A DNA stretch of 64,000 bases from a virus. Below are positions 1 to 64,000 of the stretch, piece by piece (positions within the stretch are counted from its first letter, which is position 1; each line of letters opens with the position of its first letter). The position numbers were made by a program, and so were the translations under genes. Location: the IMG/VR virus record IMGVR_UViG_3300037504_000288; one strand, written 5' to 3'. The notes under the pieces were generated by a model. That model had not been told where the DNA came from. It searched no databases and saw only the letters and a program-made list of their open reading frames with translations.

Positions 1-3000
1 AGTGGCGTTCATGACAGGCGGCGTGTTGAGAACTGTCGCTACACTGCTGTTCTTCTTAGTAGAGTTACTGTTCGAATCGCTAGCTTGGCAACCTAGTACT
101 AGTTCGTCACTCTTATCATAATAATCGTGTGTTAAAAAACTATCTGTCGAGACGAGCGCGTCATTAACGAACCATTCATAATAATAGTTTAGCGTGTCGT
201 CCTCGTAATCAGTACCGTTGCAATAGCCTTGGACGCTCTCGTTGCTCAATGGTGGCGACGGCTCGAACCACGCGTTATCAACTGAAGGTGGCGTGTTGAG
301 CACTGTCAACGAAGTTTCGTTATACCATAACGAGTAATCATAAGAATCGCTAGCTCTACAACTGCCTGTCAGCACGTCTCCAGCTTCGAACTCGGAGCTT
401 GTTAAACTAGAATTATTATAAGAGTATGAAAAGTCAGATATATTATCAGCGTTTAACTGGTAGACTTTGTCGTCATAACTGCCCACGTACACGTAACCAT
501 CACTGACCGTCGGGGATGACTTAACAACACTTCCTGTAGTGTAGCTGTTGACAAGGCTCATGTCGCTAGCGTTGAGCTGGTAAACTTTGTTATCAACACT
601 ACCCACGTACACGTAACCATTACTGACCGTCGGGGATGACTCAACATTATCTCCTGTAGTATAACTATTAACAAGGCTCATGTCGGTAGCGTTGAGCTGG
701 TAGACTTTGTCATCAGCACAGCCCACGTACACATAACCGCCGCTGACCGTCGGGGATGACCAGACATAACTTCCTGTAGTGTAGCTGTTGACAAGGCTCA
801 TGTCGGTAGCGTTGAGCTGGTAGACTTTGTTATCTTCACTGCCAATGTACACATAACCATCGCTGACCGTCGGGGATGAGTAAACATTATCTCCTGTAGT
901 ATAACTATTAACAAGGCTCATGTCACTAGCGTTTAACTGGTAGACTTTGTCATCCCAACTGCCAACGTACACATAACCGTCACTGACCGTCGGGGATGAG
1001 TAAACATAACTTCCTGTAGTGTAGTTGTTGACAAGGCTCATGTCACTAGCGTTTAGCTGGTAGACTTTGTCATCCTGACTACCCACATACACGTAACCAT
1101 CGCTGACGGTCGGTGATGACCTAACAACACTTCCTGTAGTGTAGCTGTTAACAAAGTTCATGTCGGTAGCGTTTAACTGGTAGACTTTGTCATCATGACT
1201 GCCTACATACACATAACCGTCGCTGACCGTCGGGGATGAAAAAACTAAACTTCCTGTAGTGTAACTATTAACAAAGCTCATGTCACTAGCGTCTAGCTGG
1301 TAGACTTTGTTATCAAAACTGCCCACGTACACGTAACCATTACTGACCGTCGGGGATGATTTAACATAATCTCCTATAGTGTAGCTTATAGGCTCTGAAA
1401 ACTCATCGAGCACTTCATCACCGTTAACGTACCATGCATACTCGTAACCTGTTATAACATCACTATCGTAATCTTCAGCGTTACAAGTCATGTTTACTGT
1501 CGAGTTACCGTAGACTATTGCCGGGTCGAAGCTGATATTGTTAACAATAGGTGGCGTGTTCAGTATTTCCACTATCGTACTGTTTAAAGGGTTAGAATAG
1601 TTGTCGCCGTCGAAAGCTCTGCATTCTAGAGTCACGTTGTCGAAGTGCGAGTAGTAGCTAGTATCTAGCGTCTCGTTATCTGATAAGACACTCGCCTCGT
1701 TAACATACCATGTCTGGTTATAAACTAACTCTTCGGAGTCCGCGTCGTAACCCGTGCAGTTACTAGTTAGCGTCTCGTTACTTTTAGGGCTCGCCGGTAT
1801 TATCTGCGACGACACTATTTCAGGCACCGAGTTGCCAGTGTTGTAAACGCTGCTGTTAACCCAATCGCTGTAATTGTCGCCGTCGAAAGCGCGGCAGCTG
1901 CCTATTATATCGTCGCCTTTCGCAAAATTCGTGCTGTTCAGCTCTTGAGCAGTGCCAGCGCTAGTATTGTTAACGTACCATTCGTACCCGTAGCTTATAA
2001 CGTCCGAGTCGTCGACGTCTACAGCGTCGCACACTATGCTTATATCGTCGGTAGTGTCGAAGCTTCCAGGCGTGACGCTGACGTTATTAACCGCCGGTGG
2101 CGTGTTAAGCACTGTGTAAGAGCCGCTGGTCTCGTACGCTGAGTAATCCTCACCGTCGAAACCCCTGCACTCGAACGTTATATTATCTCCTTTCGCAAAG
2201 CTCGTATAGTTCAGCGAATCGCTAAAGTACGATACTTTATGATTGTAATCTCCTGATAAGAACAAGCTACCATCGTGTTTCGTGTGCATTGTGTAAAGGT
2301 AGGTGGCGTCAACTAGCAAGTAATCACTCACTATGTTAGTAGCCGTTTCTAATTCTTCACCTTCGAAGTTTATAACGTACAGAGTCTCGTTACGCTCCGC
2401 GTCTGGGTATTCCATAGTGGCGAACAAGTACCCTGACACTAATTGCGCGTCCCAGTAGCCGACTTCGCGCTCGACGAGCCGGTCGTCTATAGAATCGTTG
2501 TCCATGCTGAAACTCCCGTTGTTAACGAAAGCGCCTGTTGAAACGTTATACCTTTCAATGACAGTGTTCGAACCATCGTCTTTGAACAAGTACACAGTCT
2601 CACCGTCAACCACCGCGTTGTAATAAACGCCGGTCGTAGTTATAGCGTCGAGTTTCGAGACCATCCCCGCGCCATGCTCGTACAACCCAGCTCTAGAATC
2701 ACCGCTTGTCACGACTATCGTGCCGTCTTCTGCTTTTATCTTTTGCGAATACACGTCGGTGTCGTTATCGAGTTCCGCGACGTTGTTGTAAACAGTTGTT
2801 TGCGAGAGGTTGCCCTCGTCGTTTTCGTAGACTATAATTTTATCATCGCTGGTTATAGTGTACAAGCTGCCGTTGTCATAGTATAATTGCAAGTGTTCAT
2901 GAGCGTCGTTGTAGTCTGTGACTTCGAAGCTCGAGCCGTCATACTCGACAGCTTCCAACCCGCCGCTGTAAGTGATAGCGTACAAGTATTCACCGTCCGA

Positions 3001-6000
3001 ATCCGCGTAGCTATAACCTTCGAAGCTGTCGTCCCTTGCGAACTCCGACTCTACACTCTCGAGCGACTCGTTATATAAGAAAACGTTCATATAACTCTTG
3101 TGAGTGCTGTTGTAATCGAGCCCTGTACCGTACACGTACACCACGTAGTTATCGTATCCTGTCACGTCGTAGCTTGAGAACTCGCCGTTATAATAATGAG
3201 TCTCGTTACTAGGTGATAATTGCTCTAGCTCAACGACAGCGCCGTCGTCGTCAGCCCATCGGTACTCGTAACTCACGCTGTCATTATCATAATCGCTAGC
3301 CGCGCAATGGCCGGTTAGCGTCTCGTTGCTACGCGGCGGCACCGGCTCGTAATAAACCTCGTCGACCACCGGCGCAGTGTTAGAAACGGTCGTGTAATCG
3401 CTATACACCCTGCTGCTGTTCTCAGAACCGTTAGTCGCCACGCACGATATTCTTATATCATCGCCCTTGCTGTAATAACCGCGTGATAACTCGTCATCGT
3501 CCATGCCTAAACCTTGCACTTCTCCGGTCGTCAGCGCCTCGTCGAAGACTGCCACTTCCAAAACCAAACCCTCCGCATAGTCGCTAACCCCGCGCCGGTT
3601 CATCAAGTAAGCGTCGTTAGCATTACTAACACTGCCAGTGACGCTGCTAATATCGACAGTGTCTGTTAACACCCCGTCGTTATACATTCTAAACTCGCCA
3701 GCCGCCCTGTCCACGACCACCGCTAGCTTTTTATAATCGTCAGCCGCCAAGCTACCGCCACTGTTCGAATACACATTGTTCGAGCCGTCCGCTATCCTGA
3801 AGAAGAAATTGCTACCGCTGTCTTTCAAGAGCTGCCACCCTGCACCGTTAAAATCGTCCGGCTTCTTACCGATAATCTCCTGGGTCGAGCCTTCTTTGGT
3901 GAACGCGCCTTTCACGTATACTGTGAAGCTGCCAGTCCCGAAGTTTATAGACTCGTCGTTGTTAATAACTCCGTAATCGTCCACTCCGTCGAACTCTAAA
4001 CCGTCGCTAGCGACCGTCGCGCCCCTGAGCGTCGCGTCGTTAGAGTTAGCGCTATCGTCTGACAGCGTGTTATTAACGCGCACCACGCTGATGTTGGAAA
4101 CTGTGATGTTAACGTAAAAACTGTTATCCGCGTAAATGTTAACCCTGTAGTTGCCAGTGCTCTCCGCCACCAACCTCGCTGTTTTAAAACCTTCGGTCGT
4201 GAAACTTTCAATGTTGGACTGTGTTCCTGCTAGGAAGTTGTCATCGAGCTTGGTATTCACGTAGTTTAAAGTTCCGTCGTTGACAGTCAAGTTGAACGAT
4301 AACAAATACTCCTCGCCAGCAACCACGCTGAGAGTGTTGGTACCGACCGTTCCGTAATCACCACCTCCAGTCCCGGTGTTCACGCCTGTGAACTCCGAAA
4401 CGCCGTCGCTAGTGTAATTCTCGAAACCTATAATGGAACTAGGGTTTGCCAGGTTACTGACTAGGTTGCTAGTGTTATCAAGGATTACGCCGTCGTCGTA
4501 TAATAATCTTAAATCGTCGCTAGTAGTATTATCAACTTCCCAATGGTAACTATACCCGGTCGCCGTCCCGAAAGCGTCGGTGCAATAGCCAGTTGCTGAC
4601 TCGTTACTGTACACCGGCTCGTTAACGAACGCTTCTACCGAGTAGTTGCCAGTCGTAAAACTGTAAGGTCCTTGCATGACGCTCTCAACGCCGTTATCAA
4701 CTCCCACCATCCATTCATACTCGGTGTTTTTTGAAAGACCCTGCCACTCGTAAGTGCTCGTTTCAGAATGAGCAACGCCGCTGTTAGCTTGTAACAAAGC
4801 CACGTCACCGACCGTTGACATCTCGAAAGCTGAAACTCCACCAATATACCCGTAGTAGAACCTTGGTATCCCTTCGATAATCACGTAGTTGCCGTTCAAA
4901 TAAGAGTCTTCTAAAGAGTCAAAACTCATGTTCTGAACGACCGTGCTGTTAGAATCCCAGCCGCTACCGTTCCACGAGTAACCGTTTACAACATCGGAGG
5001 TTCTTTTAACAGTTATTAATTGTAACTCTCCGTTCTCGTCAGTGAACGCTTCAGGAACTCCGTCGCGCGGCCAGCCGCTAGCGAGCCCTGAAACTATAGT
5101 ATTGTTAGACTCCCAAGCGCTACTGTCCTCGTTATACTTGAACCCTACAGGTCCGCGGTCGTCGTGAATCAGGTACATTTCCGAGTCCAGCTCGAAAACG
5201 TCGAACTCCCACTGAGTGCCTGGGTCGAACCCGTTGTAATCGGTAGTCGACTCGAAAGCGCCGCTTGAATAGTTGAACTTGAACACACTATCGTTATCAC
5301 CGTCCGACACGAATAAGTACTCTTCATCGTTAAACCTTTGGAACTCGACGTGGTAAAAAAAGTCAGTGTTTGGCATAGTAATCCCTGAGGTTATCGGCTC
5401 GTGAAGACTCCACGCGCCATTCACAATTTTATAACTTGTAAAAGTCTCGGATGTAGAATTTATAACCGTCGCGTACCAGTTGTCATCATCAAGCTGGTAC
5501 ACTGCGACACTCATACCATCGCTACTGCCGGTAGAAATACCGTCTACTAACGAGTCGTTATACAACCAGTCATCACCTATATCGAGTGTGTAGTTGTAAA
5601 AGCTGACCGTCGCGTCGCCACCCTCGTCGTTGTAAACGGTCACGTTCAGCATCGGACTATCTGTATCGACAACGCTTGAGTCGCCAGGGTTGTTAACTAT
5701 CAGTAACAATTCCGACACTTGCACAGCGCTGCTGTTAAGCCAATCGCTGTAATCGTCGCCGTCGTACCCGCGGCACGATACTAAGTACTCTGACCCGAGG
5801 CTAGTGTTATCAGCTGATAACACCGAGCCGTTCGCGTAATAGACGCCATCATGGTACCACTCGTACTCGTAAAGTACTACGTCGTCGTCATAATCGCTAG
5901 CGTTACAATCGGCGACTAGCTCGTCATCGAGTCCCGGCTCGGAAGGCGTCACGTCCGCCTCTTCCATGAACGGCGGCGTGTTGAGAATCGTGACTTCAAA

Positions 6001-9000
6001 AGTCTCGTTATACGAGTATTGCTCGCCGTCGTTAGCCTGGCAAGCGAACGTTACGTTATCATCTTTTGAATAATCGGTAGTCGTAAGGTTTTGAGTGGTC
6101 GCCACAACCGCGTCGTTAACACTCCACCAATAATCGTAATAGACAGCGTCTCCGTCGTCATCGACAGCGTCGCAAACCCCTGTCAGGTTCTGACTGCTCA
6201 ACGGGCTCTCAGGGGTTATGCTGATGTTCTCTATGAACGGCGGTACATCAAACGCTACATAATTTAACACGGCAGTATTAGTGTTACTCGACACGAACAG
6301 CTCACCGTAATAAGTATTATTTATATCAACATAATCCATGAAGTTTGTTTCTTCGTTGAAAGTTGTCATTCTATTAAGATTAAAATTCTTATCGAACAAA
6401 TAATCTTGAAGTTTCGAGTTGGAATTATTAAACAAGACTACCGAGAAATAATTATCTGATATTGCCTTCATATCAATAATTTCTAAAGTGTTATTCAATA
6501 AAGAACTGCTCGCTGAACAGTCTGTTCCGTTTATGGAGCAATTTATAAATTTAATATTATCAGTATTGGCTGTACCAGGGTCGTTATCGAGATATATAGT
6601 AACTACATTATCACCTAATCGTGTAGTTCTAGTCTGTTGTAATTGTGTTGCTGGACTACTAAATGTTTCGAAATTAACAACGTTACAGTCGCTCAACGAA
6701 CTATCGTTATACTCGCAATTGAACTGGTGAAATCCATAATCACCATCACTCATCACGAAATTAAACCTATTATCGCCTATGAAAATAACATCCGTGTCGG
6801 CTCTTCCTTGTTTATTTGTCACAAGACTGACACCGTTAATAGTGGAATTTGAGTAATAACTTGAAAACTCGTTATCAAATATTTTTATACCAGGGTCAAC
6901 CTCTCCAGATGATGTATGATGTGCAAACTGATAATCATCGTTCAAATATCCGACTTCAATGTAATTTTTACTACGCCCCTCAACAAATATCTCAACAATG
7001 TTACAGTTTGTTAAATCATTATCGCACGTTGTTGCTTGTACGTCATTGAAACTATCACCCCTGAAAAAAGTAACATGTGTAGCATTATTATATGTCATAT
7101 CCAATAAATTATCTAAATCAGAAACGGAATCATATAATAACACTTCTGAAGAACACGAACTCAAATCAGTAGTACACTCCTTACCGTAATAATCATGAGT
7201 TCCGTCTTCATCAACAATATATACAATCGATAGATTACCTCCACCATTCTTAACACCGTATACACTTACCATCGATGAATTATTAGAAATAAGTGTGTAC
7301 TGCTCATCTAACGTGAACTCCCTGACCTCGCTGGTCGTGGTGTTAACACCGTCAGTAACTTCAGCGTACCATGAGTAATTATGCCCGTCATCGAACCCGG
7401 TCCAGTCGTAACTCACTGTGGTGCCGTTAGCGACGTTTGTTTCGTTATGTAACAATTCTGAAGGATTTTTTGAAATATTATCAGCGTTTAACTGGTAGAC
7501 TTTGTCGTCATAACTGCCCACGTACACGTAACCATCACTGACCGTCGGGGATGACTTAACAACACTTCCTGTAGTGTAGCTGTTGACAAGGCTCATGTCG
7601 GTAGCGTCTAGCTGGTAGACTTTGTTATCAAAACTGCCCACGTACACGTAACCGCCGCTGACCGTCGGGGATGACTCAACATTATCTCCTGTAGTGTAAC
7701 TATTAACAAGGCTCATGTCGGTAGCGTTTAACTGGTAGACTTTGTCATCAGCACAGCCCACGTACACATAACCGCCGCTGACCGTCGGGGATGACCAGAC
7801 ATAACTTCCTGTAGTGTAATTGTTGACAAGGCTCATGTCGGTAGCGTTGAGCTGGTAGACTTTGTTATCTTCACTGCCAATATACACATAACCGTCGCTG
7901 ACCATCGGGGATGAGTAAACATTACCTCCTGTAGTGTAGCTGTTGATAAAGCTCATGTCGGTAGCGTTTAATTGGTAGACTTTATTATCATAACTGCCAA
8001 CGTACACATAACCGTCGCTGACCGTCGGGGATGAGTAAACATAACTTCCTGTAGTGTAGCTGTTGACAAGGCTCATGTCACTAGCGTTTAGCTGGTAGAC
8101 TTTGTTATCTTCACTACCCACATACACGTAACCATCGCTGACGGTCGGTGATGACCTAACAACACTTCCTGTAGTGTAGCTGTTAACAAAGCTCATGTCA
8201 CTAGCGTTTAGCTGGTAGACTTTGTCATCATGACTGCCTACATACACATAACCGTCGCTGACCGTCGGGGATGAAAAAACTAAACTTCCTGTAGTGTAGC
8301 TGTTAACAAAGCTCATGTCACTAGCGTCTAGCTGGTAGACTTTGTTATCAAAACTGCCCACGTACACGTAACCATTACTGACCGTCGGGGATGATTTAAC
8401 ATAATCTCCTATAGTGTAGCTTCTATTCTCAGGAGTTCCACTATAGAAGCTAACGTTCATTGAATCAAGGTCAGCGTCAGTGACGGTCGCTGACAACTGC
8501 ACGTAATCCAGGTACGTGGTGTAATTGTCAGGCGGTGATAAACTCTCGATGACCGGCGGTTCTTGAGATTGCACCTCGAACGATTGGATTTCTGTTTCGG
8601 TGGTAGATGTTTGGTCACTTACCTCGGCGGACCATGAATAAGTTGTATCATTCGACAACCCGGTCCAGTCGTAAGTCACTGTGGTGCCGTTAGCGACGTT
8701 TGTTTCGTTATGTAACAATTCTGAAGGATTTTTTGAAATATTATTAGCGTTTAACTGGTAGACTTTATCATCAAAACTGCCAACGTACACATAACCGTTA
8801 CTAACGGTCGGGGATGACCAAACATCAAGTCCTGTTGTGTAGCTGTTGACAAAGCTCATGTCACTAGCGTTGAGCTGGTAGACTTTTTCATCCCAACTGC
8901 CCACGTACACGTAACCGTCGCTGACCGTCGCTGATGAAAGAACATTATCTCCTGTAGTATAATTATTAACAAGGCTCATGTCAGTAGCATTTAACTGGTA

Positions 9001-9900
9001 GACTTTGTCATCCTGACTGCCCACGTACACGTAACCGCCGCTGACCGTCGGGGATGACCAAACATCACTTCCTGTAGTGTAGTTGTTAACAAGGCTCATG
9101 TCACTAGCGTTGAGCTGGTAGACTTTGTCATCATTACTACCAACGTACACATAACCATCGCTGACGGTCGGGGATGACCTAACATAACTTCCTGTAGTAT
9201 AACTATTAACAAAACTCATGTCGCTAGCGTTTAACTGGTAGACTTTGTTATCATAACTGCCAACGTACACGTAACCGCCGCTGACCGTCGGGGATGACCT
9301 AACATCATCTCCTGTAGTGTAGCTGTTGACAATGCTCATGTTACTAGCGTTGAGCTGGTAGACTTTGTCATCATGACTGCCAACGTACACGTAACCGTCG
9401 CTGACCGTCGGGGATGACTTAACATCATCTCCTGTAGTGTAACTATTAACAAAGCTCATGTCGGTAGCGTTTAACTGGTAGACTTTGTCATCATAACTGC
9501 CAACGTACACATAACCGTCGCTGACCGTCGGGGATGACCTAACATCATCTCCTGTAGTGTAGCTGTTGACAAGGCTCATGTCACTAGAGTTGAGCTGGTA
9601 GATTTTGTCATCCAAACTGCCCACGTACACGTAACCATTACTGACCGTCGGTGATGACTCAACACCACTTCCTGTAGTGTAGCTTCTAATCTCAGGAGTT
9701 CTACTATAGAAGCTAACGTTCATTGAATCAAGGTCAGCGTCAGTGACGGTCGCTGACAACTGCACGTAATCCAGGTACGTGGTGTAATTATCAGGCGGTG
9801 ATAAACTCTCGATGACAGGCGACGCAGCTATTACTACATCAACTACAGTGAATAATGATAGAATTATTATAAAAATGAGTAATATTAATCGCTTGTTCAC
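1..9900 (-). CDS. giant secreted surface/adhesin-like protein (partial: >3,290 aa in window, C-terminus lies beyond window start); Ig-like modules + three 8-bladed PQQ-type beta-propellers
   Basis: Minus-strand frame opens after an in-frame TAG (9946-9948) with GTG at 9900 and is free of stops down to position 1; the ORF track lists no minus-strand M..stop ORF >71 aa in 1..9900, which is only possible if this frame has no stop inside the window. Translation: signal peptide VNKRLILLIFIIILSLFTVVDVVIAASP; repeated ~70-aa modules (TPPxV...C.A.DxDGD.V.Y.Y.WY.N / C.A.DGD.YS.W.NSS); three arrays of eight ~40-aa repeats SSPTVSDGYVYVGSxDDKVYQLNAxDMSxVNSYTTG (PQQ-like propeller blades). I hand-translated ~8470->5740 contiguously without stops. 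Confidence 0.7.
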   Translation of the reverse strand, partial: MNKRLILLIFIIILSLFTVVDVVIAASPVIESLSPPDNYTTYLDYVQLSATVTDADLDSMNVSFYSRTPEIRSYTTGSGVESSPTVSNGYVYVGSLDDKIYQLNSSDMSLVNSYTTGDDVRSSPTVSDGYVYVGSYDDKVYQLNATDMSFVNSYTTGDDVKSSPTVSDGYVYVGSHDDKVYQLNASNMSIVNSYTTGDDVRSSPTVSGGYVYVGSYDNKVYQLNASDMSFVNSYTTGSYVRSSPTVSDGYVYVGSNDDKVYQLNASDMSLVNNYTTGSDVWSSPTVSGGYVYVGSQDDKVYQLNATDMSLVNNYTTGDNVLSSATVSDGYVYVGSWDEKVYQLNASDMSFVNSYTTGLDVWSSPTVSNGYVYVGSFDDKVYQLNANNISKNPSELLHNETNVANGTTVTYDWTGLSNDTTYSWSAEVSDQTSTTETEIQSFEVQSQEPPVIESLSPPDNYTTYLDYVQLSATVTDADLDSMNVSFYSGTPENRSYTIGDYVKSSPTVSNGYVYVGSFDNKVYQLDASDMSFVNSYTTGSLVFSSPTVSDGYVYVGSHDDKVYQLNASDMSFVNSYTTGSVVRSSPTVSDGYVYVGSEDNKVYQLNASDMSLVNSYTTGSYVYSSPTVSDGYVYVGSYDNKVYQLNATDMSFINSYTTGGNVYSSPMVSDGYVYIGSEDNKVYQLNATDMSLVNNYTTGSYVWSSPTVSGGYVYVGCADDKVYQLNATDMSLVNSYTTGDNVESSPTVSGGYVYVGSFDNKVYQLDATDMSLVNSYTTGSVVKSSPTVSDGYVYVGSYDDKVYQLNADNISKNPSELLHNETNVANGTTVSYDWTGFDDGHNYSWYAEVTDGVNTTTSEVREFTLDEQYTLISNNSSMVSVYGVKNGGGNLSIVYIVDEDGTHDYYGKECTTDLSSCSSEVLLYDSVSDLDNLLDMTYNNATHVTFFRGDSFNDVQATTCDNDLTNCNIVEIFVEGRSKNYIEVGYLNDDYQFAHHTSSGEVDPGIKIFDNEFSSYYSNSTINGVSLVTNKQGRADTDVIFIGDNRFNFVMSDGDYGFHQFNCEYNDSSLSDCNVVNFETFSSPATQLQQTRTTRLGDNVVTIYLDNDPGTANTDNIKFINCSINGTDCSASSSLLNNTLEIIDMKAISDNYFSVVLFNNSNSKLQDYLFDKNFNLNRMTTFNEETNFMDYVDINNTYYGELFVSSNTNTAVLNYVAFDVPPFIENISITPESPLSSQNLTGVCDAVDDDGDAVYYDYWWSVNDAVVATTQNLTTTDYSKDDNVTFACQANDGEQYSYNETFEVTILNTPPFMEEADVTPSEPGLDDELVADCNASDYDDDVVLYEYEWYHDGVYYANGSVLSADNTSLGSEYLVSCRGYDGDDYSDWLNSSAVQVSELLLIVNNPGDSSVVDTDSPMLNVTVYNDEGGDATVSFYNYTLDIGDDWLYNDSLVDGISTGSSDGMSVAVYQLDDDNWYATVINSTSETFTSYKIVNGAWSLHEPITSGITMPNTDFFYHVEFQRFNDEEYLFVSDGDNDSVFKFNYSSGAFESTTDYNGFDPGTQWEFDVFELDSEMYLIHDDRGPVGFKYNEDSSAWESNNTIVSGLASGWPRDGVPEAFTDENGELQLITVKRTSDVVNGYSWNGSGWDSNSTVVQNMSFDSLEDSYLNGNYVIIEGIPRFYYGYIGGVSAFEMSTVGDVALLQANSGVAHSETSTYEWQGLSKNTEYEWMVGVDNGVESVMQGPYSFTTGNYSVEAFVNEPVYSNESATGYCTDAFGTATGYSYHWEVDNTTSDDLRLLYDDGVILDNTSNLVSNLANPSSIIGFENYTSDGVSEFTGVNTGTGGGDYGTVGTNTLSVVAGEEYLLSFNLTVNDGTLNYVNTKLDDNFLAGTQSNIESFTTEGFKTARLVAESTGNYRVNIYADNSFYVNITVSNISVVRVNNTLSDDSANSNDATLRGATVASDGLEFDGVDDYGVINNDESINFGTGSFTVYVKGAFTKEGSTQEIIGKKPDDFNGAGWQLLKDSGSNFFFRIADGSNNVYSNSGGSLAADDYKKLAVVVDRAAGEFRMYNDGVLTDTVDISSVTGSVSNANDAYLMNRRGVSDYAEGLVLEVAVFDEALTTGEVQGLGMDDDELSRGYYSKGDDIRISCVATNGSENSSRVYSDYTTVSNTAPVVDEVYYEPVPPRSNETLTGHCAASDYDNDSVSYEYRWADDDGAVVELEQLSPSNETHYYNGEFSSYDVTGYDNYVVYVYGTGLDYNSTHKSYMNVFLYNESLESVESEFARDDSFEGYSYADSDGEYLYAITYSGGLEAVEYDGSSFEVTDYNDAHEHLQLYYDNGSLYTITSDDKIIVYENDEGNLSQTTVYNNVAELDNDTDVYSQKIKAEDGTIVVTSGDSRAGLYEHGAGMVSKLDAITTTGVYYNAVVDGETVYLFKDDGSNTVIERYNVSTGAFVNNGSFSMDNDSIDDRLVEREVGYWDAQLVSGYLFATMEYPDAERNETLYVINFEGEELETATNIVSDYLLVDATYLYTMHTKHDGSLFLSGDYNHKVSYFSDSLNYTSFAKGDNITFECRGFDGEDYSAYETSGSYTVLNTPPAVNNVSVTPGSFDTTDDISIVCDAVDVDDSDVISYGYEWYVNNTSAGTAQELNSTNFAKGDDIIGSCRAFDGDNYSDWVNSSVYNTGNSVPEIVSSQIIPASPKSNETLTSNCTGYDADSEELVYNQTWYVNEASVLSDNETLDTSYYSHFDNVTLECRAFDGDNYSNPLNSTIVEILNTPPIVNNISFDPAIVYGNSTVNMTCNAEDYDSDVITGYEYAWYVNGDEVLDEFSEPISYTIGDYVKSSPTVSNGYVYVGSFDNKVYQLDASDMSFVNSYTTGSLVFSSPTVSDGYVYVGSHDDKVYQLNATDMNFVNSYTTGSVVRSSPTVSDGYVYVGSQDDKVYQLNASDMSLVNNYTTGSYVYSSPTVSDGYVYVGSWDDKVYQLNASDMSLVNSYTTGDNVYSSPTVSDGYVYIGSEDNKVYQLNATDMSLVNSYTTGSYVWSSPTVSGGYVYVGCADDKVYQLNATDMSLVNSYTTGDNVESSPTVSNGYVYVGSVDNKVYQLNASDMSLVNSYTTGSVVKSSPTVSDGYVYVGSYDDKVYQLNADNISDFSYSYNNSSLTSSEFEAGDVLTGSCRASDSYDYSLWYNETSLTVLNTPPSVDNAWFEPSPPLSNESVQGYCNGTDYEDDTLNYYYEWFVNDALVSTDSFLTHDYYDKSDELVLGCQASDSNSNSTKKNSSVATVLNTPPVMNAT
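450..1410 (-). repeat. array of eight 120-bp in-frame tandem repeats (beta-propeller blades); ~93-95% nt-identical to 7480..8440
   Basis: Direct reading: unit ...agcgtt(g/t)a(g/a)ctggtagactttgt(c/t)atc...acgtacac(g/a)taacc...gaccgtcggggatga...cctgtagtgtagctgttgacaaggctcatgtc repeated every 120 bp. Confidence 0.9.
7480..8440 (-). repeat. second array of eight 120-bp tandem repeats; near-identical copy of 450..1410
   Basis: Line-by-line comparison of 7501-7900 with 481-880 shows only scattered substitutions. Confidence 0.9.
8740..9700 (-). repeat. third, more divergent array of eight 120-bp repeats (N-proximal propeller)
   Basis: Same 120-bp periodicity and conserved core gaccgtcggggatga / ctggtagactttgtcatc. 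Confidence 0.85.
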
Positions 9901-9960
9901 AATGTACCACCGGGTCTTCGTAATCGAATAATAACTATACGTATTCTAAAGACACTACTC

Positions 9961-9984
9961 ATTTATATATATATTTATTTTTTT
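9961..9984 (-). promoter_or_regulatory. class-2 promoter (A-run + (TA)n + AAAT(G/A)AG) for the giant gene
   Basis: Minus-strand reads AAAAAAAATAAATATATATATAAATGAG ~60-85 nt upstream of GTG 9900; same motif at 13101..13122, 18574..18599 and (plus strand) 35276..35299. Confidence 0.5.
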
Positions 9985-12730
9985 AACGCTCGCCCTTCTT
10001 GTACGGACCGCGACGATAGGTTGCGTTACTCTCTTTCAAGTACTCAGCGTACTCGGGGTCGAACTGCGCCGCCTGGTTCGGCGACACGGTATCCCAGTCG
10101 ATGCGCGGCGCGCCGTAACTAGCTCGTTGTTGAAACTGTGGTCGTTGCGCTGGCTCTCGCATTTGAGGCTGCGGTTGCGGTCTTGGCATCTGTCGTTGTA
10201 TTTGAGGTTGCGGTTGCGGTCTTGGCTCGAACTGCGGTTTTTGCGGTTGTTGCGCGCTTTGCATCATGCCATCTTGCATTTGTTGTTGCATCCTGCGCTG
10301 CATCGCTTGCTGCTCCTTGACCTCGTCAACAGTCTGACCTCCGAGCGATTCGCCGACCTTAGCGTTGTAATCGGCGCCTTGACCGCTTTCACCGACCGAT
10401 TCCATGACCTTCTGACCGAACGACGCGTTGTAACCGCTTTCACCGACCGATTCCGCGATAGCGTAAGCGCCGCTTCCCGGGCTCATCCCGGTCAACGCTG
10501 AAGCATTGCTCGACAGCCCGGCGCTGCCCTGACCGCCGATGACGTTAACAGTGCCTTTAGCGAGGTTGGAGCCGCCCATCTTACTCACGCCGGTGACGTC
10601 GCCGTAGTCCTTAGGCTTCTCGGTACCGCCGACTAGCGACCCTAGCATGTTACTACCTGCCTTGAGCTTGTTCTCCCATAACGCCATCTGCCCCTTCTGA
10701 CGGTCGGCGCGTAATTGCTCTTGCTGGAGCTTGAACTTGCGCTCGTCCATTTTCTGGTCGCGAGCGAACTTTTGGCGTTTCAGAACCCGGTCCTGGGCGC
10801 GGTCGAGCTTGTCGACCTCGAACTGGTCTTCATGGAGCTTGAACTTGCGCTCGTCCATTTTCTGGTCGCGAGAGAATTTTTGGTGTTTCAAAACCCGGTC
10901 CTGGGCGCGGTCGAGCTTGTCGTACTCGAACTGCTCTTTCTTGAAACCTAGCTCCTCAGTCTTGAACAAGTACTCGTTAATGTTCTTGGCGGACTCCTTG
11001 CCGCGCTTAGCGCGAGCGTCCTCCTCAAGCCGGCGTTGTGCGTATAAGTCTTTCAAGACAGCACTGTACCTGGTACGCTCGCGGTCTTTCAAATTCGGGT
11101 CCTCCATGTACCCGGTGATTCGTGATATTTGCGCGTCTAAATCAGTCAGCCCTGCTGAATCTGCCGTGGACTTTGATGCATTACTTTTAACGCCTTCTGC
11201 CTCTGCCTCGTTAGTCGTCGAGAACGAGAACGATTTGCCGTCAAAATTAAAATCTGTAGTATCATACTCCTCGGACGGTTGGTCGAACCCTGCATTATTA
11301 CTTCGCATACCGTCAGTACCACCTACGCCGCCGGTGTAATCAGCACCTACGTTCCCAGCACCACTAGTGTCGCCACGGTACATGTCGGTATCACCAGCGA
11401 CATCGCCGTAAAACTGCTCGTCGTCAGGCTCGTAATAAGGCATCAAGCCCATAAAATGAAGAGAGTCCTTTGACGACACGCCGTTCATCTTGTACGGCTC
11501 GCCGTACACTGGCTCAACACCTTTGTCATCGTCGCCATAAACCGAGGGCTGACCCGACGGTTGCGTTGTCGAAACCCCTGTCTCGCCGACCGCCACTAAA
11601 TCCTTGTCGCCCATGTAACTTGTTAGTTTGTGTTGCTCTCCTTGTTTAGTAGGGTCTAAAGGGTCGCAATCCAAAATGTTAGCAAGCTTGTCACCGTCGT
11701 AATCGCCGAACATCGATAATCCGCGCTGTTGGCGTAACCTTTTCTTAGAAGTCTTCTCAGGGTTGCCAAGCCCGCCCATCATCCTGTTAATATCAACCCC
11801 GGTGCGCTCGAACATCTTCGAAGGGTCTGTGTTAATATTGCTCTTGAAATAATCGTTGAACTTGCTCTTCTGACCACTAAGGTTTTGAGCGCCGGTCTTG
11901 AACATATTATTAACATTGTTCATTCCGATTGCACTATTGATTTTGTTGAGCGCGTTGTTCTTGGTCAGGTTCATGTCGAACCCTGCGTTAGCGGACACTT
12001 TATTCTGAACGTTGAACTCGTGCTTCATATCAAGCCCGGGTAGCGCTCTAGAACCGACGCCGGTACCTATGAAATTGTTCACATCAAATTTATTGGATGC
12101 CGAAAACTTCTTCATGAAATCATTATTATTAGAAGTGGTTTTGAAGAAGTCTTTAATGACGTTCTCAGTCTTATTTTTAGTATTGGACGCTGAGAACATC
12201 GAGTTCATGTCGATATTACTAGTGCCTAACTTTTTACCGCCCAGCATGCTACCGTCGAACTTTGGCGTGCTATTCTTAGCGCCGCCAAGGATTCCGGACA
12301 GGTCCCTTTTGGAACCGTTGACGAGACCGGTAATAAGACTCTTATTACTCGAGCCGTTATTCTTTGTCATCGAACTCACCTTCTTCAAAGGGTCTTCGGA
12401 ATTGCCGAAGAACCCGCTCATGTTTGAACCGTTCATTTTCTCGGACATTTTAAAACCACCAGATTGTTTTGTCAAAAATCGTAATCGTTGAGAGTACTCC
12501 TGAGCGCCGCCGATGCCGGGCATCTTACCGTCTAGGAAGAAGCTGGAACGCTGACCGCCCATCACCTTGTCGTCGAACCCGACGGGTTGTAACACGTTAG
12601 TTAAATTATCCTTCGAGTAGTTATCCTCGAAGCTAGCGCCCGGGTCGTCAGCGTTACTCTCGTCAACCCCCATCGCTTTACCTTGGAATATTCCTGAAGC
12701 GTTATTATGTATCATTATTAATTTCTCCAT
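9983..12730 (-). CDS. large low-complexity protein (915 aa): Gly/Asn/Ser-rich N-part, internal 36-aa duplication, PQ-rich C-terminus
   Basis: ORF track; composition; C-terminus QPQKPQFEPRPQPQPQIQRQMPRPQPQPQ. Function unknown (possibly virion-associated given position next to other large proteins). Confidence 0.6.
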   Translation of the reverse strand: MEKLIMIHNNASGIFQGKAMGVDESNADDPGASFEDNYSKDNLTNVLQPVGFDDKVMGGQRSSFFLDGKMPGIGGAQEYSQRLRFLTKQSGGFKMSEKMNGSNMSGFFGNSEDPLKKVSSMTKNNGSSNKSLITGLVNGSKRDLSGILGGAKNSTPKFDGSMLGGKKLGTSNIDMNSMFSASNTKNKTENVIKDFFKTTSNNNDFMKKFSASNKFDVNNFIGTGVGSRALPGLDMKHEFNVQNKVSANAGFDMNLTKNNALNKINSAIGMNNVNNMFKTGAQNLSGQKSKFNDYFKSNINTDPSKMFERTGVDINRMMGGLGNPEKTSKKRLRQQRGLSMFGDYDGDKLANILDCDPLDPTKQGEQHKLTSYMGDKDLVAVGETGVSTTQPSGQPSVYGDDDKGVEPVYGEPYKMNGVSSKDSLHFMGLMPYYEPDDEQFYGDVAGDTDMYRGDTSGAGNVGADYTGGVGGTDGMRSNNAGFDQPSEEYDTTDFNFDGKSFSFSTTNEAEAEGVKSNASKSTADSAGLTDLDAQISRITGYMEDPNLKDRERTRYSAVLKDLYAQRRLEEDARAKRGKESAKNINEYLFKTEELGFKKEQFEYDKLDRAQDRVLKHQKFSRDQKMDERKFKLHEDQFEVDKLDRAQDRVLKRQKFARDQKMDERKFKLQQEQLRADRQKGQMALWENKLKAGSNMLGSLVGGTEKPKDYGDVTGVSKMGGSNLAKGTVNVIGGQGSAGLSSNASALTGMSPGSGAYAIAESVGESGYNASFGQKVMESVGESGQGADYNAKVGESLGGQTVDEVKEQQAMQRRMQQQMQDGMMQSAQQPQKPQFEPRPQPQPQIQRQMPRPQPQPQMREPAQRPQFQQRASYGAPRIDWDTVSPNQAAQFDPEYAEYLKESNATYRRGPYKKGER
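10728..10943 (-). repeat. in-frame 108-bp direct duplication (2 copies) inside CDS 9983..12730
   Basis: agcttgaacttgcgctcgtccattttctggtcgcgag(c/a)gaa(c/t)ttttgg(c/t)gtttca(g/a)aacccggtcctgggcgcggtcgagcttgtcg... occurs at 10728 and 10836; encodes duplicated FE(Y/V)DKLDRAQDRVLK(H/R)QKF(S/A)RDQKMDERKFKL. Confidence 0.85.
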
Positions 12731-12771
12731 ATATTAATTAATATATAAACTGATAGTCTACCGTGCGCTCG

Positions 12772-13075
12772 TCAATAATCTTGTTCTTTCCTGAAACTAG
12801 CGACGAGCATGTAAATGATGACTATGATGAATAATATGAAAGGGAGCGAATGAAAAAAATCCATGTACTTGTCAATGCTAGAATGGATTTTAACGCTCGT
12901 GGCGTTGTCAATGTTGCTACCTAGCATTGTCGTATTATCAGTCAAGCCTTTAATAGTAGGCACGAGGTGCGCGTCAAAGACCTGGGTGAAAGTTATGTAT
13001 ATAATACCTAATCCGAAAAGCGTCACGAGCCCGAAAACCCATGTGAACCCTGTCGAGTAACCTTTCCTATTCATC
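12772..13075 (-). CDS. small membrane protein (~100 aa, 2 TM helices)
   Basis: Track ORF 12772..13149 overlaps the upstream gene by 50 nt; internal ATG ATG at 13075 (MMNRKGYSTGFTWVFGLVTLFGLGIIYITF...) lies ~30 nt after a class-2 promoter motif and an aaggtag SD, so the shorter start is preferred. Confidence 0.5.
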
Positions 13076-13099
13076 ATAATACTACCTTTGAAGTATAAC

Positions 13100-16000
13100 T
13101 TATTTATATATATATTTTTTTGATTTGGATTTGGATTTGAATTTTTCACCTAACTTCTTCAAAGCGGTGCCGATGCTGTCGCTCGATTGTTTAGCAGCGG
13201 TTTTCTTACCACGCTGGTTGCCGAACGTTCTAGTATTAGCATTCGGCATCCTGTTATCGAGCGGTCCGCCGTTGAGCTCGCGGAACCGTCTGCCGCTAGC
13301 GATGTCGTCGCCGAACATTCGGTCGACAGAGTTCTGAGCGTAATCGTAACCTGTCATTCGCTCTCGCTTAGCGCGCTGTCGTCGACGCCAAGCGCCCGCG
13401 TAATCAGCTAAAGGGTTGTTAACAAGCCGCCCGCTACCGAACGCACCGACAGCGCCGAAACGCCGACCGCCGCCGCCAAGCCCGCCGCCTAATCCCGGGA
13501 GCGGGAACGTGCCTGAGAAAGTGGCAGTGTTAGCTTGGACTTGAGCTTGCGATTGAGCTTGTGATTGAGCTTGAGACTGCGCTTGTGATTGAGCTTGAGA
13601 CTGCGCTTGTGATTGAGCTTGAGACTGCGCCTGAGGCTGCGCCTGAGCCTGAGACTGCGATTGCGGGCTTGTCAAAGGCTGGGTTCTCGAGAACTCTTGA
13701 GGCTGCGGTTGAGAACTAGCGAACGATTGCGAGTCGGCGAGAGAACTGGACGTTCCACGACCGTAAGATTTGCTAGTTACAGGTGACGACACAGGAGTGC
13801 CTAAACTATCTATATCGTAAGAAATCTCGCTCTGTAAAGAACCACCGTCAGTCAACGCGAACGATTGCGAAGCGTCGCGCGAGCGGCCGCCTGTGAACGC
13901 TGAAGAAACACCGCCTTTAACACCGGTATAGCCGCGCATGAACACGTCATCACCCTTGCCGTAAATGAAAGTAGTGAGCTTGTCAGCAGGGTATTCTACC
14001 AAGTCAGCTAAATAACCGCCTATCTCGACAGCGCGGCCGGCACGCTTACTATACTTGACAGCGGGCTTGGTACTCTTCAAAGCGCTCCTGGAGAACATCC
14101 TGCCGGAACGCCCGAGGTTGATAGCGCCACTGATAGCGCCTGAAGTGAGACCGCCACCGGCGCCAGCGCCTACCAGCTCGTTAACTTTAACATCCTCGTA
14201 ACCAGCGGCTTTAGCAGTAGTATAAACGCCTGCGCCCTCGTAAACACCGGCCGGTGCTATCTTACCAAACGACTGGGTAAACGGGCGTTGGATGGTTTTA
14301 GAAGAACCACTGAGCGCCTTGCGACCAGCGCTGCTGAACGCCTTGCGGCCTATACGCTCGGCGCCGACGTTAGCGCCGACGACGCTTCCTAACTCGACAA
14401 CCTCGCCGCCCACAAACTGCGCATGCATAGCGCGCGCCAGCTCTTCAGCGTCCTTCTCAGAATAACCCTCGCGAACGGCCTTGTCGATAATCGCCGTCTT
14501 GAAATCTTTCTTGGAACCGAAAGCCAAATCGCTCATAGGCAACCATTCCGCCAACGCCTTGCCAGCGCCCGATTCGATACTACCACGCGAAGCGCTAATA
14601 CCCTCTCGCATGTACTCGTCGAACTTGCCACGCTTCTCGTAGAACAATTCTCGAAACTCGTCATCGCCAGACGCCAAGCTCACGCCGCTACCGACTGCAA
14701 GCTTGCCAGCTTCCATAGCAGGCTTGAAAGTAGCATAGCCCTTAGCGAGCTTGTCAACACCTTTCGCGACTACAGAACCAGCCTTCGTGCCGCTACCAGC
14801 GACGCCTAGTGTGGCAAGCGTTAAAGCACCACTTGTAGTATCCCAATCCATCCGTTTCATGAAACCACGGTCTTTATTATAATAATCGTCAGTATCGTAA
14901 AAAACGCCGAGCAACGCGTTGCCAGCGCTGTCAGCGTCCAAGTCGAACTTGCCAGTATTAGCTATAGACCTAGCCTGCGAGCGAAAACCGCCGCCCGGCA
15001 AGTAATTAGATAAAGTCTGGAGCTTGTTATCACTCTCTGAAAAATCCTCGGCCACGTTCTGACCGAACTGGTAGCCTGTTGATAAAACGTCACGAGCAAC
15101 GTCTGCGACTCCGAGCCCTAGCTTTCCAGCACTAGCGGTCACGTACCTGCCTGTAGCGCCGCCCTTCGCGTAGCTAGTGAGCTGGTTCTTATACTGTTCT
15201 AAAGGGTCTAACTCTTCAATATCCTTAATACGAGAAGATAACCTGTCAGTCTCAAGCTTATCAGATAACGCCTTGTCCTGCTGTAAAGTAACCTGGTAGT
15301 TCAAGTCTTCAACGTCGCCTTTCAAACCGCTAGCTTCAGAACGTAAACGCTCGCTCTCTTCAAAAAGCTCCTTGTTAGAAGATAGTATGGAACGCTCCGT
15401 GTCTTCGAGCGCCACGAGCTTATCATAACCTTCAGGTCGAATCTCGACTTGGTAATTATCAGGCTCGAAAGAACTCTTTTTAACGAACAACGTGTCGTCT
15501 TCCAACCTCTTATCCTTACCTTGCGAGAACTCCGAATCAGCGACGGGCACTACCCTGCGGCCAGTCTCAGGGTCTATATAGTTATCAGTAGAATACTCTT
15601 CTATCAATTCAGACTTTCTAGAGCGTATATTAGAAAGTGTGTTCATGATAGGCTTGAGCTGCGCGTCCACGTCGGACTGCTTCTCGGAGAGCGTCGAGAC
15701 GCGCTCTTTAATAACAGAGCCGCGCGATTCCAAATCTTCAACGCTAGAAACCTTATACCCCGTTCCGAAATCCTCCTTTCCGAAACTGCCGACTTTAGAA
15801 GTCGGAGCGCCAGATAACCCAACTGGCGAATAATCTTCCATGACACCGTAAATTTTTGAGCGCGCGTCTGAACCCTCGTCGTAAACGAAACTTTCACCGC
15901 TCGAATCGATAATGTCGGCGCGCCGAGCTTCTAAACGCTCAATCGCAATCTCGTCAGTCTTCTTACTACCGAACATCCTGTTCATATAATTGGAAAACCC

Positions 16001-16669
16001 GCCCTTGTCAGACTGCAACTTGTTATAAGTCTCGACAGGGATGCCTTCGCGATAGCCAAGCTCGTAATCAGGAGGTTTAATAACGCCCTTGTCGTAAGCC
16101 TCAGCTAAATCCTCATAAGTCTCTCTAGAAGGCTCGGTTGCCAGCTCCGGATTATCGCGTATAACGTTCTCGCGACGGAGCCTTTTAGAATCACGACGAG
16201 CCTTTGAACGCCTAGCTTGCAAGCCTCGCTTCTCGAACTCTGAAAAGCCCTGAGCTTGAGAACGCGCCATCGCTTCAGACTTGGAAACACTCTGGCCGCT
16301 CTTAGCATCTGAAAATCCAGACCCTGACTGCTCGAAACGACTATTGTCGATTATAGAAGACGCTTGCTGTTGACTAACACCTTTTTGGTCATTGAAGAAA
16401 TCGCTAGCGTAATCAACGCCGCCAAGACGCTGCTCTCGAGCCGCGACTTGAGCGTTCAAGCTAGCAATATCGCCAGACTGAACAGCCTTGTGAATCTCGT
16501 CAGGAGTATGCACGACACGCCCTGAACTGTCAACATGACCGTAATCAGCGCTGGTAGTGCCCTTGTAACTCGAAGGCGCTTTCGAACCTTTGCGCACACC
16601 GCTAGAGCTAGAGCTAGAAGTAGATTGCCGAACCTTGTTATAATCAATATAAGAGCTTGGGTCTGCCAT
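13100..16669 (-). CDS. large protein (1189 aa) with coiled-coil segments, Gly-rich regions and (QAQS)n repeat; function unknown, possibly structural
   Basis: ORF track; low-complexity composition; C-terminus ends ...KSKSKKYIYK. Confidence 0.6.
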   Translation of the reverse strand: MADPSSYIDYNKVRQSTSSSSSSGVRKGSKAPSSYKGTTSADYGHVDSSGRVVHTPDEIHKAVQSGDIASLNAQVAAREQRLGGVDYASDFFNDQKGVSQQQASSIIDNSRFEQSGSGFSDAKSGQSVSKSEAMARSQAQGFSEFEKRGLQARRSKARRDSKRLRRENVIRDNPELATEPSRETYEDLAEAYDKGVIKPPDYELGYREGIPVETYNKLQSDKGGFSNYMNRMFGSKKTDEIAIERLEARRADIIDSSGESFVYDEGSDARSKIYGVMEDYSPVGLSGAPTSKVGSFGKEDFGTGYKVSSVEDLESRGSVIKERVSTLSEKQSDVDAQLKPIMNTLSNIRSRKSELIEEYSTDNYIDPETGRRVVPVADSEFSQGKDKRLEDDTLFVKKSSFEPDNYQVEIRPEGYDKLVALEDTERSILSSNKELFEESERLRSEASGLKGDVEDLNYQVTLQQDKALSDKLETDRLSSRIKDIEELDPLEQYKNQLTSYAKGGATGRYVTASAGKLGLGVADVARDVLSTGYQFGQNVAEDFSESDNKLQTLSNYLPGGGFRSQARSIANTGKFDLDADSAGNALLGVFYDTDDYYNKDRGFMKRMDWDTTSGALTLATLGVAGSGTKAGSVVAKGVDKLAKGYATFKPAMEAGKLAVGSGVSLASGDDEFRELFYEKRGKFDEYMREGISASRGSIESGAGKALAEWLPMSDLAFGSKKDFKTAIIDKAVREGYSEKDAEELARAMHAQFVGGEVVELGSVVGANVGAERIGRKAFSSAGRKALSGSSKTIQRPFTQSFGKIAPAGVYEGAGVYTTAKAAGYEDVKVNELVGAGAGGGLTSGAISGAINLGRSGRMFSRSALKSTKPAVKYSKRAGRAVEIGGYLADLVEYPADKLTTFIYGKGDDVFMRGYTGVKGGVSSAFTGGRSRDASQSFALTDGGSLQSEISYDIDSLGTPVSSPVTSKSYGRGTSSSLADSQSFASSQPQPQEFSRTQPLTSPQSQSQAQAQPQAQSQAQSQAQSQAQSQAQSQAQSQAQSQAQVQANTATFSGTFPLPGLGGGLGGGGRRFGAVGAFGSGRLVNNPLADYAGAWRRRQRAKRERMTGYDYAQNSVDRMFGDDIASGRRFRELNGGPLDNRMPNANTRTFGNQRGKKTAAKQSSDSIGTALKKLGEKFKSKSKSKKYIYK
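13101..13122 (-). promoter_or_regulatory. class-2 promoter overlapping the last codons (KKYIYK*) of the upstream gene
   Basis: rc = AAAAAAATATATATATAAATAAG; 25-30 nt upstream of start 13075. Confidence 0.45.
13535..13665 (-). repeat. ~24-bp tandem repeat (gcttgtgattgagcttgagactgc)n encoding (QAQSQAQS)n
   Basis: Direct reading of 13541-13660. Confidence 0.85.
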
Positions 16670-16686
16670 TATAATATCGCCTCATC

Positions 16687-18510
16687 CTAAAATTTTTCTC
16701 GGAACACTATACGACCAGTCGAAGGGTCGTAATAACTAACGCCTGCGACCCTAGAACCGTACTGTCTAGTAGTAGTCTCGTCGAACCCAGCGCCGTAATC
16801 AACGTCGCCGACGACCCGCCCCTGCTCGTTAATATCCAAGTTTTCAAAATCGAAATCTGTATCGCGACCAGTCACGCCTCCGAAGATGTCACTCTGGACG
16901 CTAGCGACCTTCTCGCCACCAGTGTAATAATCGAAATTGCTCAAGTAAGTGTCGCGCTCGTAAACGTCCTTGTCGCCAGTCTTACCATAGAGCACCAGCT
17001 CGCCAGCGTCGCGGTCGTAAAGCATCGCGTCGTTACCGCCGACGACACCGCCGCTCCTGACACGACCAGACGCTTCCAAGATGTCCTTATTCTCCTGGCT
17101 CTTAATGTAAGGACTCCAAGTACTCTGGCTCTTGATAACACCAGGCGCCTCATAATCACGCTTTTGCTGAAGGTAAACAGCACCCTCCTTCTCGATAGTC
17201 TCGTCGTCGCCGCGGTCGGTCTCTTTCTCGTAATCGTAATAATCGGCCCATTTCTTGAAACTAACCTCGCGACCTTTATCATCGTAGTCTATGAACTTAT
17301 CCTTCCTAATACGAGCCGAGTACTCCTCCTCGTCACCGTAACGGTCCTCCTTCTGCTCAAGGCTCCGGGTGTAAGGGGTCCAGCTACGATAACTCTTACG
17401 AAGACCTTTGTCGCCGTAGACAATGTCCTCTTTCTTGTAAACGTCGCCACGGCGCTTGTCCTTCTCGTGGTAGAAGCTGGACTCGCGGTCGAGCTCGTCG
17501 TCAGTACGCCTGTAATCATCCCATTTCTGCTTACGCTTGAAAAAACCCTTGTCGGTGAAGTCGATGTCTAACTTCTTGAAAACGTCCTTCTCAACATCAC
17601 GGGTTCGCTTCTCGTAACGGTCGTCGTAACTGTCGCGCCATCCGAACTCCTCGTCCGTGTCGCGCTTAGTATAAACACCCCAGTCCTGAGCTTTCTTCAA
17701 AACGCCCTTGTTATAATCGCGTTTCAACTTGGTGTACACATCACGCTCCTCCTTGCGACGGTAATCGTAATCGCGGTCCTCATCGTCACGCTCGTCCTCC
17801 TTCTCGTACTCGTACTCGCGACGGTAATCGCCGCGCTCAACGACGCTGCTCAGCATCTTACCGGTAGGGTCGAGGTTAATCTCGACAGGAGTGTAATAAC
17901 CGTACTCGGTGTCACGGTCGCGCTCGCGCTCGCGGTCGTCGCCACGATACCTATACTCCTTAGTATAAGTCTCTTCCTCCTCGTACTTCTTCTTAGGAGC
18001 GACGTACTTGGTGTCGCTGACCTTCTTGAAAGTGTCAGGGATATCAAGCTTCCAAGCGTTACTCTTGAGAACCATACCTGAAGGGTCGTAATCATACTTC
18101 TTCTTACGATAAGTGCCCTTCACGTTCAAACTCTTATTCTGCTTGTCAAAGTTGAAATTGAAAAGGTCGCCCTTGCCGCTGCCGAGCTTGGAAGCGAAAT
18201 TTTTAACACCCTTATCAACATCCTTCTGCGATAGAATACCGGTCTTTGAAGTGTTATCAACAAACCCCATAATATTAATATCCTGGCCAGTGTTAATCTT
18301 CTGGGTGAAGAAATCGTTATTAGCAACGTTATCGGGGACTTTGGCTTTGGACAATGCCATGTTAGTCATGTATTTCTTACGCTCAATGTCGTAACGCTTA
18401 TTGGTCAACCTGCCTTTCTTACGGTCGCCACCGCCAGCGTACCGGCTCTTTGAAGACCGAGACTTGCGATTAGGACCTCGAGATTTAGATTTTCTAGTTT
18501 TGGAAGCCAT
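16687..18510 (-). CDS. highly charged polyampholyte protein (607 aa; R/D/E/K/Y-rich, RDRDTEYGYY / DYRREYEYEKEDERDDEDRDYDYRRKEERD), Gly-rich C-terminal 120 aa
   Basis: ORF track; composition by eye. No recognisable fold. Confidence 0.55.
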   Translation of the reverse strand: MASKTRKSKSRGPNRKSRSSKSRYAGGGDRKKGRLTNKRYDIERKKYMTNMALSKAKVPDNVANNDFFTQKINTGQDINIMGFVDNTSKTGILSQKDVDKGVKNFASKLGSGKGDLFNFNFDKQNKSLNVKGTYRKKKYDYDPSGMVLKSNAWKLDIPDTFKKVSDTKYVAPKKKYEEEETYTKEYRYRGDDRERERDRDTEYGYYTPVEINLDPTGKMLSSVVERGDYRREYEYEKEDERDDEDRDYDYRRKEERDVYTKLKRDYNKGVLKKAQDWGVYTKRDTDEEFGWRDSYDDRYEKRTRDVEKDVFKKLDIDFTDKGFFKRKQKWDDYRRTDDELDRESSFYHEKDKRRGDVYKKEDIVYGDKGLRKSYRSWTPYTRSLEQKEDRYGDEEEYSARIRKDKFIDYDDKGREVSFKKWADYYDYEKETDRGDDETIEKEGAVYLQQKRDYEAPGVIKSQSTWSPYIKSQENKDILEASGRVRSGGVVGGNDAMLYDRDAGELVLYGKTGDKDVYERDTYLSNFDYYTGGEKVASVQSDIFGGVTGRDTDFDFENLDINEQGRVVGDVDYGAGFDETTTRQYGSRVAGVSYYDPSTGRIVFREKF

Positions 18511-18573
18511 AGTTTAGTATCACCATCGAAAAAAAACGTTATTTTTTGTTAATAATGATACTAACAACACTCC

Positions 18574-18599
18574 TTATTTATATATATATTTTTTTTCTC
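18574..18599 (-). promoter_or_regulatory. class-2 promoter upstream of 16687..18510
   Basis: rc = GAGAAAAAAAATATATATATAAATAAGGAG between stop of 18598..19113 and start 18510. Confidence 0.45.
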
Positions 18600-19113
18600 A
18601 AAGGTTGATGTCCGGAGCGCGATGAGCATAATCATCAACCAGCTCGATATGAGTCATTATACCCAGTTCTAAAAGCTTGTGCGAAATATCCTTGTTCTTA
18701 ACAGCACCGAACCCTTTCTCGTAAGCCTCCTTAAGCTTGTAAGTCGGCAACCTCTTACTCTTGAACTGCTTGCTGAAATTCTCGTCAGTATCAATTGAGG
18801 ATTTCATATGCTTATCAAGCTTGTCATACATGCACTCTGCCTCGCGCTTCTCCTCAAGCTCCTGCTCGGGAGTGCCTCTGATTTTTATACGCATCCATTG
18901 TATAACGTAGAATAAATCTTCAGGCTCCTCGTAACGCTCGATGATGAACACCAAACGACCATCGCGCTTAGCGGCGCGACGAGCCTTTTTCATACTCTCG
19001 GAAATAATATTCCACATGTTCTCCTGAAAACTAACTAGTCCTTTAACGCGACTAGCCAACCTTCGCATGCCACGCTTAGGCATACGACGCCCAATATTAA
19101 TGTATAAAGTCAT
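18598..19113 (-). CDS. hypothetical protein (171 aa)
   Basis: ORF track; same orientation and packing as neighbours. Confidence 0.45.
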   Translation of the reverse strand: MTLYINIGRRMPKRGMRRLASRVKGLVSFQENMWNIISESMKKARRAAKRDGRLVFIIERYEEPEDLFYVIQWMRIKIRGTPEQELEEKREAECMYDKLDKHMKSSIDTDENFSKQFKSKRLPTYKLKEAYEKGFGAVKNKDISHKLLELGIMTHIELVDDYAHRAPDINL

Positions 19114-19141
19114 ATTATATCAAATCCTCCAAAATATATTA

Positions 19142-19570
19142 TCAACCACGACGCTTCCAAAAAACTCTCAAGTCATCCTTCTCGAGCCCGAACTTTTTAA
19201 GGAGCGCATTAGCGACCATTGGCAAAACCACCATTAACGGTATAACCTGCCATAACTCGAGCATCACCGGTATTCTAGAATCCCAAAAACCGCGCACTAT
19301 TAAAAAAACAACGAGCATGAGCGCGATGTTAAAAACTATCCTAGCAACACTCTTAACAGACCATTTAAAAGGTTTACTCTTAGGATTCTTCAAATTGATA
19401 AACTCGCGCTGCTCGGCGACGCTCAAGTTATTCTTTGAACGAAGCTGAGCGAGCCGTTCACGAACGCGACGATGCTCGACACGAGACTTCTTACTAGAGA
19501 GTAAAACTATGTAAGTCCTAACCATGTAAATAATATAAGCTATGAACAGGTTAGTCGCTAGATTAACCAT
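19142..19570 (-). CDS. hypothetical membrane protein (142 aa, ~3 TM)
   Basis: Hydrophobic stretches LFIAYIIYMVRTYIVLL, IVFNIALMLVVFLIV, VIPLMVVLPMV. Confidence 0.45.
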   Translation of the reverse strand: MVNLATNLFIAYIIYMVRTYIVLLSSKKSRVEHRRVRERLAQLRSKNNLSVAEQREFINLKNPKSKPFKWSVKSVARIVFNIALMLVVFLIVRGFWDSRIPVMLELWQVIPLMVVLPMVANALLKKFGLEKDDLRVFWKRRG

Positions 19571-19928
19571 CGGCGCAACCCTCCAGCAACATTTCCTTAA
19601 TAAGGTCTACGTCCAGCTTTGTAAGGTCGTGATTGTGATTATTAGAATGATTAGCCATTATCAAACGAACATCAGTCTTAGGAAAACTATTAAGCACTAA
19701 CAACTTGTACTTCTCATACAACGATTCTAAACGCTTCGAAGAATAAGCGTCCATCAAGAAAAGGCTGTTCTTAACGTAAAAAACCACCTCGCTGTTGAAA
19801 ATCGCAATCTTACGAGCCAAGTCTAAAGCTACGACCTCTTTAGAAACTACCATATCATAACACCACCTTCGCGACCGTCGCTCTTCAAAAGCTTCAAAGA
19901 ATCGAGCTTGTGAACCCAACGGCTCCAC
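19563..19928 (-). CDS. hypothetical protein (121 aa)
   Basis: ORF track; 8-nt overlap with downstream gene. Confidence 0.4.
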   Translation of the reverse strand: MEPLGSQARFFEAFEERRSRRWCYDMVVSKEVVALDLARKIAIFNSEVVFYVKNSLFLMDAYSSKRLESLYEKYKLLVLNSFPKTDVRLIMANHSNNHNHDLTKLDVDLIKEMLLEGCADG

Positions 19929-20284
19929 TTGGGACCTTTAAGAACCCAGTAATCGTCAAGGTACAAGTAAAAATCGTCCTCTGAATAATCATAACAATAA
20001 TAAACGTTAACACCAAGCGACGAGTTAGTAGTGACGATGTAATAATCACGGTCTGGATGTAATAATAACACTAGCCCGAACCTCGTGCCTGGAACCCTGA
20101 TTCGCCAAATCCTACCCTGTTTGATAAGCCTGGAAACGCGACGCCGCAATACTAACTGCACGCTACCGTTATCACGATAATCGCCTAGGATGGTGTAATA
20201 ACTATGAGGGGTTTCTTTAACAACTGATATTATGTTGTCATCATCATACACCACGCTCCTAACGTCTACTTTGCAACTTCGCAT
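19847..20284 (-). CDS. hypothetical protein (145 aa)
   Basis: ORF track; start overlaps stop of upstream ATPase fragment (ATGA). Confidence 0.4.
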   Translation of the reverse strand: MRSCKVDVRSVVYDDDNIISVVKETPHSYYTILGDYRDNGSVQLVLRRRVSRLIKQGRIWRIRVPGTRFGLVLLLHPDRDYYIVTTNSSLGVNVYYCYDYSEDDFYLYLDDYWVLKGPKWSRWVHKLDSLKLLKSDGREGGVMIW

Positions 20285-20871
20285 TATGAAATTTTCTCCT
20301 CCCTAACCTTATTAACAACTTGTTTAGCGTCCATCAGCAAATTCTGAACGTGCTTTTTACTAATAGGAATATCGTACTGGTTCTTGATATGTAATATGAT
20401 ACGGTTCATGCTGAACGTTGTGTCGTTCATCATGACATCCTGTAACGCTAACATTAACAACGACTTATGAACGTCCTCGGTGGTCAGTGTGTCACGCGCT
20501 ATGTCATCGTCGTAAACGTTAGACTCACGAATTTGCAAGTATTTATCATACAACCACTTCGGCGGTTTCGGGAACCTTATAACCTTCCAGAAATTAGGGT
20601 GCTTCCTAAGCTTCTTCTCAATCTTCTCAAGGCTGGTGAACTCGGTGTACGAGCCCACGTTCTTGAAATCTTTAATACGCCACGGGTCGTTGACCGGGTT
20701 CTTATCCTTAACATAGATAGCGCCAAGACCACGCCCAAACAGGTCGCAATTATGAACAACCATATTATTTGCAACAAAATTATGGTTATCTTTGACACCG
20801 ATAATATCGTAAACATCTTCTTTTTGGTCTAATTTAGTAATAGATTTTATATTAACCAACATATCTATCAC
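20284..20871 (-). CDS. IntC-like segment (41 aa) + C-extein (~154 aa) of the P-loop ATPase
   Basis: MIDMLVNIKSITKLDQKEDVYDIIGVKDNHNFVANNMVVHN|CDLFGRGLGAIYV...; GTG start immediately after an in-frame TGA; overlaps the upper ORF by 20 nt. Confidence 0.55.
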   Translation of the reverse strand: MIDMLVNIKSITKLDQKEDVYDIIGVKDNHNFVANNMVVHNCDLFGRGLGAIYVKDKNPVNDPWRIKDFKNVGSYTEFTSLEKIEKKLRKHPNFWKVIRFPKPPKWLYDKYLQIRESNVYDDDIARDTLTTEDVHKSLLMLALQDVMMNDTTFSMNRIILHIKNQYDIPISKKHVQNLLMDAKQVVNKVREEKIS

Positions 20872-21787
20872 CTTTACTCAAATTGTCTTGTGCCCATAAT
20901 GGTTGCAAATTTTTATAATTAAAACATTTATACCTTTCATCTTCTTTAGTTAAATCAAAATGTGAGCATGGAATAATATGGTCAAGATTCCATGTATCTT
21001 TACCCCAATTAACCCAACTCATTCCAGGTTTAAATTGTTTAGAAATATGAATTTTAAAATATTCTATCGAACAACCTAAATATTTAAATATTGATTGAGT
21101 TTTTTTTGTTTTATTTTTTCTCAATTCAGTGTTTAGTCTACTACGAATCACTTTTGATATTTTATAATTAATATTTAATAAAGATTTTTTTTCATGATTT
21201 CTTATTTTTTCTCTATTTTTTTTTCTATATTCACTATGTTTTTTTAAAATATCTTCTCGATTATTATAATAATTTTTTTTTAATTTTTTTAATATTTCAT
21301 TATATTTTTCATAATATCTTTTTCTACAACGATGTTTATTATCTTCTCTATTTATTTCTCTATATTTTTTATTATAATTATATTGTCTTTCTGTTCTCAC
21401 ATTAAATGCGTTCTTACATTTTTCTGAACAATAAATTTGTTGTTGTTTTTTTGGTAAAAAATCTTTTTTACACCAATTGCATTTTTTTGTTTTAACTTCT
21501 ACTTTATCATCTTCTGACAAATCTTTTAACCTAATCCATCCACGTTGTGTTAAAAATGGGTGGTCTTCAGTACATTTAATTTTCAATCCATTTTCTAATT
21601 CTAATTCATAAATTTCAGCATTTTTCTTTGTTTTAATTTTTTTTTCATATTTTTTAAATTCATACTCTTTTGTTTTTTCATTAAAACTCAACACTTCAGG
21701 ATTATATTTATTCAATTTTTTAACCGGTGTATTTCTAATCATTCCATTAATATCACGAGTTTTTATTTTAGTATCACCTGTAACACA
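20749..21787 (-). other. intein 2 with HNH homing-endonuclease domain, interrupted by a +1 frame change at ~20852-20871 (split or frameshifted)
   Basis: Starts CVTGDTKIK (codon 332 of upper ORF); terminal blocks VYDIIGVKDNHNFVANNMVVHN followed by Cys+1 are in ORF 20284..20871 in the +1 frame. Confidence 0.55.
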
Positions 21788-22780
21788 CCAATAATTTACA
21801 AATGAATTATGCACAACAAAATTATTGGCTATATAATTATGATTATCTTCAACATCTAATATATCATAAACATTTTTTTTATCTTTACATTCTATAGATA
21901 ATATTTTAGTATACGATAAATCATTTAATTTTATTTCGTCATTAATTTTTATTTCATGTAAATGTTTCCAACCATTGTATGTCATAAATCTATGGTTTTT
22001 TGTTGCTAATATTTTTGTATTAGATTGTGTAATAATCTCATAAACATAATCTGTTTTTGTTTTTATACAACTTTTTGCATTTTTTAATTCTAAGGTGTTT
22101 AATTTTTCATTTAAAGTATAAACTTTAAAATTTTGTTTACCTTCTAAATCTTTTATTTTAATATCACCAAATTCGGTTTTTATTAAAGTGTCACCGTCTA
22201 AACACTCTAAATAGTTTTTCTCCATCTTATAAATCTTCAACGGGAACGCTAAGATGAAGAATAAATGTTTAGTTCGTACCTCGGCGAGCTTCCGACGCAA
22301 TTCTTTACTCTCACTTTTTGCCCAATCAGCGGATGAGGCAAACCGTACTGCCTCGTCACAAACCAACGGCTCGAACTTATTCAATGAATCAACCTTGTCC
22401 ATGACGTCCTTATTACTATACGCAAAATGCCTTTTAGGGTCGAACCGTATCCCTATCAACTTACACCACTCGCGCGCTAATAATAGGGCCGCCGAACTCT
22501 TACCGGTTCCTTTATCACTTGTTAGTAGTAACATACTATCGAAGTTCGCAAGGTTACGATGAAGTATGTGTTTGACGAATAATTTGAACACTTCATACTT
22601 ATCAAACTTGTTATCGACTTTAGCTTTAGTCTCGTATTCTATCATTTCTTGAATGATAAAAAGAACATCGTTTATACTAAGCTTGACATCCTCGGGGGTG
22701 TCAGTGTTCCAATTTTTTTTTATAATTTCTAAAATAACCCTTTGTCTAGCAAATCCCAATCCTTGAGACACTATTATCAC
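20852..22780 (-). CDS. P-loop NTPase (putative DNA-packaging/terminase-like ATPase), N-extein + mini-intein + 6-aa linker + N-part of HNH-intein
   Basis: Walker A LLLTSDKGTGKSSAAL and Walker B PLVCDEA in first 192 aa; then CLDGDTLIKT...NVYDILDVEDNHNYIANNFVVHN|S (intein blocks A,B,F,G), then SFVNYW, then CVTGDTKIKTRD... containing an HNH module (CNWCKKDF...CSEKC...DHIIPCSHF...N) up to the stop at 20852. GTG start at 22780 overlaps the TGA of the upstream small gene. Confidence 0.6.
   Translation of the reverse strand: MIIVSQGLGFARQRVILEIIKKNWNTDTPEDVKLSINDVLFIIQEMIEYETKAKVDNKFDKYEVFKLFVKHILHRNLANFDSMLLLTSDKGTGKSSAALLLAREWCKLIGIRFDPKRHFAYSNKDVMDKVDSLNKFEPLVCDEAVRFASSADWAKSESKELRRKLAEVRTKHLFFILAFPLKIYKMEKNYLECLDGDTLIKTEFGDIKIKDLEGKQNFKVYTLNEKLNTLELKNAKSCIKTKTDYVYEIITQSNTKILATKNHRFMTYNGWKHLHEIKINDEIKLNDLSYTKILSIECKDKKNVYDILDVEDNHNYIANNFVVHNSFVNYWCVTGDTKIKTRDINGMIRNTPVKKLNKYNPEVLSFNEKTKEYEFKKYEKKIKTKKNAEIYELELENGLKIKCTEDHPFLTQRGWIRLKDLSEDDKVEVKTKKCNWCKKDFLPKKQQQIYCSEKCKNAFNVRTERQYNYNKKYREINREDNKHRCRKRYYEKYNEILKKLKKNYYNNREDILKKHSEYRKKNREKIRNHEKKSLLNINYKISKVIRSRLNTELRKNKTKKTQSIFKYLGCSIEYFKIHISKQFKPGMSWVNWGKDTWNLDHIIPCSHFDLTKEDERYKCFNYKNLQPLWAQDNLSKGDRYVG
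21806..22204 (-). other. mini-intein 1 (133 aa; Cys1 ... His-Asn, +1 Ser)
   Basis: Codons 193-325 of ORF 20852..22780; block A CLDGDTLI, block B-like ATKNHRF, blocks F/G VYDILDVEDNHNYIANNFVVHN. Confidence 0.65.
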
Positions 22781-22953
22781 TTCCGCAGTTCGTCAACGTG
22801 TTTCTGAAACTTCTCGAAACAACCAGAATTATTCTTTATAACTAGCTCTATACCTTCCCTAATCAATTCAGAACGATTCTTGTTTTTAATGAATCCTATA
22901 ATTTTGAGTTTCTCAAGGGTTTCTTTGTCGACATGAAAACCTATATACACCAT
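22777..22953 (-). CDS. small ribbon-helix-helix-like protein (58 aa), possibly a packaging-associated DNA-binding protein
   Basis: Not in track (<60 aa). ATG at 22953 directly after class-1 promoter (leaderless); MVYIGFHVDKETLEKLKIIGFIKNKNRSELIREGIELVIKNNSG... (beta-strand + NRSELIREGIELVI helix typical of RHH); its TGA overlaps the GTG of the ATPase gene (GTGA). Confidence 0.4.
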   Translation of the reverse strand: MVYIGFHVDKETLEKLKIIGFIKNKNRSELIREGIELVIKNNSGCFEKFQKHVDELRK

Positions 22954-22962
22954 ATATACTTC

Positions 22963-22990
22963 AATATTTAAATACTTATATATAAATGTT
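22963..22990 (-). promoter_or_regulatory. class-1 archaeal promoter (BRE+TATA) on minus strand
   Basis: rc = CTAAAATCGAAACATTTATATATAAGTATT; matches the plus-strand motif AAACGAAACATTTATATATTAGTTA. Confidence 0.5.
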
Positions 22991-23147
22991 TCGATTTTAG
23001 AACTAGAAAGGGTGCCGGTCTTTCCCGACTGTCAACCTCCAAGCTTACGCACAAGTGTACGGGTTTTTCTTGTTAGATTCCCTGACGTTCTTCACCACAA
23101 GCTTTTCGGAGTGTGGATGTTCAACCGTTGGAATTATGATGTACGGA

Positions 23148-23504
23148 CTAAAACCAAAGTTCGTAGCCTTTATATGGTGTTAATATGTCTCGGAAGCATT
23201 CGACGAAAGTGTAGTTAGGGTTATCATCCTTGTAGTCCTCGGTATCATTCAAATAATCATCGCAGAAGTCAAGGAATTTGTCAACGGACAAACAAATAAT
23301 TCCATTATCGAAAAAATAATGAACGCCGTTGTAATACAGTTCTTCATAATCGTCGTTACCAGCAAAAAAATCATTGAGCCAGTCAATATCACCTTTATAA
23401 AATAACTTTCGTTTGATTACTTTAACCTTAATGGTTTCTAGCTCGTTATCTAGTTCACGGCTTATTTCTTTACGCAAAGTTTGTTCTAGTTTAGTATCTT
23501 CCAT
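23148..23504 (-). CDS. hypothetical acidic protein (118 aa)
   Basis: ORF track; preceded by class-1 promoter at 23531..23560 (leaderless arrangement). Confidence 0.45.
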   Translation of the reverse strand: MEDTKLEQTLRKEISRELDNELETIKVKVIKRKLFYKGDIDWLNDFFAGNDDYEELYYNGVHYFFDNGIICLSVDKFLDFCDDYLNDTEDYKDDNPNYTFVECFRDILTPYKGYELWF

Positions 23505-23530
23505 TTTTTAACATTGAATAGTGTATACTA

Positions 23531-23560
23531 ACTTATATATAAATATTTCGATTTTTTTAG
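23531..23560 (-). promoter_or_regulatory. class-1 promoter on minus strand
   Basis: rc = CTAAAAAAATCGAAATATTTATATATAAGT. Confidence 0.45.
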
Positions 23561-24834
23561 AAATCCAAATCGTTCTTGGTGGAGAACACGACGTCCTTGT
23601 AATTACTGGATAATGATTTGAACATGACCGACCGCTTACTAGCTGACCGCTCCTCGACAGTGTCCTTACAATAAATCTGGTACAACTTGCTAGTCACACC
23701 CTTCTTCTTACGCAACACCCTACCCATACGCTGAACGGTCTGACGGTCGCTCGTGTCACCTGCCATTATTATAGCGACGTCGAGCTTCGGAAGGTTGTAA
23801 CCCTCGTCCAACACCTTGCTCGTTAACAAAACGCTGTACTTGTCGTTACGGAAGTCAATCAAGTTTTGCTCGCGCTGCTCTTTCCGAACGCCGCTATGCA
23901 ACACCCTACAATCAACACTGTAGTCTAACAAGTACCAGTAAAGCCGCGAAGTCTGGTCGTTGAACTGGTTGAACACTATAACCTTATTATCCTTGTGCTT
24001 CAGAATCAGCTCGGTCGCAATCTCGAACTTCTCAGAATAATTATTAATCATGACCTTACGCTTGTTCATCAAAGTCAGCATTTTAAGCTTCAACGGACCG
24101 CCGGTGCGCATTACTGACTCGTAACTACCGCCCTTCTTGAACACTGTGTTCAATTGTTGCGTCAGTTCCAAATACTCGCGCATGGTCTCAGCGTCCAGCT
24201 TGACACCTATATTGAAGAACTCGAAAGGGTTGAGAACTTTATCGAACAACGCTTCATCAGGCGTGTACTTGTAAATATTATAATCGAACGATTTCATTAA
24301 TTCAATATGTTTATTATCCAACCGTTTCAAAGTAGCGGTCAACCCTAGCTTGTATTTGAACGGGTGGTTGATGTATTTCATCATCTTCTTCGTTGCGTAA
24401 TTGTGAATCTCGTCAGCCAATAACACATCGAACATCTCCACCGGTATCTTATCGATACTTTGCATATTGGTCAATGTTACTTTAGAATACTCTTTGACGT
24501 TACCGTAATAAACGCCGATGTCCTGAATCGGGAACCCGTAATCCACGAACTCCTTGTACCAACCCGTCTCCAAAATCACGTTCTTAGGAACTACCACTAA
24601 CGCTTTGTAATCAGGGTGTTCATTGAAAATATCTTCGAGGATATTTATGGCAATAAAAGTCTTACCACCACCTGTTACGACCTCGAACAAGCATTTACCG
24701 TCGTTCTCGAAAAAGAACTTTTTAGCTTCACGCTGCCACTCACGCAACTCTATTGTTCGAGATTGATGCTCGTCGTTGAGCTCGTAATCAATCTCGTCGT
24801 CCTCGAACCATTCGCCGCATTTCATCAGTCCCAA
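23557..24834 (-). CDS. superfamily-2 DEAH-box helicase (restriction Res-subunit / XPB-like core)
   Basis: Motif I VVTGGGKTFIA, II LLADEIHNY, III LTATLKR, VI QRMGRVLRK. Confidence 0.7.
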   Translation of the reverse strand: MGLMKCGEWFEDDEIDYELNDEHQSRTIELREWQREAKKFFFENDGKCLFEVVTGGGKTFIAINILEDIFNEHPDYKALVVVPKNVILETGWYKEFVDYGFPIQDIGVYYGNVKEYSKVTLTNMQSIDKIPVEMFDVLLADEIHNYATKKMMKYINHPFKYKLGLTATLKRLDNKHIELMKSFDYNIYKYTPDEALFDKVLNPFEFFNIGVKLDAETMREYLELTQQLNTVFKKGGSYESVMRTGGPLKLKMLTLMNKRKVMINNYSEKFEIATELILKHKDNKVIVFNQFNDQTSRLYWYLLDYSVDCRVLHSGVRKEQREQNLIDFRNDKYSVLLTSKVLDEGYNLPKLDVAIIMAGDTSDRQTVQRMGRVLRKKKGVTSKLYQIYCKDTVEERSASKRSVMFKSLSSNYKDVVFSTKNDLDF

Positions 24835-25178
24835 TCCATCGATTCTTTACGTCGTTGTTTCTCGTCCTCGATAATCTGTTCGGCTTGTTGTTTGAGGTGT
24901 CGGTTCTTATTGAACTTACGCTCAAGCTTGCGCCTGACCTTATCGTCCTTAGACTTCTTCCTCTTGAGCTCGTTAGCGCGCATTTTCTCGTAATTATCCT
25001 TGGAGAACAAGACCCACTCGCCCTTACTAATACGCCACCCACGACAATCGCCGAGCTCCTCAGTCTTGATATAACTCGGCGAGAACTGCTTAGTAAACTT
25101 CATTACTATGAAGTACGGTAGTATCTTAACCCACTTCTTAAGCATTGTGACATCCCTGACACTCGTTGAATTTTTCAA
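24825..25178 (-). CDS. hypothetical protein with basic KR-rich C-terminus (117 aa)
   Basis: ORF track. Confidence 0.4.
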   Translation of the reverse strand: MKNSTSVRDVTMLKKWVKILPYFIVMKFTKQFSPSYIKTEELGDCRGWRISKGEWVLFSKDNYEKMRANELKRKKSKDDKVRRKLERKFNKNRHLKQQAEQIIEDEKQRRKESMDWD

Positions 25179-25360
25179 TACTCATTTTTTATCACCAAAA
25201 AAATTATCCAAATCATTATACAACTTTCGCATCTGCGACTGCGATAATTGCGAGAAATGGTAAATGTTAATATCATCATCCAAAGTTATACTGAAATCGT
25301 TGTACTCAACATCGTACTCAATTTCGACATCCTCATCATTGATTACTGCTTGTATTATCA

Positions 25361-25606
25361 TTATTTCTCATCCCTGACTTTAATAGTTCGCCGGTTTAGT
25401 ATTAACGGCTTCGGAATAACCTGCCAGTGCTTGTAAATATTATTCTTATGCACCATGAACGCTAGCAGTACATATTCATCGTTCTCGAACACTAAGTAAC
25501 CGATGCTCTGTGTTTCAAGCGGCTTGAGGCTGCGCTTTGCCTCGTCTAACGATAACGGCTTCAAGGACGCCATCGCGTCGGTCCAAACTATCTCTTGGAT
25601 TTTCAT
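25361..25606 (-). CDS. hypothetical protein (81 aa)
   Basis: ORF track. Confidence 0.35.
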   Translation of the reverse strand: MKIQEIVWTDAMASLKPLSLDEAKRSLKPLETQSIGYLVFENDEYVLLAFMVHKNNIYKHWQVIPKPLILNRRTIKVRDEK

Positions 25607-26088
25607 CTTTGATTGGTCACGTCAAAAATCCCTGGGAACGCATCACGCCCTGTTATGAACGTGAATGATTGGTTAGCACAATGTAGGTCGAGCTGGTAAC
25701 ATCCCTGACGATGATTGTTCTCAACCTTGGCACCCTTACCCTCTTCTTTTAATATATAGAGTCCGGTTTTGAGGTCTTGGAGTGGTTGCTCCCTAATATT
25801 CTCCTTAATCATCCGCTTGACATCAACCTTCCCGGCTAGTTTCTCGGAGAGCTCGTCGAGCGCGTCCTCGTATTCCTGCATCTTAAGCTCGTCGTCCTTG
25901 GTCAATCTCGTAATGAACGTCCCTGAACGATGACCTTGTGATATTGGTTCCGGGTCTAACACTTTGAACTTGACACCGTCCACTATTAGTATTCTGCCTA
26001 TCACAGGATGTTGTTCTTCCATTATGAACGCTTCTTTCCGGAACTTATCCTTCCCGATTTTTACAATGTCCGATTTTTTATCTCCCAT
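25603..26088 (-). CDS. hypothetical protein (161 aa)
   Basis: ORF track; ATGA overlap with downstream gene. Confidence 0.45.
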   Translation of the reverse strand: MGDKKSDIVKIGKDKFRKEAFIMEEQHPVIGRILIVDGVKFKVLDPEPISQGHRSGTFITRLTKDDELKMQEYEDALDELSEKLAGKVDVKRMIKENIREQPLQDLKTGLYILKEEGKGAKVENNHRQGCYQLDLHCANQSFTFITGRDAFPGIFDVTNQR

Positions 26089-26116
26089 TATCGTACCACT
26101 CCTATCTAAAACATTT

Positions 26117-26659
26117 TTACAACTTGTTCAAAAACTCATCGAACGACAAGTCCTTCTTAACCTCTGACTTTTTCTTACTGTTTGTTTTACCTTGATTATT
26201 ATTTTGAGGTTGTTGGGGCGCGCCCATCATGCTCACAATCTGTTCGTTAGTGACGCCACCGCCTTGGTTACTATTAATATTCGACGACTGCTGACCACCG
26301 GTCCCCAGCATACTCTGCAGCTTGTTGCCAGCGTCCATGTTATCCATTGAAAACGCTTTCTTCAACTTCTCCAGTTTCTCCTTACGCTTCTCACCAGTAA
26401 TTTTCTTACGCTCGTCCTCCTTGTAATGCTTGACGAGCTCGTCTTTCATACCTTGCATTGCTTCGCGACGCGCTTGTTGTTTAATCTCCTTAGCGAACGC
26501 CTTCTCCGCCTTCTTCTGCGCAGCGTTAGCTTTCATGTTCTCAATAGCCTTGCTCAAGAAATTATTACTCTTGTTCACATACGGACCCGCGGTCATCCGC
26601 CCAACGAACAACCCGACGCCGAATAGTATAATCCCAACTCCTATAGTTATTAATACCAT
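26117..26659 (-). CDS. membrane-anchored protein (N-terminal TM, KE-rich coiled coil, Q/G/N-rich tail)
   Basis: MVLITIGVGIILFGVGLFVG then AQKKAEKAFAKEIKQQARREA... Confidence 0.45.
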   Translation of the reverse strand: MVLITIGVGIILFGVGLFVGRMTAGPYVNKSNNFLSKAIENMKANAAQKKAEKAFAKEIKQQARREAMQGMKDELVKHYKEDERKKITGEKRKEKLEKLKKAFSMDNMDAGNKLQSMLGTGGQQSSNINSNQGGGVTNEQIVSMMGAPQQPQNNNQGKTNSKKKSEVKKDLSFDEFLNKL

Positions 26660-26661
26660 TA

Positions 26662-27081
26662 TTACTCACCTCCCAATCCTGAGAACTCGTTATAATTCTG
26701 CAATGTCTGGCCTAGCGTATTGTTCAATTTTCTAATTATACTGTTAACAAAATCGGTCGAGCACTCTTGTAGTTTGCTAGCTTCGTTATAATCCATAACC
26801 TCGCCAACACCGTTTTGGAACCCGTGTATATAATTATACTTGACAACAACCTTGTCCGACACCATCTCTAGCCTGACCGGCTTGACCAGTTTCGGAAACA
26901 TATCGTTCATAGTGTTAACGTCAATGAACACTTTTGGTTCTAAGAACTCGAACATCGGCGTGTAACTACAGTACACTCCTGGATACTTTTCTTTCATCAC
27001 CGCATAATCACGATTGAACGCGTGGTTCATGGTGTTTAGTTCGACAACCTTCTTATCCATAAATTTTTTTATATTTGTCAT
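26662..27081 (-). CDS. hypothetical protein (139 aa)
   Basis: ORF track. Confidence 0.45.
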   Translation of the reverse strand: MTNIKKFMDKKVVELNTMNHAFNRDYAVMKEKYPGVYCSYTPMFEFLEPKVFIDVNTMNDMFPKLVKPVRLEMVSDKVVVKYNYIHGFQNGVGEVMDYNEASKLQECSTDFVNSIIRKLNNTLGQTLQNYNEFSGLGGE

Positions 27082-27213
27082 TATTGTTCACCTTTCTTCT
27101 GATTCTCAACCTGCTCGTCTATCATAACGAGCAACTCGTCAACACTCCACATTTTCTTACCTTCCTTCATACTCTTCGAGAGCCCTTCAAATAGTTCAGT
27201 TCTATCTTCCATT

Positions 27214-27375
27214 TTACCTTTCACCATCATATTTATATTTTGGCGGTCGTATTAAGAAATATTCTTCCATTATACTGTTGATAGCCTCCGCCTTACTACT
27301 AATATCATTATACGACATATAAATCCGCAATTGCTTATCCAAATGCGAGTCCATTCTAATTTGAACTTGTACCAT
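27214..27375 (-). CDS. ribbon-helix-helix DNA-binding protein (53 aa), first gene of the minus-strand block
   Basis: Not in track (<60 aa). ATG at 27375 ~25 nt after tttatata (leaderless); MVQVQIRMDSHLDKQLRIYMSYNDISSKAEAINSIMEEYF = beta-strand/helix/helix RHH pattern. Confidence 0.5.
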   Translation of the reverse strand: MVQVQIRMDSHLDKQLRIYMSYNDISSKAEAINSIMEEYFLIRPPKYKYDGER

Positions 27376-27733
27376 ACTAATTAATATATTAAACTATTAT
27401 ATAAACTTATCGGTTTTGCAACTTGATAATTTTCAAATATTCTTGTATGGTATCGTTGATGCTCCATTTTCCTCCTCCTATGGTTTCTTGAAAATGGTCG
27501 CGGTCTTTTTTCAATCGGTTATGTATATTTTCCGACACGCTTATTTTTTTGAATTTAGTTTTTTTTCTCATACTACTTTGAAAGTAGCACTAATATATAA
27601 GTTTTTCTATTATCAAATATTGAATCTCATTTAATGATTTTTTATGATTTTTCATTAAATTAGATTCAATCTATTTTCTTCAAAATTCACCTTTTTTTAT
27701 ATTCTATATTATATATTTTAAAAACCACAAACC

Positions 27734-27749
27734 TTCATTTCCTGTGGAA
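27734..27749 (+). promoter_or_regulatory. ORB-like origin recognition box 1
   Basis: TTCATTTCCTGTGGAA; resembles archaeal Orc1/Cdc6 mini-ORB dyad TTCCnGTGGAA. Confidence 0.45.
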
Positions 27750-27823
27750 CTAGTCTAAAACGCTTCTATCCTTTAAATTCTTAAGTCTCAAGCTCTAATT
27801 TGACATTTAAATTTTTTAGACCT

Positions 27824-27839
27824 TTATTTCCTGTGGAGA
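27824..27839 (+). promoter_or_regulatory. ORB-like box 2
   Basis: TTTATTTCCTGTGGAG. Confidence 0.4.
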
Positions 27840-27932
27840 ATGTGGTTTTTATTCTACTAATATAATGTTTAGTATATTAATATAGTGTTTTCAAAACACC
27901 TCTCTAACACCCCCCCCTCAGTTTTTCCAGAT

Positions 27933-28622
27933 TCTGCCAATACGGGTAATGAGTAGTAACAAATAGTTGTGATATAGAATATATATCATACTTTATCATA
28001 CTCGGAAAAATAAATATACTATTATACATATATGTATATTGCTTAAAAGTTTTAAGCAAAAATAAAAAAACACTTGCCAATCCTGCCAAGAAAAACTTAT
28101 AAAGGGTAAAAAGAAAAAATTTATAAATGATGAGTTATAAGAAAAAATAAATTCTTAAGATATTAATAACTACACGTTCTCTACCTTTATAATTCTAATA
28201 TTTACTACTAAAAAGTAATCTTGGCAGACGCCAAAAATTCTGCCAAGAAAAACTTATAAATGATGAATTAACAGTCATTTATAAATACATAGTGCCTAAT
28301 TATTTTCTAATTCTTAATAATTATAATAATACAAACCCTCTATATACAAAATCAATATCTGTTACTACTAATAAGATGTATTGGCAAAATTAGCTAAATT
28401 TAGCTAAATGACATTTACGCAATTCTGAGATACTTATTATATTTTTTAAACATTATTTTTTAATTTATAGGTTTTGGTAGTATATCAAAAAGCCAATTTT
28501 GCCAAGTGGAGCGGATATTAATATACTATTGTGGATTTTATTGATACCAATATACCCCTAATTTTGACAATTTCTGCCAAGTTTCTGCCAAGTTTTGCCA
28601 AAATTGTTAAAATTCTGCCAAG
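27933..28622. repeat. cluster of ~10 (T)CTGCCAAG / TTGCCAA iterons incl. palindrome tcttggcag-N11-ctgccaaga (28219..28247) and 4 copies within 28572..28622
   Basis: Direct reading: 27933, 28073, 28083, 28221(inverted), 28240, 28381, 28491, 28501, 28574, 28584, 28594, 28614; gccaagaaaaacttataaa repeated exactly at 28083 and 28240. Confidence 0.7.
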
Positions 28623-28691
28623 ATTACCTTTTAGTAGTAACGGATTTTTTACAGTGTAAAAACTATATGTTATAGTATACCATAGACCACC

Positions 28692-28708
28692 TTCATTTCC
28701 TGTGGAAA
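28692..28708 (+). promoter_or_regulatory. ORB-like box 3
   Basis: TTCATTTCCTGTGGAAA. Confidence 0.45.
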
Positions 28709-28843
28709 AAAATATCACTACCGTTGTAAATGTAGAATTATAAGGTTTCAGAGCCTCTACCGTGATTAGAGTGTAAAAACCAAAAAATATATAAATAAGA
28801 AGTTTAATGATTGATGTCAAGATATCAAATAAGGTGGTATAAA

Positions 28844-29041
28844 ATGACGAAAACATTCCCTTTAAGAATTGATGAAAATACTCATCGAAAACTGAAAATG
28901 TTAGCGGCTAAGAACAACACGTACGTTAACACTTTGATACTTGAGAGTATAATATTGTTATTCTACAAGTATCAAACGAACGTTGACGATGTAGAGGTTG
29001 ATTTTGACGAGTCAGAAAAATATAGTGTTAATAACGAATAA
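28844..29041 (+). CDS. ribbon-helix-helix transcriptional regulator (65 aa), first gene of plus-strand block
   Basis: SD aaggtgg; MTKTFPLRIDENTHRKLKMLAAKNNTYVNTLILESII (RHH pattern). Track start 28811 is probably too long. Confidence 0.55.
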   Translation: MTKTFPLRIDENTHRKLKMLAAKNNTYVNTLILESIILLFYKYQTNVDDVEVDFDESEKYSVNNE

Positions 29042-29140
29042 ATATTTAAACTAGTTAGGGATAGGTAATAAGACTAACTTAAAATTTTTTTTCCTCAGCG
29101 AGAGTGCGTGTGAGGAGGGTAGTGAGGTCGAGATGGTAAA

Positions 29141-31333
29141 ATGATTGATAACAAAACGTTGCAAGTAGTATCGCGCGAGGAGATAATATCATTCTTGAAA
29201 AGCAAGTTTTCAAGGATTAAAAAAGAGGATTGTATAAAACTCGCGGCAGCGTTGGTGACGACTGATTCTAATAATAGAAAGGTTGAGGTCAGGCAGTTCA
29301 AGGACAAGTATAAGGAGTTCGTGCGACGAAACCCTATATACTTCGACACGGTGGTGAGTGATGATGTTAAGAACGGCGTCACTTATTATTATATTAAGAA
29401 GGAGAAGGCTGATTACTTGTTCGAGGAGATTGTCAAGTTATTGGAGCAGATTGGCTCGTCGCTGAAAGACATTCAGGACACTGACGACGCTTGGGAGAAG
29501 GATAAGGGTCATGACATGTACCTTGTCAAGAAGCACACTACGTTCCAAGATATTCGCGAGAAGGTCGACGCTGAAGGTAAGGATGTGAATTTTAAGTATG
29601 ACTTTGAAAACCCCGACCTCGAGCTTACTAACTTCAATAATAAAATGACTTTGCAAATGGTCAAGGTGCATGTTAACGATAACGGCGAGTATTTCGGGTT
29701 CCCGCTACGATACTATTATTATTGTCCCGAGTGTAATAATATTAGCGACCGCAAGGAGTACGAGGTGGCGTCTTCTAACGGCGCGCATATTAACTGTCCT
29801 GCGATAGTCCAGAAGGAGAAGAAGGACGGTAGCGTGTCGATTGTCAAGTGCAACGAGTACCTAATCCCTGATACTAACCGTACCGAGACCAAGGACACGT
29901 ATATTTACAGCATCAGCTACCGTAGCGAGGACGGGTTCGTGCACAAGGCTGACGCTATCTCGTTCAAAGAACTGCCGAAGGGTCAGGTTAAGGTCGTGCT
30001 CCAGAAGCTACCGCGCGCTTACGGTAACGCGTTCGTTCACATTGTCGATTATAAGAAGATTGACAACGTTGGGATGCAACTTCCGGAGCGCGTCGACGGC
30101 GAGCATTACATATTCACGCTCGTGCGCGCTGTTGACGATTATGTTCTTGAACAGGCTAATTATTATCATTACGGATATTTGCCTATCAAGATTGCTCACT
30201 TGATACAGTTCGCGGCACGGTATCTTCCTAACTTCCGTAATGACCTTAACATAGCACTCTCTGGTGGCATGTCGACTGGTAAGTCGAAGTTCAGCATTTA
30301 CTGGGGGTTGGCGTTATACTCGCAGAGTGCTTGGAAGAGCAACGCTACTTCCATCAGCATCCCTAAGTTGCGAGGCACTATGGAGAGCGTACGGTTGTTC
30401 AACAAGGAGCATCGTTACCAGTACCGTGGATTGTTCGGCACTTACGACCTCATTATTATTGACGAGGTTAAGGAGAACCCTGACGTCAAGAATAATTTGA
30501 AACAGTACTTGTTAGAGCCAGATTACGAGTTCAGCAGGCAGGGTGGTAGCAACCAGACTTTTAACAGGACCGCTCATGTTAACATCACCCAGAACATCGA
30601 CACGACGTTCCTTAGCAAGTATGAGAAGGACGTGCGTTATATCTACACGAGCGACGAGTACACACCTGTCGTCAGCAAGGACGAGCCGAAGCCCGTGTGG
30701 AGCGATAGTGTAGACTTGACGTTGCCTTTGTATACTTACACGAACCATTACTTGATACACGCTATCGACAGGGTTCGTAAATCTTACGAGCGTAACGGTG
30801 TTAACTGGATTGACGGTTCGGAGATTGCGTTGAAACAGCGATTTTACTTCTACTTCTACTTATCGGCGGAGAAGCAGACCGCTGAGCTTACAAGGGTCGT
30901 TCGTGAGAACATCGACCGCGAGGTCGTCAGTAATTATAACGAGCTGACGCAATTGTTCAATATGGACAAGTTGAAAGAGATGATACAGTCCAACCAGCAC
31001 TTGGTAAAGTCTGATAACGAGCTAGCTTATTTCGACAAGGTCGATAAGTTGTTGAGAGAGTACGGTAAGTTCTTGGACACGCGTACCAAGACTATGAGTT
31101 ACACGATTCTAAAGATTATAAGGATGCTCGATGGTCGCGAGCTTTACATTGATAAAGACCTCGAGATATTCCAGTATTTACTGGAGAGTATTGATAACAA
31201 GATTGAGGTCGCTGACACTAACGAGTTCGTAGTTCACGGGCCTAGGAGTGTTGATAACTCCAAGGTTGAAGAATCGTTCGCCGAGCGCAGCGACGATTGG
31301 GGTTTCGAATCATCACTCGATAGTTTCGAATAG
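29141..31333 (+). CDS. MCM-like AAA+ ATPase / putative replicative helicase (730 aa) with N-terminal C4 zinc finger
   Basis: CPECNN...NCPAIV zinc finger, Walker A LSGGMSTGKSKF, Walker B DLIIIDEV, sensor-like NRTAHVNITQN; domain order resembles MCM but no clear SRFDL arginine finger (WSDSVDL). Confidence 0.4.
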   Translation: MIDNKTLQVVSREEIISFLKSKFSRIKKEDCIKLAAALVTTDSNNRKVEVRQFKDKYKEFVRRNPIYFDTVVSDDVKNGVTYYYIKKEKADYLFEEIVKLLEQIGSSLKDIQDTDDAWEKDKGHDMYLVKKHTTFQDIREKVDAEGKDVNFKYDFENPDLELTNFNNKMTLQMVKVHVNDNGEYFGFPLRYYYYCPECNNISDRKEYEVASSNGAHINCPAIVQKEKKDGSVSIVKCNEYLIPDTNRTETKDTYIYSISYRSEDGFVHKADAISFKELPKGQVKVVLQKLPRAYGNAFVHIVDYKKIDNVGMQLPERVDGEHYIFTLVRAVDDYVLEQANYYHYGYLPIKIAHLIQFAARYLPNFRNDLNIALSGGMSTGKSKFSIYWGLALYSQSAWKSNATSISIPKLRGTMESVRLFNKEHRYQYRGLFGTYDLIIIDEVKENPDVKNNLKQYLLEPDYEFSRQGGSNQTFNRTAHVNITQNIDTTFLSKYEKDVRYIYTSDEYTPVVSKDEPKPVWSDSVDLTLPLYTYTNHYLIHAIDRVRKSYERNGVNWIDGSEIALKQRFYFYFYLSAEKQTAELTRVVRENIDREVVSNYNELTQLFNMDKLKEMIQSNQHLVKSDNELAYFDKVDKLLREYGKFLDTRTKTMSYTILKIIRMLDGRELYIDKDLEIFQYLLESIDNKIEVADTNEFVVHGPRSVDNSKVEESFAERSDDWGFESSLDSFE

Positions 31334-31354
31334 CGTGATAGTTTTTTTAAGGAG

Positions 31355-31606
31355 TTGAAATATAAAATGAGTATTAGCGAAATTAAGAATAACGTTGAGG
31401 ATTTAGAATCGCTCGACACTAAGACTTTAGCAAGGTATATAAATGAGTTGTTATTATATATTAAACGCCAGGATAGTAAGAACGTGTCTTTACGCGCCGA
31501 TGTCAAGTATATGCATAAGCAGCTCGAGCGTTTGAAAGTTCACATTACAAAAATCTTGGATAGTAACACGGAAGTTGATAAACTATGGGATGGGAAGATA
31601 AAGTAG
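31355..31606 (+). CDS. small coiled-coil protein (83 aa)
   Basis: SD aaggag; ORF track. Confidence 0.45.
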   Translation: MKYKMSISEIKNNVEDLESLDTKTLARYINELLLYIKRQDSKNVSLRADVKYMHKQLERLKVHITKILDSNTEVDKLWDGKIK

Positions 31607-32271
31607 AAGATGATTATGAGCAATTACCACATACTAAACAACTAATGTTTGACGATTTCGTCAAGCATTGCGAGTTGTATACTAAGAATATTTCGGTCAA
31701 CGGCCTTTTACAACAAGGTTTTAACAAGCTAGAGATTAACTGGCTTGGCGCTAATAGAACGCTTGATATCAAGAGGGTGAACGAGGCGTACTATCTTAAG
31801 CGTATTAAGGAGTTGGAGTCCGAACTCGATTATTACAAGCGCGAGCTTGATAACGCCCCTGTACCGACCGAGCAATCGCTCAAGGCGCCGCCTAAGTACA
31901 TGATTGTCAATCTCCGTGACGAGTTCCTGGTCAAGGACCAATATTCGCCGTCGAAGAACCGTTACACCAGCTTCCATTACGTCAAGAAAATCGCGGTGAG
32001 GAATTTGTGGAGCACTCTCAACTTCCTCGCCGACGAGCACTTGAACGTTGTGGATTACCGGAGTATCGTCAGGGGTCTGATTATCAGGTACAACCTTGAT
32101 ATCAGCGCTGACGCGTTCAACGGTGGTCGGAACAGGTGTAAGTACATGTTCCCGTATTACTATTACCCGCTGAAGGTTTTGGAAAATTACGGGTTCGTCG
32201 AGCATAACCGTAACGGTACTGTCACTGTCAAGAGGGTCGGTGACGACCTGCCAGGTTCTATGTATTGGTGA
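31585..32271 (+). CDS. hypothetical protein (228 aa)
   Basis: ORF track. Confidence 0.45.
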   Translation: MGWEDKVEDDYEQLPHTKQLMFDDFVKHCELYTKNISVNGLLQQGFNKLEINWLGANRTLDIKRVNEAYYLKRIKELESELDYYKRELDNAPVPTEQSLKAPPKYMIVNLRDEFLVKDQYSPSKNRYTSFHYVKKIAVRNLWSTLNFLADEHLNVVDYRSIVRGLIIRYNLDISADAFNGGRNRCKYMFPYYYYPLKVLENYGFVEHNRNGTVTVKRVGDDLPGSMYW

Positions 32272-32575
32272 TATTAGAATGTTGATGAATAATAACGAGC
32301 TGGTGACGGTCGACGACCGCGACATCGCCGACAAGGTGTACTTCCAGCGTCGGCATACCGATTCGTGGTGGGTTTATAATTACGAGTATTCGCTCATCGG
32401 CGAGCTCCGGCGTCGTCGAATTAATAAGTTTCGGCGCTGGGTGTTGCAACCAGTGCCTGTTGACAAGCTCGGCGAGTTGTTTTTCGCGGACAGCACCCTG
32501 CGCCAGGTGCGCGCCATGATTGTCAAGCTGCGCGGTAAACGCAAGGTTAGCGAGAAGTTATTGTTCAATGAATAA
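32240..32575 (+). CDS. hypothetical basic protein (111 aa)
   Basis: ORF track. Confidence 0.4.
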   Translation: MTTCQVLCIGDIRMLMNNNELVTVDDRDIADKVYFQRRHTDSWWVYNYEYSLIGELRRRRINKFRRWVLQPVPVDKLGELFFADSTLRQVRAMIVKLRGKRKVSEKLLFNE

Positions 32576-32587
32576 AGGTGTTAAATT

Positions 32588-33154
32588 ATGAAAAAGGATT
32601 TATTAGTGTTCGATGTCGAGACTGGCGGTCTCAATAGTTTTGTTAACGGGATGGTCACGATAAGTTTGAAAGTTTACGGTAAGAATTTAGAGGAGACTAT
32701 CGTAGTGCGTCCTAATCAGACGCTAGCTTACGACGCAAGGGCATTGTCTATCAACGGCTACACCAAGGTTATGATGACAGACCAAGGTGTTTCCGAGCAG
32801 GAGGCGGTTGACCGAGTTGTCAATTTCATACGTCGTAATTTCGATAGCAAGCCGAACCTGTTAGCGCACAATATAGTGTTCGACGTGCAGTTCATGAACG
32901 CGTTGTTCAACAGGGTCGGTCACCCGCGATTGTTCACAGAGTATTGCTACTATCACCCGCAGGACACTATGATTATAATGAGTTTTCTTAAGGATTCAGG
33001 GTTGATAAACGCTAGCCGTGTTAATCTCATGGATAGTTATAAGTACTTCCATGACGGAAAAGGGTTCGATAACGCGCACACTAGTATCGCTGACGTGCGC
33101 GCCACCGAGGCGTTGTACACTAAGATTAAAAGGTTCTTAGCGAGCTTGAAATGA
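32588..33154 (+). CDS. DEDDh 3'-5' exonuclease (DnaQ/epsilon-like)
   Basis: Exo I LVFDVETGGL, Exo II AHNIVFDVQF, Exo III HTSIADVRATEALY (H-x4-D). Confidence 0.65.
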   Translation: MKKDLLVFDVETGGLNSFVNGMVTISLKVYGKNLEETIVVRPNQTLAYDARALSINGYTKVMMTDQGVSEQEAVDRVVNFIRRNFDSKPNLLAHNIVFDVQFMNALFNRVGHPRLFTEYCYYHPQDTMIIMSFLKDSGLINASRVNLMDSYKYFHDGKGFDNAHTSIADVRATEALYTKIKRFLASLK

Positions 33155-33160
33155 TTTAGG

Positions 33161-33171
33161 TTTTTTTTTTT
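33161..33171 (+). terminator. oligo-T archaeal terminator
   Basis: tttttttttttgg 7 nt after stop of 32588..33154. Confidence 0.4.
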
Positions 33172-33203
33172 GGGTTTTAGTATAGTTAGGATGTGATTTT
33201 AAT

Positions 33204-34814
33204 ATGGAATGGTATGAAGCTAGTGATGTGGAACGTTATAAGACGTTCAATAGGAAATTCTCGTTGAAGCAGTTCTTCGAGTGGTGGCAGGACTCCGAGG
33301 ATGAGTACATGGAACTCCGTGTCAAGGACGTCGAGCTCGTCACCGAGTATTGCAATAAGTATAAGGCGCCGCGCTCGGCCGGTGGCGTTTTCGTCAATAA
33401 ACCGTGGCAGTTGGAGAAGGCGGTCGCGTTCTTCAGGAAGCGCACAACGGTATGGTTCGGTGTCAACCCGCGCCGTCGTGTCAAGAACGTCTACGGTAAG
33501 TACAAGTTCACCGGCAAGGACATCGGTATTAGCCGTATCAAGTTCTTGTTCATCGACATCGACCGTAAGCATAAGAATGGTAAGGCTTCCAACAAGGACT
33601 TGATGAACGCTGAGTTGTTATCGCGCAAGGTGCACAACGAGCTTGTTAACGCAGGGTTCGGCAACAATTACATTAAAATATGCTCCGGTAACGGCTTGCA
33701 GGTCTTGTACAAGCTCGACGTGCCGTTCGAGCTCCCGCAGCCGACTTACGATTACGATAAGAAGCTGGTTTACGAGGATGAGGTTTTCATGAAGGTCAAG
33801 AATACTTTGCACAAGGGTATCGGCCCTATCATCAGCTCGTTTTCGAAGAAGGCGTCTGAAGACTTGAACGCCGAGATTGACACTACAGGGTTCAACTTGA
33901 ACCGTGTCGCGGCGTTGCACGAGACTTTCAACTTCAAGTACGAGAAGCCGATACCTCGCGGTATCATCGAGCTTTTTAACGACGGTGTCAACGACGGGTT
34001 CTCCGATTACTTGAAGTCTATATACACCACCAAGGACTCGAAGAACGCGCTCAAGAAGCGGTTTAATCCTAAAACTATTGTCGAGTTAACCAACGCTCAG
34101 AAAGCGTCGCTCAACAACCTTAATAAGAACTCTATAGTGCGTTTGATGACCGAGTTCCGGTTCCCGGACGGCGGTATTAATAACACGTTATGGTACGGGC
34201 TTAAGATACTACTGCACGCCGCCGGCGTCACAAAGACTGATTCCGAGTATATTAAAATACACTCAATCTTGAAATCAGCGCACGACCGTAGCTTCAGCGA
34301 TAACGGCTTGGAACCGCAGTTCAAGGGTAACGATTACGGCCCTTTGAAAATGTCGGATGTGAACATTGTTCCGGCGATGGTTAATAAGTACTTGCGACTC
34401 CATAAAATAGTGCGCGCCAAGGACGGTATCTCAGGATATCATAAACCTTTGTTCTCAGTGTCGCCTTACGGTAAGAACATCCACGACATAACTATAGATA
34501 TTAAACCAGAGTATTATAAGAACGGTGATGAAGGCTACAGTATTAGCGACCAGGTTGACGACCCGTTAATCGACGTTAAGGAGTTTTCCAATCATATTTA
34601 TAATATTAGGCGTGGTGATACTTTGGATGATAAGTACGTGGTCGACGATTACAAGTTCACCGAGATAGGCCTTATAATGGTCAAGGAGCGATTGAGCAAG
34701 CAGCTCAGCGATTTCATGCTAGCGTTCCGTGACAAGTGGGGCGTCGAGGTTTACAAGTACATGGTCGAGCATTATTTCAATGATTACATTAATTACCGGC
34801 GGTGGAACGAATGA
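33204..34814 (+). CDS. archaeo-eukaryotic primase (AEP/PrimPol-like) domain protein (536 aa)
   Basis: Motif I KFLFIDIDRKH (DxD), motif II ICSGNGLQVLYKLD (sGxGhHv), motif III IDTTGFNLNRV. Confidence 0.5.
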   Translation: MEWYEASDVERYKTFNRKFSLKQFFEWWQDSEDEYMELRVKDVELVTEYCNKYKAPRSAGGVFVNKPWQLEKAVAFFRKRTTVWFGVNPRRRVKNVYGKYKFTGKDIGISRIKFLFIDIDRKHKNGKASNKDLMNAELLSRKVHNELVNAGFGNNYIKICSGNGLQVLYKLDVPFELPQPTYDYDKKLVYEDEVFMKVKNTLHKGIGPIISSFSKKASEDLNAEIDTTGFNLNRVAALHETFNFKYEKPIPRGIIELFNDGVNDGFSDYLKSIYTTKDSKNALKKRFNPKTIVELTNAQKASLNNLNKNSIVRLMTEFRFPDGGINNTLWYGLKILLHAAGVTKTDSEYIKIHSILKSAHDRSFSDNGLEPQFKGNDYGPLKMSDVNIVPAMVNKYLRLHKIVRAKDGISGYHKPLFSVSPYGKNIHDITIDIKPEYYKNGDEGYSISDQVDDPLIDVKEFSNHIYNIRRGDTLDDKYVVDDYKFTEIGLIMVKERLSKQLSDFMLAFRDKWGVEVYKYMVEHYFNDYINYRRWNE

Positions 34815-35299
34815 CTCGCAGGGTCGCGATACTAGTCGATGGTATCAGCTTATTCCACGGGCTCGAGCATCGCACTTTGAGCTTTAACAGTTTCAAGGAC
34901 TGGCTAGCCGACGGTGACGAGGTCGTGTTCGCAGGTTATTTCAATAGTGTTAATAACAAGTTTCGTAAGAAACAATTCTTCGACCACGTCGCGCGTTCAG
35001 GGTTTACACTTTACATACGAAGCACTTATTATAACTCCGAGCTCGGCAGGCAGAAGCTTTACAACGTGACTAGCGACATGATAGCCGAAGGCTTAAGAGT
35101 GCTCGACGAGGTTGATAAATTGGTTATTGTCAGCGGCAAGGCTGATTTGTTAACATTGGTTGAGAAGTACAGGTTGTCTTCTAAAGAAGTAGAGGTGGTC
35201 CAGTACTTGCATAATAACCATTCGCTACTCGATGATTACACAACCCGTCACGTTAGCGATTATTTCAATCATTTAGAAAAAAAATATATATATAAATGA
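34802..35299 (+). CDS. NYN/LabA-like PIN-fold nuclease domain protein
   Basis: VAILVDGISLFHG ... KLVIVSGKADLLTLVEK pattern of NYN domains; C-terminus KKYIYK* encoded by the class-2 promoter sequence. Confidence 0.45.
   Translation: MERMTRRVAILVDGISLFHGLEHRTLSFNSFKDWLADGDEVVFAGYFNSVNNKFRKKQFFDHVARSGFTLYIRSTYYNSELGRQKLYNVTSDMIAEGLRVLDEVDKLVIVSGKADLLTLVEKYRLSSKEVEVVQYLHNNHSLLDDYTTRHVSDYFNHLEKKYIYK
35276..35299 (+). promoter_or_regulatory. class-2 promoter for toxin-like gene A
   Basis: GAAAAAAAATATATATATAAATGA, 25 nt upstream of ATG 35323. Confidence 0.45.
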
Positions 35300-35322
35300 T
35301 TGAACATTTTATAATCTACATT

Positions 35323-36750
35323 ATGACATTCAATATAGACAAAATCCTAGGCACTAAAAAATCGAAGAATGCACCGTCTTTTTCTAACATGACGCTTTCT
35401 AACACTTTCGGTAAGAACAAGTTCTCCGATATGATAGGCGGTCTCACAAAAAAACCGTTACATAACATGGGTGCTTCGATGGAAATGCAGAATAAATGGA
35501 AGGGTATGACCCACCAGCAGCGTAACACTGCCAGGCGCAAGTATAAGGATAGCGACGGCGACAGGGTGCCTGACATGTTCGATTGTCAGCCTCATAATAT
35601 AATGCGCCAGGACTTCACGCCGTTCCGTGACCATACCAAAGCCGAGGGCATGAGCGCGGCGCGCCGGTTCGGCGGTCGTAACCTTAAAGGTCTCAAGAAG
35701 CTCGGTAGCGGCCGTGACCGCGACGTTTACGAGCTTGACAAGGACAAGGTTTTGAAGGTCGCTAAGAACCCGGGCGGTCTGTCGCAGAACGCTTCGGAGT
35801 CAGAGGTGGAGATTTGGGACCTCGGCAAGCATTACGAGACCGGCAAGGATTACGTTGTGATGCAACGTAACAAGCCGTTGTCCAAGCAAAATAAGCAAAA
35901 GCTCGCGATGGTGCGTAAGGAGGCTGGTAAAGTGCCTTATAAGAGGTCGCGTCAGGAGTACTTGAGCAACGTTAAAATGCGTTTATCGTCCGAGAATAAC
36001 GTGCTCGACAGCGCCGGTATTGGCACCGACGTACTCAATTATGATTTCACGCCTGATGAGCTGTTCGCTAACCGTCAATGGGGCGAGGACGCCGAGGGTA
36101 ACTTGCAACTCAACGACGGCGGCGCATTACAAACCGGTGATTCGTTGTCTAAGTATAGGGTTAAGGATTTCAAGAGTGACGACTGGCAATCCCATGAGTG
36201 GCGAGATGTGCAACAGCAGCGTCGCGAGTATAGGGACCGTGGCACGTTCGACGAGCAGCGCAAGCAGCGTCGCGGTTATCCGCAAGCGAGTTATCAAGAT
36301 GCTGCCGAGTTCTTCGATTCCGACGACCAACTTCAAGGTGATGATAATGTTACATTATACCACGGTACTAGGAAAGATTTTTTAGACAGTATAAAAGAAA
36401 AAGGGCTTGTTCGGAAATCAGGCGGTATGAACGATGGTGCTAAAGTGTACCTGACAGGCAGTCGTGAGGTCGCTATGCACCATGCAAGGCAAGGTCCGGA
36501 ATATGAAGCATACTCACAACCGTACCAGAACATTGATTTGTTTGACACTATGCAAAACAAAGACTCACGAGAGTACGATGAGCCTGAAGGTGCGGTGTTG
36601 GAAGTGCAAGTTCCAAGGCGGGATTTGACAGACGAGCAATTACAACAGTTAGAGACTGACCCGGACAGTGTTTATGAGATACCTTATTCTAAGGATATAC
36701 CAGCGGAGAAGGTTAATGTTTGGGAGTCTCAAGGTGAAAAAAATGTTTGA
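35323..36750 (+). CDS. toxin-like protein A: N-terminal FNIDKILG leader, C-terminal ART-fold (H-G-T) domain
   Basis: MTFNIDKILGTKK...; C-terminal LYHGTRKDFLDSIKEKGL...VYLTGS...AVLEVQV (cf. diphtheria toxin SYHGTKPGYVDSIQKGI, PARP/Tpt1 H-G-[ST]). Track start 35296 rejected (inside promoter). Confidence 0.5.
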   Translation: MTFNIDKILGTKKSKNAPSFSNMTLSNTFGKNKFSDMIGGLTKKPLHNMGASMEMQNKWKGMTHQQRNTARRKYKDSDGDRVPDMFDCQPHNIMRQDFTPFRDHTKAEGMSAARRFGGRNLKGLKKLGSGRDRDVYELDKDKVLKVAKNPGGLSQNASESEVEIWDLGKHYETGKDYVVMQRNKPLSKQNKQKLAMVRKEAGKVPYKRSRQEYLSNVKMRLSSENNVLDSAGIGTDVLNYDFTPDELFANRQWGEDAEGNLQLNDGGALQTGDSLSKYRVKDFKSDDWQSHEWRDVQQQRREYRDRGTFDEQRKQRRGYPQASYQDAAEFFDSDDQLQGDDNVTLYHGTRKDFLDSIKEKGLVRKSGGMNDGAKVYLTGSREVAMHHARQGPEYEAYSQPYQNIDLFDTMQNKDSREYDEPEGAVLEVQVPRRDLTDEQLQQLETDPDSVYEIPYSKDIPAEKVNVWESQGEKNV

Positions 36751-38881
36751 CATAGACAAAATTTTAGGATATAAAAAGAAAAATAATAATATAAACACTA
36801 AAAAAATGTTTAATAATTTGAAACCTATTAAAGAGACCAAAATTTCAGGGAAACCTGTACAGATATTTAATAATAACCCAATACCTAAAAGAAGCACTAT
36901 TAAGAACGCTTATGATAAAATCCCTGACGACACGAATATCCCGTTACAGTTTATGACGCGTAAACAGTATTTAAAAAAATACGTTAACAATCAGGAGCGT
37001 AAGAACGGAGTCAAGTTTTCCAAGCAACAGCGCCAGAAGTATTATAAGAACAACAAGGACGAATACGGTAATATAATAGGTCGTTATACTACGGAAAAAA
37101 ACCCGTATTACAAACCGGCAGTCGTTGTGTTTAATGACAAGTCTAACTTTAAAAATATCAAAGGTGATGGTTTTAAGAAGTTTGCATGGCACGAGTTCGG
37201 TCACGAGTTCGTCGAAGACCACGGTGTTAAGATGCCAAAAATGCGTGAGGAGCAATTCGCAAACCATATTGAAAAATACGGCACAAATGGTAAAGAGTTC
37301 GACGCAGGACGTGCCAAAAAACGGCTTAATAAAATGAGCGTTGGTATAACCGATGATACTAGTTCTAAAAACTCGGAGGATGTTAATGAATTGTTTCAGA
37401 GGATGCAGTCTGTCCTTGATAATCCTGATAAAGAACTTGATAGTATGCGACAATCAGATGCTGTTAAATCAAAGGATACTGAACAGTATTATAAATCCTT
37501 AAAAAACAGAGATTTTGAAGGTTTGAGTGATGAAGCGAGACAAAATTTACAAGAAATTATGCAGACTGAGAATAAGCCGATATCACGCTACCATAAAAAA
37601 TCTACTGTAAAAGGACAGTTATCAGAAGGCGAGTATGAGTATAGACAACAATTACCACAACAAATATTTGGCAAGGATTATATTGATTTGAATAATAATG
37701 AGAAGAATAGAATAAGGGATATGCGTATAGAAAGAGATGCTAGCTATAAACAAATTCCTGGAAATGATGAGCATTCAGAGAATAAAATATTTTATCATGG
37801 TACAAATAAACAAAACATAGAATCAATTAAAGAAAAGGGTTTAAAACCCAATTTTAGTACAACTAGTGATTATTCAAAAACAGGTAAAGTATATTTATCA
37901 CCATCAGAAAAATATGCAGCATTGTATGCTCAAGAAAATTTTTCTAATCCAACAGTATTAAAAATCGATGTGGATTCTGATATAGATGAGTCTCGTGAGT
38001 ATGATGGTGATATTGATTCAGATAAAGTATTATCTTATAGGGATGTATCAAGAAATTTCATGGATGTTTATAATGAGTCTGAACAAAAAAATTGGGTGCC
38101 GTTAAAAGATACTGATTCCAAAAATGATACAAAAGAACGCCAACAAATGAAAGGACGACATTGGACAACTTCAGGTAAGCTACATCCTTGGCAGAAGAAT
38201 CTTGTCGGACTGGCAAGACAATCTAAAGATTCCAATGAATTTTTATATTATAAGGATTATGGAAGACCAGTCCATTTAACAAGAGAAGATAAAGAAGATT
38301 TTAAATTATCGCAAGAGAAAGGAAGTCGTGATATGAGTTCGATGGGCAGCAACCATGAACAGAAAGGTAGTATAATGTTTACAAACGATTTAGGTTATTG
38401 GGATTCGCATTATAATAATTATGATTATAATTGGGAGACTGGAAAGGAAGAATATGAGCATTCTAAAGAAGAAGATTTGACAAGACCTACTGTGGCTGTT
38501 ATTGACTTGAGCGGTTCAGAGAAAGATAAGGCTTTTGTGAATGCAAACCGTGGTTTTGGCGACGAACATTTTGTAGAGGATGTTAATAAAATAGGCGTTC
38601 AAGAAGTTAATGATATAGAAGTGGAGCGTAATAAACAGAAAGAATTTGAAGAAAAGTTTGATTTTCAAAATGTTCAGGAGATTAAACAGTTTTATGAACT
38701 TGCTAATAGCGAGGAAGGAAAACGATTATTAGAAAATGATGAATATTCAAAGAATAAAATATTTTATCATGGAACGAGTAAAGAAAATAGACCACTCCCA
38801 GGCGGTAATAGTCAGATGAGTGATAATGAATATATTTCTTTAGAGGTTGTTTCTGAAGATATAATAGAAGAACCAAGGTGA
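36743..38881 (+). CDS. toxin-like protein B: FDIDKILG leader, zincin-like HEFGHEFVEDH motif, two ART-fold (H-G-T) repeats
   Basis: MFDIDKILGYKK...; FAWHEFGHEFVEDHG (HExxH + H at +6, metzincin spacing without Gly); IFYHGTNKQNIESIKEKGL...VYLSPS and IFYHGTSKENRPLP; ATG overlaps stop of gene A (ATGTTTGA). Confidence 0.5.
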   Translation: MFDIDKILGYKKKNNNINTKKMFNNLKPIKETKISGKPVQIFNNNPIPKRSTIKNAYDKIPDDTNIPLQFMTRKQYLKKYVNNQERKNGVKFSKQQRQKYYKNNKDEYGNIIGRYTTEKNPYYKPAVVVFNDKSNFKNIKGDGFKKFAWHEFGHEFVEDHGVKMPKMREEQFANHIEKYGTNGKEFDAGRAKKRLNKMSVGITDDTSSKNSEDVNELFQRMQSVLDNPDKELDSMRQSDAVKSKDTEQYYKSLKNRDFEGLSDEARQNLQEIMQTENKPISRYHKKSTVKGQLSEGEYEYRQQLPQQIFGKDYIDLNNNEKNRIRDMRIERDASYKQIPGNDEHSENKIFYHGTNKQNIESIKEKGLKPNFSTTSDYSKTGKVYLSPSEKYAALYAQENFSNPTVLKIDVDSDIDESREYDGDIDSDKVLSYRDVSRNFMDVYNESEQKNWVPLKDTDSKNDTKERQQMKGRHWTTSGKLHPWQKNLVGLARQSKDSNEFLYYKDYGRPVHLTREDKEDFKLSQEKGSRDMSSMGSNHEQKGSIMFTNDLGYWDSHYNNYDYNWETGKEEYEHSKEEDLTRPTVAVIDLSGSEKDKAFVNANRGFGDEHFVEDVNKIGVQEVNDIEVERNKQKEFEEKFDFQNVQEIKQFYELANSEEGKRLLENDEYSKNKIFYHGTSKENRPLPGGNSQMSDNEYISLEVVSEDIIEEPR

Positions 38882-38886
38882 TACTA

Positions 38887-48137: not shown

Positions 48138-48696
48138 AATAAAAAGCTTGATAAGAGCTAAAAACGATATATACCGTAAAGAGTATAATTCTGAAATCAC
48201 AAGAGCAGAGTCTGAAGCTGAAATTACAAGGATAGAGGAGGAGTTGAAAAGTTTGAGCCTTGAAAAAATAAGGTCGCAAGCCGAATCTCGAGCGTCCGAA
48301 AATCATGATTATAAAAAAATAGCGATTGAAGAGTTGAAAGGTGAAGGGTTAGATGTTGAAAAGCTACAAAGAACGAATTTCGAAAATAACAAGTCGCAGA
48401 AGCAAGAAATTATCGCGGAAGAAGAAAGTTCACAACATGAAAAAAAGGCTGTTGAGAAGAGTCCGACACGAACACAAGTCTTCGTAGAAGCATTGCTCGA
48501 TGAAAGAGTTAGTAACGTTGACGAAGCTGTAGAGTACGTGAACCGGAAGTTTGATAGTATGAAACCGCACATTATAAAATTCCATCTTATGAACTTCGTG
48601 AGCCTTTTGAGGAAAGGCAAGATTAAGAAGTATAAACATTACGAGTTTGATAACGACACGTACACTTTGAAAAAGGTGCGGCAAACCACGTTGTGA
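48109..48696 (+). CDS. KE-rich coiled-coil protein (195 aa)
   Basis: ORF track (GTG start). Confidence 0.4.
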   Translation: MSGLEEVNRRIKSLIRAKNDIYRKEYNSEITRAESEAEITRIEEELKSLSLEKIRSQAESRASENHDYKKIAIEELKGEGLDVEKLQRTNFENNKSQKQEIIAEEESSQHEKKAVEKSPTRTQVFVEALLDERVSNVDEAVEYVNRKFDSMKPHIIKFHLMNFVSLLRKGKIKKYKHYEFDNDTYTLKKVRQTTL

Positions 48697-48710
48697 AAAG
48701 GTGACGACTG

Positions 48711-48923
48711 ATGAAATCTAAAAAAGCACAATATTATCCAAGGCCGACGTACACTTATGTGAACCCTTTATTAGTAGTAGGTATAGCGTTGTTCGTGACG
48801 CCTTACATAACACCAGTGTTTGGTATAGAACTATATGCGTTTCTAATAACAACGTTCAAATTCATAGGGTTGGCAGGCATAGTGATAGGAGCAGCGCTCA
48901 GTATTATTAATGCGACAGGCTGA
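48711..48923 (+). CDS. small membrane protein (70 aa)
   Basis: Two hydrophobic helices. Confidence 0.4.
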   Translation: MKSKKAQYYPRPTYTYVNPLLVVGIALFVTPYITPVFGIELYAFLITTFKFIGLAGIVIGAALSIINATG

Positions 48924-48962
48924 GCGCGCGTGAACGTAATAATCGAGGAGGATTGATAAACC

Positions 48963-49169
48963 GTGGACGAAAAGACTTTGAAAGAGTTCATAAAACTTAG
49001 TAACATGACAGGGTATTTTTTACTAGTTGGGATTGCAGGGTTCGTAATGGGTTTTATAACCGGCGACCAGTACATTTTTTTAAAAGAGACACTGTTCTTT
49101 CTAGGAGGCTTAGGGTTAGGAGGAGCGCTCGGTAGTTTCATAGCGAGATTCGCGATTACTATACGGTAG
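48963..49169 (+). CDS. small membrane protein (68 aa, GTG start)
   Basis: SD gaggagga; two hydrophobic helices. Confidence 0.4.
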   Translation: MDEKTLKEFIKLSNMTGYFLLVGIAGFVMGFITGDQYIFLKETLFFLGGLGLGGALGSFIARFAITIR

Positions 49170-49183
49170 CGAAAAATTAAAAT

Positions 49184-49197
49184 TTTTTTTCTTTTTT
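49184..49197 (+). terminator. oligo-T terminator
   Basis: tttttttcttttttc after 48963..49169. Confidence 0.35.
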
Positions 49198-49215
49198 CGG
49201 ATTTGTAGCAGGTGG

Positions 49216-49560
49216 ATGGTTATGCATAATACAAATAAACGAAACGCTAAGAAGAATACGGGCGTGTCCAGGACTAAAGTCAGGTTTAACGAGCATCTCA
49301 AGGATGACGCGACGATAATGGCTGATAGTATAACAATAGTTAAAGTAGTGAGTAAAGATTTCGTAGCTGACATTATAGCGAAGGTTCAAAACCTGATAGG
49401 TTATAACCTGACCAGTTACGAGAAGATGGTCGATAAAGCAATAACGCAAATCAACGACGAGCTTTCGACGAAGAATATTGAGATGTCGTGGTACCGTTAC
49501 GAGATTACGCAATTGACTAACGGCGCTGTCGCGGTGATGTTGTACGGTGATAAGAAATGA
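49216..49560 (+). CDS. YbjQ/DUF74-like small protein
   Basis: C-terminal ...GAVAVMLYGD pattern and size typical of the YbjQ family; weak. Confidence 0.3.
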   Translation: MVMHNTNKRNAKKNTGVSRTKVRFNEHLKDDATIMADSITIVKVVSKDFVADIIAKVQNLIGYNLTSYEKMVDKAITQINDELSTKNIEMSWYRYEITQLTNGAVAVMLYGDKK

Positions 49561-50000
49561 AAATCACCAATTTATTCATTTTAGTGTTTTTATTGATGAT
49601 GTTAATCAGTATGACTTTAGGGAGCGAGAGTCGTCAGTCCGGGATGACGTTGGAGGAGGTCGTTGTGGTTGCCGAGGAGTCGATGAGCGTTAACACTTCC
49701 GAGTTCAATATTCAAACTATTAACGGCACCGAGAACGCTACCGAGCTGTCCAGTAAATACACAACTAACATGGTCAACCAAGCGGTAGTGGGAGTGCTGG
49801 ACAGTTTATTCTCGATGTCCAAATATTCGATAGTGCAAGGGTACACTTACGACGGCGAGATTGATTTAATAAGCATGGTCAGGCTGATAACAATATGTTT
49901 CATTATCTATATACTGTTCATACCGGTGCTGATAGTATCGTTCTTGATAGTGTACGGGGTTAGAAGAATAATTAGGAAAAAAGAGGGTTTGAAAGAATGA
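49557..50000 (+). CDS. membrane protein (147 aa; N-terminal signal/TM and C-terminal TM)
   Basis: ITNLFILVFLLMMLISM and ITICFIIYILFIPVLIVSFLIVYGV. Confidence 0.45.
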   Translation: MKITNLFILVFLLMMLISMTLGSESRQSGMTLEEVVVVAEESMSVNTSEFNIQTINGTENATELSSKYTTNMVNQAVVGVLDSLFSMSKYSIVQGYTYDGEIDLISMVRLITICFIIYILFIPVLIVSFLIVYGVRRIIRKKEGLKE

Positions 50001-52582
50001 CTGATAACGATGATGTATTAATATACGACCTTGAGACAGAGGTGGTCGGTTTCAAGCCTGACGGTGAGAAGGATATATTGCGAGTGTTCGGGTTCTACTC
50101 TTACAAGAACGACAAGTTCGGGATTCTACCGTATTACAAGAAGGAGGCTATTAAGAAAGTGTTGGACAGTCATAAGTTCTTAGTAGGGTTTAATAATAAG
50201 AATTACGACGATGCCATCCTCAAAAGGTCCGGGTACGATGTCAAGTATAAAATCAGTATCGACCTTTTGGAGCTTGTCAAGAAACGTGCAGGCGTTATAA
50301 CAATAGGTAAAGGTAGTGTCAAGGATAATCTTATGCGGTACCGGCTCGATGATATAACCAGGTTCTTGAATATAGTTGATGACGAGACCGCGAAGGAAGA
50401 GATTGATTATGATATTTTTAAGAAGACGAGCTGGAACAAGGCAGAGATAGCTGAGATTAAGAAGTACACTATCCGTGACATTGAAATCACCAAGAAATTG
50501 TATGAATGGTTGGAGGAATATTTCGAAGGGTTCAAAGAGTTCGTTAACAAAGAGGATATTAAAAAAAAGAAATACTTGACCGACACCATTGCTAATTTCG
50601 CGTACAAGGCTATTTGTAAAGATATGGATTGGGAGCCGGTCTATAACAGGGACGCCGAGGATATCCCAGAGGATGAGAAGATTAGCGGTGGGTACGTGGC
50701 GTTCCCGGCAGGCGAGCGGTTCGAAGGTAACCTGGTGCAGTTGGATTTTTCAAGTTTGTACCCGCACGTTTTAATTCAAGGTAACCTGTTAGGGCGTAAC
50801 AAGAACACTAATGAAGGCTGGCACGGTGGCGGTAAGTGGGAAGTTCAGGGTTTCTATAACGATAAAGAGCTTAGCGGCGTGAGTAAACTGATTAGAAAAT
50901 GGTATTTTCTGAGACTGCATTATAAGAGGAAAGGAATACTTGAAAACAACGACGAGTTCAAGTACAAGAACGCAGAAAAACACATTGGCGAGAAGTATTA
51001 TTTTATACATGAGAAGAACGGAACTACCGTTTTGGAACTTCGCGAAATAACCAAGAGTGTGGCTGATGAGTTGTTGAGTTATCACAATCAAGGAGTTGAC
51101 CCTCGTCAGTACACTATTAAAATCATTATTAATACCTGTTACGGTATCCTTAACACACCGTATTACAAGCTAATCCATGACGAGGTTGCTGGCGGTGATT
51201 GTACTAGAATAGGCCGTCAATGGACGAAGTACGCTCGTAAAGTGTTCCGTGAAGAAGGGTATAATTTATTGTATTCCGATAGCGTAAGTAAAGACTCTAA
51301 AATCAGATTACGAGACGGTAAACAAATAACTGTTAATGAATATTGGAACAAATATACATTTAATAAAATTACTAATGGTAAAGAATATGCGATGTGTAAC
51401 AAAGAAATTTTAACATGTGATGAAAATTTCAAGAATGTCTTAAAAGTGCCAGATTATATTATAAGACATAAAACTAAAAAGAAAATGTTTAAAATATGGC
51501 TGACAAACGAAAAACACGTGTCTGTTACAGAGGACCATAGTTTGATAACAATTAATCCAGAAACACAAAAATATGATGTTATTAAACCAAACGAAATTAA
51601 TGACAAAAAATATGTGTTGTTAAATTCACACAATGTGCGAGATATATATAGAACATCTATATATTCTGAAAATAAATCAACTTATATAAATAAAAACAAA
51701 AGAATATTATCAACTAATTTAATAACAGAAATTGAGTCTGATTTTAAATTGTGTAATGTTAAAAAAGTTGAGGAATATTATACGGATGATTATGTTTATG
51801 ATTTTTCTATTAAAGGAATAGAAAAATTTTATGCAAATGATGTATTAGTTCATAATACCGACAGTTGGTATTTTGAGGATGTTTATGATGATATGGACAA
51901 GGTTATGGATACCAAGGATAAAGTCATTAAAGACATCAAAGATACCATGCCGTTCCCGCAACCGACCTTTAACGCTGACGTCGATAGCGAGATGAAATAC
52001 ATGTTTTTTTTCAAAGGCGATGAGAAAGATTTTGATACTAAAGAGTTCGACGAGGATGATTGGAAGAATTATAAGAAAGGGTTCATGAAGAAGAACTATA
52101 TCTATGTCGACAAGTACACTAGCGAAATCACTTTGAAGAACCTCGGTGTTAAGAAGAAGAGTATTAGCGCGCTATCCAAGAAAATATTCTGGGATTACAT
52201 GGTGCCCGAGATTAAGAAGGGTGTTGTCAAATTCAGTAAAACCTGGGTTGATAATTTAATGATTAAACTGTTACAGGAGAACATTGAGTATGCGTTCTTC
52301 AGGAAGGACGTTAAACCGCTGACTCATTATAAGAAGTCAATGACCGGCATCCATGCCAAGTTCAGTAAACGCTACGGTCCAGGCATCCATTTTGTAATCC
52401 CTAACAATAAAGGCGTAGGGGTTGGCGATAAGACCACGTACTGCTCGTACGAGGAGTTCAAGGAGAAGCGAATGGGAATCTCAGACATTGACATGACACC
52501 GTTCTGGAAGGAGCTCAAGTATTTCATCAAGGAGCCGAAGACAGTTTCGATATTCGACTATGAAGGCGTCAAGAGGCGATAA
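49997..52582 (+). CDS. polB: family B DNA polymerase containing a mini-intein in motif C
   Basis: Exo I LIYDLETE, Exo II FNNKNYDDAIL, Exo III YTIRDIEIT; Pol motif A LVQLDFSSLYPHVLI, motif B KIIINTCYGILN, motif C LLYSD|intein|TDSWYF (=YxDTDS). Extein ~669 aa. Confidence 0.85.
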   Translation: MTDNDDVLIYDLETEVVGFKPDGEKDILRVFGFYSYKNDKFGILPYYKKEAIKKVLDSHKFLVGFNNKNYDDAILKRSGYDVKYKISIDLLELVKKRAGVITIGKGSVKDNLMRYRLDDITRFLNIVDDETAKEEIDYDIFKKTSWNKAEIAEIKKYTIRDIEITKKLYEWLEEYFEGFKEFVNKEDIKKKKYLTDTIANFAYKAICKDMDWEPVYNRDAEDIPEDEKISGGYVAFPAGERFEGNLVQLDFSSLYPHVLIQGNLLGRNKNTNEGWHGGGKWEVQGFYNDKELSGVSKLIRKWYFLRLHYKRKGILENNDEFKYKNAEKHIGEKYYFIHEKNGTTVLELREITKSVADELLSYHNQGVDPRQYTIKIIINTCYGILNTPYYKLIHDEVAGGDCTRIGRQWTKYARKVFREEGYNLLYSDSVSKDSKIRLRDGKQITVNEYWNKYTFNKITNGKEYAMCNKEILTCDENFKNVLKVPDYIIRHKTKKKMFKIWLTNEKHVSVTEDHSLITINPETQKYDVIKPNEINDKKYVLLNSHNVRDIYRTSIYSENKSTYINKNKRILSTNLITEIESDFKLCNVKKVEEYYTDDYVYDFSIKGIEKFYANDVLVHNTDSWYFEDVYDDMDKVMDTKDKVIKDIKDTMPFPQPTFNADVDSEMKYMFFFKGDEKDFDTKEFDEDDWKNYKKGFMKKNYIYVDKYTSEITLKNLGVKKKSISALSKKIFWDYMVPEIKKGVVKFSKTWVDNLMIKLLQENIEYAFFRKDVKPLTHYKKSMTGIHAKFSKRYGPGIHFVIPNNKGVGVGDKTTYCSYEEFKEKRMGISDIDMTPFWKELKYFIKEPKTVSIFDYEGVKRR
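51281..51856 (+). other. mini-intein (192 aa) inserted in PolB motif C (pol-c site)
   Basis: Starts SVSKDSKIRL (Ser1), block B VSVTEDHSLI, blocks F/G DDYVYDFSIKGIEKFYANDVLVHN, +1 Thr. Confidence 0.7.
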
Positions 52583-52586
52583 AAAA

Positions 52587-53078
52587 ATGACCAGGTACAT
52601 TATAGGAATCGACAACGGCGTGAATGGCGGTATCGTCGTGCTTGATAAGGATGTTAATAATATTGTTTTCAAGACGGTGATGCCGGTGTTCGGCAAGAGT
52701 AAGAAGGAGTACGACGTGCAAACGATATCCGGCGTTTTGAAATCGTTCAAGGAAGATTCGAACGCGTACCTGGAGCGTGCGCAGCCGCAATACCGTGACG
52801 GTAAGAAGCAAGCTTTCAAGACAGGCTACGGGTTCGGCGTCATGGAAGGTGTTTTAGCAGCGCTCAACATCCCGTACTTCGTCGTCGCGCCGAAGGTGTG
52901 GCAGAAGAGAGTGTTCGCAGGTTTGCAGTCTAACGACACGAAACTCGCTAGCTTGATGTTTTGTAAACGCACATGGCCGACTGTCGACTGGACGCCTACC
53001 GTGAGGGCTAACAAGGCGCATGATGGGCTGACCGACGCAGCGTGCTTGGCGTATTACGGTGGTATCAATGGGTTTTAA
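52587..53078 (+). CDS. RuvC-like Holliday-junction resolvase
   Basis: MTRYIIGIDNGVNGGIVVL (RuvC motif I hhGIDpG), C-terminal AHDGLTDAACLAYYG (cf. RuvC DAADALAIA). Confidence 0.55.
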   Translation: MTRYIIGIDNGVNGGIVVLDKDVNNIVFKTVMPVFGKSKKEYDVQTISGVLKSFKEDSNAYLERAQPQYRDGKKQAFKTGYGFGVMEGVLAALNIPYFVVAPKVWQKRVFAGLQSNDTKLASLMFCKRTWPTVDWTPTVRANKAHDGLTDAACLAYYGGINGF

Positions 53079-53703
53079 AAGAGTATTGTTATTATTACTG
53101 TTACTGACGTTGGCGGTCGCGGTCGTCGACGCTCGAAAGGAGACTGTTAACGAATCGTTCTTATTAACAGAATTGAGCGTTTGCGACGGTCCGGTGACGG
53201 TGCGTGTTAATTCCGACTATCCGGTTTCTAAATCAGAGCTTTTTATAGAGAAGTGCAAGCAGGAGGATTATAACATTTGGAAGTGTCATTGTGACAAGGG
53301 CGATGACGGCTTCGACATTAACATCCGTATATTTAACGTTTCGGATAACGTCTATGATTTCTGGGTGCACCATTATATTTATTACGACGAATCTTGGGTT
53401 AACGAGTCTTCAAGAGTTCCAAGCTTCGAAGAGCAAAAACTCGGCAAGTTCGAGAGGTTGGACCGTTTTAACAACATTTACGTTAGAGAGCGCGAGCTTG
53501 CTCCTAAGAATTTCGTGCTAAGCCCGTCGTTCCAGAAAGTACTGCTCGCTATAGTATTAGTTGTGATAGTAATCTTGATAGTGTTCGTTTACAAAAGCAG
53601 CGACGGTCGTGGCAAGGTTAGTAGCGACTCTTCTAATAACGACATGTTCAATTACGTTTCTAAAGAAGACGATTTCGAAGAGCTCATGAAACGTTTCAAA
53701 TAG
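53059..53703 (+). CDS. type-I membrane/secreted Cys-containing protein (signal peptide + C-terminal TM)
   Basis: FKRVLLLLLLLTLAVAVVDA ... VLLAIVLVVIVILIVFVY; start may be ATG 53068. Confidence 0.5.
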   Translation: MVSMGFKRVLLLLLLLTLAVAVVDARKETVNESFLLTELSVCDGPVTVRVNSDYPVSKSELFIEKCKQEDYNIWKCHCDKGDDGFDINIRIFNVSDNVYDFWVHHYIYYDESWVNESSRVPSFEEQKLGKFERLDRFNNIYVRERELAPKNFVLSPSFQKVLLAIVLVVIVILIVFVYKSSDGRGKVSSDSSNNDMFNYVSKEDDFEELMKRFK

Positions 53704-53750
53704 AAAGATTTATATAGTAATTATATTATACTAATAGTTAGAGTTGATTA

Positions 53751-54134
53751 ATGATGGGTCGTAAGAGATACAAGTATAACGTTGATTTAGTAGTCGAAGG
53801 CTTGGACGTTGAAGATTTGGATTCTTTACTCAAAGCTTACGAGGACCTCAAGTACTTCCAAGACGCGGTCGTTGAGAAGATGAGCGTTATAAAAAACAAT
53901 ATTATTAAACAACTTAGCGTTAAGGGTTGGAAGCATTATAAGGAGTCTTCGAGAGGCGTTTCTGTAACGCGCCTTTCTAAAAAGCGCGAGAGTGTTAATA
54001 AGAAGACGTTGAAGATGATACTTAACAACGAGCAATACACCCAGGTTGTTAAGAAAGAGTCGTACACTGATTTGGAGATTGTGACTCGTAAAGACAGGCA
54101 GAGGCTTGATGAATATGGCGATAGGAAAAGTTAA
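53751..54134 (+). CDS. hypothetical protein (127 aa)
   Basis: ORF track. Confidence 0.45.
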   Translation: MMGRKRYKYNVDLVVEGLDVEDLDSLLKAYEDLKYFQDAVVEKMSVIKNNIIKQLSVKGWKHYKESSRGVSVTRLSKKRESVNKKTLKMILNNEQYTQVVKKESYTDLEIVTRKDRQRLDEYGDRKS

Positions 54135-54867
54135 AACTAATAAGAACGCTCAGAAAGAGGCTAAGAAAGAGCTTAAGAAACTTAAGAAGTTAAAGAACGA
54201 GTTTCTAGTACTTGATAAAAAGTTCGAGCGCGGGAAGCTTAATAATTCTGAGACTAACAAGTATTTTAAGTTGAAGGAGGAGCTTGAAAAAATGACTAAC
54301 AAATACATTATTAAAAACGGAGAATTAGTCCTCAACACAGAGGATGATAAGAATGGTGATACAATGAAAGACGAAATACAACAACCACAACCACAACCGC
54401 AACAGCAACCGCAACAGCAACCACAGCCACAACCACAGCCACAACCGCAACAGCAACCGCAACAGCAACCACAACCGCAACAGCAACCACAGCCACAGCC
54501 ACAACAGCAACCACAGCCACAACCGCAACCACAGCCACAACCGCAACCGCGACGCGAGCAATTATCAGAGCAAGAAATAGCGCGACAACAAGAGCTTATC
54601 AAACGTCGAGAGATAGCACGACAGCAAGCAATTGAAAGGTCACGGCACCAACAAGCGCAAGGTGGTCCGATGCCTTTACGTGTAATATTGTACCTTAGAG
54701 AATCTCCAGAGTTGAGCATGCGTATTCTAGACAGCGCGGTCGGAAAGTTTTTGGAGGACGTAGAAACCGCTCGTGAGACAGGCAAGCTTTTCAAGTTCGG
54801 GGATTTCTACATTGACGTGTCAAGGCTTATATATTTAAGGTTCGTTCCTGATAACGACCAGTCTTGA
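54106..54867 (+). CDS. KE-rich / (QPQPQQQ)n repeat protein (253 aa)
   Basis: ORF track; PQ repeat at 54375..54545 (caaccacagccacaaccgcaacagcaaccg...). Confidence 0.5.
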   Translation: MMNMAIGKVKTNKNAQKEAKKELKKLKKLKNEFLVLDKKFERGKLNNSETNKYFKLKEELEKMTNKYIIKNGELVLNTEDDKNGDTMKDEIQQPQPQPQQQPQQQPQPQPQPQPQQQPQQQPQPQQQPQPQPQQQPQPQPQPQPQPQPRREQLSEQEIARQQELIKRREIARQQAIERSRHQQAQGGPMPLRVILYLRESPELSMRILDSAVGKFLEDVETARETGKLFKFGDFYIDVSRLIYLRFVPDNDQS

Positions 54868-55030
54868 TTTTGAAACCTAATGGGTGTGATTTAAAAATGA
54901 AACAATCGTTTAGAGAATATATGAACAAGGAGCATTTGATTAACCGATGGATGGTCCTGATAATCGCAATGGTCGGTGCTATAACAGGCGCTTTTTTAAT
55001 GTTCTTCTTCGCACTAATGGGGTTGTTAGC

Positions 55031-55522
55031 ATGAACAAGAGCGTCACGTTAAAAATCTTTTTAATATTGTTCACCGTGTTTAACGTGGCGGATGCTATAA
55101 CCGCGATGTTCATATTACCGGCCGAGAGCAACCCTTTGTACATATGGACTGGTACTATGCTGGTGCCTGTAATACTTAAATTATTACTAGTTATAGGAGC
55201 GTGGTTCATATATTATAATAACCGTTATCCTTCGAGGACTTCTTACTACTCGTTCATATACATTATTATAATAGGCACTTTTTTAATAATGCTAGGTGTT
55301 GCTAGTAACGTCGCCGGTATATTAAACGATGATATTGTCGAAGAAGGCGCTTCGGCCTCTAACAATGCCAAGCTATCTTATTATGGTAAGATAATGCTCA
55401 TATTGTACATTATACCTTATACTATATCAGTGATAGCTTTCAAAACGTATGTTAATTCTGAGTCGAAAGTGTCGTTCGATAAGAACTCAAGCGTGAGGTT
55501 GAGGATAAGAAAATGTCGTTGA
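55031..55522 (+). CDS. polytopic membrane protein (~163 aa)
   Basis: Four hydrophobic helices. Confidence 0.45.
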   Translation: MNKSVTLKIFLILFTVFNVADAITAMFILPAESNPLYIWTGTMLVPVILKLLLVIGAWFIYYNNRYPSRTSYYSFIYIIIIGTFLIMLGVASNVAGILNDDIVEEGASASNNAKLSYYGKIMLILYIIPYTISVIAFKTYVNSESKVSFDKNSSVRLRIRKCR

Positions 55523-55660
55523 ACGTTTCTAACGAGATAGTGGCGACCGGCGCTCACGACCCTTTGAACATGTTCGTTATACTAGGGGTGTTGTGCGGCA
55601 TAGCGTTTTTAGCGATGGTGTTAATGTATTTGAAGAACGTTATTGGAGGGTGAACGTAAT

Positions 55661-55924
55661 ATGAAATTTTCAGATATAAAAAGCAAGATAGAAAGTTTGA
55701 ACATTAAGAAAAAAATATTATTATTAGTGCTTTTAATAATAATATTCTCAATGCTCGCTTATTTAGCGTCTATGGACGTTGTTAAAATCGTAGATTACAA
55801 GAAGCGTGACGGGACTGTAGTGTGCTCTGAGACTTACATTAACGGAGTGCTTAACGGCACTCCTTGTAATAAAAATAACGGTTTTGTTTTCAACAACAGC
55901 TTGTTAGGTGACGCTTATGGTTAA
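55661..55924 (+). CDS. membrane-anchored small protein
   Basis: SD ggaggg 11 nt upstream; KILLLVLLIIIFSMLAYLA. Confidence 0.4.
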   Translation: MKFSDIKSKIESLNIKKKILLLVLLIIIFSMLAYLASMDVVKIVDYKKRDGTVVCSETYINGVLNGTPCNKNNGFVFNNSLLGDAYG

Positions 55925-56138
55925 AGAGTTGTCTAAGCGTTTAAAAAAGTATAAGATTGACGTGTCTTCAGAGTTAGGTCAGCGTTTGAAAAAGCTGGAT
56001 GAAGTGTACCAGCGCATCGAGGATGTCAGCTTGGAGATTAAAAAGCTAAACTCTGAAAAAGAGCAATTGTTAGAAGACGCTGAAATGATGGAATTGTTGC
56101 TAATGCACAAGTTTAATAAGGATTCTAGGAACACATAA
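55917..56138 (+). CDS. small coiled-coil protein
   Basis: SD taggtga; ORF track (start trimmed). Confidence 0.35.
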   Translation: MVKELSKRLKKYKIDVSSELGQRLKKLDEVYQRIEDVSLEIKKLNSEKEQLLEDAEMMELLLMHKFNKDSRNT

Positions 56139-56365
56139 TCGTGCTTTGAGACGTCGTTGGTGAAGAAAGATGTTTGGCCGAGGAAGAATTTTAATAGGAG
56201 CGTTGCTAGTGATACTAGCGTTAGCGGCTAGTTTCGTGAAGTTTTTCTCAACATTGATAGTTATAGGGTTGGGGTTGTTAATATTATTAATAATAATAAG
56301 ATTACTAGCCGACCTTTACTGGTACGGTAAGAAAAAAGACGAATGGTAAAATTATTTCTTTAACA

Positions 56366-56393
56366 AAAAACGAAAGATTTATATATTAGTTAG
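56366..56393 (+). promoter_or_regulatory. class-1 promoter
   Basis: AAAAACGAAAGATTTATATATTAGTTAG. Confidence 0.5.
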
Positions 56394-56443
56394 TATATAC
56401 TATTTACATAATAGTTTTAGTGAGGTGTTTTTTTTAGTAAAAA

Positions 56444-56953
56444 ATGGTTAGTAACGAAAAGATAATAATTGCGTTAGTGGCGGTTAACATCGCGCTAGTG
56501 TTCACAGGTGTTTACTTCGTCCTCTATGAAATAGGCAACGTTCCGGAATGCCCGGATTGCGAGCTGGAATGTCCCGAACAGCGCGATTACACTACAGAAC
56601 TGCAATCGTTAGAACAGCTTATCGGCGCGCAGGACGTGTTGTTAGAGCAAATTCATAATAAGGATTGTATGGAAGTGACCGATATGATGTTCATTGACGC
56701 GGCGCGGGACAGGTTCATGGGCGTTCACGAGTGGACTTGGGAGACTGATTGTGACGTGCTGACCCAGGAGTTCACTGTCATAATGAAAGAGTTCGGAATC
56801 CCGATGCATAAGATATACGCGTGGCCGGAGAACAGTAACGTAGGGCACGCTTATAATTGCATCCCGTACGACGTGCAAGTCGGGCTTACCGACGACAGCG
56901 AATGGAGCCGGCGCGACCTTGTCCAAACAACTTTATCGTACGAGTTTGAATGA
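56444..56953 (+). CDS. membrane-anchored protein with CPDCELECPEQ motif (169 aa)
   Basis: N-terminal TM IIIALVAVNIALVFTGVYFVLY. Confidence 0.45.
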   Translation: MVSNEKIIIALVAVNIALVFTGVYFVLYEIGNVPECPDCELECPEQRDYTTELQSLEQLIGAQDVLLEQIHNKDCMEVTDMMFIDAARDRFMGVHEWTWETDCDVLTQEFTVIMKEFGIPMHKIYAWPENSNVGHAYNCIPYDVQVGLTDDSEWSRRDLVQTTLSYEFE

Positions 56954-56974
56954 TAAGATTGAGAGGTTAGAAAG

Positions 56975-57259
56975 ATGATTGATAAACATAAGCATTATAA
57001 AAGTTCAAAGAAAGGAACAGCGAGAATTTTTGTATCAGTTGCTATTATTATGGTATTAGTGGCATTAGTGTTGACAGTGCATATTTGGGCTAACACGGAG
57101 ATTGTTGAAAAACCGTGCGTTGACGGCGACGGTGATGTCAACCTCGAAGGTATAATGTGCGAGAAGGAAGTTTATAATGGTAACCCTATCGTTAGAGTAT
57201 TAGTATTAATAATGTTGGTATTATCGTTTTTTTTTATTTTGTACGCGTTGACGTATTAA
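56975..57259 (+). CDS. small membrane protein (2 TM)
   Basis: ORF track. Confidence 0.4.
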   Translation: MIDKHKHYKSSKKGTARIFVSVAIIMVLVALVLTVHIWANTEIVEKPCVDGDGDVNLEGIMCEKEVYNGNPIVRVLVLIMLVLSFFFILYALTY

Positions 57260-57442
57260 TTTATCATCGAGCTCATGGAGGATGACTGAATGGATGTTGA
57301 ACCCTTAGTAATGATTATGGTCTTTTGCGTTATTATGCCTTGGTGGATAGCTAACAATATAAGCTTTACCAAGTCAGAATCTAAATTGTTCAAGAAAATG
57401 GTCAAGTATGGTATAATTAAAAGAGTGGAGAGGCGGTAGACA

Positions 57443-57793
57443 ATGTATTACAAATATGCGGTTATAGACAGAGACAGTGTTCATTTGTATAAAACAAAAC
57501 CTAGTGTTCGACCGATGTCCGAGGACTTGTACGAGCTCAATCACATCGACCTGCGCAAACAATTTTTTGTTGGCGGCAAGGTGATTTTACGGTTCGGTAG
57601 TATGTTATCTAAAGAAGAAATTATCGACACAGTCGTCGATAAGGATATAAAATGGGAGCGTGAGTATTGGCTATTTGGTAAACTGGTTCCGACAGTCGGA
57701 CACAAATGGGTTGAATTGAAACAGCGTTATCGCGAGAAGGTGCATCTGAACAATTATAAAGTGATAGAACATCTCGATGACGTGCAAAATTAA
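57443..57793 (+). CDS. hypothetical protein (116 aa)
   Basis: SD ggagagg; ORF track. Confidence 0.45.
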   Translation: MYYKYAVIDRDSVHLYKTKPSVRPMSEDLYELNHIDLRKQFFVGGKVILRFGSMLSKEEIIDTVVDKDIKWEREYWLFGKLVPTVGHKWVELKQRYREKVHLNNYKVIEHLDDVQN

Positions 57794-57809
57794 ACGAAGG
57801 TGATTAATA

Positions 57810-64000: not shown

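What the first reader, a model, noticed from the sequence alone, without database searches (positions are those of the whole stretch)
1..9900. Giant (>3,290 aa, still open at window edge) signal-peptide surface protein with three 8-bladed PQQ-type propellers and Ig-like module repeats
A single minus-strand frame is open for the entire first 9.9 kb and continues past position 1. Its product has a cleavable-looking signal peptide. It has repeated Ig-like modules with the motifs C.A.D.DGD..Y.Y.WY and C.A.DGD.YS. It has three arrays of exactly eight ~40-aa PQQ-like blades (DDKVYQLNAxDMSxVNSYTTGSxVxSSPTVSDGYVYVGS). Each array is preceded by a conserved ~45-aa module (SPPDNYTTYLDYVQLSATVTDADLDSMNVSFYS). 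A protein of this size and architecture in a virus-like element suggests a host-attachment or adhesion structure. PQQ-propeller repeats are otherwise typical of archaeal cell-surface proteins.
Basis: seen in the sequence. Interest (0 to 1): 0.65.

Follow-up and report, generated by a model that had tools for sequence, protein, structure and literature searches.

The report
Giant modular viral surface adhesin
The first 9.9 kb of the window encodes the front 3,300 residues of a giant exported protein from an uncultured virus lineage; it is a stalk of small Ig-like modules, several of which open at a fixed loop to display binding domains (three near-symmetric eight-bladed propellers, a lectin-like domain and orphan domains), and it is most likely a membrane-anchored host-attachment protein.

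Summary
Window 9900→1 (minus strand) is one open frame of 3,300 codons. It has a GTG start, a signal peptide, and three arrays of exactly eight 40-aa PQQ/BamB-type blades. One detail is wrong: only arrays 1 and 2 follow the "SPPDNYTT" module. All three propellers, a LamG-containing region and two orphan domains are in fact inserted at a fixed loop of split β-sandwich modules. Bacterial RTX mega-adhesins use this architecture to project ligand-binding domains. Blades are about 80% identical, and variation is concentrated at positions 5, 6, 8 and 23, which are predicted to lie on the top face. Syntenic relatives always carry a large signal-peptide protein at this position, with a variable front. 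Where the C-terminus was recovered (three relatives, two of them syntenic), there is a conserved ~900–1,000-aa C-terminal domain and a three-helix membrane anchor. One complete relative is 5,293 aa. None of the relatives has PQQ propellers. The element is virus-like: it has IMG/VR relatives and viral-type replication genes, but no capsid gene was identified. The host is unknown, possibly archaeal. Best reading: a membrane-anchored, multivalent host-attachment protein. This is a new variant of a known kind and moderately interesting.

The parts
9826..9900 (-). GTG start and signal peptide (aa 1-25, MNKRLILLIFIIILSLFTVVDVVIAA|S)
   Evidence: all relatives' proteins at this position have comparable signal peptides
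9685..9825 (-). F-module 1, N-half (SPPDNYTT...NVSFYS), aa 26-72
8722..9684 (-). PQQ/BamB-type 8-bladed propeller 1 (aa 73-393), inserted in F-module 1
   Evidence: Pfam, TRF, AF2 pLDDT ~98 with 32 strands, Foldseek Cake8 TM 0.93 and BamB
8563..8721 (-). F-module 1, C-half (aa 394-446)
   Evidence: four strands in the AF2 model at pLDDT 55-60; collinear alignment of joined halves
8422..8562 (-). F-module 2, N-half (aa 447-493)
   Evidence: F1 vs F2 joined, z=48
7459..8421 (-). PQQ-type propeller 2 (aa 494-814), inserted in F-module 2
7300..7458 (-). F-module 2, C-half (aa 815-867)
6241..7299 (-). In-line orphan domain (aa 868-1220) with four C..D..C motifs; GC 0.33 against 0.45-0.52 for the rest of the gene
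   Evidence: no Pfam hit; one weak hit among 1.84 billion representatives; GC
5710..6240 (-). Two intact Cys-type Ig-like modules (aa 1221-1397)
   Evidence: HMM scores about 120 bits; Ig_2 6.4e-05, below the Pfam cut-off
4621..5709 (-). F-module 3, split (aa 1398-1440 + 1701-1760), carrying orphan insert 1 (aa 1441-1700)
   Evidence: joined F3 aligns to joined F1 across both halves, z=11.2, 0/500 shuffles; no Pfam hit for the insert
3376..4620 (-). Split Ig module a (aa 1761-1794 + 2134-2175) carrying a ~340-aa insert with a LamG domain (aa ~1971-2129)
   Evidence: split HMM hits; joined halves score 34.5 bits over profile 14-89; Laminin_G_3 8.8e-14, 52.3 bits vs cut-off 27.6
2098..3372 (-). 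Split Ig module b (aa 2177-2235 + 2560-2601) carrying orphan insert 2 (aa 2236-2559)
   Evidence: split HMM hits; joined halves score 83.2 bits over profile 1-90; insert has no homologue
1552..2097 (-). Two intact Ig-like modules (aa 2602-2783)
   Evidence: AF2 pLDDT 97.3; Foldseek matches tandem FnIII/Ig pairs
289..1551 (-). Split Ig module c (aa 2784-2831 + 3150-3204) carrying PQQ-type propeller 3 (aa 2832-3149, window 454-1407)
   Evidence: split HMM hits; joined halves score 70.9 bits over profile 1-90; propeller 3 is a whole-array duplicate of propeller 2
1..288 (-). Intact Ig-like module (aa 3205-3294) and the first 6 residues of the next module; the ORF continues beyond the window
9983..24834 (-). 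Conserved upstream gene module that the giant gene terminates: SF2 helicase, P-loop ATPase (two inteins), four small proteins, 607-aa and 1189-aa proteins, a 2-TM ~103-aa protein (12775-13083), and a 915-aa protein
   Evidence: collinear in L003, L006, L015, L018, L020, L025, L030, L031

Best explanation
Window 9900-1 encodes the N-terminal 3,300 residues of a giant surface protein of an uncultured virus lineage. The protein is Sec-exported, very acidic and probably N-glycosylated. It is a chain of ~90-aa Ig/FnIII-like beta-sandwich modules. Six of these modules are 'split' at one fixed loop, and each split module carries a globular guest domain: three eight-bladed PQQ/BamB-type propellers, a LamG-containing region and two orphan domains. 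A seventh, orphan domain sits in line.

By analogy with the positionally equivalent genes of relatives (one is complete at 5,293 aa), the missing C-terminus probably contains more Ig modules, a conserved ~900-1,000-aa domain and a three-helix membrane anchor.

Proposed mechanism: the C-terminus anchors the protein in a membrane, either a virion envelope or inner membrane or initially the infected cell's membrane. The beta-sandwich chain acts as an extender. The guest domains project sideways from their split modules and act as multivalent ligand-binding heads for host-surface glycans or proteins. Specificity would be tuned in two ways: by hypervariable top-face residues on recently amplified propeller blades, and by wholesale swapping of guest domains between virus lineages.

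Shown: the ORF, the domain inventory, the split-module topology at sequence level, the propeller and Ig folds (predicted), the pattern of blade variability, the sequon enrichment, and the synteny and anchor in relatives. Inferred: the C-terminal anchor of this particular protein, its location in the virion, ligand binding, and a role in host range.
For: ORF, start and signal peptide. Propellers: Pfam 1.5e-170 and 9e-86; AF2 pLDDT ~98 with 8x4 strands, where the N-terminal strand completes the last blade so that the chain ends are adjacent; Foldseek gives Cake8 TM 0.93 at rmsd 0.9 A, and BamB.

Split modules: HMM hits break at profile position ~47-50 on either side of each insert. In-silico excision restores a single full-length match (83.2, 70.9 and 34.5 bits), whereas unexcised controls match only the N-half. 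The insertion point maps to the loop after strand 4 of a confidently modelled module. The F-type modules behave the same way (z=11.2).

Blade variability: 18 of 40 positions are invariant in all 24 blades. Positions 5, 6, 8 and 23 reach entropies of 1.4, 2.4, 2.7 and 3.1 bits. They differ in 80% of blade pairs, while synonymous codon differences at invariant positions occur in 19%. By the AF2 strand assignment they lie in the D-A and B-C loops, which form the top face in the canonical propeller topology (established knowledge).

Sequons: 117 observed against 58.8+-6.4 in shuffles. The reversed control motif (counted on the non-propeller part) is at that part's background (39 vs 40.3+-5.4 expected, 91 observed), and cytoplasmic window proteins are not enriched.

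Relatives: the module is collinear in 9 loci, and every large protein at this position has a signal peptide and an unrelated N-terminal part. LamG recurs in L006 and L011. The conserved C-terminal domain plus three TM helices is seen in L019, L025 and the complete 5,293-aa L003/L033 protein, which also has split Ig modules.

Precedents: RTX adhesins project ligand-binding domains from Ig-like split domains, and the adjacent N and C termini of those domains are a hallmark (PMC12077191). Membrane-embedded spikes of pleolipoviruses and large adhesin genes of spindle-shaped archaeal viruses are known (PMC10791045; bioRxiv 10.1101/2025.02.15.638363).
Against: The C-terminus of this protein lies outside the window, and the source contig is in none of the collections. 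Its anchor is therefore inferred only from relatives that share Ig modules at 34-38% identity.

No capsid, portal, terminase or other virion hallmark was recognised anywhere in the window or the relatives. Virion incorporation is untested, and even 'virus' is indirect.

AF2 did not model the half-modules flanking propeller 1 with confidence (pLDDT 32-60), so the nested topology rests on sequence profiles.

No ligand is known for any guest domain, and three domains have no detectable homologues. The blade variability pattern could in part reflect gene conversion of the scaffold and not positive selection.
Confidence: 0.55

Rival explanations
1. The protein is virus-encoded but is not a virion component. 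It is exported to the surface of the infected cell, where it remodels adhesion. It might glue infected cells to other cells or surfaces, promote contact with new hosts, or block superinfection.
For: The Sec signal peptide plus C-terminal membrane anchor (in relatives) target the host membrane first. No virion hallmark genes were identified near it. One copy of the module sits in a MAG of a DPANN archaeon, a group that lives attached to other cells.
Against: The gene ends a strongly conserved module rich in small hydrophobic and large low-complexity proteins, which looks structural. A hypervariable distal part joined to a conserved proximal part is the usual pattern for receptor-binding proteins. 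Membrane-containing viruses acquire such proteins from the host membrane anyway, so the two readings overlap.
Confidence: 0.2
2. The element is not a virus. It is a plasmid, a genomic island or a stretch of a small archaeal (for example DPANN) genome, and the giant protein is a cellular adhesin used for cell-cell attachment.
For: No capsid or packaging genes were found. PolB, PCNA and RFC are also cellular archaeal genes. Module copies occur in two MAGs. The Ig modules are homologous to those of giant cellular surface proteins.
Against: Two relatives are IMG/VR viral contigs of 83 and 116 kb. The window has no tRNA, rRNA or other Rfam family, and no housekeeping gene in 64 kb. The clamp loader and helicase match phage families strongly (phrog_168 2.6e-65, phrog_16 4e-55). 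A Tad2-like anti-defence protein and three inteins are present. Most ORFs have no Pfam hit at all.
Confidence: 0.12
3. The single giant ORF is an assembly artefact, with repeat arrays collapsed, expanded or mis-joined because blades are 80-98% identical at the DNA level.
For: Blades share up to 98% nt identity, and arrays 2 and 3 share an exact 126-nt run. Short-read assemblers can mis-join such repeats.
Against: Each array has exactly eight blades with no indel, which is the number needed to close the predicted propeller. Each propeller is flanked by matching N- and C-halves of the same module type (F/F, F/F, Ig/Ig), and a cross-array mis-join would break that pairing. Arrays carry distinct variable-residue signatures. 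A relative has an intact 5,293-aa ORF of the same design.
Confidence: 0.03
4. The propellers are catalytic PQQ-dependent dehydrogenase domains and the protein is an extracellular enzyme.
For: The Pfam family names contain 'PQQ'.
Against: The hits are to the non-enzymatic PQQ_2 (BamB) and ACSF4 propeller families. Structural neighbours are BamB and designed scaffolds, with no dehydrogenases among the top 50. Near-identical blades leave no room for a differentiated active site.
Confidence: 0.02

Closest known systems
RTX mega-adhesins of Gram-negative bacteria (MpIBP, FrhA, AhLap) with Ig-like 'split domains'
   Same: Giant size (AhLap is 5,047 aa); tandem Ig-like beta-sandwich extender modules; ligand-binding domains, including lectin-like ones, that bud out of a split Ig-like module and return to complete it; acidic, Asp-rich modules (PMC12077191, PMC7493085; here).
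   Different: No RTX nonapeptide repeats in 3,300 aa, nor in the complete 5,293-aa relative. [quoted passage not shown] Relatives end in a three-helix membrane anchor. Binding domains sit toward the N-terminus. Six split modules here against two or three. The genetic context is virus-like. There is no sequence homology beyond generic Ig modules.
Membrane-anchored spikes and large adhesins of archaeal viruses (pleolipovirus VP4/VP5 spikes; fusellovirus tail fibre/adhesin; >1,900-codon adhesin genes of nanohaloarchaeal spindle-shaped viruses)
   Same: A protein exported by signal peptide and anchored in a membrane; the gene lies in a conserved collinear block; a large variable receptor-binding protein (PMC10791045; bioRxiv 10.1101/2025.02.15.638363).
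   Different: No sequence similarity to any deposited phage or archaeal virus. It is two to ten times larger. The genome context is 64-116 kb with its own replisome genes. The nested-domain architecture and propellers have not been described for those proteins.
Highly repetitive ('recently amplified') beta-propellers (Pereira & Lupas 2022, PMC9218822)
   Same: Median blade identity is 0.80, above that study's 60% cut-off. The family is PQQ-like, which is among those with repetitive members. Such propellers occur in all kingdoms, including viruses.
   Different: Here there are three such propellers in one chain, each nested in a beta-sandwich module. Variation is focused on four positions per blade, and one array is a whole-array duplicate of another.
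BamB / PQQ_2 and ACSF4-type eight-bladed propellers, and the designed symmetric propellers Cake8 and Tako8
   Same: Eight four-stranded blades. Foldseek TM is 0.93 (rmsd 0.9 A, 30% identity) to Cake8 and about 0.8 to BamB. Pfam scores are far above the cut-offs.
   Different: It is not a lipoprotein of an outer-membrane assembly machine and has no BAM context. The closest natural relative is a 719-aa secreted protein on an unrelated virus-like contig (63% identity).

Membership tests
PQQ_2 / Beta-prop_ACSF4 (BamB-like) beta-propeller superfamily | Profile match above the curated cut-off | tested here: met
   PF13570 567 bits (cut-off 133); PF13360 288 bits (cut-off 27.6)
PQQ_2 / Beta-prop_ACSF4 (BamB-like) beta-propeller superfamily | Closed toroid of eight four-stranded blades | tested here: met
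   AF2 gives 32 strands at pLDDT ~98; Foldseek matches 8-bladed Cake8 and BamB. This is a prediction, not an experiment.
PQQ-dependent dehydrogenases | Match to the PQQ enzyme repeat family and a differentiated cofactor or active site | tested here: not met
   Only PF13570 and PF13360 are reported at E<=0.01; blades are near-identical; no dehydrogenase among the top 50 structural matches
Highly repetitive (recently amplified) beta-propellers | Internal blade sequence identity of at least 60% | tested here: met
   Median pairwise blade identity is 0.80 in each array; criterion from PMC9218822
Laminin_G_3 / concanavalin A-like lectin domain | Profile match above the curated cut-off | tested here: met
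   PF13385 52.3 bits vs 27.6, E 8.8e-14, aa ~1971-2129
Ig-like / FnIII-like beta-sandwich modules | Beta-sandwich fold in tandem repeats | tested here: met
   AF2 pLDDT 97.3; Foldseek matches titin FnIII tandems and cytokine receptors at E ~1e-6. Pfam Ig_2 scores only 23.5 bits, below the cut-off of 27.
RTX adhesins | Tandem Ig-like extenders plus ligand-binding domains projecting from split domains | tested here: met
   criterion from PMC12077191. Sequence-level evidence only.
RTX adhesins | RTX nonapeptide (GGxGxD) beta-roll | tested here: not met
   No GGxGxD motif in the 3,300 aa or in the complete 5,293-aa relative
RTX adhesins | [quoted passage not shown] | tested here: not met
   The N-terminus is a Sec-type signal peptide. 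The C-terminus is not in the window; relatives end in three TM helices.
Membrane-anchored viral spike (pleolipovirus-like) | Signal peptide plus C-terminal transmembrane anchor | tested here: inconclusive
   The signal peptide is present. The anchor is seen only in relatives L019, L025 and L003/L033. The window ends before the C-terminus.
Membrane-anchored viral spike (pleolipovirus-like) | Sequence homology to known spikes, and presence in virions | tested here: not met
   No tblastn match of the conserved C-terminal domain or module proteins to 50,697 phage and archaeal-virus records or to the PDB. Virion presence is not testable here.
Diversity-generating retroelement target | Variable codons derived from AAY, plus a nearby template repeat and reverse transcriptase | tested here: not met
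   Codons at positions 8 and 23 include AGG, TGG, GAG, CAG and GAA. No reverse transcriptase was found among the ORFs scanned, though not every ORF was scanned.

The most novel reading that the evidence does not exclude
The window belongs to an undescribed lineage of large (64-116 kb or more), membrane-protein-rich, possibly archaeal (DPANN-associated) viruses. Their attachment protein would be a 3,300-5,300-aa 'split-domain display scaffold' that has converged on bacterial RTX adhesins: a conserved anchor and Ig stalk into whose fixed loops different binding cassettes are swapped between lineages. In this virus the cassettes include freshly amplified eight-bladed propellers whose top-face residues are diversifying, so they would work as evolvable receptor-binding modules.
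Probability: 0.3. Interest if true: 0.75.

Novelty: new variant of a known kind. Interest (0 to 1): 0.6.

Why it matters
If the reading is right, this is among the largest proteins encoded by a prokaryote-type virus. The gene takes up 13.7% of a 116-kb relative and at least 15% of this window. It would also show that the 'split-domain' way of displaying ligand-binding heads, so far described for bacterial RTX adhesins, is used by a viral lineage as well, with cassettes exchanged at a fixed loop.

The three near-symmetric propellers, with variation confined to four positions per blade, offer a natural example of a repeat scaffold being diversified for recognition. That is useful for studying how new propellers arise and for binder design.

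The conserved module (ATPase, small proteins, two-TM protein, anchored giant) has no match in PHROGs, Pfam, the PDB or deposited virus genomes. It therefore marks an uncharacterised virus group found in saline and sediment metagenomes, and its host range is probably set by this gene.

Tried and rejected
- **Extending the contig.** An exact 49-mer from window 1-49 was absent from the viral, metagenome and genome collections. The neighbouring 915-aa protein is not on record.
- **Full-length homologue search.** It timed out.
- **Halophile hypothesis.** The giant's pI is 4.05, but the other window proteins have pI 6-10, so this was rejected.
- **Relatives of the N-terminal 480 aa in IMG/VR.** None found.
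- **Megablast of 24 kb against phage records.** No match.
- **PHROG and Pfam scans of structural-module proteins.** No hits except inteins.
- **Alignment-guided AF2 of a split module with its insert.** MAFFT placed intact modules inside the propeller (0 of 65 modules aligned to both halves), so I modelled intact modules instead and used in-silico excision.
- **Walking along the IMG/VR contig by exact pattern.** This returned the same stored block. It was solved by querying with the conserved C-terminal domain.
- **Orphan domains.** Insert 2 has no homologue at E<=0.001. The in-line domain has one weak hit, to a repetitive Gram-positive-type protein, and it is uninformative.
- **Conserved ATPase and C-terminal domain.** No PDB or GenBank-virus matches.
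- **DGR mechanism.** Rejected from codon patterns.
- **Cell-wall sorting motifs** (PGF-CTERM, LPxTG) and RTX repeats. Absent.
Full report
**Observation.** Translating window 9990-1 on the minus strand gives two stops, then an open frame from the GTG at 9900 to position 1. That is 3,300 codons with no stop, running off the window. A GGTGG motif lies about 8 nt upstream of the GTG, and an A/T-rich stretch lies 60-85 nt upstream. The N-terminus (MNKRLILLIFIIILSLFTVVDVVIAA|SP) is the only strongly hydrophobic segment.

The protein is very acidic (D+E 484, K+R 119, pI 4.05) and rich in S, V, N, T and Y. The other window proteins have pI 6-10. The acidity therefore belongs to this protein and is not a halophile signature.

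**Propellers.** There are 24 G[YF]VY[VI]G motifs at strict 40-residue spacing in three groups of eight. Tandem Repeats Finder reports period 120, 7.8 copies, 83-85% matches and no indels at 448-1386, 7483-8421 and 8745-9684. Pfam gives Beta-prop_ACSF4 (1.5e-170) and PQQ_2/BamB (9e-86) and nothing else for the whole protein.

AlphaFold2 on aa 26-480 with 52 aligned sequences gives pLDDT ~98 for residues 47-360, with 32 strands. One N-terminal strand is followed by seven complete four-stranded blades and then three strands. The first strand therefore completes the last blade, and the domain's two chain ends are neighbours.

The closest solved structures are designed, perfectly symmetric eight-bladed proteins: Cake8 (TM 0.93, rmsd 0.9 Å, 30% identity), v31Bagel8 and Tako8. 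BamB follows at TM ~0.8. More than 455 database proteins match at E ≤ 1e-10, from archaea, Streptomyces and many unnamed metagenomic sources. The best is a 719-aa secreted protein (63% identity) on an unrelated contig of small unknown ORFs.

**Blade variation.** Median pairwise blade identity is 0.80 in each array. That places these among the 'highly repetitive' propellers described by Pereira & Lupas (PMC9218822).

- Eighteen of 40 positions are invariant in all 24 blades.
- Positions 5, 6, 8 and 23 have entropies of 1.4, 2.4, 2.7 and 3.1 bits and carry chemically diverse residues.
- These four positions differ in 80% of blade pairs, whereas codons of invariant residues differ synonymously in 19% of pairs.
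- With the AF2 strand assignment (A = positions 12-14, B = 17-21, C = 26-31, D = 37 to position 2 of the next blade), the three most variable positions fall in the D-A and B-C loops. These form the 'top' face in the canonical propeller topology. This last step is my inference from established knowledge, not a measurement.
- Arrays 2 and 3 share almost the same variable-residue signature, so one is a whole-array duplicate of the other. Array 1 has its own signature.
- The variable codons are not AAY-type, so a diversity-generating retroelement is not indicated.

**Nested architecture.** An HMM built from the five intact Cys-type modules shows something more specific. Three further copies are split at profile position ~47-50:

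- aa 1761-1794 + 2134-2175, around a ~340-aa insert that contains LamG (PF13385, 8.8e-14);
- aa 2177-2235 + 2560-2601, around an orphan ~325-aa insert;
- aa 2784-2831 + 3150-3204, around propeller 3.

Joining the halves in silico restores one full-length match (83.2, 70.9 and 34.5 bits). Unexcised controls match only the first half.

Propellers 1 and 2 sit the same way inside a second module type (SPPDNYTT…NVSFYS + …TYDWTGLS…SFEV). A third, diverged copy of that module hosts another orphan insert (aa 1441-1700). The joined copies align collinearly across both halves (z = 11.2, 0/500 shuffles).

Two intact modules fold as β-sandwiches at pLDDT 97.3. The insertion point is the loop after the fourth strand. 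Structural neighbours are tandem FnIII/Ig pairs. One more orphan domain (aa 868-1220) lies in line. Its GC is 0.33 against 0.45-0.52 for the rest of the gene, and it has a single weak hit among 1.84 billion representatives. Insert 2 has no homologue at all.

The flanking halves of propeller 1 were not modelled confidently. The nested topology therefore rests on profile evidence.

**Glycosylation signal.** N-X-S/T sequons are about two-fold enriched: 117 against 58.8 ± 6.4 in shuffles, and 91 against 40.3 ± 5.4 without the propellers. The reversed control motif, counted on the non-propeller part, is at background (39). Cytoplasmic window proteins are not enriched. This fits N-glycosylation, which is common on archaeal surface proteins (my knowledge), but it does not settle the host.

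**Context.**
- The window has no tRNA and no Rfam family.
- Genes diverge from a 2-kb gap at ~28 kb, where cumulative GC skew is lowest.
- The plus-strand half carries an intein-containing PolB, a PCNA-like protein, a clamp loader (phrog_168, 2.6e-65), helicases and nucleases. It also carries NYN, PARP/Tpt1-like, Band_7 and Tad2-like proteins.
- The minus-strand half has almost no Pfam or PHROG hits.

**Relatives.** The 915-aa neighbour and the well-conserved two-TM ~103-aa protein were used as queries. They found two IMG/VR contigs (116 kb and 82.6 kb), 23 metagenome contigs and two MAG contigs. One MAG is labelled *Candidatus* Iainarchaeum and the other Thermotogaceae.

The gene order is collinear in nine loci: helicase, P-loop ATPase, four small proteins, large proteins, two-TM protein, 915-aa-like protein.

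In every locus with enough sequence the next gene encodes a large protein (1,340 to over 2,114 aa) with an N-terminal signal peptide. The N-terminal parts are mutually unrelated, and LamG recurs in two of them. The complete proteins in L019 and L025 share a ~900-aa C-terminal domain (46% identity) that ends in three hydrophobic helices.

Querying with that domain recovered the far end of the 116-kb contig. Merging the pieces gives a complete 5,293-aa protein with:

- a signal peptide;
- Ig modules homologous to those of the window (34-38% identity), of which 14 are intact and several are split at the same loop;
- the conserved C-terminal domain;
- three TM helices.

None of the relatives has PQQ blades. 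In the 82.6-kb relative the anchored protein is followed by small hydrophobic proteins and further signal-peptide proteins. Nothing in the module matches deposited phage or archaeal-virus genomes or the PDB.

**Interpretation.** Four features point to a receptor-binding surface protein:
- a variable distal part joined to a conserved proximal domain and anchor;
- a fixed position at the end of a conserved module;
- a Sec signal;
- sequon enrichment.

The closest architectural precedent is the RTX adhesins. There, ligand-binding domains 'emerge from split domains', have adjacent N and C termini, and present their binding site away from the junction (PMC12077191). The same features are seen or predicted here. 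However, RTX repeats are absent, and the secretion and anchoring logic differs, so this is an analogue and not a member.

Archaeal viruses with membrane-embedded spikes, and spindle-shaped viruses with adhesin genes of more than 1,900 codons, provide viral precedents. Whether the protein ends up on virions or only on infected cells cannot be decided from sequence. Whether the host is archaeal also remains open.

**Artefact check.** Several points argue against mis-assembly:
- each array has exactly eight blades with no indel;
- the half-modules flanking each propeller match in type;
- the arrays have their own variable-residue signatures;
- a relative has an intact ORF of the same design.

Arrays 2 and 3 do share a 126-nt exact run, so long-read confirmation remains desirable.

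**Verdict.** The adhesion interpretation is plausible and is now backed by comparative evidence. The most informative new points are the split-module display design, the focused blade variability, and the conserved anchor seen in relatives. This is a new variant of known kinds (giant modular adhesins, viral receptor-binding proteins, recently amplified propellers) in an uncharacterised virus lineage.

Noticed in passing
window 20284-22780 (-): A conserved P-loop ATPase (intein-free 367-aa orthologue at L003:386-1489, 62-75% identity) is interrupted by two inteins only six extein residues apart (…MEKNYLE|CLDGDT…VVHN|SFVNYW|CVTGDT…). The second intein has an HNH-like region that ends in a stop, and its C-terminal splicing block resumes in another frame as ORF 20284-20871. 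This could be a frameshift, a decaying intein, or a split-intein-like arrangement.
   Followed up: partly
window 49997-52582 (+): The family B DNA polymerase also contains an intein (Intein_splicing 4.6e-11), which makes three inteins in 64 kb.
   Followed up: no
window 27081-29141: A 2-kb gene-free divergent region lies at the cumulative GC-skew minimum. It has an iteron-like motif, TTCTGCCAAG / CTTGGCAGA, recurring at least 7 times in both orientations, and a 27-nt inverted repeat (96% complementary, 28202-28228 / 28614-28640). It is a candidate replication origin.
   Followed up: partly
window 62296-62745 (+), 57810-58682 (+), 36668-38881 (+), 34802-35299 (+): Tad2-like (Thoeris anti-defence) domain (2.2e-7); SPFH/Band_7 protein (5.8e-30); a 737-aa protein with weak PARP/Tpt1-like hits; and a NYN nuclease.
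   Followed up: no
window 6241-7299 (-), inside the giant gene: The in-line orphan domain has GC 0.33, while the rest of the gene is 0.45-0.52. Relatives' genomes are 0.29-0.34. The gene is a compositional mosaic, which suggests it was assembled from pieces of different origin.
   Followed up: no
L002 (ENA k141_388942, 14.9 kb), gene 3484-5643: The closest natural relative of the propellers (63% identity) is a 719-aa signal-peptide protein with eight near-identical blades. Its blades vary at the same positions. It sits on an unrelated contig of small unknown ORFs that also looks viral.
   Followed up: partly
L030 and L031 (genome contigs): The conserved module occurs in a MAG labelled Candidatus Iainarchaeum (DPANN; 44-kb contig PWLL01000077.1) and in a MAG labelled Thermotogaceae (13-kb contig). 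This may be co-binning of viral contigs. The host signals conflict.
   Followed up: no
L032 (IMGVR_UViG_3300002053_001113) 3000-13090: In this relative the role is divided between two adjacent genes. One encodes an 1,807-aa secreted LamG/DUF2341 protein with no detectable anchor domain. The other encodes a 1,556-aa protein with its own signal peptide and the conserved C-terminal domain. Small hydrophobic proteins and three more signal-peptide proteins follow.
   Followed up: partly
window 9983-12730 (-) and 13100-16669 (-): The 915-aa neighbour is Q-rich and mildly sequon-enriched (16 vs 7.8 expected). The 1,189-aa protein's homologue in L003 has Gly-rich hydrophobic stretches. Both are poorly conserved (26-31% identity) and have no family assignment.
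   Followed up: no

Follow-up and report, generated by a model that had tools for sequence, protein, structure and literature searches.

A phage ATPase gene interrupted by two inteins

The window, a 64,000-nt stretch of viral DNA (IMG/VR record IMGVR_UViG_3300037504_000288), carries on its minus strand a phage P-loop ATPase gene that is interrupted by two inteins, separated by 18 nt or six residues. The gene lies beside an SF2 helicase and an RHH gene and is distributed over two open reading frames. ORF A (22780..20852, 642 aa plus stop) encodes, in this order, the N-extein, a 133-aa mini-intein (intein 1), the spacer SFVNYW, the N-terminal half (IntN) of intein 2, a zinc finger with a helical linker, and an HNH-type nuclease; it is present identically in a Logan contig. 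Its GTG start at 22780 overlaps the stop codon of the upstream RHH gene (GTGA), and an alternative GTG is found at 22771. ORF B, listed as 20871..20284 (195 aa from a GTG), is in the +1 frame relative to ORF A, overlaps it by 20 nt, and encodes the C-terminal half (IntC) of intein 2 and the C-extein. The first-pass annotation of this DNA had described the Walker motifs, the mini-intein, the six-residue spacer and a second, HNH-type intein, as well as the frame and overlap of the two ORFs; all of these are confirmed, and the break was likewise placed correctly, directly after the nuclease and before the IntC blocks.

The N-extein (22205..22780) comprises 192 aa, so that intein 1 begins with Cys193, a correction of the earlier account. 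It matches intein-free homologues and contains a Walker A motif (GTGKSS, 22493-22510) and a Walker B motif (LVCDEA, 22349-22366). The six codons of the spacer occupy 21788..21805, and the C-extein (20284..20748, 154 aa plus stop codon) begins with the +1 Cys of CDLFGRG. In intein-free homologues, SFVNYW is contiguous with NYLE and CDLFGRG. Deletion of both inteins in silico yields a 352-aa protein (192 + 6 + 154 aa), which gave 307 homologue matches when used as a query. Among the 120 listed matches, more than 80 are intein-free proteins of ~350 aa that align over 98-99% of the query length with 50-68% identity. Because the intein-deleted sequence matches intein-free homologues end to end, the intein boundaries are verified, and both inteins are precise in-frame insertions into a conserved host protein of which intein-free versions occur as well. 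The mature product is predicted to be this 352-aa protein, which over 300 relatives keep as a single conserved chain.

Walker A and Walker B are both present in the host protein, as in ASCE P-loop ATPases. A structural model of the homologue P0002 (pLDDT 82) matches the cores of p97, TRIP13 and RecA with probabilities of 0.95-1.0, but with TM-scores of 0.3 or below, and profile and structure comparisons did not assign the ATPase to a specific family.

Intein 1 and the splicing domain of intein 2

Intein 1 (21806..22204) is a contiguous mini-intein without a nuclease, which matches Pfam Intein_splicing and has its own matches to the IntN and IntC HMMs. It has Cys1 (CLDGDT; C193), block B TKNH, a terminal VVHN and a +1 Ser, and its GC content is 20%. 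The insertion point, NYLE|SFVNYW, is labelled 'site e' in this analysis and is also occupied in P0122/L010.

The IntN of intein 2 (21482..21787, 102 aa; IntN HMM E 1e-50) has Cys1 (CVTGDT; C332) and block B CTEDH, and by profile its best match in the PDB is the NrdJ-1 intein (8ubs, E 1.2e-13). The IntC (MLVNIKSITKLDQKEDVYDIIGVKDNHNFVANNMVVHN, 20749..20862; Pfam match, IntC HMM E 2e-24) is 38 aa long, rather than the 41 aa first assigned to it, and the insertion point NYW|CDLFGRG is labelled 'site d'. Both ORFs score as intein domains. Pfam Intein_splicing (PF14890) matches ORF A in three stretches (E 6.6e-28) and aligns residues 5-41 of ORF B with profile positions 120-155 of 155 (E 9.9e-8), at 32.4 bits, which is below the gathering cut-off of 35.8 bits, as expected with C-terminal blocks alone. 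The class 1 Hint residues are complete in both inteins (TKNH and VVHN|S in intein 1, TEDH and VVHN|C in intein 2).

The near-identical C-terminal blocks of the two inteins had been taken to suggest duplication into an adjacent site. However, the splicing cores are only 44% identical, and the nearest matches of intein 1 (51-58%) are inteins inserted at another site in the same ATPase family (RFA|C...HN|S); judged by these identities, inteins 1 and 2 are not recent duplicates of each other.

The window does not encode a single IntN-nuclease-IntC polypeptide, since the frame breaks between nuclease and IntC. The stop codon TAA (20854-20852) comes after the nuclease, and IntC and C-extein are in the +1 frame from ATG 20862. 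IntN and IntC are each fused to their own extein on separate ORFs, the arrangement of a naturally split intein. Contiguous mini-inteins at site d (P0038, P0111, P0133) share 72-74% identity with the splicing core of intein 2; this same-site similarity shows that the split originated when a nuclease was inserted into a mini-intein.

The junction between ORF A and ORF B

In the frame of ORF B a TGA is located at 20880-20878, and in the frame of ORF A the TAA at 20854-20852, which confines any switch of frame to ~25 nt. There is no homopolymer at the junction. Counted from ATG 20862, ORF B encodes 192 aa and the overlap with ORF A is reduced to 11 nt (ATGTTGGTTAA, 20852..20862), a stretch that holds both the start codon of ORF B and the stop codon of ORF A. 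The 11-nt overlap is also found in seven relatives (L003/L004, L005, L006, L010, L011, L091 and the P0126 locus), and a 4-nt overlap in two others.

The conserved KGD codons in the nuclease tail contain a Shine-Dalgarno (SD)-like motif, AGGTGAT (20867..20873), and constraint on the protein may account for part of the conservation of this motif.

AGGTGAT matches the SD consensus over 7 nt, and 4 nt separate its end from ATG 20862 (8 nt when counted from the position aligned on the GGAGG core); matches of 6 nt or longer occur at 1.8% of random positions, and upstream of GTG 20871 there is no comparable match. The same AAAGGTGATAGATATG recurs in L003, L005 and L010, whereas L007-L009 have SD-like motifs of other sequence (GAGGA, AAGGGGG, AAAGGTGGA). 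A conserved IntC ATG preceded by an SD-like motif is present in all eight junctions read. The first-pass annotation had favoured a GTG start with SD-free coupling. The motif points instead to ATG 20862 as the likely start of ORF B, and the 11-nt overlap of start and stop probably couples the translation of the two ORFs.

The nuclease tail of IntN and the composition of the cassette

In frame with IntN, a CxxC...CxxxC zinc finger and a long basic helical linker (21083..21481; alignment A1) follow. The zinc-finger cysteines are those of CNWC (21470-21481) and CSEKC (21416-21430). This region, presumed to be the DNA-binding part of the nuclease, is modelled with long helices (pLDDT 92). It is joined to an HNH-type core of the His-Me finger, 'endonuclease VII'-like kind (20855..21082; YLGCS...LDH...NLQPLW...DNLSKG), which ends four codons past the start of ORF B. 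The D-H...N...N residues (LDH, residues 599-601; N624; N633) are invariant across alignments A1 and A4, and the model places a strand-strand-helix at these catalytic positions (pLDDT 92). The core matches PHROG 1035 (E 2.9e-4), as do 60 of 63 relatives. It does not match the Pfam HNH models, and the top matches in Foldseek searches are HNH domains, at scores that are not significant.

The intein cassette has a GC content of 22%, against 43% in the C-extein and 42% in the genome; genomes of relatives that carry the cassette have 23-30% GC. Synonymous differences between the window and its relatives amount to 0.39-0.83 in the intein parts and are saturated (1.0 or more) in the C-extein. In base composition the cassette is thus foreign to its surroundings, and it has diverged less than the host gene at synonymous sites; both features count as evidence of mobility.

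Conservation of the split

Eleven homologues (P0122-P0130, P0132, P0134; 36-64% identity) end 4-10 residues after the nuclease motif N..K. A separate, ATG-started IntC ORF after the nuclease stop is found in 10 independent loci, the window included, in three junction geometries: an 11-nt overlap in the +1 frame; TAA, 2 nt and ATG; and an ATGA overlap of 4 nt in the +2 frame. In addition, 40 protein clusters (90% identity) of 192-228 aa start with Met and an IntC (38-53 aa) followed by CDLFGRG. No protein running from the nuclease tail into an IntC was found in 5.8 billion clusters (maximum coverage 63%), nor were IntN, nuclease and IntC in one frame in any of the loci examined. All intein-associated examples found belong to one ATPase family. 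These comparisons show that the split is inherited and conserved, not a sequencing error, and both halves are under purifying selection.

A probable trans-splicing intein with a putative homing nuclease on its N-terminal half

The 10 loci and 40 clusters support one of the readings offered at first, that of a naturally split, trans-splicing HNH intein encoded in overlapping ORFs, and we consider it the probable explanation: intein 2 would consist of an IntN fused to an HNH-type nuclease and a separately started IntC, and would splice in trans and home. Intein 1 would splice in cis as an ordinary mini-intein. The chain of IntC and C-extein would be made from its own SD, AGGTGAT, and ATG 20862, with both chains translated in a coupled manner from one mRNA. 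Association of the IntN and IntC of intein 2 would be followed by trans-splicing, joining ...SFVNYW to CDLFGRG... and, together with cis-splicing of intein 1, producing the intact ATPase. The excised heterodimer of IntN-nuclease and IntC would then serve as a homing endonuclease and carry the cassette into intein-free alleles of relatives that infect the same cell, and the nuclease-less intein 1, 18 nt away, may travel along by co-conversion. From sequence conservation we infer that translation is coupled, that the halves splice in trans, that the nuclease is active, that the cassette homes and that intein 1 hitch-hikes.

A variant of this explanation is that the cassette is split and splices, but that the nuclease in the window is a decayed passenger and that the element, having come to the end of its homing cycle, no longer moves. 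The linker is shorter by ~20 residues than in most relatives, and beside the catalytic His the window reads WNLDHII where the consensus of the relatives is WHIDHIK; because of these two differences this copy of the nuclease could be weakened. Selection on the zinc finger and linker is also almost neutral (dN/dS ~0.85). On the other hand, this copy keeps its D-H...N...N residues, its zinc-finger cysteines and an unbroken reading frame, the linker of P0122 is comparably short, and the nuclease core is under purifying selection (dN/dS 0.11-0.55 overall, 0.11-0.43 in comparisons that include the window). The strong GC contrast, moreover, argues for a recent arrival of the cassette. We regard a decayed nuclease as unlikely.

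Considerably less probable is that the halves of the split gene no longer splice, either in a decaying locus or with IntN and IntC holding the ATPase fragments together non-covalently. Assembly without splicing is known for the fragmented NrdA of phage Aeh1, whose gene is described by Dassa et al. (PMC2677866), and fragmented phage enzymes that assemble without ligation have a precedent (PMC3045599). However, every split copy keeps Cys1, TxxH, His-Asn and the +1 Cys unchanged, and the ATPase is a conserved single chain in its relatives. IntC is under the strongest purifying selection of any part (mean pN/pS 0.18; dN/dS 0.04-0.39, compared with 0.09-0.50 for IntN). An inactivated gene, another of the initial readings, is contradicted by the recurrence of the stop and separate IntC ORF in 10 loci with three geometries, and by the 40 clusters that begin with IntC.

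Programmed +1 ribosomal frameshifting or stop-codon bypass, which would fuse ORF A and ORF B into a contiguous bifunctional precursor, is very improbable. The ORFs do overlap, and the 11-nt overlap is kept in several loci, but the junction contains no slippery or prfB-like motif, and GTT GGT TAA cannot re-pair in +1. L007-L009 use the other geometries (+2-frame ATGA overlap, or stop, 2 nt and ATG without overlap). Because the geometries differ, one frameshift mechanism cannot serve all junctions, whereas an ATG with an SD-like motif is common to all.

Least credible is a 1-nt sequencing or assembly indel near 20852-20880 that splits an ordinary contiguous HNH intein: a one-base change within ~25 nt would join the frames, but an error is contradicted by the stop and restart at 10 independent loci from different samples, by the absence of a contiguous form beside the 40 IntC-first clusters, and by the lack of a homopolymer. 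Agreement between two assemblies also speaks against an assembly artefact: over 13.9 kb the window is 100% identical to SRR12689834 as assembled independently in Logan, although the two assemblies may share a sample and even reads. The protein is found in a JGI record too, where the gene call starts at an internal Met (P0121).

Relation to known systems

In canonical bifunctional inteins, such as PI-SceI, the splicing domain is interrupted by a homing endonuclease of the LAGLIDADG or HNH type. Intein 2 has the same order of blocks A-B, endonuclease and blocks F-G, with the endonuclease in the same loop, and would share the life style of splicing and homing. It differs in that the chain is interrupted between the endonuclease and block F, and because the precursor consists of two chains, splicing would have to occur in trans. 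In classical split inteins, such as cyanobacterial DnaE (Npu, Ssp), IntN has ~100 aa and IntC ~36-40 aa. The split position, the fragment sizes (102 and 38 aa) and the Cys1, HN and Cys+1 chemistry of intein 2 are alike, but the DnaE halves are encoded at distant loci, whereas those in the window are adjacent and overlapping in one operon, IntN bears a 209-aa nuclease tail, and the host is a phage ATPase. The tail itself resembles free-standing phage HNH/endonuclease VII-like genes (PHROG 1035), with a homologous zinc finger, helical linker and D-H...N...N core; these homologues of ~170-260 aa occur in 115 cultured-phage records and ~150 metagenomic loci. Unlike them, the nuclease in the window has lost a start of its own and is fused to an intein half.

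The closest parallel is with the phage 'fractured genes' of Dassa, London, Stoddard, Schueler-Furman and Pietrokovski (2009), in which a homing endonuclease gene lies between the parts of a split intein, and from which the gp41-1, NrdJ-1 and IMPDH-1 split inteins come (PMC2677866). As in those genes, the break in a phage replication-module gene falls where endonucleases canonically insert into an intein, and N-part, endonuclease and C-part share a strand. The IntC ORF overlaps the 3' end of the endonuclease coding region and takes its Met from there (an overlap of 11 nt in the window and of 6-69 bp in fractured genes; PMC2677866), and the IntN is by profile most similar to that of NrdJ-1. Fractured genes, however, have a stop, a 27-51-nt spacer and a separate endonuclease start, none of which is found in the window, which has two ORFs instead of three: in the window, as in relatives at sites b and d, the nuclease extends IntN in frame at its C-terminus. 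It is also HNH/endonuclease VII-like, whereas the nucleases of fractured genes are GIY-YIG or Vsr-like; on HNH, Dassa et al. state only that it 'could fracture genes' (PMC2677866). The arrangement resembles a half-completed version of their hypothetical step IIIa (PMC2677866), and the exact three-ORF fractured arrangement is present at site c of the same ATPase family (L006, L072, L059).

Reviews class inteins as full-length, with the nuclease inside, mini or split (PMC7765530; PMC4760082). Two of these classes come together in the locus and its relatives, where the N-half of a split intein is covalently linked to a putative homing nuclease. In the open-access literature we did not find such a fusion with a separate IntC described, and an earlier description elsewhere is possible. 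We tentatively raise the idea, which we hold somewhat doubtful, that the IntN-nuclease fusion with a separate IntC is a stable, selected architecture, not a transient stage, and a fourth configuration, whose endonuclease is complete only once the chains assemble.

For annotation, the lesson is that an apparent frameshift just past an intein-borne nuclease is no reason to 'repair' a gene or to call it a pseudogene. Across three sites of one protein there are dozens of diverged natural IntN/IntC pairs, NrdJ-1-like and with a 38-aa IntC; these are candidate orthogonal trans-splicing tools and, if the fusion is indeed a stable architecture, a set of new orthogonal natural split inteins. The ATPase family would then preserve stages of nuclease capture: free-standing HNH genes elsewhere in phage genomes, an HNH ORF between the halves (site c), and nucleases fused at their 5' end (sites b and d), with no fully fused intein-nuclease form of this nuclease family among the loci examined. 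These loci would provide direct material for testing the gene-breaking model of Dassa et al., and the same-family relatives with a free-standing nuclease offer real sequences for steps that the 2009 model drew as arrows.

Organization of the ATPase gene and its inteins

The ATPase gene is encoded on the minus strand in two open reading frames. ORF A (22780..20852 (-), 642 aa) is overlapped by ORF B, which lies in the +1 frame. From the N-extein to the nuclease core ORF A is a single frame, ending at a TAA stop (20854-20852). The N-extein (residues 1-192, 22205-22780 (-)) contains the Walker A (GTGKSS) and Walker B (LVCDEA) motifs, and is followed by intein 1, a mini-intein of 133 aa (residues 193-325, 21806-22204 (-)) with the motifs CLDGDT..., TKNH and ...VVHN, and then Ser. 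The spacer SFVNYW (residues 326-331, 21788-21805 (-)) leads to the 102-aa N-terminal part of intein 2 (IntN, residues 332-433, 21482-21787 (-); CVTGDT..., CTEDH), which continues into a zinc finger and basic helical linker (CxxC...CxxxC; residues 434-566, 21083-21481 (-)) and the nuclease core (LDH ... NLQPLW ... DNLSKG; residues 567-642, 20855-21082 (-)). ORF B comprises the C-terminal part of intein 2 (IntC, MLVNIKSITKLDQKEDVYDIIGVKDNHNFVANNMVVHN, 20749-20862 (-)) and the C-extein, from CDLFGRG to the protein end (20287-20748 (-)). The first-pass annotation had read both ORFs as carrying intein segments, and the Pfam intein model indeed matches ORF A (E 6.6e-28) and the start of ORF B (E 9.9e-8, last 36 profile positions only).

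Judged from homologous sequences, the intein boundaries are correct. The spliced extein (352 aa, both inteins deleted) has 307 metagenomic homologues; among the 120 listed, more than 80 are intein-free proteins of ~350 aa with 98-99% query coverage and 50-68% identity. In the intein-free homologues the sequence NYLESFVNYW[CI]DLFGRG is unbroken, and the relative locus L001 is an intein-free allele, with the ATPase-site sequence around AAAAACTATCTTGAATCATTCGTAAATTATTGGATTGATTTGTTTGGAAGAGG. Neither the locus (DNA, protein) nor the spliced extein matched any of 50,697 cultured-phage records. The GTG start of ORF A (22780) and the stop codon of the ribbon-helix-helix gene before it overlap as GTGA. 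Another GTG lies in frame at 22771 (-), with GGAAGTGAT in front of it, spaced as the Shine-Dalgarno (SD) sequence and start of ORF B are, and the true N-terminus of ORF A is therefore uncertain by three residues.

The spliced extein gave only a sub-threshold match to nSTAND3 in Pfam, and no match in PHROGs or in a PDB profile search. The intein-free homologue P0002 was modelled as a stand-in (pLDDT 82), and a fold search with this model returned only the generic AAA+/RecA core. In the model, helical domains at the N- and C-terminus adjoin a predicted core of generic AAA+/RecA-like type. On one side the ATPase gene is flanked by genes for a ribbon-helix-helix protein and an SF2 helicase, and on the other by small unknown genes. 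It lies in a novel, phage-like genome that also encodes a clamp loader, a second helicase-nuclease and a family-B polymerase. An 819-aa protein (41802-44261 (+)) combines a PD-(D/E)XK nuclease domain (residues 17-215) with an SF2 helicase (ResIII / Helicase_C). The residues R, D, E, K and Y are extremely abundant in a 607-aa ORF without family assignment (16687-18510 (-)), which contains repetitive charged segments such as ..RDRDTEYGYY.. and ..EDERDDEDRDYDYRRKEERD..; relatives have an equally long ORF downstream of their ATPase gene. A third intein, of 192 aa (51281-51856 (+), in ORF 49997..52582; Pfam Intein_splicing, E 4.6e-11), is inserted in the YSD/TDS motif of the family-B DNA polymerase (slashes mark splice junctions). 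It is cysteine-less (Ser1 ... TEDH ... LVHN/Thr+1), and its GC content of 20-29%, against 40-50% in the flanks, makes it compositionally foreign, like the ATPase inteins.

The frame break recurs in relatives

The frame of ORF B is closed by a TGA at 20880-20878, so that any frame switch would be confined to ~25 nt. The window is identical across 13.9 kb to the Logan assembly of SRR12689834, and a JGI record carries the same protein (P0121). The comparative evidence for the frame break is stronger than this agreement between assemblies. A search with IntN and the nuclease returned eleven divergent proteins with 36-64% identity to the query, located either at the insertion site of intein 2 (P0122-P0130) or at the Walker B site (P0132, P0134), and all eleven end within a few residues of the nuclease motif. 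We read the junction DNA in seven relative loci in addition to the window, and at each of the eight junctions the IntC and C-extein form a separate, ATG-started ORF. The geometry of the junction differs: an 11-nt overlap in the +1 frame is present in the window, L003/L004, L005, L006 and L010, and also in L011, L091 and the P0126 locus, while L007 has TAA, 2 nt and then ATG without overlap, and L008 and L009 have a 4-nt overlap (ATGA) in the +2 frame. An SD-like motif (AAAGGTGAT, GAGGA, AAGGGGG or AAAGGTGGA) precedes every ATG read.

A synthetic query running from the nuclease tail through IntC into the first part of the C-extein retrieved 40 clusters (90% identity) of 192-228-aa proteins, all of which consist of Met, an IntC of 38-53 aa and CDLFGRG at their start; no protein spanning both nuclease tail and IntC was among the matches. 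Alignment-based scans matched almost only free-standing nuclease genes; the loci were then classified with HMMs built here for IntN, nuclease and IntC. In this survey none of the 170 fetched loci has IntN, nuclease and IntC in one frame. A single-sequence scan of IMG/VR with the IntN-nuclease gave no match. A 605-aa ENA metagenome protein of the same ATPase family (P0095) has a contiguous bifunctional intein at the P-loop site, with a nuclease of a different type (Pfam HNH_3, PF13392). Contiguous forms are therefore lacking only for the endonuclease-VII-like nuclease, and not for the host gene.

The first-pass annotation had offered three readings of the break. The third, a split, trans-splicing HNH intein, is supported by the comparison with homologous ATPase genes, in which the stop after the nuclease and the separate IntC ORF both recur. 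The other two, a genuinely inactivated gene and an indel artefact, are inconsistent with the conserved stop, the separate IntC ORFs and the IntC-first clusters. A single programmed-frameshift mechanism is ruled out by the diversity of the junctions. On this comparative evidence we consider the frame break to be real and conserved.

Start of ORF B

The first-pass annotation placed this start at GTG 20871, in an 'SD-free' context and with an IntC of 41 aa, none of which is borne out. GTG 20871 has no SD, whereas in front of ATG 20862, the probable start, AGGTGAT matches the SD consensus over 7 nt; 4 nt separate its end from the ATG, or 8 nt when counted from the position aligned with the GGAGG core. 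SD matches of at least 5 nt are found for about a third of the ORFs in the window, compared with 7% of random positions. ATG 20862 is the start used by the gene callers of two databases and aligns with the Met of all relatives. The corresponding 192-aa ORF B is on record (P0241), and an exact look-up of the 195-aa GTG-started version found no record. With the start at ATG 20862, the IntC is 38 aa long and ORFs A and B share 11 nt (ATGTTGGTTAA). Conserved nuclease codons contain this SD, so constraint on the protein may account for some of its conservation.

Intein sites in the ATPase family

The ATPase family is an intein hot spot. Inteins are inserted in the P-loop (site a, GKG/C...N/TGKSS), in Walker B (site b, LI/C...HN/CDEA), and at sites c (RFA/C...HN/S), d (NYW/C...HN/CDLFGRG; intein 2) and e (NYLE/C...HN/SFVNYW; intein 1). 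Beyond the window, an intein at site e was seen only in P0122/L010, which likewise has a split intein at site d. The nearest relatives of intein 1 are the site-c inteins, at 51-58% identity, whereas its core shares only 44% identity with that of intein 2; the two are therefore not recent duplicates, although duplication had been suggested. Site d also harbours contiguous mini-inteins (P0038, P0111, P0133), with 72-74% identity to the IntN+IntC core in the window, and the split form thus looks like a mini-intein that received a nuclease.

At site c of L006, L072 and L059, an IntN ORF is followed by a nuclease of the same family as a separate +1-frame ORF. The IntC ORF comes third in L006 and L072; the L059 contig ends before that point. 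The overlap between IntN and nuclease is always 8 nt (L006 3246-3253, L072 941-948, L059 556-563), with the nuclease in the +1 frame.

The ATPase gene is divided into three or four ORFs in L006 and L007. L006 (2531-5819, Logan SRR22302353_5529) has four: N-extein with site-c IntN; the free-standing nuclease of the same family in the +1 frame; IntC, extein and site-d IntN-nuclease; and IntC with C-extein. Its upstream SF2 helicase gene contains an intein with a LAGLIDADG domain. L007 (2-3286, JGI 3300009149 Ga0114918_10007096) has two IntN-nuclease split inteins, at sites b and d, and also, in the P-loop, the tail end of another intein. With multiple split inteins in the gene, making the L007 protein would require at least three chains to be joined in successive trans-splicing steps.

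Selection, mobility and nuclease family

Across pairs of split loci, dN/dS is 0.04-0.39 for IntC, 0.09-0.50 for IntN, 0.11-0.55 for the nuclease core and about 0.85 for the zinc-finger linker. The splicing residues are invariant among relatives. The nuclease copy in the window (20855-21481 (-)) lacks ~20 linker residues present in most relatives and has WNLDHII where relatives have WHIDHIK, possibly a first sign of decay, or plain variation; the linker of P0122 is similarly shorter.

The GC content of the whole cassette is about 22% (intein 1 20%, 18-nt spacer 22%, IntN 24%, nuclease 21%), compared with 43% for the C-extein and 42% for the window, and the genomes of cassette-carrying relatives are at 23-30% GC. 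When the window is compared with these relatives, synonymous differences amount to 0.39-0.83 in the intein parts and are saturated in the C-extein. The simplest reading is that the cassette entered the window lineage horizontally from a low-GC relative, as would be expected for a homing element. The extein flanks of the window and L010 have an apparent nucleotide identity of 92%, which was discarded as evidence of co-conversion, as it covers only 13 codons because the L010 contig ends early.

The nuclease is a member of a large family whose free-standing phage ORFs are about 170-260 aa long and which corresponds to PHROG 1035 ('endonuclease VII'), matched by 60 of 63 members. The family is represented in 115 cultured-phage records and in about 150 of the metagenomic loci fetched. 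Fold searches with the nuclease gave no significant match, or were dominated by coiled-coil matches to the linker.

Proposed mechanism

From conservation we infer that coupled translation of one mRNA would yield the products of ORF A and ORF B together. Intein 1 would splice in cis, and IntN and IntC of intein 2 would associate and trans-splice, to give the 352-aa ATPase. The released IntN-nuclease:IntC complex would be the homing endonuclease. Intein 1, nuclease-less and 18 nt away from intein 2, may spread with it by co-conversion.

Comparison with known systems

The first-pass observation on the ATPase inteins is confirmed. Their six-residue spacing is notable, although not unprecedented in kind, since only two residues separate DnaB intein sites a and c (PMC4760082). 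Reviews distinguish only full-length, mini and split inteins (PMC7765530, PMC4760082), and an IntN-nuclease fusion with a separate IntC was not found in the open-access texts searched.

The nearest description is that of the fractured genes (Dassa et al., 2009; PMC2677866), in which a free-standing GIY-YIG or Vsr-like endonuclease gene lies between the halves of a split intein, with a 27-51-nt spacer after IntN and an overlap of 6-69 bp between the endonuclease and IntC ORFs. The split position, the one-strand arrangement and the Met-supplying overlap are common to both, and by profile the IntN in the window is most similar to NrdJ-1, a fractured-gene intein. In contrast to the fractured genes, the nuclease in the window continues the reading frame of IntN, so that there are two ORFs and no spacer, and is of the HNH/endonuclease-VII type. 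The published model predicts that HNH genes could fracture genes, and that an endonuclease could end up fused into the intein when its flanks are lost (step IIIa; PMC2677866). The arrangement in the window is step IIIa completed on the 5' side only. The split intein in the window is a variant beside the described fractured genes, relevant to specialists in inteins and mobile elements and as a source of split-intein tools.

What the first reader, a model, noticed from the sequence alone, without database searches (positions are those of the whole stretch)
27214..29041. Putative replication origin and control region at the strand-switch: ORB-like boxes, CTGCCAAG iterons, palindrome, flanked by divergent RHH genes
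All genes left of 27375 are on the minus strand and all genes right of 28844 are on the plus strand. The 1.5-kb gap between them is AT-rich and non-coding. It contains three co-oriented copies of TTCATTTCCTGTGGAA(A) at 27734, 27824 and 28692, which closely match the archaeal Orc1/Cdc6 mini-ORB dyad TTCCnGTGGAA. It also contains about ten copies of (T)CTGCCAAG, four of them within 50 bp at 28572..28622. One pair forms a perfect palindrome, tcttggcag-N11-ctgccaaga (28219..28247), and there are two exact copies of gccaagaaaaacttataaa. A small RHH gene is the first gene on each side (27214..27375 and 28844..29041). RHH dimers typically bind such direct or inverted short repeats. No Orc1/Cdc6 gene was seen in the window, so a host initiator would have to be recruited.
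Basis: partly seen in the sequence, partly recalled or inferred. Interest (0 to 1): 0.7.

Follow-up and report, generated by a model that had tools for sequence, protein, structure and literature searches.

The report
Archaeal-type replication origin beside viral MCM
The 1.3-kb gap where the genes switch strand is most likely the replication origin and early-gene control region of a large uncultivated archaeal virus or plasmid. It carries three copies of the box that archaeal cells use to mark their own origins, a field of short element-specific repeats, and it sits directly upstream of the element's own, very divergent, MCM helicase gene.

Summary
There are three corrections. A conserved 54-aa minus-strand gene (27407-27571) lies inside the "gap", so the non-coding stretch is 27572-28843. 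The palindrome spacer is 12 nt, not 11. Only the right-hand small protein is demonstrably RHH.

The 19-nt box, read on the minus strand, is TTCCACAGGAAATGAAGGT. It matches published archaeal ORB sequences at 16 of 18 positions. It is conserved in the same gap in 9 of 18 related loci. The same degenerate 19-mer lies 29-340 bp from orc1/cdc6 in at least 13 archaeal genomes.

Every relative has its own over-represented 6-8-mer in the gap, often about 11 bp apart, next to an omega/Mnt-like RHH gene.

Best reading: an ORB-type origin that uses the host's Orc1/Cdc6, interleaved with divergent archaeal promoters and RHH operator iterons. All function is inferred. Half of the relatives lack ORBs, and here all three ORBs point the same way.

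I rate this a new variant of a known kind, of moderate interest.

The parts
27214..27375 (-). 53-aa small protein (MVQVQIRMD...), the second gene of the leftward arm after the 54-aa gene. It belongs to a conserved family of 22 metagenomic homologues. An RHH fold is plausible but not demonstrated.
   Evidence: ORF. Orthologues lie at the same position in L002, L005, L006, L007, L011, L016, L023 and L119. No Pfam hit, no PDB-profile hit, hhalign probability 2% against the RHH family. The single-sequence AF2 model has pLDDT 63, with coil at 1-9 and helices at 10-20 and 25-42.
27398..27405 (-). Archaeal TATA box TTTATATA, 22 nt upstream of the ATG at 27375. The spacing implies a leaderless transcript.
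   Evidence: Read from the sequence. The same TTTATATA lies 24-25 nt before the orthologous ATG in L002 and L005. The promoter assignment is inference from the archaeal TATA consensus.
27407..27571 (-). 54-aa basic small protein (MRKKTKFKKISVSENIHNRLKK...).
   Evidence: conserved in L001. No Pfam or PHROG hit. A TATA-like TTATATAT at 27593-27600 lies 21 nt upstream of its ATG.
27619..27670 (.). 19-nt inverted repeat with a 14-nt spacer, just upstream of the 54-aa gene's promoter. It is a candidate operator or hairpin.
   Evidence: Repeat I7, 95% complementary. One G:C pair is replaced by T:A on both arms in L001.
27640..27720 (.). The most AT-rich stretch of the gap (85-88% AT), abutting ORB1. 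It is a candidate unwinding element. A second stretch of equal AT content lies at 28440-28480.
   Evidence: AT profile. The assignment as an unwinding element is inference.
27731..27749 (-). ORB1. The minus strand reads TTCCACAGGAAATGAAGGT.
   Evidence: Matches the published ORB consensus.
27820..27838 (-). ORB2. The minus strand reads CTCCACAGGAAATAAAGGT.
   Evidence: 29 bits with the family matrix.
27934..28622 (.). Iteron field with 11 copies of the core TGCCAA. Nine are on the plus strand (27934, 28074, 28083, 28240, 28499, 28574, 28585, 28595, 28615) and two on the minus strand (28220, 28380).
   Evidence: 23-fold enrichment, 0 of 5000 shuffles. All copies are conserved in L001.
28083..28103 (+). 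Iteron fused to an A-rich/TATA-like element (CTGCCAAGAAAAACTTATAAA). An exact second copy lies at 28240-28260. These are candidate regulated promoters inside the gap.
   Evidence: Repeats D1 and D5. Identical in L001. The promoter reading is inference.
28219..28248 (.). Perfect palindrome TCTTGGCAG-N12-CTGCCAAGA, formed by two inverted iterons.
   Evidence: There are no substitutions against L001 across 28200-28249.
28572..28622 (+). Phased iteron cluster with copies at 28574, 28585 and 28595 (10-11 bp apart) and 28615.
   Evidence: Tandem Repeats Finder period 11, 2.9 copies.
28689..28707 (-). ORB3, an exact copy of ORB1. It lies 137 bp upstream of the RHH start and 452 bp upstream of the MCM start. 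An ORB at -450 to -540 from the MCM start recurs in L001, L005, L007, L010 and L023.
28782..28797 (+). A-rich/TATA-like element AAAAAATATATAAATA, about 46 nt before the RHH ATG. It is the candidate promoter of the RHH-MCM unit. A Shine-Dalgarno-like AAGGTGGT lies at 28831-28838.
   Evidence: Read from the sequence. Inference.
28844..29041 (+). 65-aa ribbon-helix-helix protein, the first gene of the rightward arm. An RHH gene sits directly upstream of the MCM gene in nearly all relatives.
   Evidence: Pfam HicB and Antitox_RHH, E about 2e-4. PHROG Arc-like repressor. The family profile hits omega repressor 2bnw (E 4.9e-4), Mnt (9e-4), SSV E73 (1.2e-3), ParG and SvtR. Orthologues.
29141..31333 (+). 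730-aa, highly divergent MCM-type replicative helicase. It has a 4-Cys zinc finger with an OB domain, Walker A GGMSTGKS, Walker B IIIDEV and an SRF-like KQRF arginine finger.

Best explanation
The gap 27572-28843 is the replication origin of a large archaeal virus or virus-like extrachromosomal element (relatives reach about 115-127 kb). It is merged with the divergent promoters of the element's two gene arms.

The proposed mechanism is as follows.
1. The three ORB boxes are bound by the host cell's Orc1/Cdc6 initiator. The element has no such gene in the 64 kb seen.
2. Bound Orc1/Cdc6 then loads an MCM helicase onto the AT-rich DNA beside or between the boxes. This is most likely the element's own divergent MCM, encoded immediately downstream.
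3. The element's own PCNA, RFC and PolB then take over.
4. Dimers of the adjacent omega/Mnt-like RHH protein bind the roughly 11 TGCCAA-core iterons between the ORBs. Several iterons are about 11 bp apart, and two directly abut TATA-like elements.
5. RHH binding sets the activity of the promoters inside and at the edges of the gap, and probably access to the origin. This gives each lineage its own specificity.

What is shown:
- The motifs exist, are enriched and are conserved.
- The box is identical to ORBs next to cellular orc1/cdc6 genes.
- The neighbouring proteins have MCM and RHH folds.
- Archaeal TATA boxes lie at leaderless spacing from the start codons.

What is inferred: binding by Orc1/Cdc6, binding of the iterons by the RHH protein, the site of unwinding, and origin firing itself.
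For: 1. ORB identity. The minus-strand reading TTCCACAGGAAATGAAGGT(GGT) matches the published 'Ca. M. intestinalis' ORB GTTCCAGTGGAAATGA-AGGGGT and the archaeal consensus CTTCCAGTGGAAACGAAAGGGGT. The only differences are at the two central dyad bases (PMC4153887 Table 2). The invariant TTCC and GAA cores of Pyrococcus ORBs are present (PMC1904270).
2. Conservation. Nine of 18 loci whose MCM is only 43-53% identical carry the box in the homologous gap. There are 20 hits in 16 kb of gaps, against 2 in 223 kb outside them.
3. Cellular counterpart. The pattern YTCCAYAKGAAAYGAAGGT hit 119 genome loci, of which 72 are archaeal. At least 13 of those lie 29-340 bp from orc1/cdc6, usually in a cdc6-dp1 operon, and occur as 2-4 copies. 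About 0.2 such hits would be expected by chance.
4. Context. The downstream gene is an MCM. The same arm encodes an RNase T-like exonuclease, a nuclease-helicase, PCNA, RFC and PolB.
5. No Orc1/Cdc6 was found in the window or in the related loci.
6. Shared architecture. The order ORB(s), then an iteron field of 400-850 bp, then an ORB, then about 140 bp, then RHH-MCM is seen in the window, L005, L023, L017 and L019.
7. Iterons. They are 23-fold enriched. Each lineage has its own 6-8-mer, with 10-11-bp phasing in several loci. The adjacent RHH family resembles omega, Mnt, ParG and SvtR, all of which bind arrays of short repeats.
8. Selection. The gap is more conserved between the window and L001 than the flanking coding DNA. 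For example, there are 7 differences in 28050-28249, against 35 in 27000-27149.
9. The cumulative GC-skew minimum falls at 28-29 kb.
Against: - All three ORBs point the same way. Cellular origins found with the same motif mostly have inverted pairs, and so do relatives L005, L007 and L011.
- Half of the relatives (L002, L006, L008, L012, L014, L016) have no recognisable ORB, although they keep the iterons, the RHH gene and the MCM gene. ORBs are therefore not essential to the family's common mechanism.
- The ORBs are about 850 bp apart, much further than around a typical unwinding element.
- GC skew cannot be separated from transcription direction.
- Only 64 kb of a genome of about 120 kb was seen, so an Orc1/Cdc6 gene could lie elsewhere.
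- The same 19-mer also occurs right after DGR-like repeats next to reverse-transcriptase genes. The motif therefore has at least one context that is not an origin.
- No capsid or terminase hallmark gene was recognised in the window.
- There is no experimental data of any kind.
Confidence: 0.6

Rival explanations
1. The gap is a purely transcriptional control region. It holds the divergent early promoters and their operators. The ORB-like boxes act as operator sites for an Orc1/Cdc6 paralogue or another factor working as a transcription regulator. This could couple the element's gene expression to the host cell cycle or to DNA damage. Replication would start somewhere else.
For: - TATA boxes lie at leaderless spacing from both leftward genes, and there are TATA-like elements inside the gap.
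- Two iterons abut TATA-like elements.
- The RHH family resembles known repressors.
- ORB3 lies at a conserved distance upstream of the RHH-MCM unit.
- Non-initiator Orc1 paralogues that act as global regulators are documented (abstract of PMC9738581).
- Half of the relatives lack ORBs.
Against: - The box matches initiator-type ORBs found next to cellular orc1/cdc6-dp1 operons.
- The position directly upstream of the MCM gene, at the head of the replisome arm and at the skew minimum, is what an origin would show.
- No other repeat-rich AT-rich region is seen in the 64 kb.
Confidence: 0.2
2. The gap is a self-contained iteron origin. The lineage-specific iterons would be the true origin repeats, recognised by an element-encoded initiator. 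That initiator could be the divergent MCM itself, acting like SV40 large T antigen or papillomavirus E1, or the RHH protein acting as a loader. The ORBs would be an accessory acquired only in some lineages.
For: - Iterons, the RHH gene and the MCM gene are present in all relatives, whereas ORBs are present in only half.
- The iteron sequence changes with lineage.
- The MCM is too divergent for Pfam to recognise.
Against: - The MCM model shows the ordinary MCM domain layout, with no extra DNA-binding domain evident.
- The ORBs are strongly conserved where they are present.
- RHH proteins of the omega/Mnt type are known as regulators and centromere binders, not as initiators (my own knowledge).
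Confidence: 0.12
3. The gap is a partition (centromere-like) site. The phased iteron arrays would be bound by an RHH centromere-binding protein, as in parC/ParR, ParG or omega systems.
For: - There are 11-bp phased direct repeats in two clusters.
- The RHH family profile weakly hits omega and ParG.
Against: - No ParA/ParM-type ATPase gene lies next to the gap here or in the relatives.
- This reading does not explain the ORBs or the adjacent MCM gene.
Confidence: 0.05
4. The repeats are chance or low-complexity features of an AT-rich intergenic spacer and have no specific function.
For: The region is AT-rich, and short repeats are common in such DNA (one search lists many weak pairs).
Against: - None of 5000 shuffles reach the iteron count.
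- The box is conserved in relatives whose MCM is only 43-53% identical.
- The gap is more conserved than the coding flanks.
Confidence: 0.01

Closest known systems
Archaeal chromosomal oriC with ORB elements bound by Orc1/Cdc6 (Pyrococcus, Sulfolobus oriC1, Methanomassiliicoccales; also the DPANN and Methanosarcinales loci found here)
   Same: - The ORB sequence is nearly identical.
- There are several copies in an AT-rich intergenic region.
- The region lies next to a core replication gene.
- It coincides with the strand and skew switch.
   Different: - No orc1/cdc6 gene is adjacent. The neighbour is an MCM gene.
- All three ORBs are co-oriented rather than in inverted pairs.
- About 850 bp, filled with element-specific iterons, separates ORB2 from ORB3.
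- The G-string is short (AGGT rather than AGGGGT).
ORBs predicted in genomes of archaeal viruses (for example pleolipovirus HHPV4, by Ori-Finder 2)
   Same: The idea is the same: a viral genome carries host-like ORBs near a base-disparity minimum (PMC5867852).
   Different: - That prediction was for a 15-kb haloarchaeal pleolipovirus, using a halobacterial pattern.
- Here the element is about 120 kb and encodes its own MCM, PCNA, RFC and PolB.
- Here the ORB call is backed by conservation across relatives and by matches at cellular oriC.
MCM helicases encoded by archaeal viruses and other mobile elements, and large (~100 kb) archaeal tailed viruses with near-complete replisomes
   Same: An element-encoded MCM together with PCNA, RFC and PolB, as described in bioRxiv 10.1101/2025.02.15.638363, which cites Krupovic et al. 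2010.
   Different: - This MCM is too divergent for the Pfam MCM model.
- That paper contains no occurrence of the phrase 'origin of replication'.
- No virion genes were recognised here.
RHH regulators that bind arrays of short repeats: omega of pSM19035 (7-bp heptads), Mnt/Arc, ParG and ParR/parC, and the archaeal viral proteins SvtR, E73 and F55
   Same: - A small RHH gene lies next to arrays of 7-8-bp direct and inverted repeats with about 11-bp phasing, some overlapping promoter elements.
- L011's TGTCACA iteron even resembles the omega heptad (my own knowledge).
   Different: - Sequence similarity is weak (E about 1e-3).
- Binding has not been tested.
- The arrays are embedded between ORBs.
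- No partner ParA gene is present.

Membership tests
ORB/Orc1-Cdc6-type archaeal replication origin | Presence of ORB or mini-ORB sequences matching the consensus (TTCC...GAA core, dyad, 3' G-rich part) | tested here: met
   TTCCACAGGAAATGAAGGT matches the published ORBs at 16 of 18 positions. The TTCC and GAA cores are present. The same 19-mer occurs at cellular oriC sites next to cdc6.
ORB/Orc1-Cdc6-type archaeal replication origin | Several ORBs flanking an AT-rich unwinding element, typically as inverted pairs | tested here: inconclusive
   There are three ORBs and AT-rich stretches. All three are co-oriented, and ORB2 and ORB3 are about 850 bp apart. Relatives L005, L007 and L011 do have inverted pairs. 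Cellular sites are mostly inverted.
ORB/Orc1-Cdc6-type archaeal replication origin | Adjacent orc1/cdc6 initiator gene | tested here: not met
   There is no Orc1/Cdc6 gene in the window or the related loci. The adjacent replication gene is an MCM. Adjacency is usual but not obligatory for an origin that uses a trans-acting host initiator.
ORB/Orc1-Cdc6-type archaeal replication origin | Binding by Orc1/Cdc6 and mapped replication initiation | not testable with these tools
   This needs EMSA, footprinting or ChIP, together with marker-frequency or initiation-point mapping.
ORB/Orc1-Cdc6-type archaeal replication origin | Nucleotide-skew inflection at the site | tested here: inconclusive
   The cumulative GC-skew minimum is at 28-29 kb. 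It coincides exactly with the gene-strand switch, and only 64 kb of the genome is available.
MCM replicative helicase (protein at 29141-31333) | MCM fold: N-terminal OB domain with a zinc finger, followed by an MCM-type AAA+ domain | tested here: met
MCM replicative helicase (protein at 29141-31333) | Walker A, Walker B and the arginine finger (SRF motif) | tested here: met
   K381, D441/E442 and R567 (within KQRF) are invariant in 20 homologues. Motif identity was judged by inspection.
MCM replicative helicase (protein at 29141-31333) | Recognition by the curated MCM sequence model | tested here: not met
   No Pfam family at E <= 0.1. No PDB sequence hit at E <= 1. Membership therefore rests on fold and motifs.
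Ribbon-helix-helix DNA-binding proteins | Sequence or profile similarity to RHH families (right-hand protein, 28844-29041) | tested here: met
   Pfam HicB (1.7e-4) and Antitox_RHH (2.8e-4). PHROG Arc-like repressor. Family profile against omega, Mnt and E73 at about 1e-3. The support is moderate.
Ribbon-helix-helix DNA-binding proteins | Sequence or profile similarity to RHH families (left-hand proteins, 27214-27375 and 27407-27571) | tested here: not met
   For 27214-27375: no Pfam or PHROG hit, no PDB hit with the family profile, hhalign probability 2% against the right-hand RHH family, and none of its 22 homologues carries a Pfam domain. For 27407-27571: only Pfam and PHROGs were searched, without a hit. 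The only support is a compatible secondary-structure pattern for 27214-27375 in a low-confidence model.
Iteron/operator arrays bound by a cognate small regulator | Clustered short repeats with helical phasing next to the regulator gene, and repeat sequence that changes together with the lineage | tested here: met
   Enrichment and 10-11-bp phasing. Each lineage has its own 6-8-mer, and loci with near-identical RHH heads (L002, L006, L008) share the same iteron. Which protein binds the iterons was not tested.

The most novel reading that the evidence does not exclude
This is a dual-key viral origin. Host Orc1/Cdc6 bound at host-mimicking ORBs and an element-specific RHH bound at rapidly diversifying iterons would together license loading of the element's own ultra-divergent MCM. 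The iteron-RHH pair would act as a lineage-specific incompatibility or exclusion determinant. ORB-less relatives would have become independent of the host initiator. If so, this family would be a natural series showing how a mobile element takes over, and then dispenses with, the cellular origin-licensing step.
Probability: 0.25. Interest if true: 0.7.

Novelty: new variant of a known kind. Interest (0 to 1): 0.5.

Why it matters
Large archaeal viruses are known to carry MCM, PCNA, RFC and PolB genes. How their replication is started is essentially undescribed. In particular, it is not known whether the host Orc1/Cdc6 loads a viral MCM.

This locus gives a concrete, conserved and testable DNA element for that question. 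It has ORBs identical to those at cellular orc1/cdc6 genes, placed next to a viral MCM gene. Relatives with and without ORBs provide natural controls.

The ORB variant may also help to link uncultivated elements to hosts. Candidates are DPANN archaea or Methanosarcinales, and one relative sits in a 'Candidatus Iainarchaeum' bin.

The kind of element is expected from current knowledge, so this is useful rather than very surprising.

Tried and rejected
- DNA and protein searches of the gap, the MCM gene and the MCM protein against 50,697 deposited phage and archaeal-virus records found nothing.
- An Rfam scan of 27000-29300 gave only sub-threshold chance matches, so there is no known RNA gene in the gap.
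- ARAGORN found no tRNA genes in the window.
- I first suspected TAG recoding in 1-10 kb because few ORFs were listed there. That was wrong. The region is one giant minus-strand ORF that runs off the window end.
- ORFs inside the gap (27904-28089, 28195-28278 and 28518-28856 on the minus strand; 28292-28393 on the plus strand) were rejected as genes. They are truncated in L001, or their differences from L001 mostly change the amino acid.
- A PHROGs search of the left-arm large proteins for capsid, portal or terminase gave only intein-region matches. The 'virus' label therefore rests on a relative being listed in IMG/VR.
The single-sequence model was too weak for a fold search.
- The partition-site idea was considered and down-weighted because no ParA-like gene is nearby.
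- tblastn with reverse transcriptase and Cdc6 queries against the window and the viral loci was negative.
- A relaxed ORB pattern search in the ORB-less relatives found nothing convincing.
Full report
**1. What is in the sequence**

Genes run leftward from 27571 down to position 1 and rightward from 28844 to 64000.

It is conserved in the close relative L001. The non-coding gap is therefore 27572-28843, about 1.27 kb. Its GC is about 0.27-0.30, against about 0.43 around it.

The gap holds three co-oriented copies of ACCTTCATTTCCTGTGGAA:
- 27731, exact;
- 27820, with 2 mismatches;
- 28689, exact.

There is no other copy in the 64 kb, even at a low matrix threshold.

CTGCCAAG occurs exactly 7 times in the window, 6 of them in the gap. 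The core TGCCAA occurs 11 times in the gap. That is 8.6 per kb, against 0.38 per kb elsewhere, and none of 5000 shuffles reached that count. Three copies at 28574, 28585 and 28595 are 10-11 bp apart.

Two inverted copies form the perfect palindrome TCTTGGCAG-N12-CTGCCAAGA at 28219-28248. The 21-mer CTGCCAAGAAAAACTTATAAA occurs twice. The spacer is 12 nt, not 11.

**2. The neighbours**

The 65-aa protein at 28844-29041 is an RHH protein at moderate significance:
- Pfam HicB and Antitox_RHH at about 2e-4;
- PHROG Arc-like repressor;
- a profile of 13 orthologues hits omega repressor, Mnt, SSV E73, ParG and SvtR.

The left-hand 53-aa protein belongs to a well-conserved family of 22 homologues. 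Nothing identifies it as RHH beyond a compatible coil-helix-helix layout in a weak model.

The same arm encodes an RNase T-like exonuclease, a PD-(D/E)XK-SF2 helicase, PCNA, an RFC-like clamp loader and an intein-containing PolB. This is an archaeo-eukaryotic replisome.

TTTATATA boxes lie 21-22 nt before the start codons of both leftward small genes. The same arrangement is seen in distant relatives. That fits archaeal leaderless promoters.

No Orc1/Cdc6 gene was found.

**3. Relatives**

The MCM has 39 homologues, all from metagenomes. I fetched 24 loci.

All those with enough flank show the same layout: a leftward arm, a gap of 0.7-1.3 kb, then a small RHH gene followed by the MCM gene.

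L001 (MCM 96% identical) keeps every motif. The gap is more conserved between L001 and the window than the flanking coding DNA. None of the ORFs inside the gap behaves like a gene.

In 9 of 18 loci, whose MCM is only 43-53% identical, the gap contains the box. Its consensus is ACCTTCATTTC[CA]T[AG]TGGA[AG]. There are 20 hits in 16 kb of gaps and 2 in 223 kb elsewhere. The scoring matrix was trained on those same boxes, so the informative number is the low count outside the gaps.

Usually one or two boxes lie at the left edge and one lies about 450-540 bp before the MCM start, with the iterons between them.

The other half of the loci have no recognisable ORB.

Every locus has its own strongly over-represented 6-8-mer in the gap:
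- CTGCCAAG;
- AATGGCA[AG];
- GTGGCAA;
- TGTCACA, in 15 copies;
- TGGGAC[AC];
- TTCCCAA;
- CAGTGAC and AAAGCCA.

These are often 10-11 bp apart. Loci with near-identical RHH N-terminal strands (L002, L006, L008) share the same iteron.

**4. Is the box an ORB?**

Read on the minus strand, the box is TTCCACAGGAAATGAAGGT.

Published ORBs include GTTCCAGTGGAAATGA-AGGGGT ('Ca. M. intestinalis') and the archaeal consensus CTTCCAGTGGAAACGAAAGGGGT (PMC4153887 Table 2). The only differences in the first 18 positions are at the two central dyad bases. The TTCC and GAA cores reported as invariant and required in Pyrococcus are present (PMC1904270).

A scan of one genome per species for YTCCAYAKGAAAYGAAGGT gave 119 loci. 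By my count of the record titles, 72 of them are archaeal. Archaea are a small minority of that collection (about 5% of species in releases I know, from memory).

The archaeal hits are mostly DPANN lineages, with several Methanosarcinales. They fall into three groups:
- At least 13 lie 29-340 bp from an orc1/cdc6 gene, usually in a cdc6-dp1 operon. They are accompanied by further copies, mostly inverted.
- Nine lie beside PolB genes in Aenigmarchaeota-like contigs, some of which have cdc6 a few kb away.
- At least nine lie 170-470 bp upstream of reverse-transcriptase genes, with a context that looks like the 3' end of DGR repeats. This third context is an unexplained second use of the motif.

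**5. Best explanation**

The gap is an ORB-type origin served by the host's Orc1/Cdc6. It loads the element's own MCM. It is interleaved with the divergent promoters of the two arms and with operator iterons for the adjacent RHH protein. I put this at about 0.6.

The motifs, their conservation, the cellular counterpart and the folds are shown. Binding, unwinding and firing are inferred.

The points against are:
- the co-orientation of all three ORBs;
- the wide spacing between them;
- the ORB-less relatives;
- the confounded skew;
- the unseen half of the genome.

The rivals are:
- transcription control only (0.2);
- an iteron origin with an element-encoded initiator and accessory ORBs (0.12);
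- a partition site (0.05);
- chance (0.01).

**6. Comparison and novelty**

ORB origins, MCM genes in archaeal viruses, large archaeal viruses with near-complete replisomes, and RHH regulators on repeat arrays are all known. ORBs have been looked for in viral genomes before.

What differs here is the combination. Host-type ORBs have no cognate orc1 gene. They sit next to an MCM too divergent for sequence models. They bracket a field of lineage-specific iterons, in a family where half the members have lost, or never had, the ORBs.

An IMG/VR scan found the same ORB 19-mer in 62 viral contigs. Many are 8-13 kb, and the ORB is often paired with an inverted mini-ORB about 12 nt away. Host-like ORBs therefore seem common on uncultivated archaeal mobile elements.

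One family member lies in a 'Candidatus Iainarchaeum' MAG contig. This hints at a DPANN host but rests on binning alone.

I rate this a new variant of a known kind, with interest 0.5.

Noticed in passing
L084:1978-1996 and 4367-4385; also L034, L039, L052, L075, L079, L085, L105, L134 (genome contigs of Woesearchaeota and Methanosarcinales MAGs): The same ORB-type 19-mer sits 170-470 bp upstream of reverse-transcriptase (RVT_1) genes. It is preceded by a conserved context (..cgtcgtgcAAAAAAtt), directly after a stop codon. This looks like the 3' end of the variable or template repeats of a diversity-generating retroelement. L084 has two copies with identical context 2.4 kb apart. I cannot explain why an origin-recognition-box sequence follows DGR repeats.
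   Followed up: partly
L150, L157, L175, L190, L192, L193, L195, L198, L200, L202 and other IMG/VR contigs (L144-L205): 62 IMG/VR contigs carry the ORB 19-mer. Many are 8-13 kb, and two have matching ends, which suggests they are circular. In many of them the ORB is followed about 12 nt later by an inverted mini-ORB (ATTTCCTATGGA). No Cdc6, MCM or RT gene was detected in them with my queries. They look like small archaeal elements with host-type origins.
   Followed up: partly
window 1-9945 (-): One giant ORF of at least 3315 aa runs off the left end of the window. It is built of PQQ/BamB-like beta-propeller repeats, with three arrays of 120-bp tandem repeats at 448-1386, 7483-8421 and 8745-9684. 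My first guess of TAG recoding here was wrong.
   Followed up: yes
window 20852-22780 (-), 20284-20871 (-), 49997-52582 (+): Intein splicing domains occur in a 642-aa leftward protein and in the neighbouring 195-aa ORF, and in the family B DNA polymerase. Relatives also carry inteins or homing endonucleases in the SF2 helicase gene (L002).
   Followed up: no
window 62296-62745 (+); 35296-38881 (+); 57810-58682 (+): The window encodes a Tad2-like (anti-Thoeris) domain protein, two large proteins with weak PARP and Tpt1/KptA (RNA 2'-phosphotransferase) matches, and an SPFH/Band 7 protein. These may be counter-defence or host-manipulation genes.
   Followed up: no
L119:3384-7058 (PWLL01000077.1, 'Candidatus Iainarchaeum archaeon' MAG, Cock Soda Lake sediment): A 44-kb contig binned into a DPANN MAG carries the same module: the left 53-aa gene, an ORB with TGTGACA-type repeats, and an MCM 48% identical to the window's. 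It is either a mis-binned element or a hint at the host.
   Followed up: partly
window 27900-28750 against L001 2510-3360: The non-coding gap is more conserved between the two close relatives than the flanking protein-coding DNA. There are 0-5 differences per 50 bp in most of the gap, against 8-14 in some coding bins. A C8-9 tract at 27913-27921 is conserved, although it gains a base in L001.
   Followed up: partly
L002, L006, L008, L012, L014, L016 (gaps upstream of the MCM): Half of the related loci have iterons, the RHH gene and the MCM gene but no recognisable ORB. L012 and L014 instead have palindromes such as AGTGACTGTATATACAGTCACT. The family may therefore use more than one way of marking the origin.
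   Followed up: partly
window 54381-54548 (+): An array of 28 copies of ACAACC (18-bp super-repeat) lies inside the 253-aa ORF at 54106-54867. It encodes a low-complexity segment.
   Followed up: no

What the first reader, a model, noticed from the sequence alone, without database searches (positions are those of the whole stretch)
49997..52582. Family-B DNA polymerase with a mini-intein splitting the YxDTDS catalytic motif
Motif C is split into LLYSD and TDSWYF by a 192-aa element that starts with Ser, has a TxxH block (VSVTEDHSLI) and ends ...FYANDVLVHN followed by Thr. This is the classic pol-c intein insertion point. Without the intein the polymerase is compact (~669 aa). All three exonuclease motifs are present, yet a separate DnaQ-type exonuclease gene (32588..33154) is also encoded.
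Basis: partly seen in the sequence, partly recalled or inferred. Interest (0 to 1): 0.55.

Follow-up and report, generated by a model that had tools for sequence, protein, structure and literature searches.

The report
Self-splicing mini-intein in viral DNA polymerase
The DNA polymerase gene of this uncultured virus is interrupted, exactly inside its catalytic YxDTDS motif, by a 192-residue self-splicing protein element (a "pol-c" mini-intein); this kind of element is well known, here found in a previously undescribed virus lineage.

Summary
ORF 49997..52582 (+) encodes an 861-aa family-B DNA polymerase precursor. Residues 429-620 (nt 51281..51856) are a 192-aa intein lying between D428 and T621 of motif C (YSD|TDS).

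- **Intein models:** the insert passes the curated thresholds of two intein models, and its predicted structure matches only intein/HINT structures.
- **Catalytic residues:** all class-1 residues are present: Ser1, the R-H "NX" motif, TxxH, the block-F Asp, His-Asn and Thr+1.
- **Relatives:** its closest relatives among 1.84 billion proteins are nearly all inteins at the same YxD|TD[SG] site of PolBs.
- **Empty site:** 114 of 120 PolB homologues lack an intein at this site and have a contiguous Y[ST]DTDS. One strain pair, 93% identical in DNA, differs only by exact presence or absence of the homologous mini-intein.
- **Host protein:** the spliced 669-aa enzyme models confidently as a PolB with invariant exonuclease and polymerase residues, but it lacks about 130 N-terminal residues of archaeal enzymes.
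- **Context:** an uncharacterised virus with archaeal-type PCNA and RFC.

This is a new member of a known kind.

Extras: the intein is far more AT-rich than its host gene (GC3 0.18 against 0.55). A P-loop ATPase gene elsewhere in the window carries two more inteins, one apparently split across two ORFs.

The parts
49997..52582 (+). Gene for the 861-aa (102.0 kDa) family-B DNA polymerase precursor, stop codon included
   Evidence: ORF list. Pfam DNA_pol_B and Intein_splicing both score above their cutoffs. The identical protein P0001 is in the public collections. Masses computed.
49997..51280 (+). N-extein, aa 1-428. It holds the 3'-5' exonuclease domain (ExoI D11/E13, ExoII D71, ExoIII Y157/D161), motif A (D250, S253, Y255), motif B (K375, G383) and the first half of motif C, ending in catalytic D428.
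   Evidence: These residues are invariant in the 93-sequence alignment A1. Structure model and PDB fold matches.
51281..51856 (+). Pol-c mini-intein, 192 aa (22.9 kDa). Key residues: Ser1 (S429), NX motif R62-H63, block B T83-x-x-H86, block F D174, H191-N192. GC is 24.0% and GC3 0.18, against 41.6% and 0.55 in the exteins.
   Evidence: all these residues invariant among 5 mini-intein homologues; relatives sit at the same site; HINT fold.
51638..51733 (+). Linker inside the intein (intein aa 120-151), predicted disordered. It sits where full-length relatives (P0095, P0121) carry a LAGLIDADG endonuclease domain, so it is read as a remnant of a deleted endonuclease. It is 12-22 aa longer than in the other mini-inteins.
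   Evidence: pLDDT below 50 for residues 120-151. Intein alignments. Sequences of P0095 and P0121.
51857..52582 (+). C-extein, aa 621-861 plus the stop codon. It starts with Thr+1 of TDS (spliced numbering T429, catalytic D430, S431) and contains the KxY motif (K507-N508-Y509 in spliced numbering) and the thumb.
32588..33154 (+). Separate DEDDh (DnaQ/RNase T-like) 3'-5' exonuclease gene mentioned in the finding (context)
   Evidence: Pfam RNase_T 28.1 bits against cutoff 24. NCBIfam epsilon-subunit and PolC exonuclease models match at E 1e-9 to 1e-10, below their equivalog cutoffs. Motifs visible in the translation.
44804..45568 (+). PCNA-type sliding clamp (replisome partner, context)
   Evidence: Pfam PCNA_N 21.3 bits against cutoff 20.3. 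NCBIfam archaeal sliding clamp PRK01115 at 54.8 bits, E 1e-14, below its cutoff.
45793..46686 (+). RFC small-subunit-like clamp loader (context)
   Evidence: NCBIfam 'replication factor C small subunit' at 190.7 bits, E 3e-56, against 78 bits for bacterial DnaX. Pfam AAA and DNA_pol3_delta2.
52560..53078 (+). RuvC-like Holliday junction resolvase immediately downstream, overlapping the polymerase stop (context)
   Evidence: PHROG 1770, 77.4 bits, E 2e-21.

Best explanation
The gene encodes a replicative family-B DNA polymerase made as an inactive 102-kDa precursor. A 192-residue class-1 mini-intein sits between the two catalytic aspartates of motif C (D428 | intein | T-D430-S).

Inferred splicing pathway, the standard oxyester route of Ser1/Thr+1 inteins:
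1. Ser1 attacks the D428-S429 peptide bond (N-O acyl shift). The block-B T83xxH86 and the Ser1-specific NX motif R62-H63 assist.
2. Thr+1 takes over the N-extein by transesterification.
3. Asn192, helped by His191 and the block-F Asp174, cyclises and releases the 22.9-kDa intein.
4. An O-N shift leaves a normal peptide bond, giving a 669-aa, 79.1-kDa polymerase with an intact YSDTDS.

The intein has no homing endonuclease. It descends from a LAGLIDADG-bearing pol-c intein that still exists in sister polymerases. It persists because only exact removal restores an essential active site. It can move only passively, by recombination between co-infecting relatives, possibly helped by endonucleases of full-length relatives.

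Shown here: the boundaries, the fold, the catalytic residues, the site and the existence of an empty allele. Inferred: the actual splicing and the mode of spread.
For: - **Intein HMMs above curated cutoffs:**
- **Structure:** the model is confident for intein residues 1-119 and 152-192. All 50 listed PDB matches are inteins or related HINT/intein-like domains (TFIIB mini-inteins, Aes123 PolB1, RadA, CDC21, TvoVMA), with TM 0.70-0.79 for the top ones.
- **Catalytic residues:** S1, R62, H63, T83, H86, D174, H191 and N192 are invariant in five homologous mini-inteins that are only 49-56% identical overall to this one. The R/K-H NX motif is the published signature of Ser1/Ser+1(Thr+1) inteins (PMC10189870).
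- **Site among relatives:** of 138 relatives with a mappable C-terminal junction, 105 are followed by TD[S/G/C]. 75 of 83 mappable N-terminal junctions are preceded by Asp, most often YGD|S. The ten best hits read in full are all PolBs split at YxD|S...N|TD[S/C].
- **Published site:** the pol-c site is YGD|TDS (PMC549080).
- **Empty site:** 114 of 120 homologues lack an intein at this site and have a contiguous Y[ST]DTDS. P0028 (intein present) and P0021 (intein absent) have exteins 96-97% identical in protein and 93.1% in DNA, differing by exact presence or absence of the 176-aa homologous intein.
- **Origin from a full-length intein:** full-length LAGLIDADG versions of the same intein occur in the same PolB family (P0095, P0121).
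- **Host enzyme:** exonuclease and polymerase residues are invariant. The PolB fold is confirmed.
Against: - No experimental or proteomic evidence of splicing exists. Everything about activity is inferred from conserved residues.
- The window's intein has a unique 12-22-aa extension in the disordered linker, with unknown effect.
- The intein model rests on only five sequences (mean pLDDT 78).
- The strong AT bias of the intein could reflect relaxed constraint, which might precede decay.
- Both assemblies that contain the gene carry the same sample code (SRR12689834), so they may not be independent.
Confidence: 0.92

Rival explanations
1. The insert is a decaying, splicing-dead HINT remnant. 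The polymerase gene is then a pseudogene, or yields a disrupted non-functional enzyme, and replication relies on host or other polymerases.
For: The intein evolves faster than its host: 56% against 70% identity to the closest relative P0002. It has an extreme AT bias (GC3 0.18 against 0.55). It also has a lineage-specific linker expansion. All three are compatible with relaxed constraint.
Against: The reading frame is intact over 861 codons. Every catalytic residue of the intein and of the polymerase is retained, and these residues are invariant in relatives. The syntenic relative L019 keeps the same arrangement. The gene sits in an operon-like block with PCNA, RFC and a resolvase.
Confidence: 0.05
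2. Assembly artefact: the AT-rich 576-bp segment comes from an AT-rich relative (most family members have 24-31% GC) and was wrongly joined into a 42% GC contig.
For: There is a sharp compositional step at both intein boundaries: GC 24% inside against 38-40% in the 300-nt flanks. AT-rich relatives carrying homologous inteins exist.
Against: - The junctions are in frame to the nucleotide and recreate perfect intein termini.
- A JGI and a Logan assembly give the identical 861-aa protein.
- The syntenic 41.6% GC relative L019 from another sample shows the same pattern (intein 22.6% GC).
- The two other inteins in the window are equally AT-rich, so this is a property of the inteins, not of one join.
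Confidence: 0.02
3. The intein is a domesticated post-translational switch (conditional protein splicing) that times or gates polymerase activation during infection. This would add to, not replace, the intein identification.
For: The intein splits the two catalytic aspartates, so the precursor must be inactive (sequence). It is retained without an endonuclease in several diverged lineages.
Against: Most family members (114 of 120) do without it. A near-identical strain lacks it, which argues that it is dispensable. Nothing measured here points to a sensor, although the intein does contain three non-catalytic Cys (C39, C46, C158).
Confidence: 0.07

Closest known systems
Pol-c allele inteins of archaeal family-B polymerases (e.g. 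PI-PkoII / Tko Pol-2 of Thermococcus kodakarensis, PDB 2cw7)
   Same: Same insertion point between YxD and TD[S/G] of motif C, with Ser1, C-terminal His-Asn and Thr+1. There is weak but direct sequence similarity around block B (2cw7, E 0.023) and a structural match (rank 33). The best database relatives are long archaeal-type PolBs with YGD|S...HN|TDS.
   Different: Those inteins are large (PI-PkoII chain 537 aa) and carry a LAGLIDADG homing endonuclease. This one is 192 aa with only a disordered linker in that place. The host polymerase here is about 16-17% identical to the Thermococcales enzymes and lacks their roughly 130-aa N-terminal region.
Mimivirus PolB intein (Ogata et al. 2005, PMC549080)
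   Same: A viral PolB intein at exactly the pol-c position YGD|TDS, showing that this allele type crosses between very distant polymerases.
   Different: The host is a giant eukaryotic virus with a Pol-delta-like enzyme. Here the host is a roughly 70-kb uncultured virus with an archaeal-type PCNA/RFC replisome and a 669-aa PolB.
Cysteine-less PolB inteins Aes123 PolB1 (PDB 9hth) and PolB16 OarG (PDB 8cpo)
   Same: Ser1 oxyester chemistry and the NX motif (K/R-H about 23 residues before the block-B His). Aes123 PolB1 is the best PDB sequence match (E 8.8e-6) and among the best structural matches (TM 0.71/0.79). The NX motif is described in PMC10189870.
   Different: Those are naturally split inteins (trans-splicing), from a phage and a metagenome. 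This one is contiguous (cis-splicing) and contains three non-catalytic cysteines.
Methanocaldococcus TFIIB mini-inteins (PDB 5o9i, 5o9j)
   Same: Closest solved structures (Foldseek E 5e-10, TM 0.71/0.78). They are natural mini-inteins of similar size with a sequence match over most of the length (E 5e-5). PMC10189870 lists MjaTFIIB among Ser1/Ser+1(Thr+1) inteins.
   Different: They sit in a different host protein and at a different insertion site.

Membership tests
Intein (HINT superfamily), class 1 | Splicing-domain profile match above the curated threshold | tested here: met
   Pfam PF14890 scores 43.2 bits in the precursor and 47.7 bits on a fragment covering most of the insert, against cutoff 35.8. 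NCBIfam TIGR01445 scores 27.0 bits against cutoff 24.5.
Intein (HINT superfamily), class 1 | HINT fold | tested here: met
   AlphaFold model: all-beta, pLDDT 81-94 for most 10-residue blocks outside the linker. All 50 listed PDB matches are inteins or related HINT/intein-like domains, best E 5e-10 with TM 0.71/0.78.
Intein (HINT superfamily), class 1 | Nucleophile at position 1 (Cys/Ser), block B TxxH, block F Asp, C-terminal His-Asn, and a nucleophile at +1 (Cys/Ser/Thr) | tested here: met
   S1, T83-E-D-H86, D174, H191-N192 and T+1 are read directly from the sequence. All are invariant in five homologues.
Intein (HINT superfamily), class 1 | In-frame insertion whose exact removal restores a conserved host sequence, with empty-site homologues | tested here: met
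   114 of 120 homologues lack an intein at this site and have a contiguous Y[ST]DTDS. P0021 is an intein-free allele 96-97% identical to the exteins of intein-bearing P0028.
Intein (HINT superfamily), class 1 | Autocatalytic protein splicing actually occurs | not testable with these tools
   Requires expression of the precursor, or junction-peptide mass spectrometry.
Pol-c intein allele of family-B polymerases | Insertion between YxD and TDS/TDG of motif C | tested here: met
   The junction is YSD|S...N|TDS. The site definition YGD|TDS is taken from PMC549080.
Pol-c intein allele of family-B polymerases | Closest sequence relatives are inteins at the same site (allele-specific similarity) | tested here: met
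   The ten best hits read in full are all PolB motif-C inteins. 105 of 138 relatives with a mappable C-terminal junction are followed by TD[S/G/C].
Mini-intein (no homing endonuclease) | Absence of a LAGLIDADG/HNH/other endonuclease domain between the N- and C-terminal splicing regions | tested here: met
   No endonuclease family among the Pfam hits at E<=1. Only a 32-residue low-confidence linker lies where P0095 and P0121 carry about 230-250 aa with LAGLIDADG motifs.
Ser1/Thr+1 oxyester ('cysteine-independent') inteins | NX motif: a conserved His preceded by Arg/Lys, upstream of block B | tested here: met
   R62-H63 is invariant in A2. It aligns with K-H of Aes123 PolB1. The motif definition is taken from PMC10189870.
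Family-B DNA polymerase | Profile match, motifs A (DxxSLYP), B (KxxxNxxYG), C (YxDTDS) and KxY | tested here: met
   Pfam PF00136 scores 36.6 bits against cutoff 23. PHROG 262 'DNA polymerase' matches at E 1e-17. D250, S253, Y255, K375, G383, D428, D430, S431, K507 and Y509 are invariant.
Family-B DNA polymerase | PolB fold with a DEDD proofreading domain | tested here: met
   Model pLDDT 93.2 and pTM 0.87. PDB top hits are KOD/9N/Tgo polymerases at E 1e-24 to 1e-22 with TM 0.58-0.61. D11, E13, D71, Y157 and D161 are invariant.
Archaeal B1/B3-type PolB (Thermococcales-like) | N-terminal domain preceding the exonuclease domain (about 130 aa in KOD-type enzymes; that figure is from my own knowledge) | tested here: not met
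   ExoI DxE lies at residues 11-13, so no room is left for such a domain. The PHROG 262 profile match starts at profile position 246 of 856. Sequence identity to the Thermococcales enzymes is only 16-17%. The enzyme works like these polymerases but is not filed as a member of that subfamily.
DnaQ/RNase T-like DEDDh exonuclease (gene 32588..33154) | Profile match and the motifs DxE, D and Hx4D | tested here: met
   Pfam RNase_T scores 28.1 bits against cutoff 24. FDVETGG, FDVQF and HTSIAD are visible in the translation. NCBIfam epsilon and PolC exonuclease models match only below their equivalog cutoffs.

The most novel reading that the evidence does not exclude
The polymerase intein would be one of three compositionally foreign (20-25% GC) inteins in a roughly 70-kb genome of an undescribed virus lineage with an archaeal-type replisome. 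In that lineage inteins would form an actively exchanging pool. Two observations point that way. Intein-bearing and intein-free alleles exist at 93% DNA identity, with synonymous differences clustered on the three codons next to the homing site. All three classical PolB sites, pol-a, pol-b and pol-c, are occupied in different members. On this reading the neighbouring P-loop ATPase gene also holds a functional natural split intein whose N-part is fused to a nuclease-like domain. That would be a snapshot of how split inteins arise, and a source of new Cys-independent splicing tools.
Probability: 0.3. Interest if true: 0.55.

Novelty: new member of a known kind. Interest (0 to 1): 0.3.

Why it matters
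Pol-c inteins have been known since the 1990s, so the find itself does not change understanding. Its value lies in four smaller points.

- **Annotation:** the mature polymerase is 669 aa, not 861, and the precursor must be inactive until spliced.
- **Range:** the pol-a, pol-b and pol-c intein alleles extend into a large, unnamed family of compact viral PolBs. More than 240 homologues were found, none close to any of 50,697 deposited phage genomes.
- **Natural experiment:** an intein-bearing and an intein-free allele pair at 93% DNA identity, and inteins much more AT-rich than their hosts, bear on how endonuclease-free inteins spread or are lost.
- **Tool candidate:** this is a small intein with Ser1/Thr+1 catalytic chemistry, from an apparently mesophilic (moderate-temperature) source. 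That type is sought for protein ligation under oxidising conditions.

Tried and rejected
- **Word-index search with the intein alone:** it returned no scored hit, not even the source protein. I replaced it with the exhaustive phmmer search.
- **Recent DNA transfer from another intein-bearing relative:** I looked at L006. DNA identity is only 57% in the intein and 50-54% in the flanks, with no conversion tract, so no recent exchange between those two.
- **Protein-primed (phi29-like) PolB:** I considered this because ExoI sits at the extreme N-terminus and the enzyme is small. It is not supported. All 50 listed PDB fold matches are archaeal PolBs (or engineered variants of them) or human Pol alpha, and the genome encodes PCNA and RFC.
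- **Magrovirus identity:** magrovirus polymerases are described as related to halovirus and archaeal B3 polymerases. This PolB is only weakly recognised by Pfam DNA_pol_B, and its listed viral fold matches are remote apart from one unnamed protein. No link was established.
- **Host assignment:** GTDB genomes holding relatives are labelled inconsistently: Thermotogaceae, Planctomycetaceae, Bacilli, Rhodobacter and 'archaeon'. That suggests mis-binned viral contigs. No tRNAs were found. A literature search for Pacearchaeota viruses found nothing.
- **Structural genes and the ATPase:** no Pfam, PHROG, NCBIfam or PDB-sequence match, and no match in the phage collection for the ATPase or the 607-aa protein.
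- **HNH call for the domain inside the second ATPase intein:** my reading rests on a D-H...N...N motif only. Pfam gives no HNH hit even at E<=5, so I call it 'nuclease-like' only.
- **afdb50 fold library:** unavailable.
- **dN/dS between intein homologues:** not attempted, because synonymous sites would be saturated at 49-56% protein identity.
Full report
**Observation**

It has a GAGGG ribosome-binding site about 10 nt upstream, and its start codon overlaps the stop of the preceding ORF.

The protein reads ...EEGYNLLYSD | SVSKDSKIRL ... FYANDVLVHN | TDSWYFEDV... The insert is residues 429-620 (192 aa), nt 51281..51856. Excision leaves 669 aa with an uninterrupted YSDTDS.

**Is the insert an intein?**

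- **Profile models.** Pfam's Intein_splicing model scores 43.2 bits in the precursor and 47.7 bits on a fragment covering most of the insert, against a curated cutoff of 35.8. NCBIfam's intein N-terminal model also passes, 27.0 against 24.5.
- **Solved structures by sequence.** The best match is the Aes123 PolB1 intein (9hth). Then come the Methanocaldococcus TFIIB mini-inteins, and more weakly PI-PkoII, the pol-c intein of Thermococcus kodakarensis.
- **Predicted structure.** An AlphaFold model built on five homologous mini-inteins is confident except for residues 120-151. All 50 listed PDB fold matches are inteins or related HINT/intein-like domains, best E 5e-10 with TM 0.71/0.78.
- **Catalytic residues.** All residues needed for class-1 splicing are present and invariant among the five homologues: Ser1, T83-x-x-H86 (block B), D174 (block F), H191-N192 and Thr+1.
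- **NX motif.** The R62-H63 pair matches the 'NX' motif, a His preceded by Arg or Lys. It was recently described as the signature of Ser1/Ser+1(Thr+1) oxyester inteins (PMC10189870).

**Is it the pol-c site?**

The published definition of the pol-c allele is insertion at YGD|TDS (PMC549080). Here the junction is YSD|TDS.

An exhaustive phmmer search of the intein against 1.84 billion representative proteins found 262 relatives at E<=1e-3. The ten best, read in full, are all family-B polymerases split at YxD|S...N|TD[S/C]. Of 138 relatives whose C-terminal junction could be mapped, 105 are followed by TD[S/G/C]. N-terminal junctions are mostly YGD|S. The intein therefore belongs to the pol-c allele by position and also by descent.

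**Empty sites and mobility**

The spliced polymerase has more than 240 homologues, mostly 600-690 aa. Of the 120 listed, 114 lack an intein at this site and have a contiguous Y[ST]DTDS. Six carry a homologous intein there.

- **Other sites are occupied too.** P0014 has an intein at the classical pol-a site (DFN|C...HN|SLYP). P0008 and P0038 have one at pol-b (NT|C...GQ|CYG).
- **Full-length versions exist.** P0095 and P0121 carry a full-length version of the same pol-c intein, with a LAGLIDADG endonuclease inserted where the window's intein has its disordered linker. The mini-intein is therefore most simply read as an endonuclease-deletion derivative.
- **A near-identical empty allele exists.** In a neighbour-joining analysis the intein bearers are scattered among intein-free sequences. 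P0028 (with intein) and P0021 (without) have exteins 96-97% identical in protein and 93.1% in DNA, with 119 synonymous and 21 non-synonymous differences. They differ by the exact presence or absence of the 528-bp intein.

This pair gives a natural empty site and shows recent gain or precise loss. In the same pair, the three codons immediately 3' of the insertion site all differ synonymously. That is a suggestive but statistically weak hint of a conversion tract or of target-site immunity.

**The host enzyme**

Pfam DNA_pol_B passes its cutoff, 36.6 bits against 23. In a 93-sequence alignment the following residues are invariant:
- ExoI D11/E13, ExoII D71 and ExoIII Y157/D161;
- motif A D250/S253/Y255 and motif B K375/G383;
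- motif C D428/D430/S431 and the KxY motif K507/Y509.

The AlphaFold model is excellent, with pLDDT 93.2 and pTM 0.87. Its best PDB matches are Thermococcales PolBs, followed by human Pol alpha, at E 1e-24 to 1e-19 and 12-17% identity.

Among viral predicted structures only one unnamed 575-aa protein is close (31% identity, E 1e-52). The rest are remote. ExoI at residues 11-13 means the roughly 130-residue N-terminal region of archaeal PolBs is missing. This is a family trait, not a truncation.

Because the intein separates D428 from D430, the precursor cannot be catalytically competent. This is inference.

**Genome context**

The window has two divergent gene blocks, minus strand up to about 27 kb and plus strand from about 29 kb, and no tRNAs. 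Genes near the polymerase:

| Gene | Coordinates | Evidence |
|---|---|---|
| PCNA-type clamp | 44804..45568 | |
| RFC small-subunit-like clamp loader (190.7 bits to the archaeal RFC-S model, 78 bits to bacterial DnaX) | 45793..46686 | |
| PD-(D/E)XK nuclease fused to SF2 helicase | 41802..44261 | |
| RuvC-like resolvase | 52560..53078 | |

Relatives occur in IMG/VR viral contigs up to 116 kb. They also occur in GTDB MAGs with mutually inconsistent taxonomic labels. One relative carries 7-deazaguanine modification genes, and the window has a Tad2-like anti-defence gene.

No deposited phage genome has more than a remote match. I conclude this is an uncharacterised virus lineage with an archaeal-type replisome. 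The host is not established.

The extra DEDDh exonuclease needs no special explanation. The polymerase's own proofreading residues are intact.

**Composition**

The intein has 24.0% GC (GC3 0.18), against 41.6% (GC3 0.55) for the exteins. The step is sharp at both boundaries.
- The syntenic relative L019 (locus GC 41.6%) shows the same pattern, intein 22.6%. The AT-rich relatives L020 and L023 show a smaller gap in the same direction.
- Most family members have 24-31% GC overall.
- The two other inteins in the window are equally AT-rich, at 20-25% GC.

Two explanations remain open. Inteins may circulate from the AT-rich majority of the lineage into this GC-richer branch. Alternatively, AT-biased mutation may show through where selection on codon usage is relaxed.

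An assembly chimera is unlikely. The junctions are exact, two assemblies agree, and a second sample shows the same pattern.

**Verdict**

The feature is a textbook pol-c mini-intein, a new member of a known kind, in a polymerase family and virus lineage that have not been described. Splicing competence is inferred from fully conserved catalytic residues and has not been shown. I set interest at 0.3. A specialist would not be surprised by the element. The intein-rich, compositionally contrasted genome, the natural allele pair with and without the intein, and the possible split intein noted in passing give it some follow-up value.

Noticed in passing
window 20284..22780 (- strand): intein A 21806..22204; intein B N-part plus insert domain 20855..21787; stop codon at 20852..20854; IntC 20749..20862: A P-loop ATPase gene (Walker A TSDKGTGKSS, Walker B LVCDEA) carries two more inteins only 6 aa apart (...KNYLE|CLDGDT...VVHN|SFVNYW|CVTGDT...).

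The second is broken into two overlapping ORFs. The N-part, plus a roughly 200-aa Cys-rich, nuclease-like domain, ends in a stop codon. A 38-aa C-part (MLVNIK...NNMVVHN|CDLFGRG) starts at an ATG 11 nt upstream of that stop, in another frame. That is the layout of a natural split intein, or else a frameshift.

The reconstructed 352-aa extein aligns without gaps to ten contiguous homologues checked, out of many of about 350 aa in the search. Homologues P0308 and P0381 have a contiguous mini-intein at the same NYW|C site. A Logan assembly shows the same two ORFs. Pfam gives no HNH hit for the insert domain.
   Followed up: partly
window 20749..22204 and 51281..51856; L019 11221..11760; L020 11141..12358; L023 (intein within gene 3001..5550): All inteins are markedly more AT-rich than their host genes. 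In the window they have GC 20-25% and GC3 0.10-0.18, against GC3 0.41-0.67 for most neighbouring genes. The same direction is seen in three related viruses. The cause is unresolved: import from AT-rich relatives, or relaxed selection under AT-biased mutation.
   Followed up: partly
L023 gene 3001..5550 against L024 gene 279..2300: These are natural intein-bearing and intein-free alleles of the same PolB, with 93.1% DNA identity over 2022 nt. The three codons right after the insertion site (ACG GAT TCG against ACC GAC TCA) all differ synonymously. This may be a conversion tract or target-site immunity.
   Followed up: partly
L006 1865..5741: A related PolB, binned in a 'Rhodobacter' MAG, has both a pol-c mini-intein and a pol-b intein (KIIIN|CFDETGQ ... 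NWIGQ|TSYG). The pol-b intein is itself interrupted, so the gene lies in two ORFs (1865..3481 and 3576..5741). It also ends in Gln rather than Asn, as do the pol-b inteins of P0008 and P0038.
   Followed up: no
window 1..9945 (- strand): A giant ORF of at least 3315 codons runs off the window start. It is made of many PQQ/BamB-like beta-propeller repeats: Pfam Beta-prop_ACSF4 567 bits in 7 stretches and PQQ_2 288 bits in 11 stretches. It is possibly a huge surface or adhesion protein.
   Followed up: partly
window 36668..38881 (+): A 737-aa protein has sub-threshold matches to ADP-ribosyltransferase-type folds (Tpt1/KptA 23.7 bits, PARP catalytic 23.0 bits). Its GC is unusually low for this genome (33%, GC3 0.29), so it may be a recently acquired gene.
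   Followed up: no
window 62296..62745 (+); window 60001..64000: A Tad2-like (Thoeris anti-defence 2) domain protein scores 31.7 bits against a cutoff of 25. It lies in a 4-kb stretch of 30-31% GC at the window end.
   Followed up: no
L020 54..1676: In a related virus a radical-SAM (QueE-like) gene of a 7-deazaguanine pathway (PTPS, GTP cyclohydrolase I and TGT nearby) also carries an intein with an HNH domain, according to precomputed Pfam hits. This is further evidence that the lineage is intein-rich.
   Followed up: no
window 20284..22780 homologues (P0271-P0389): The same ATPase family carries inteins at four or more different sites in different genomes: inside Walker A (...|TGKSS), at Walker B (EPLI|C...HN|CDEA), after RFA, and at NYW|C. 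The window adds a further site at NYLE|C. Some of these inteins end in Ser-Asn or Ala-Asn instead of His-Asn.
   Followed up: partly
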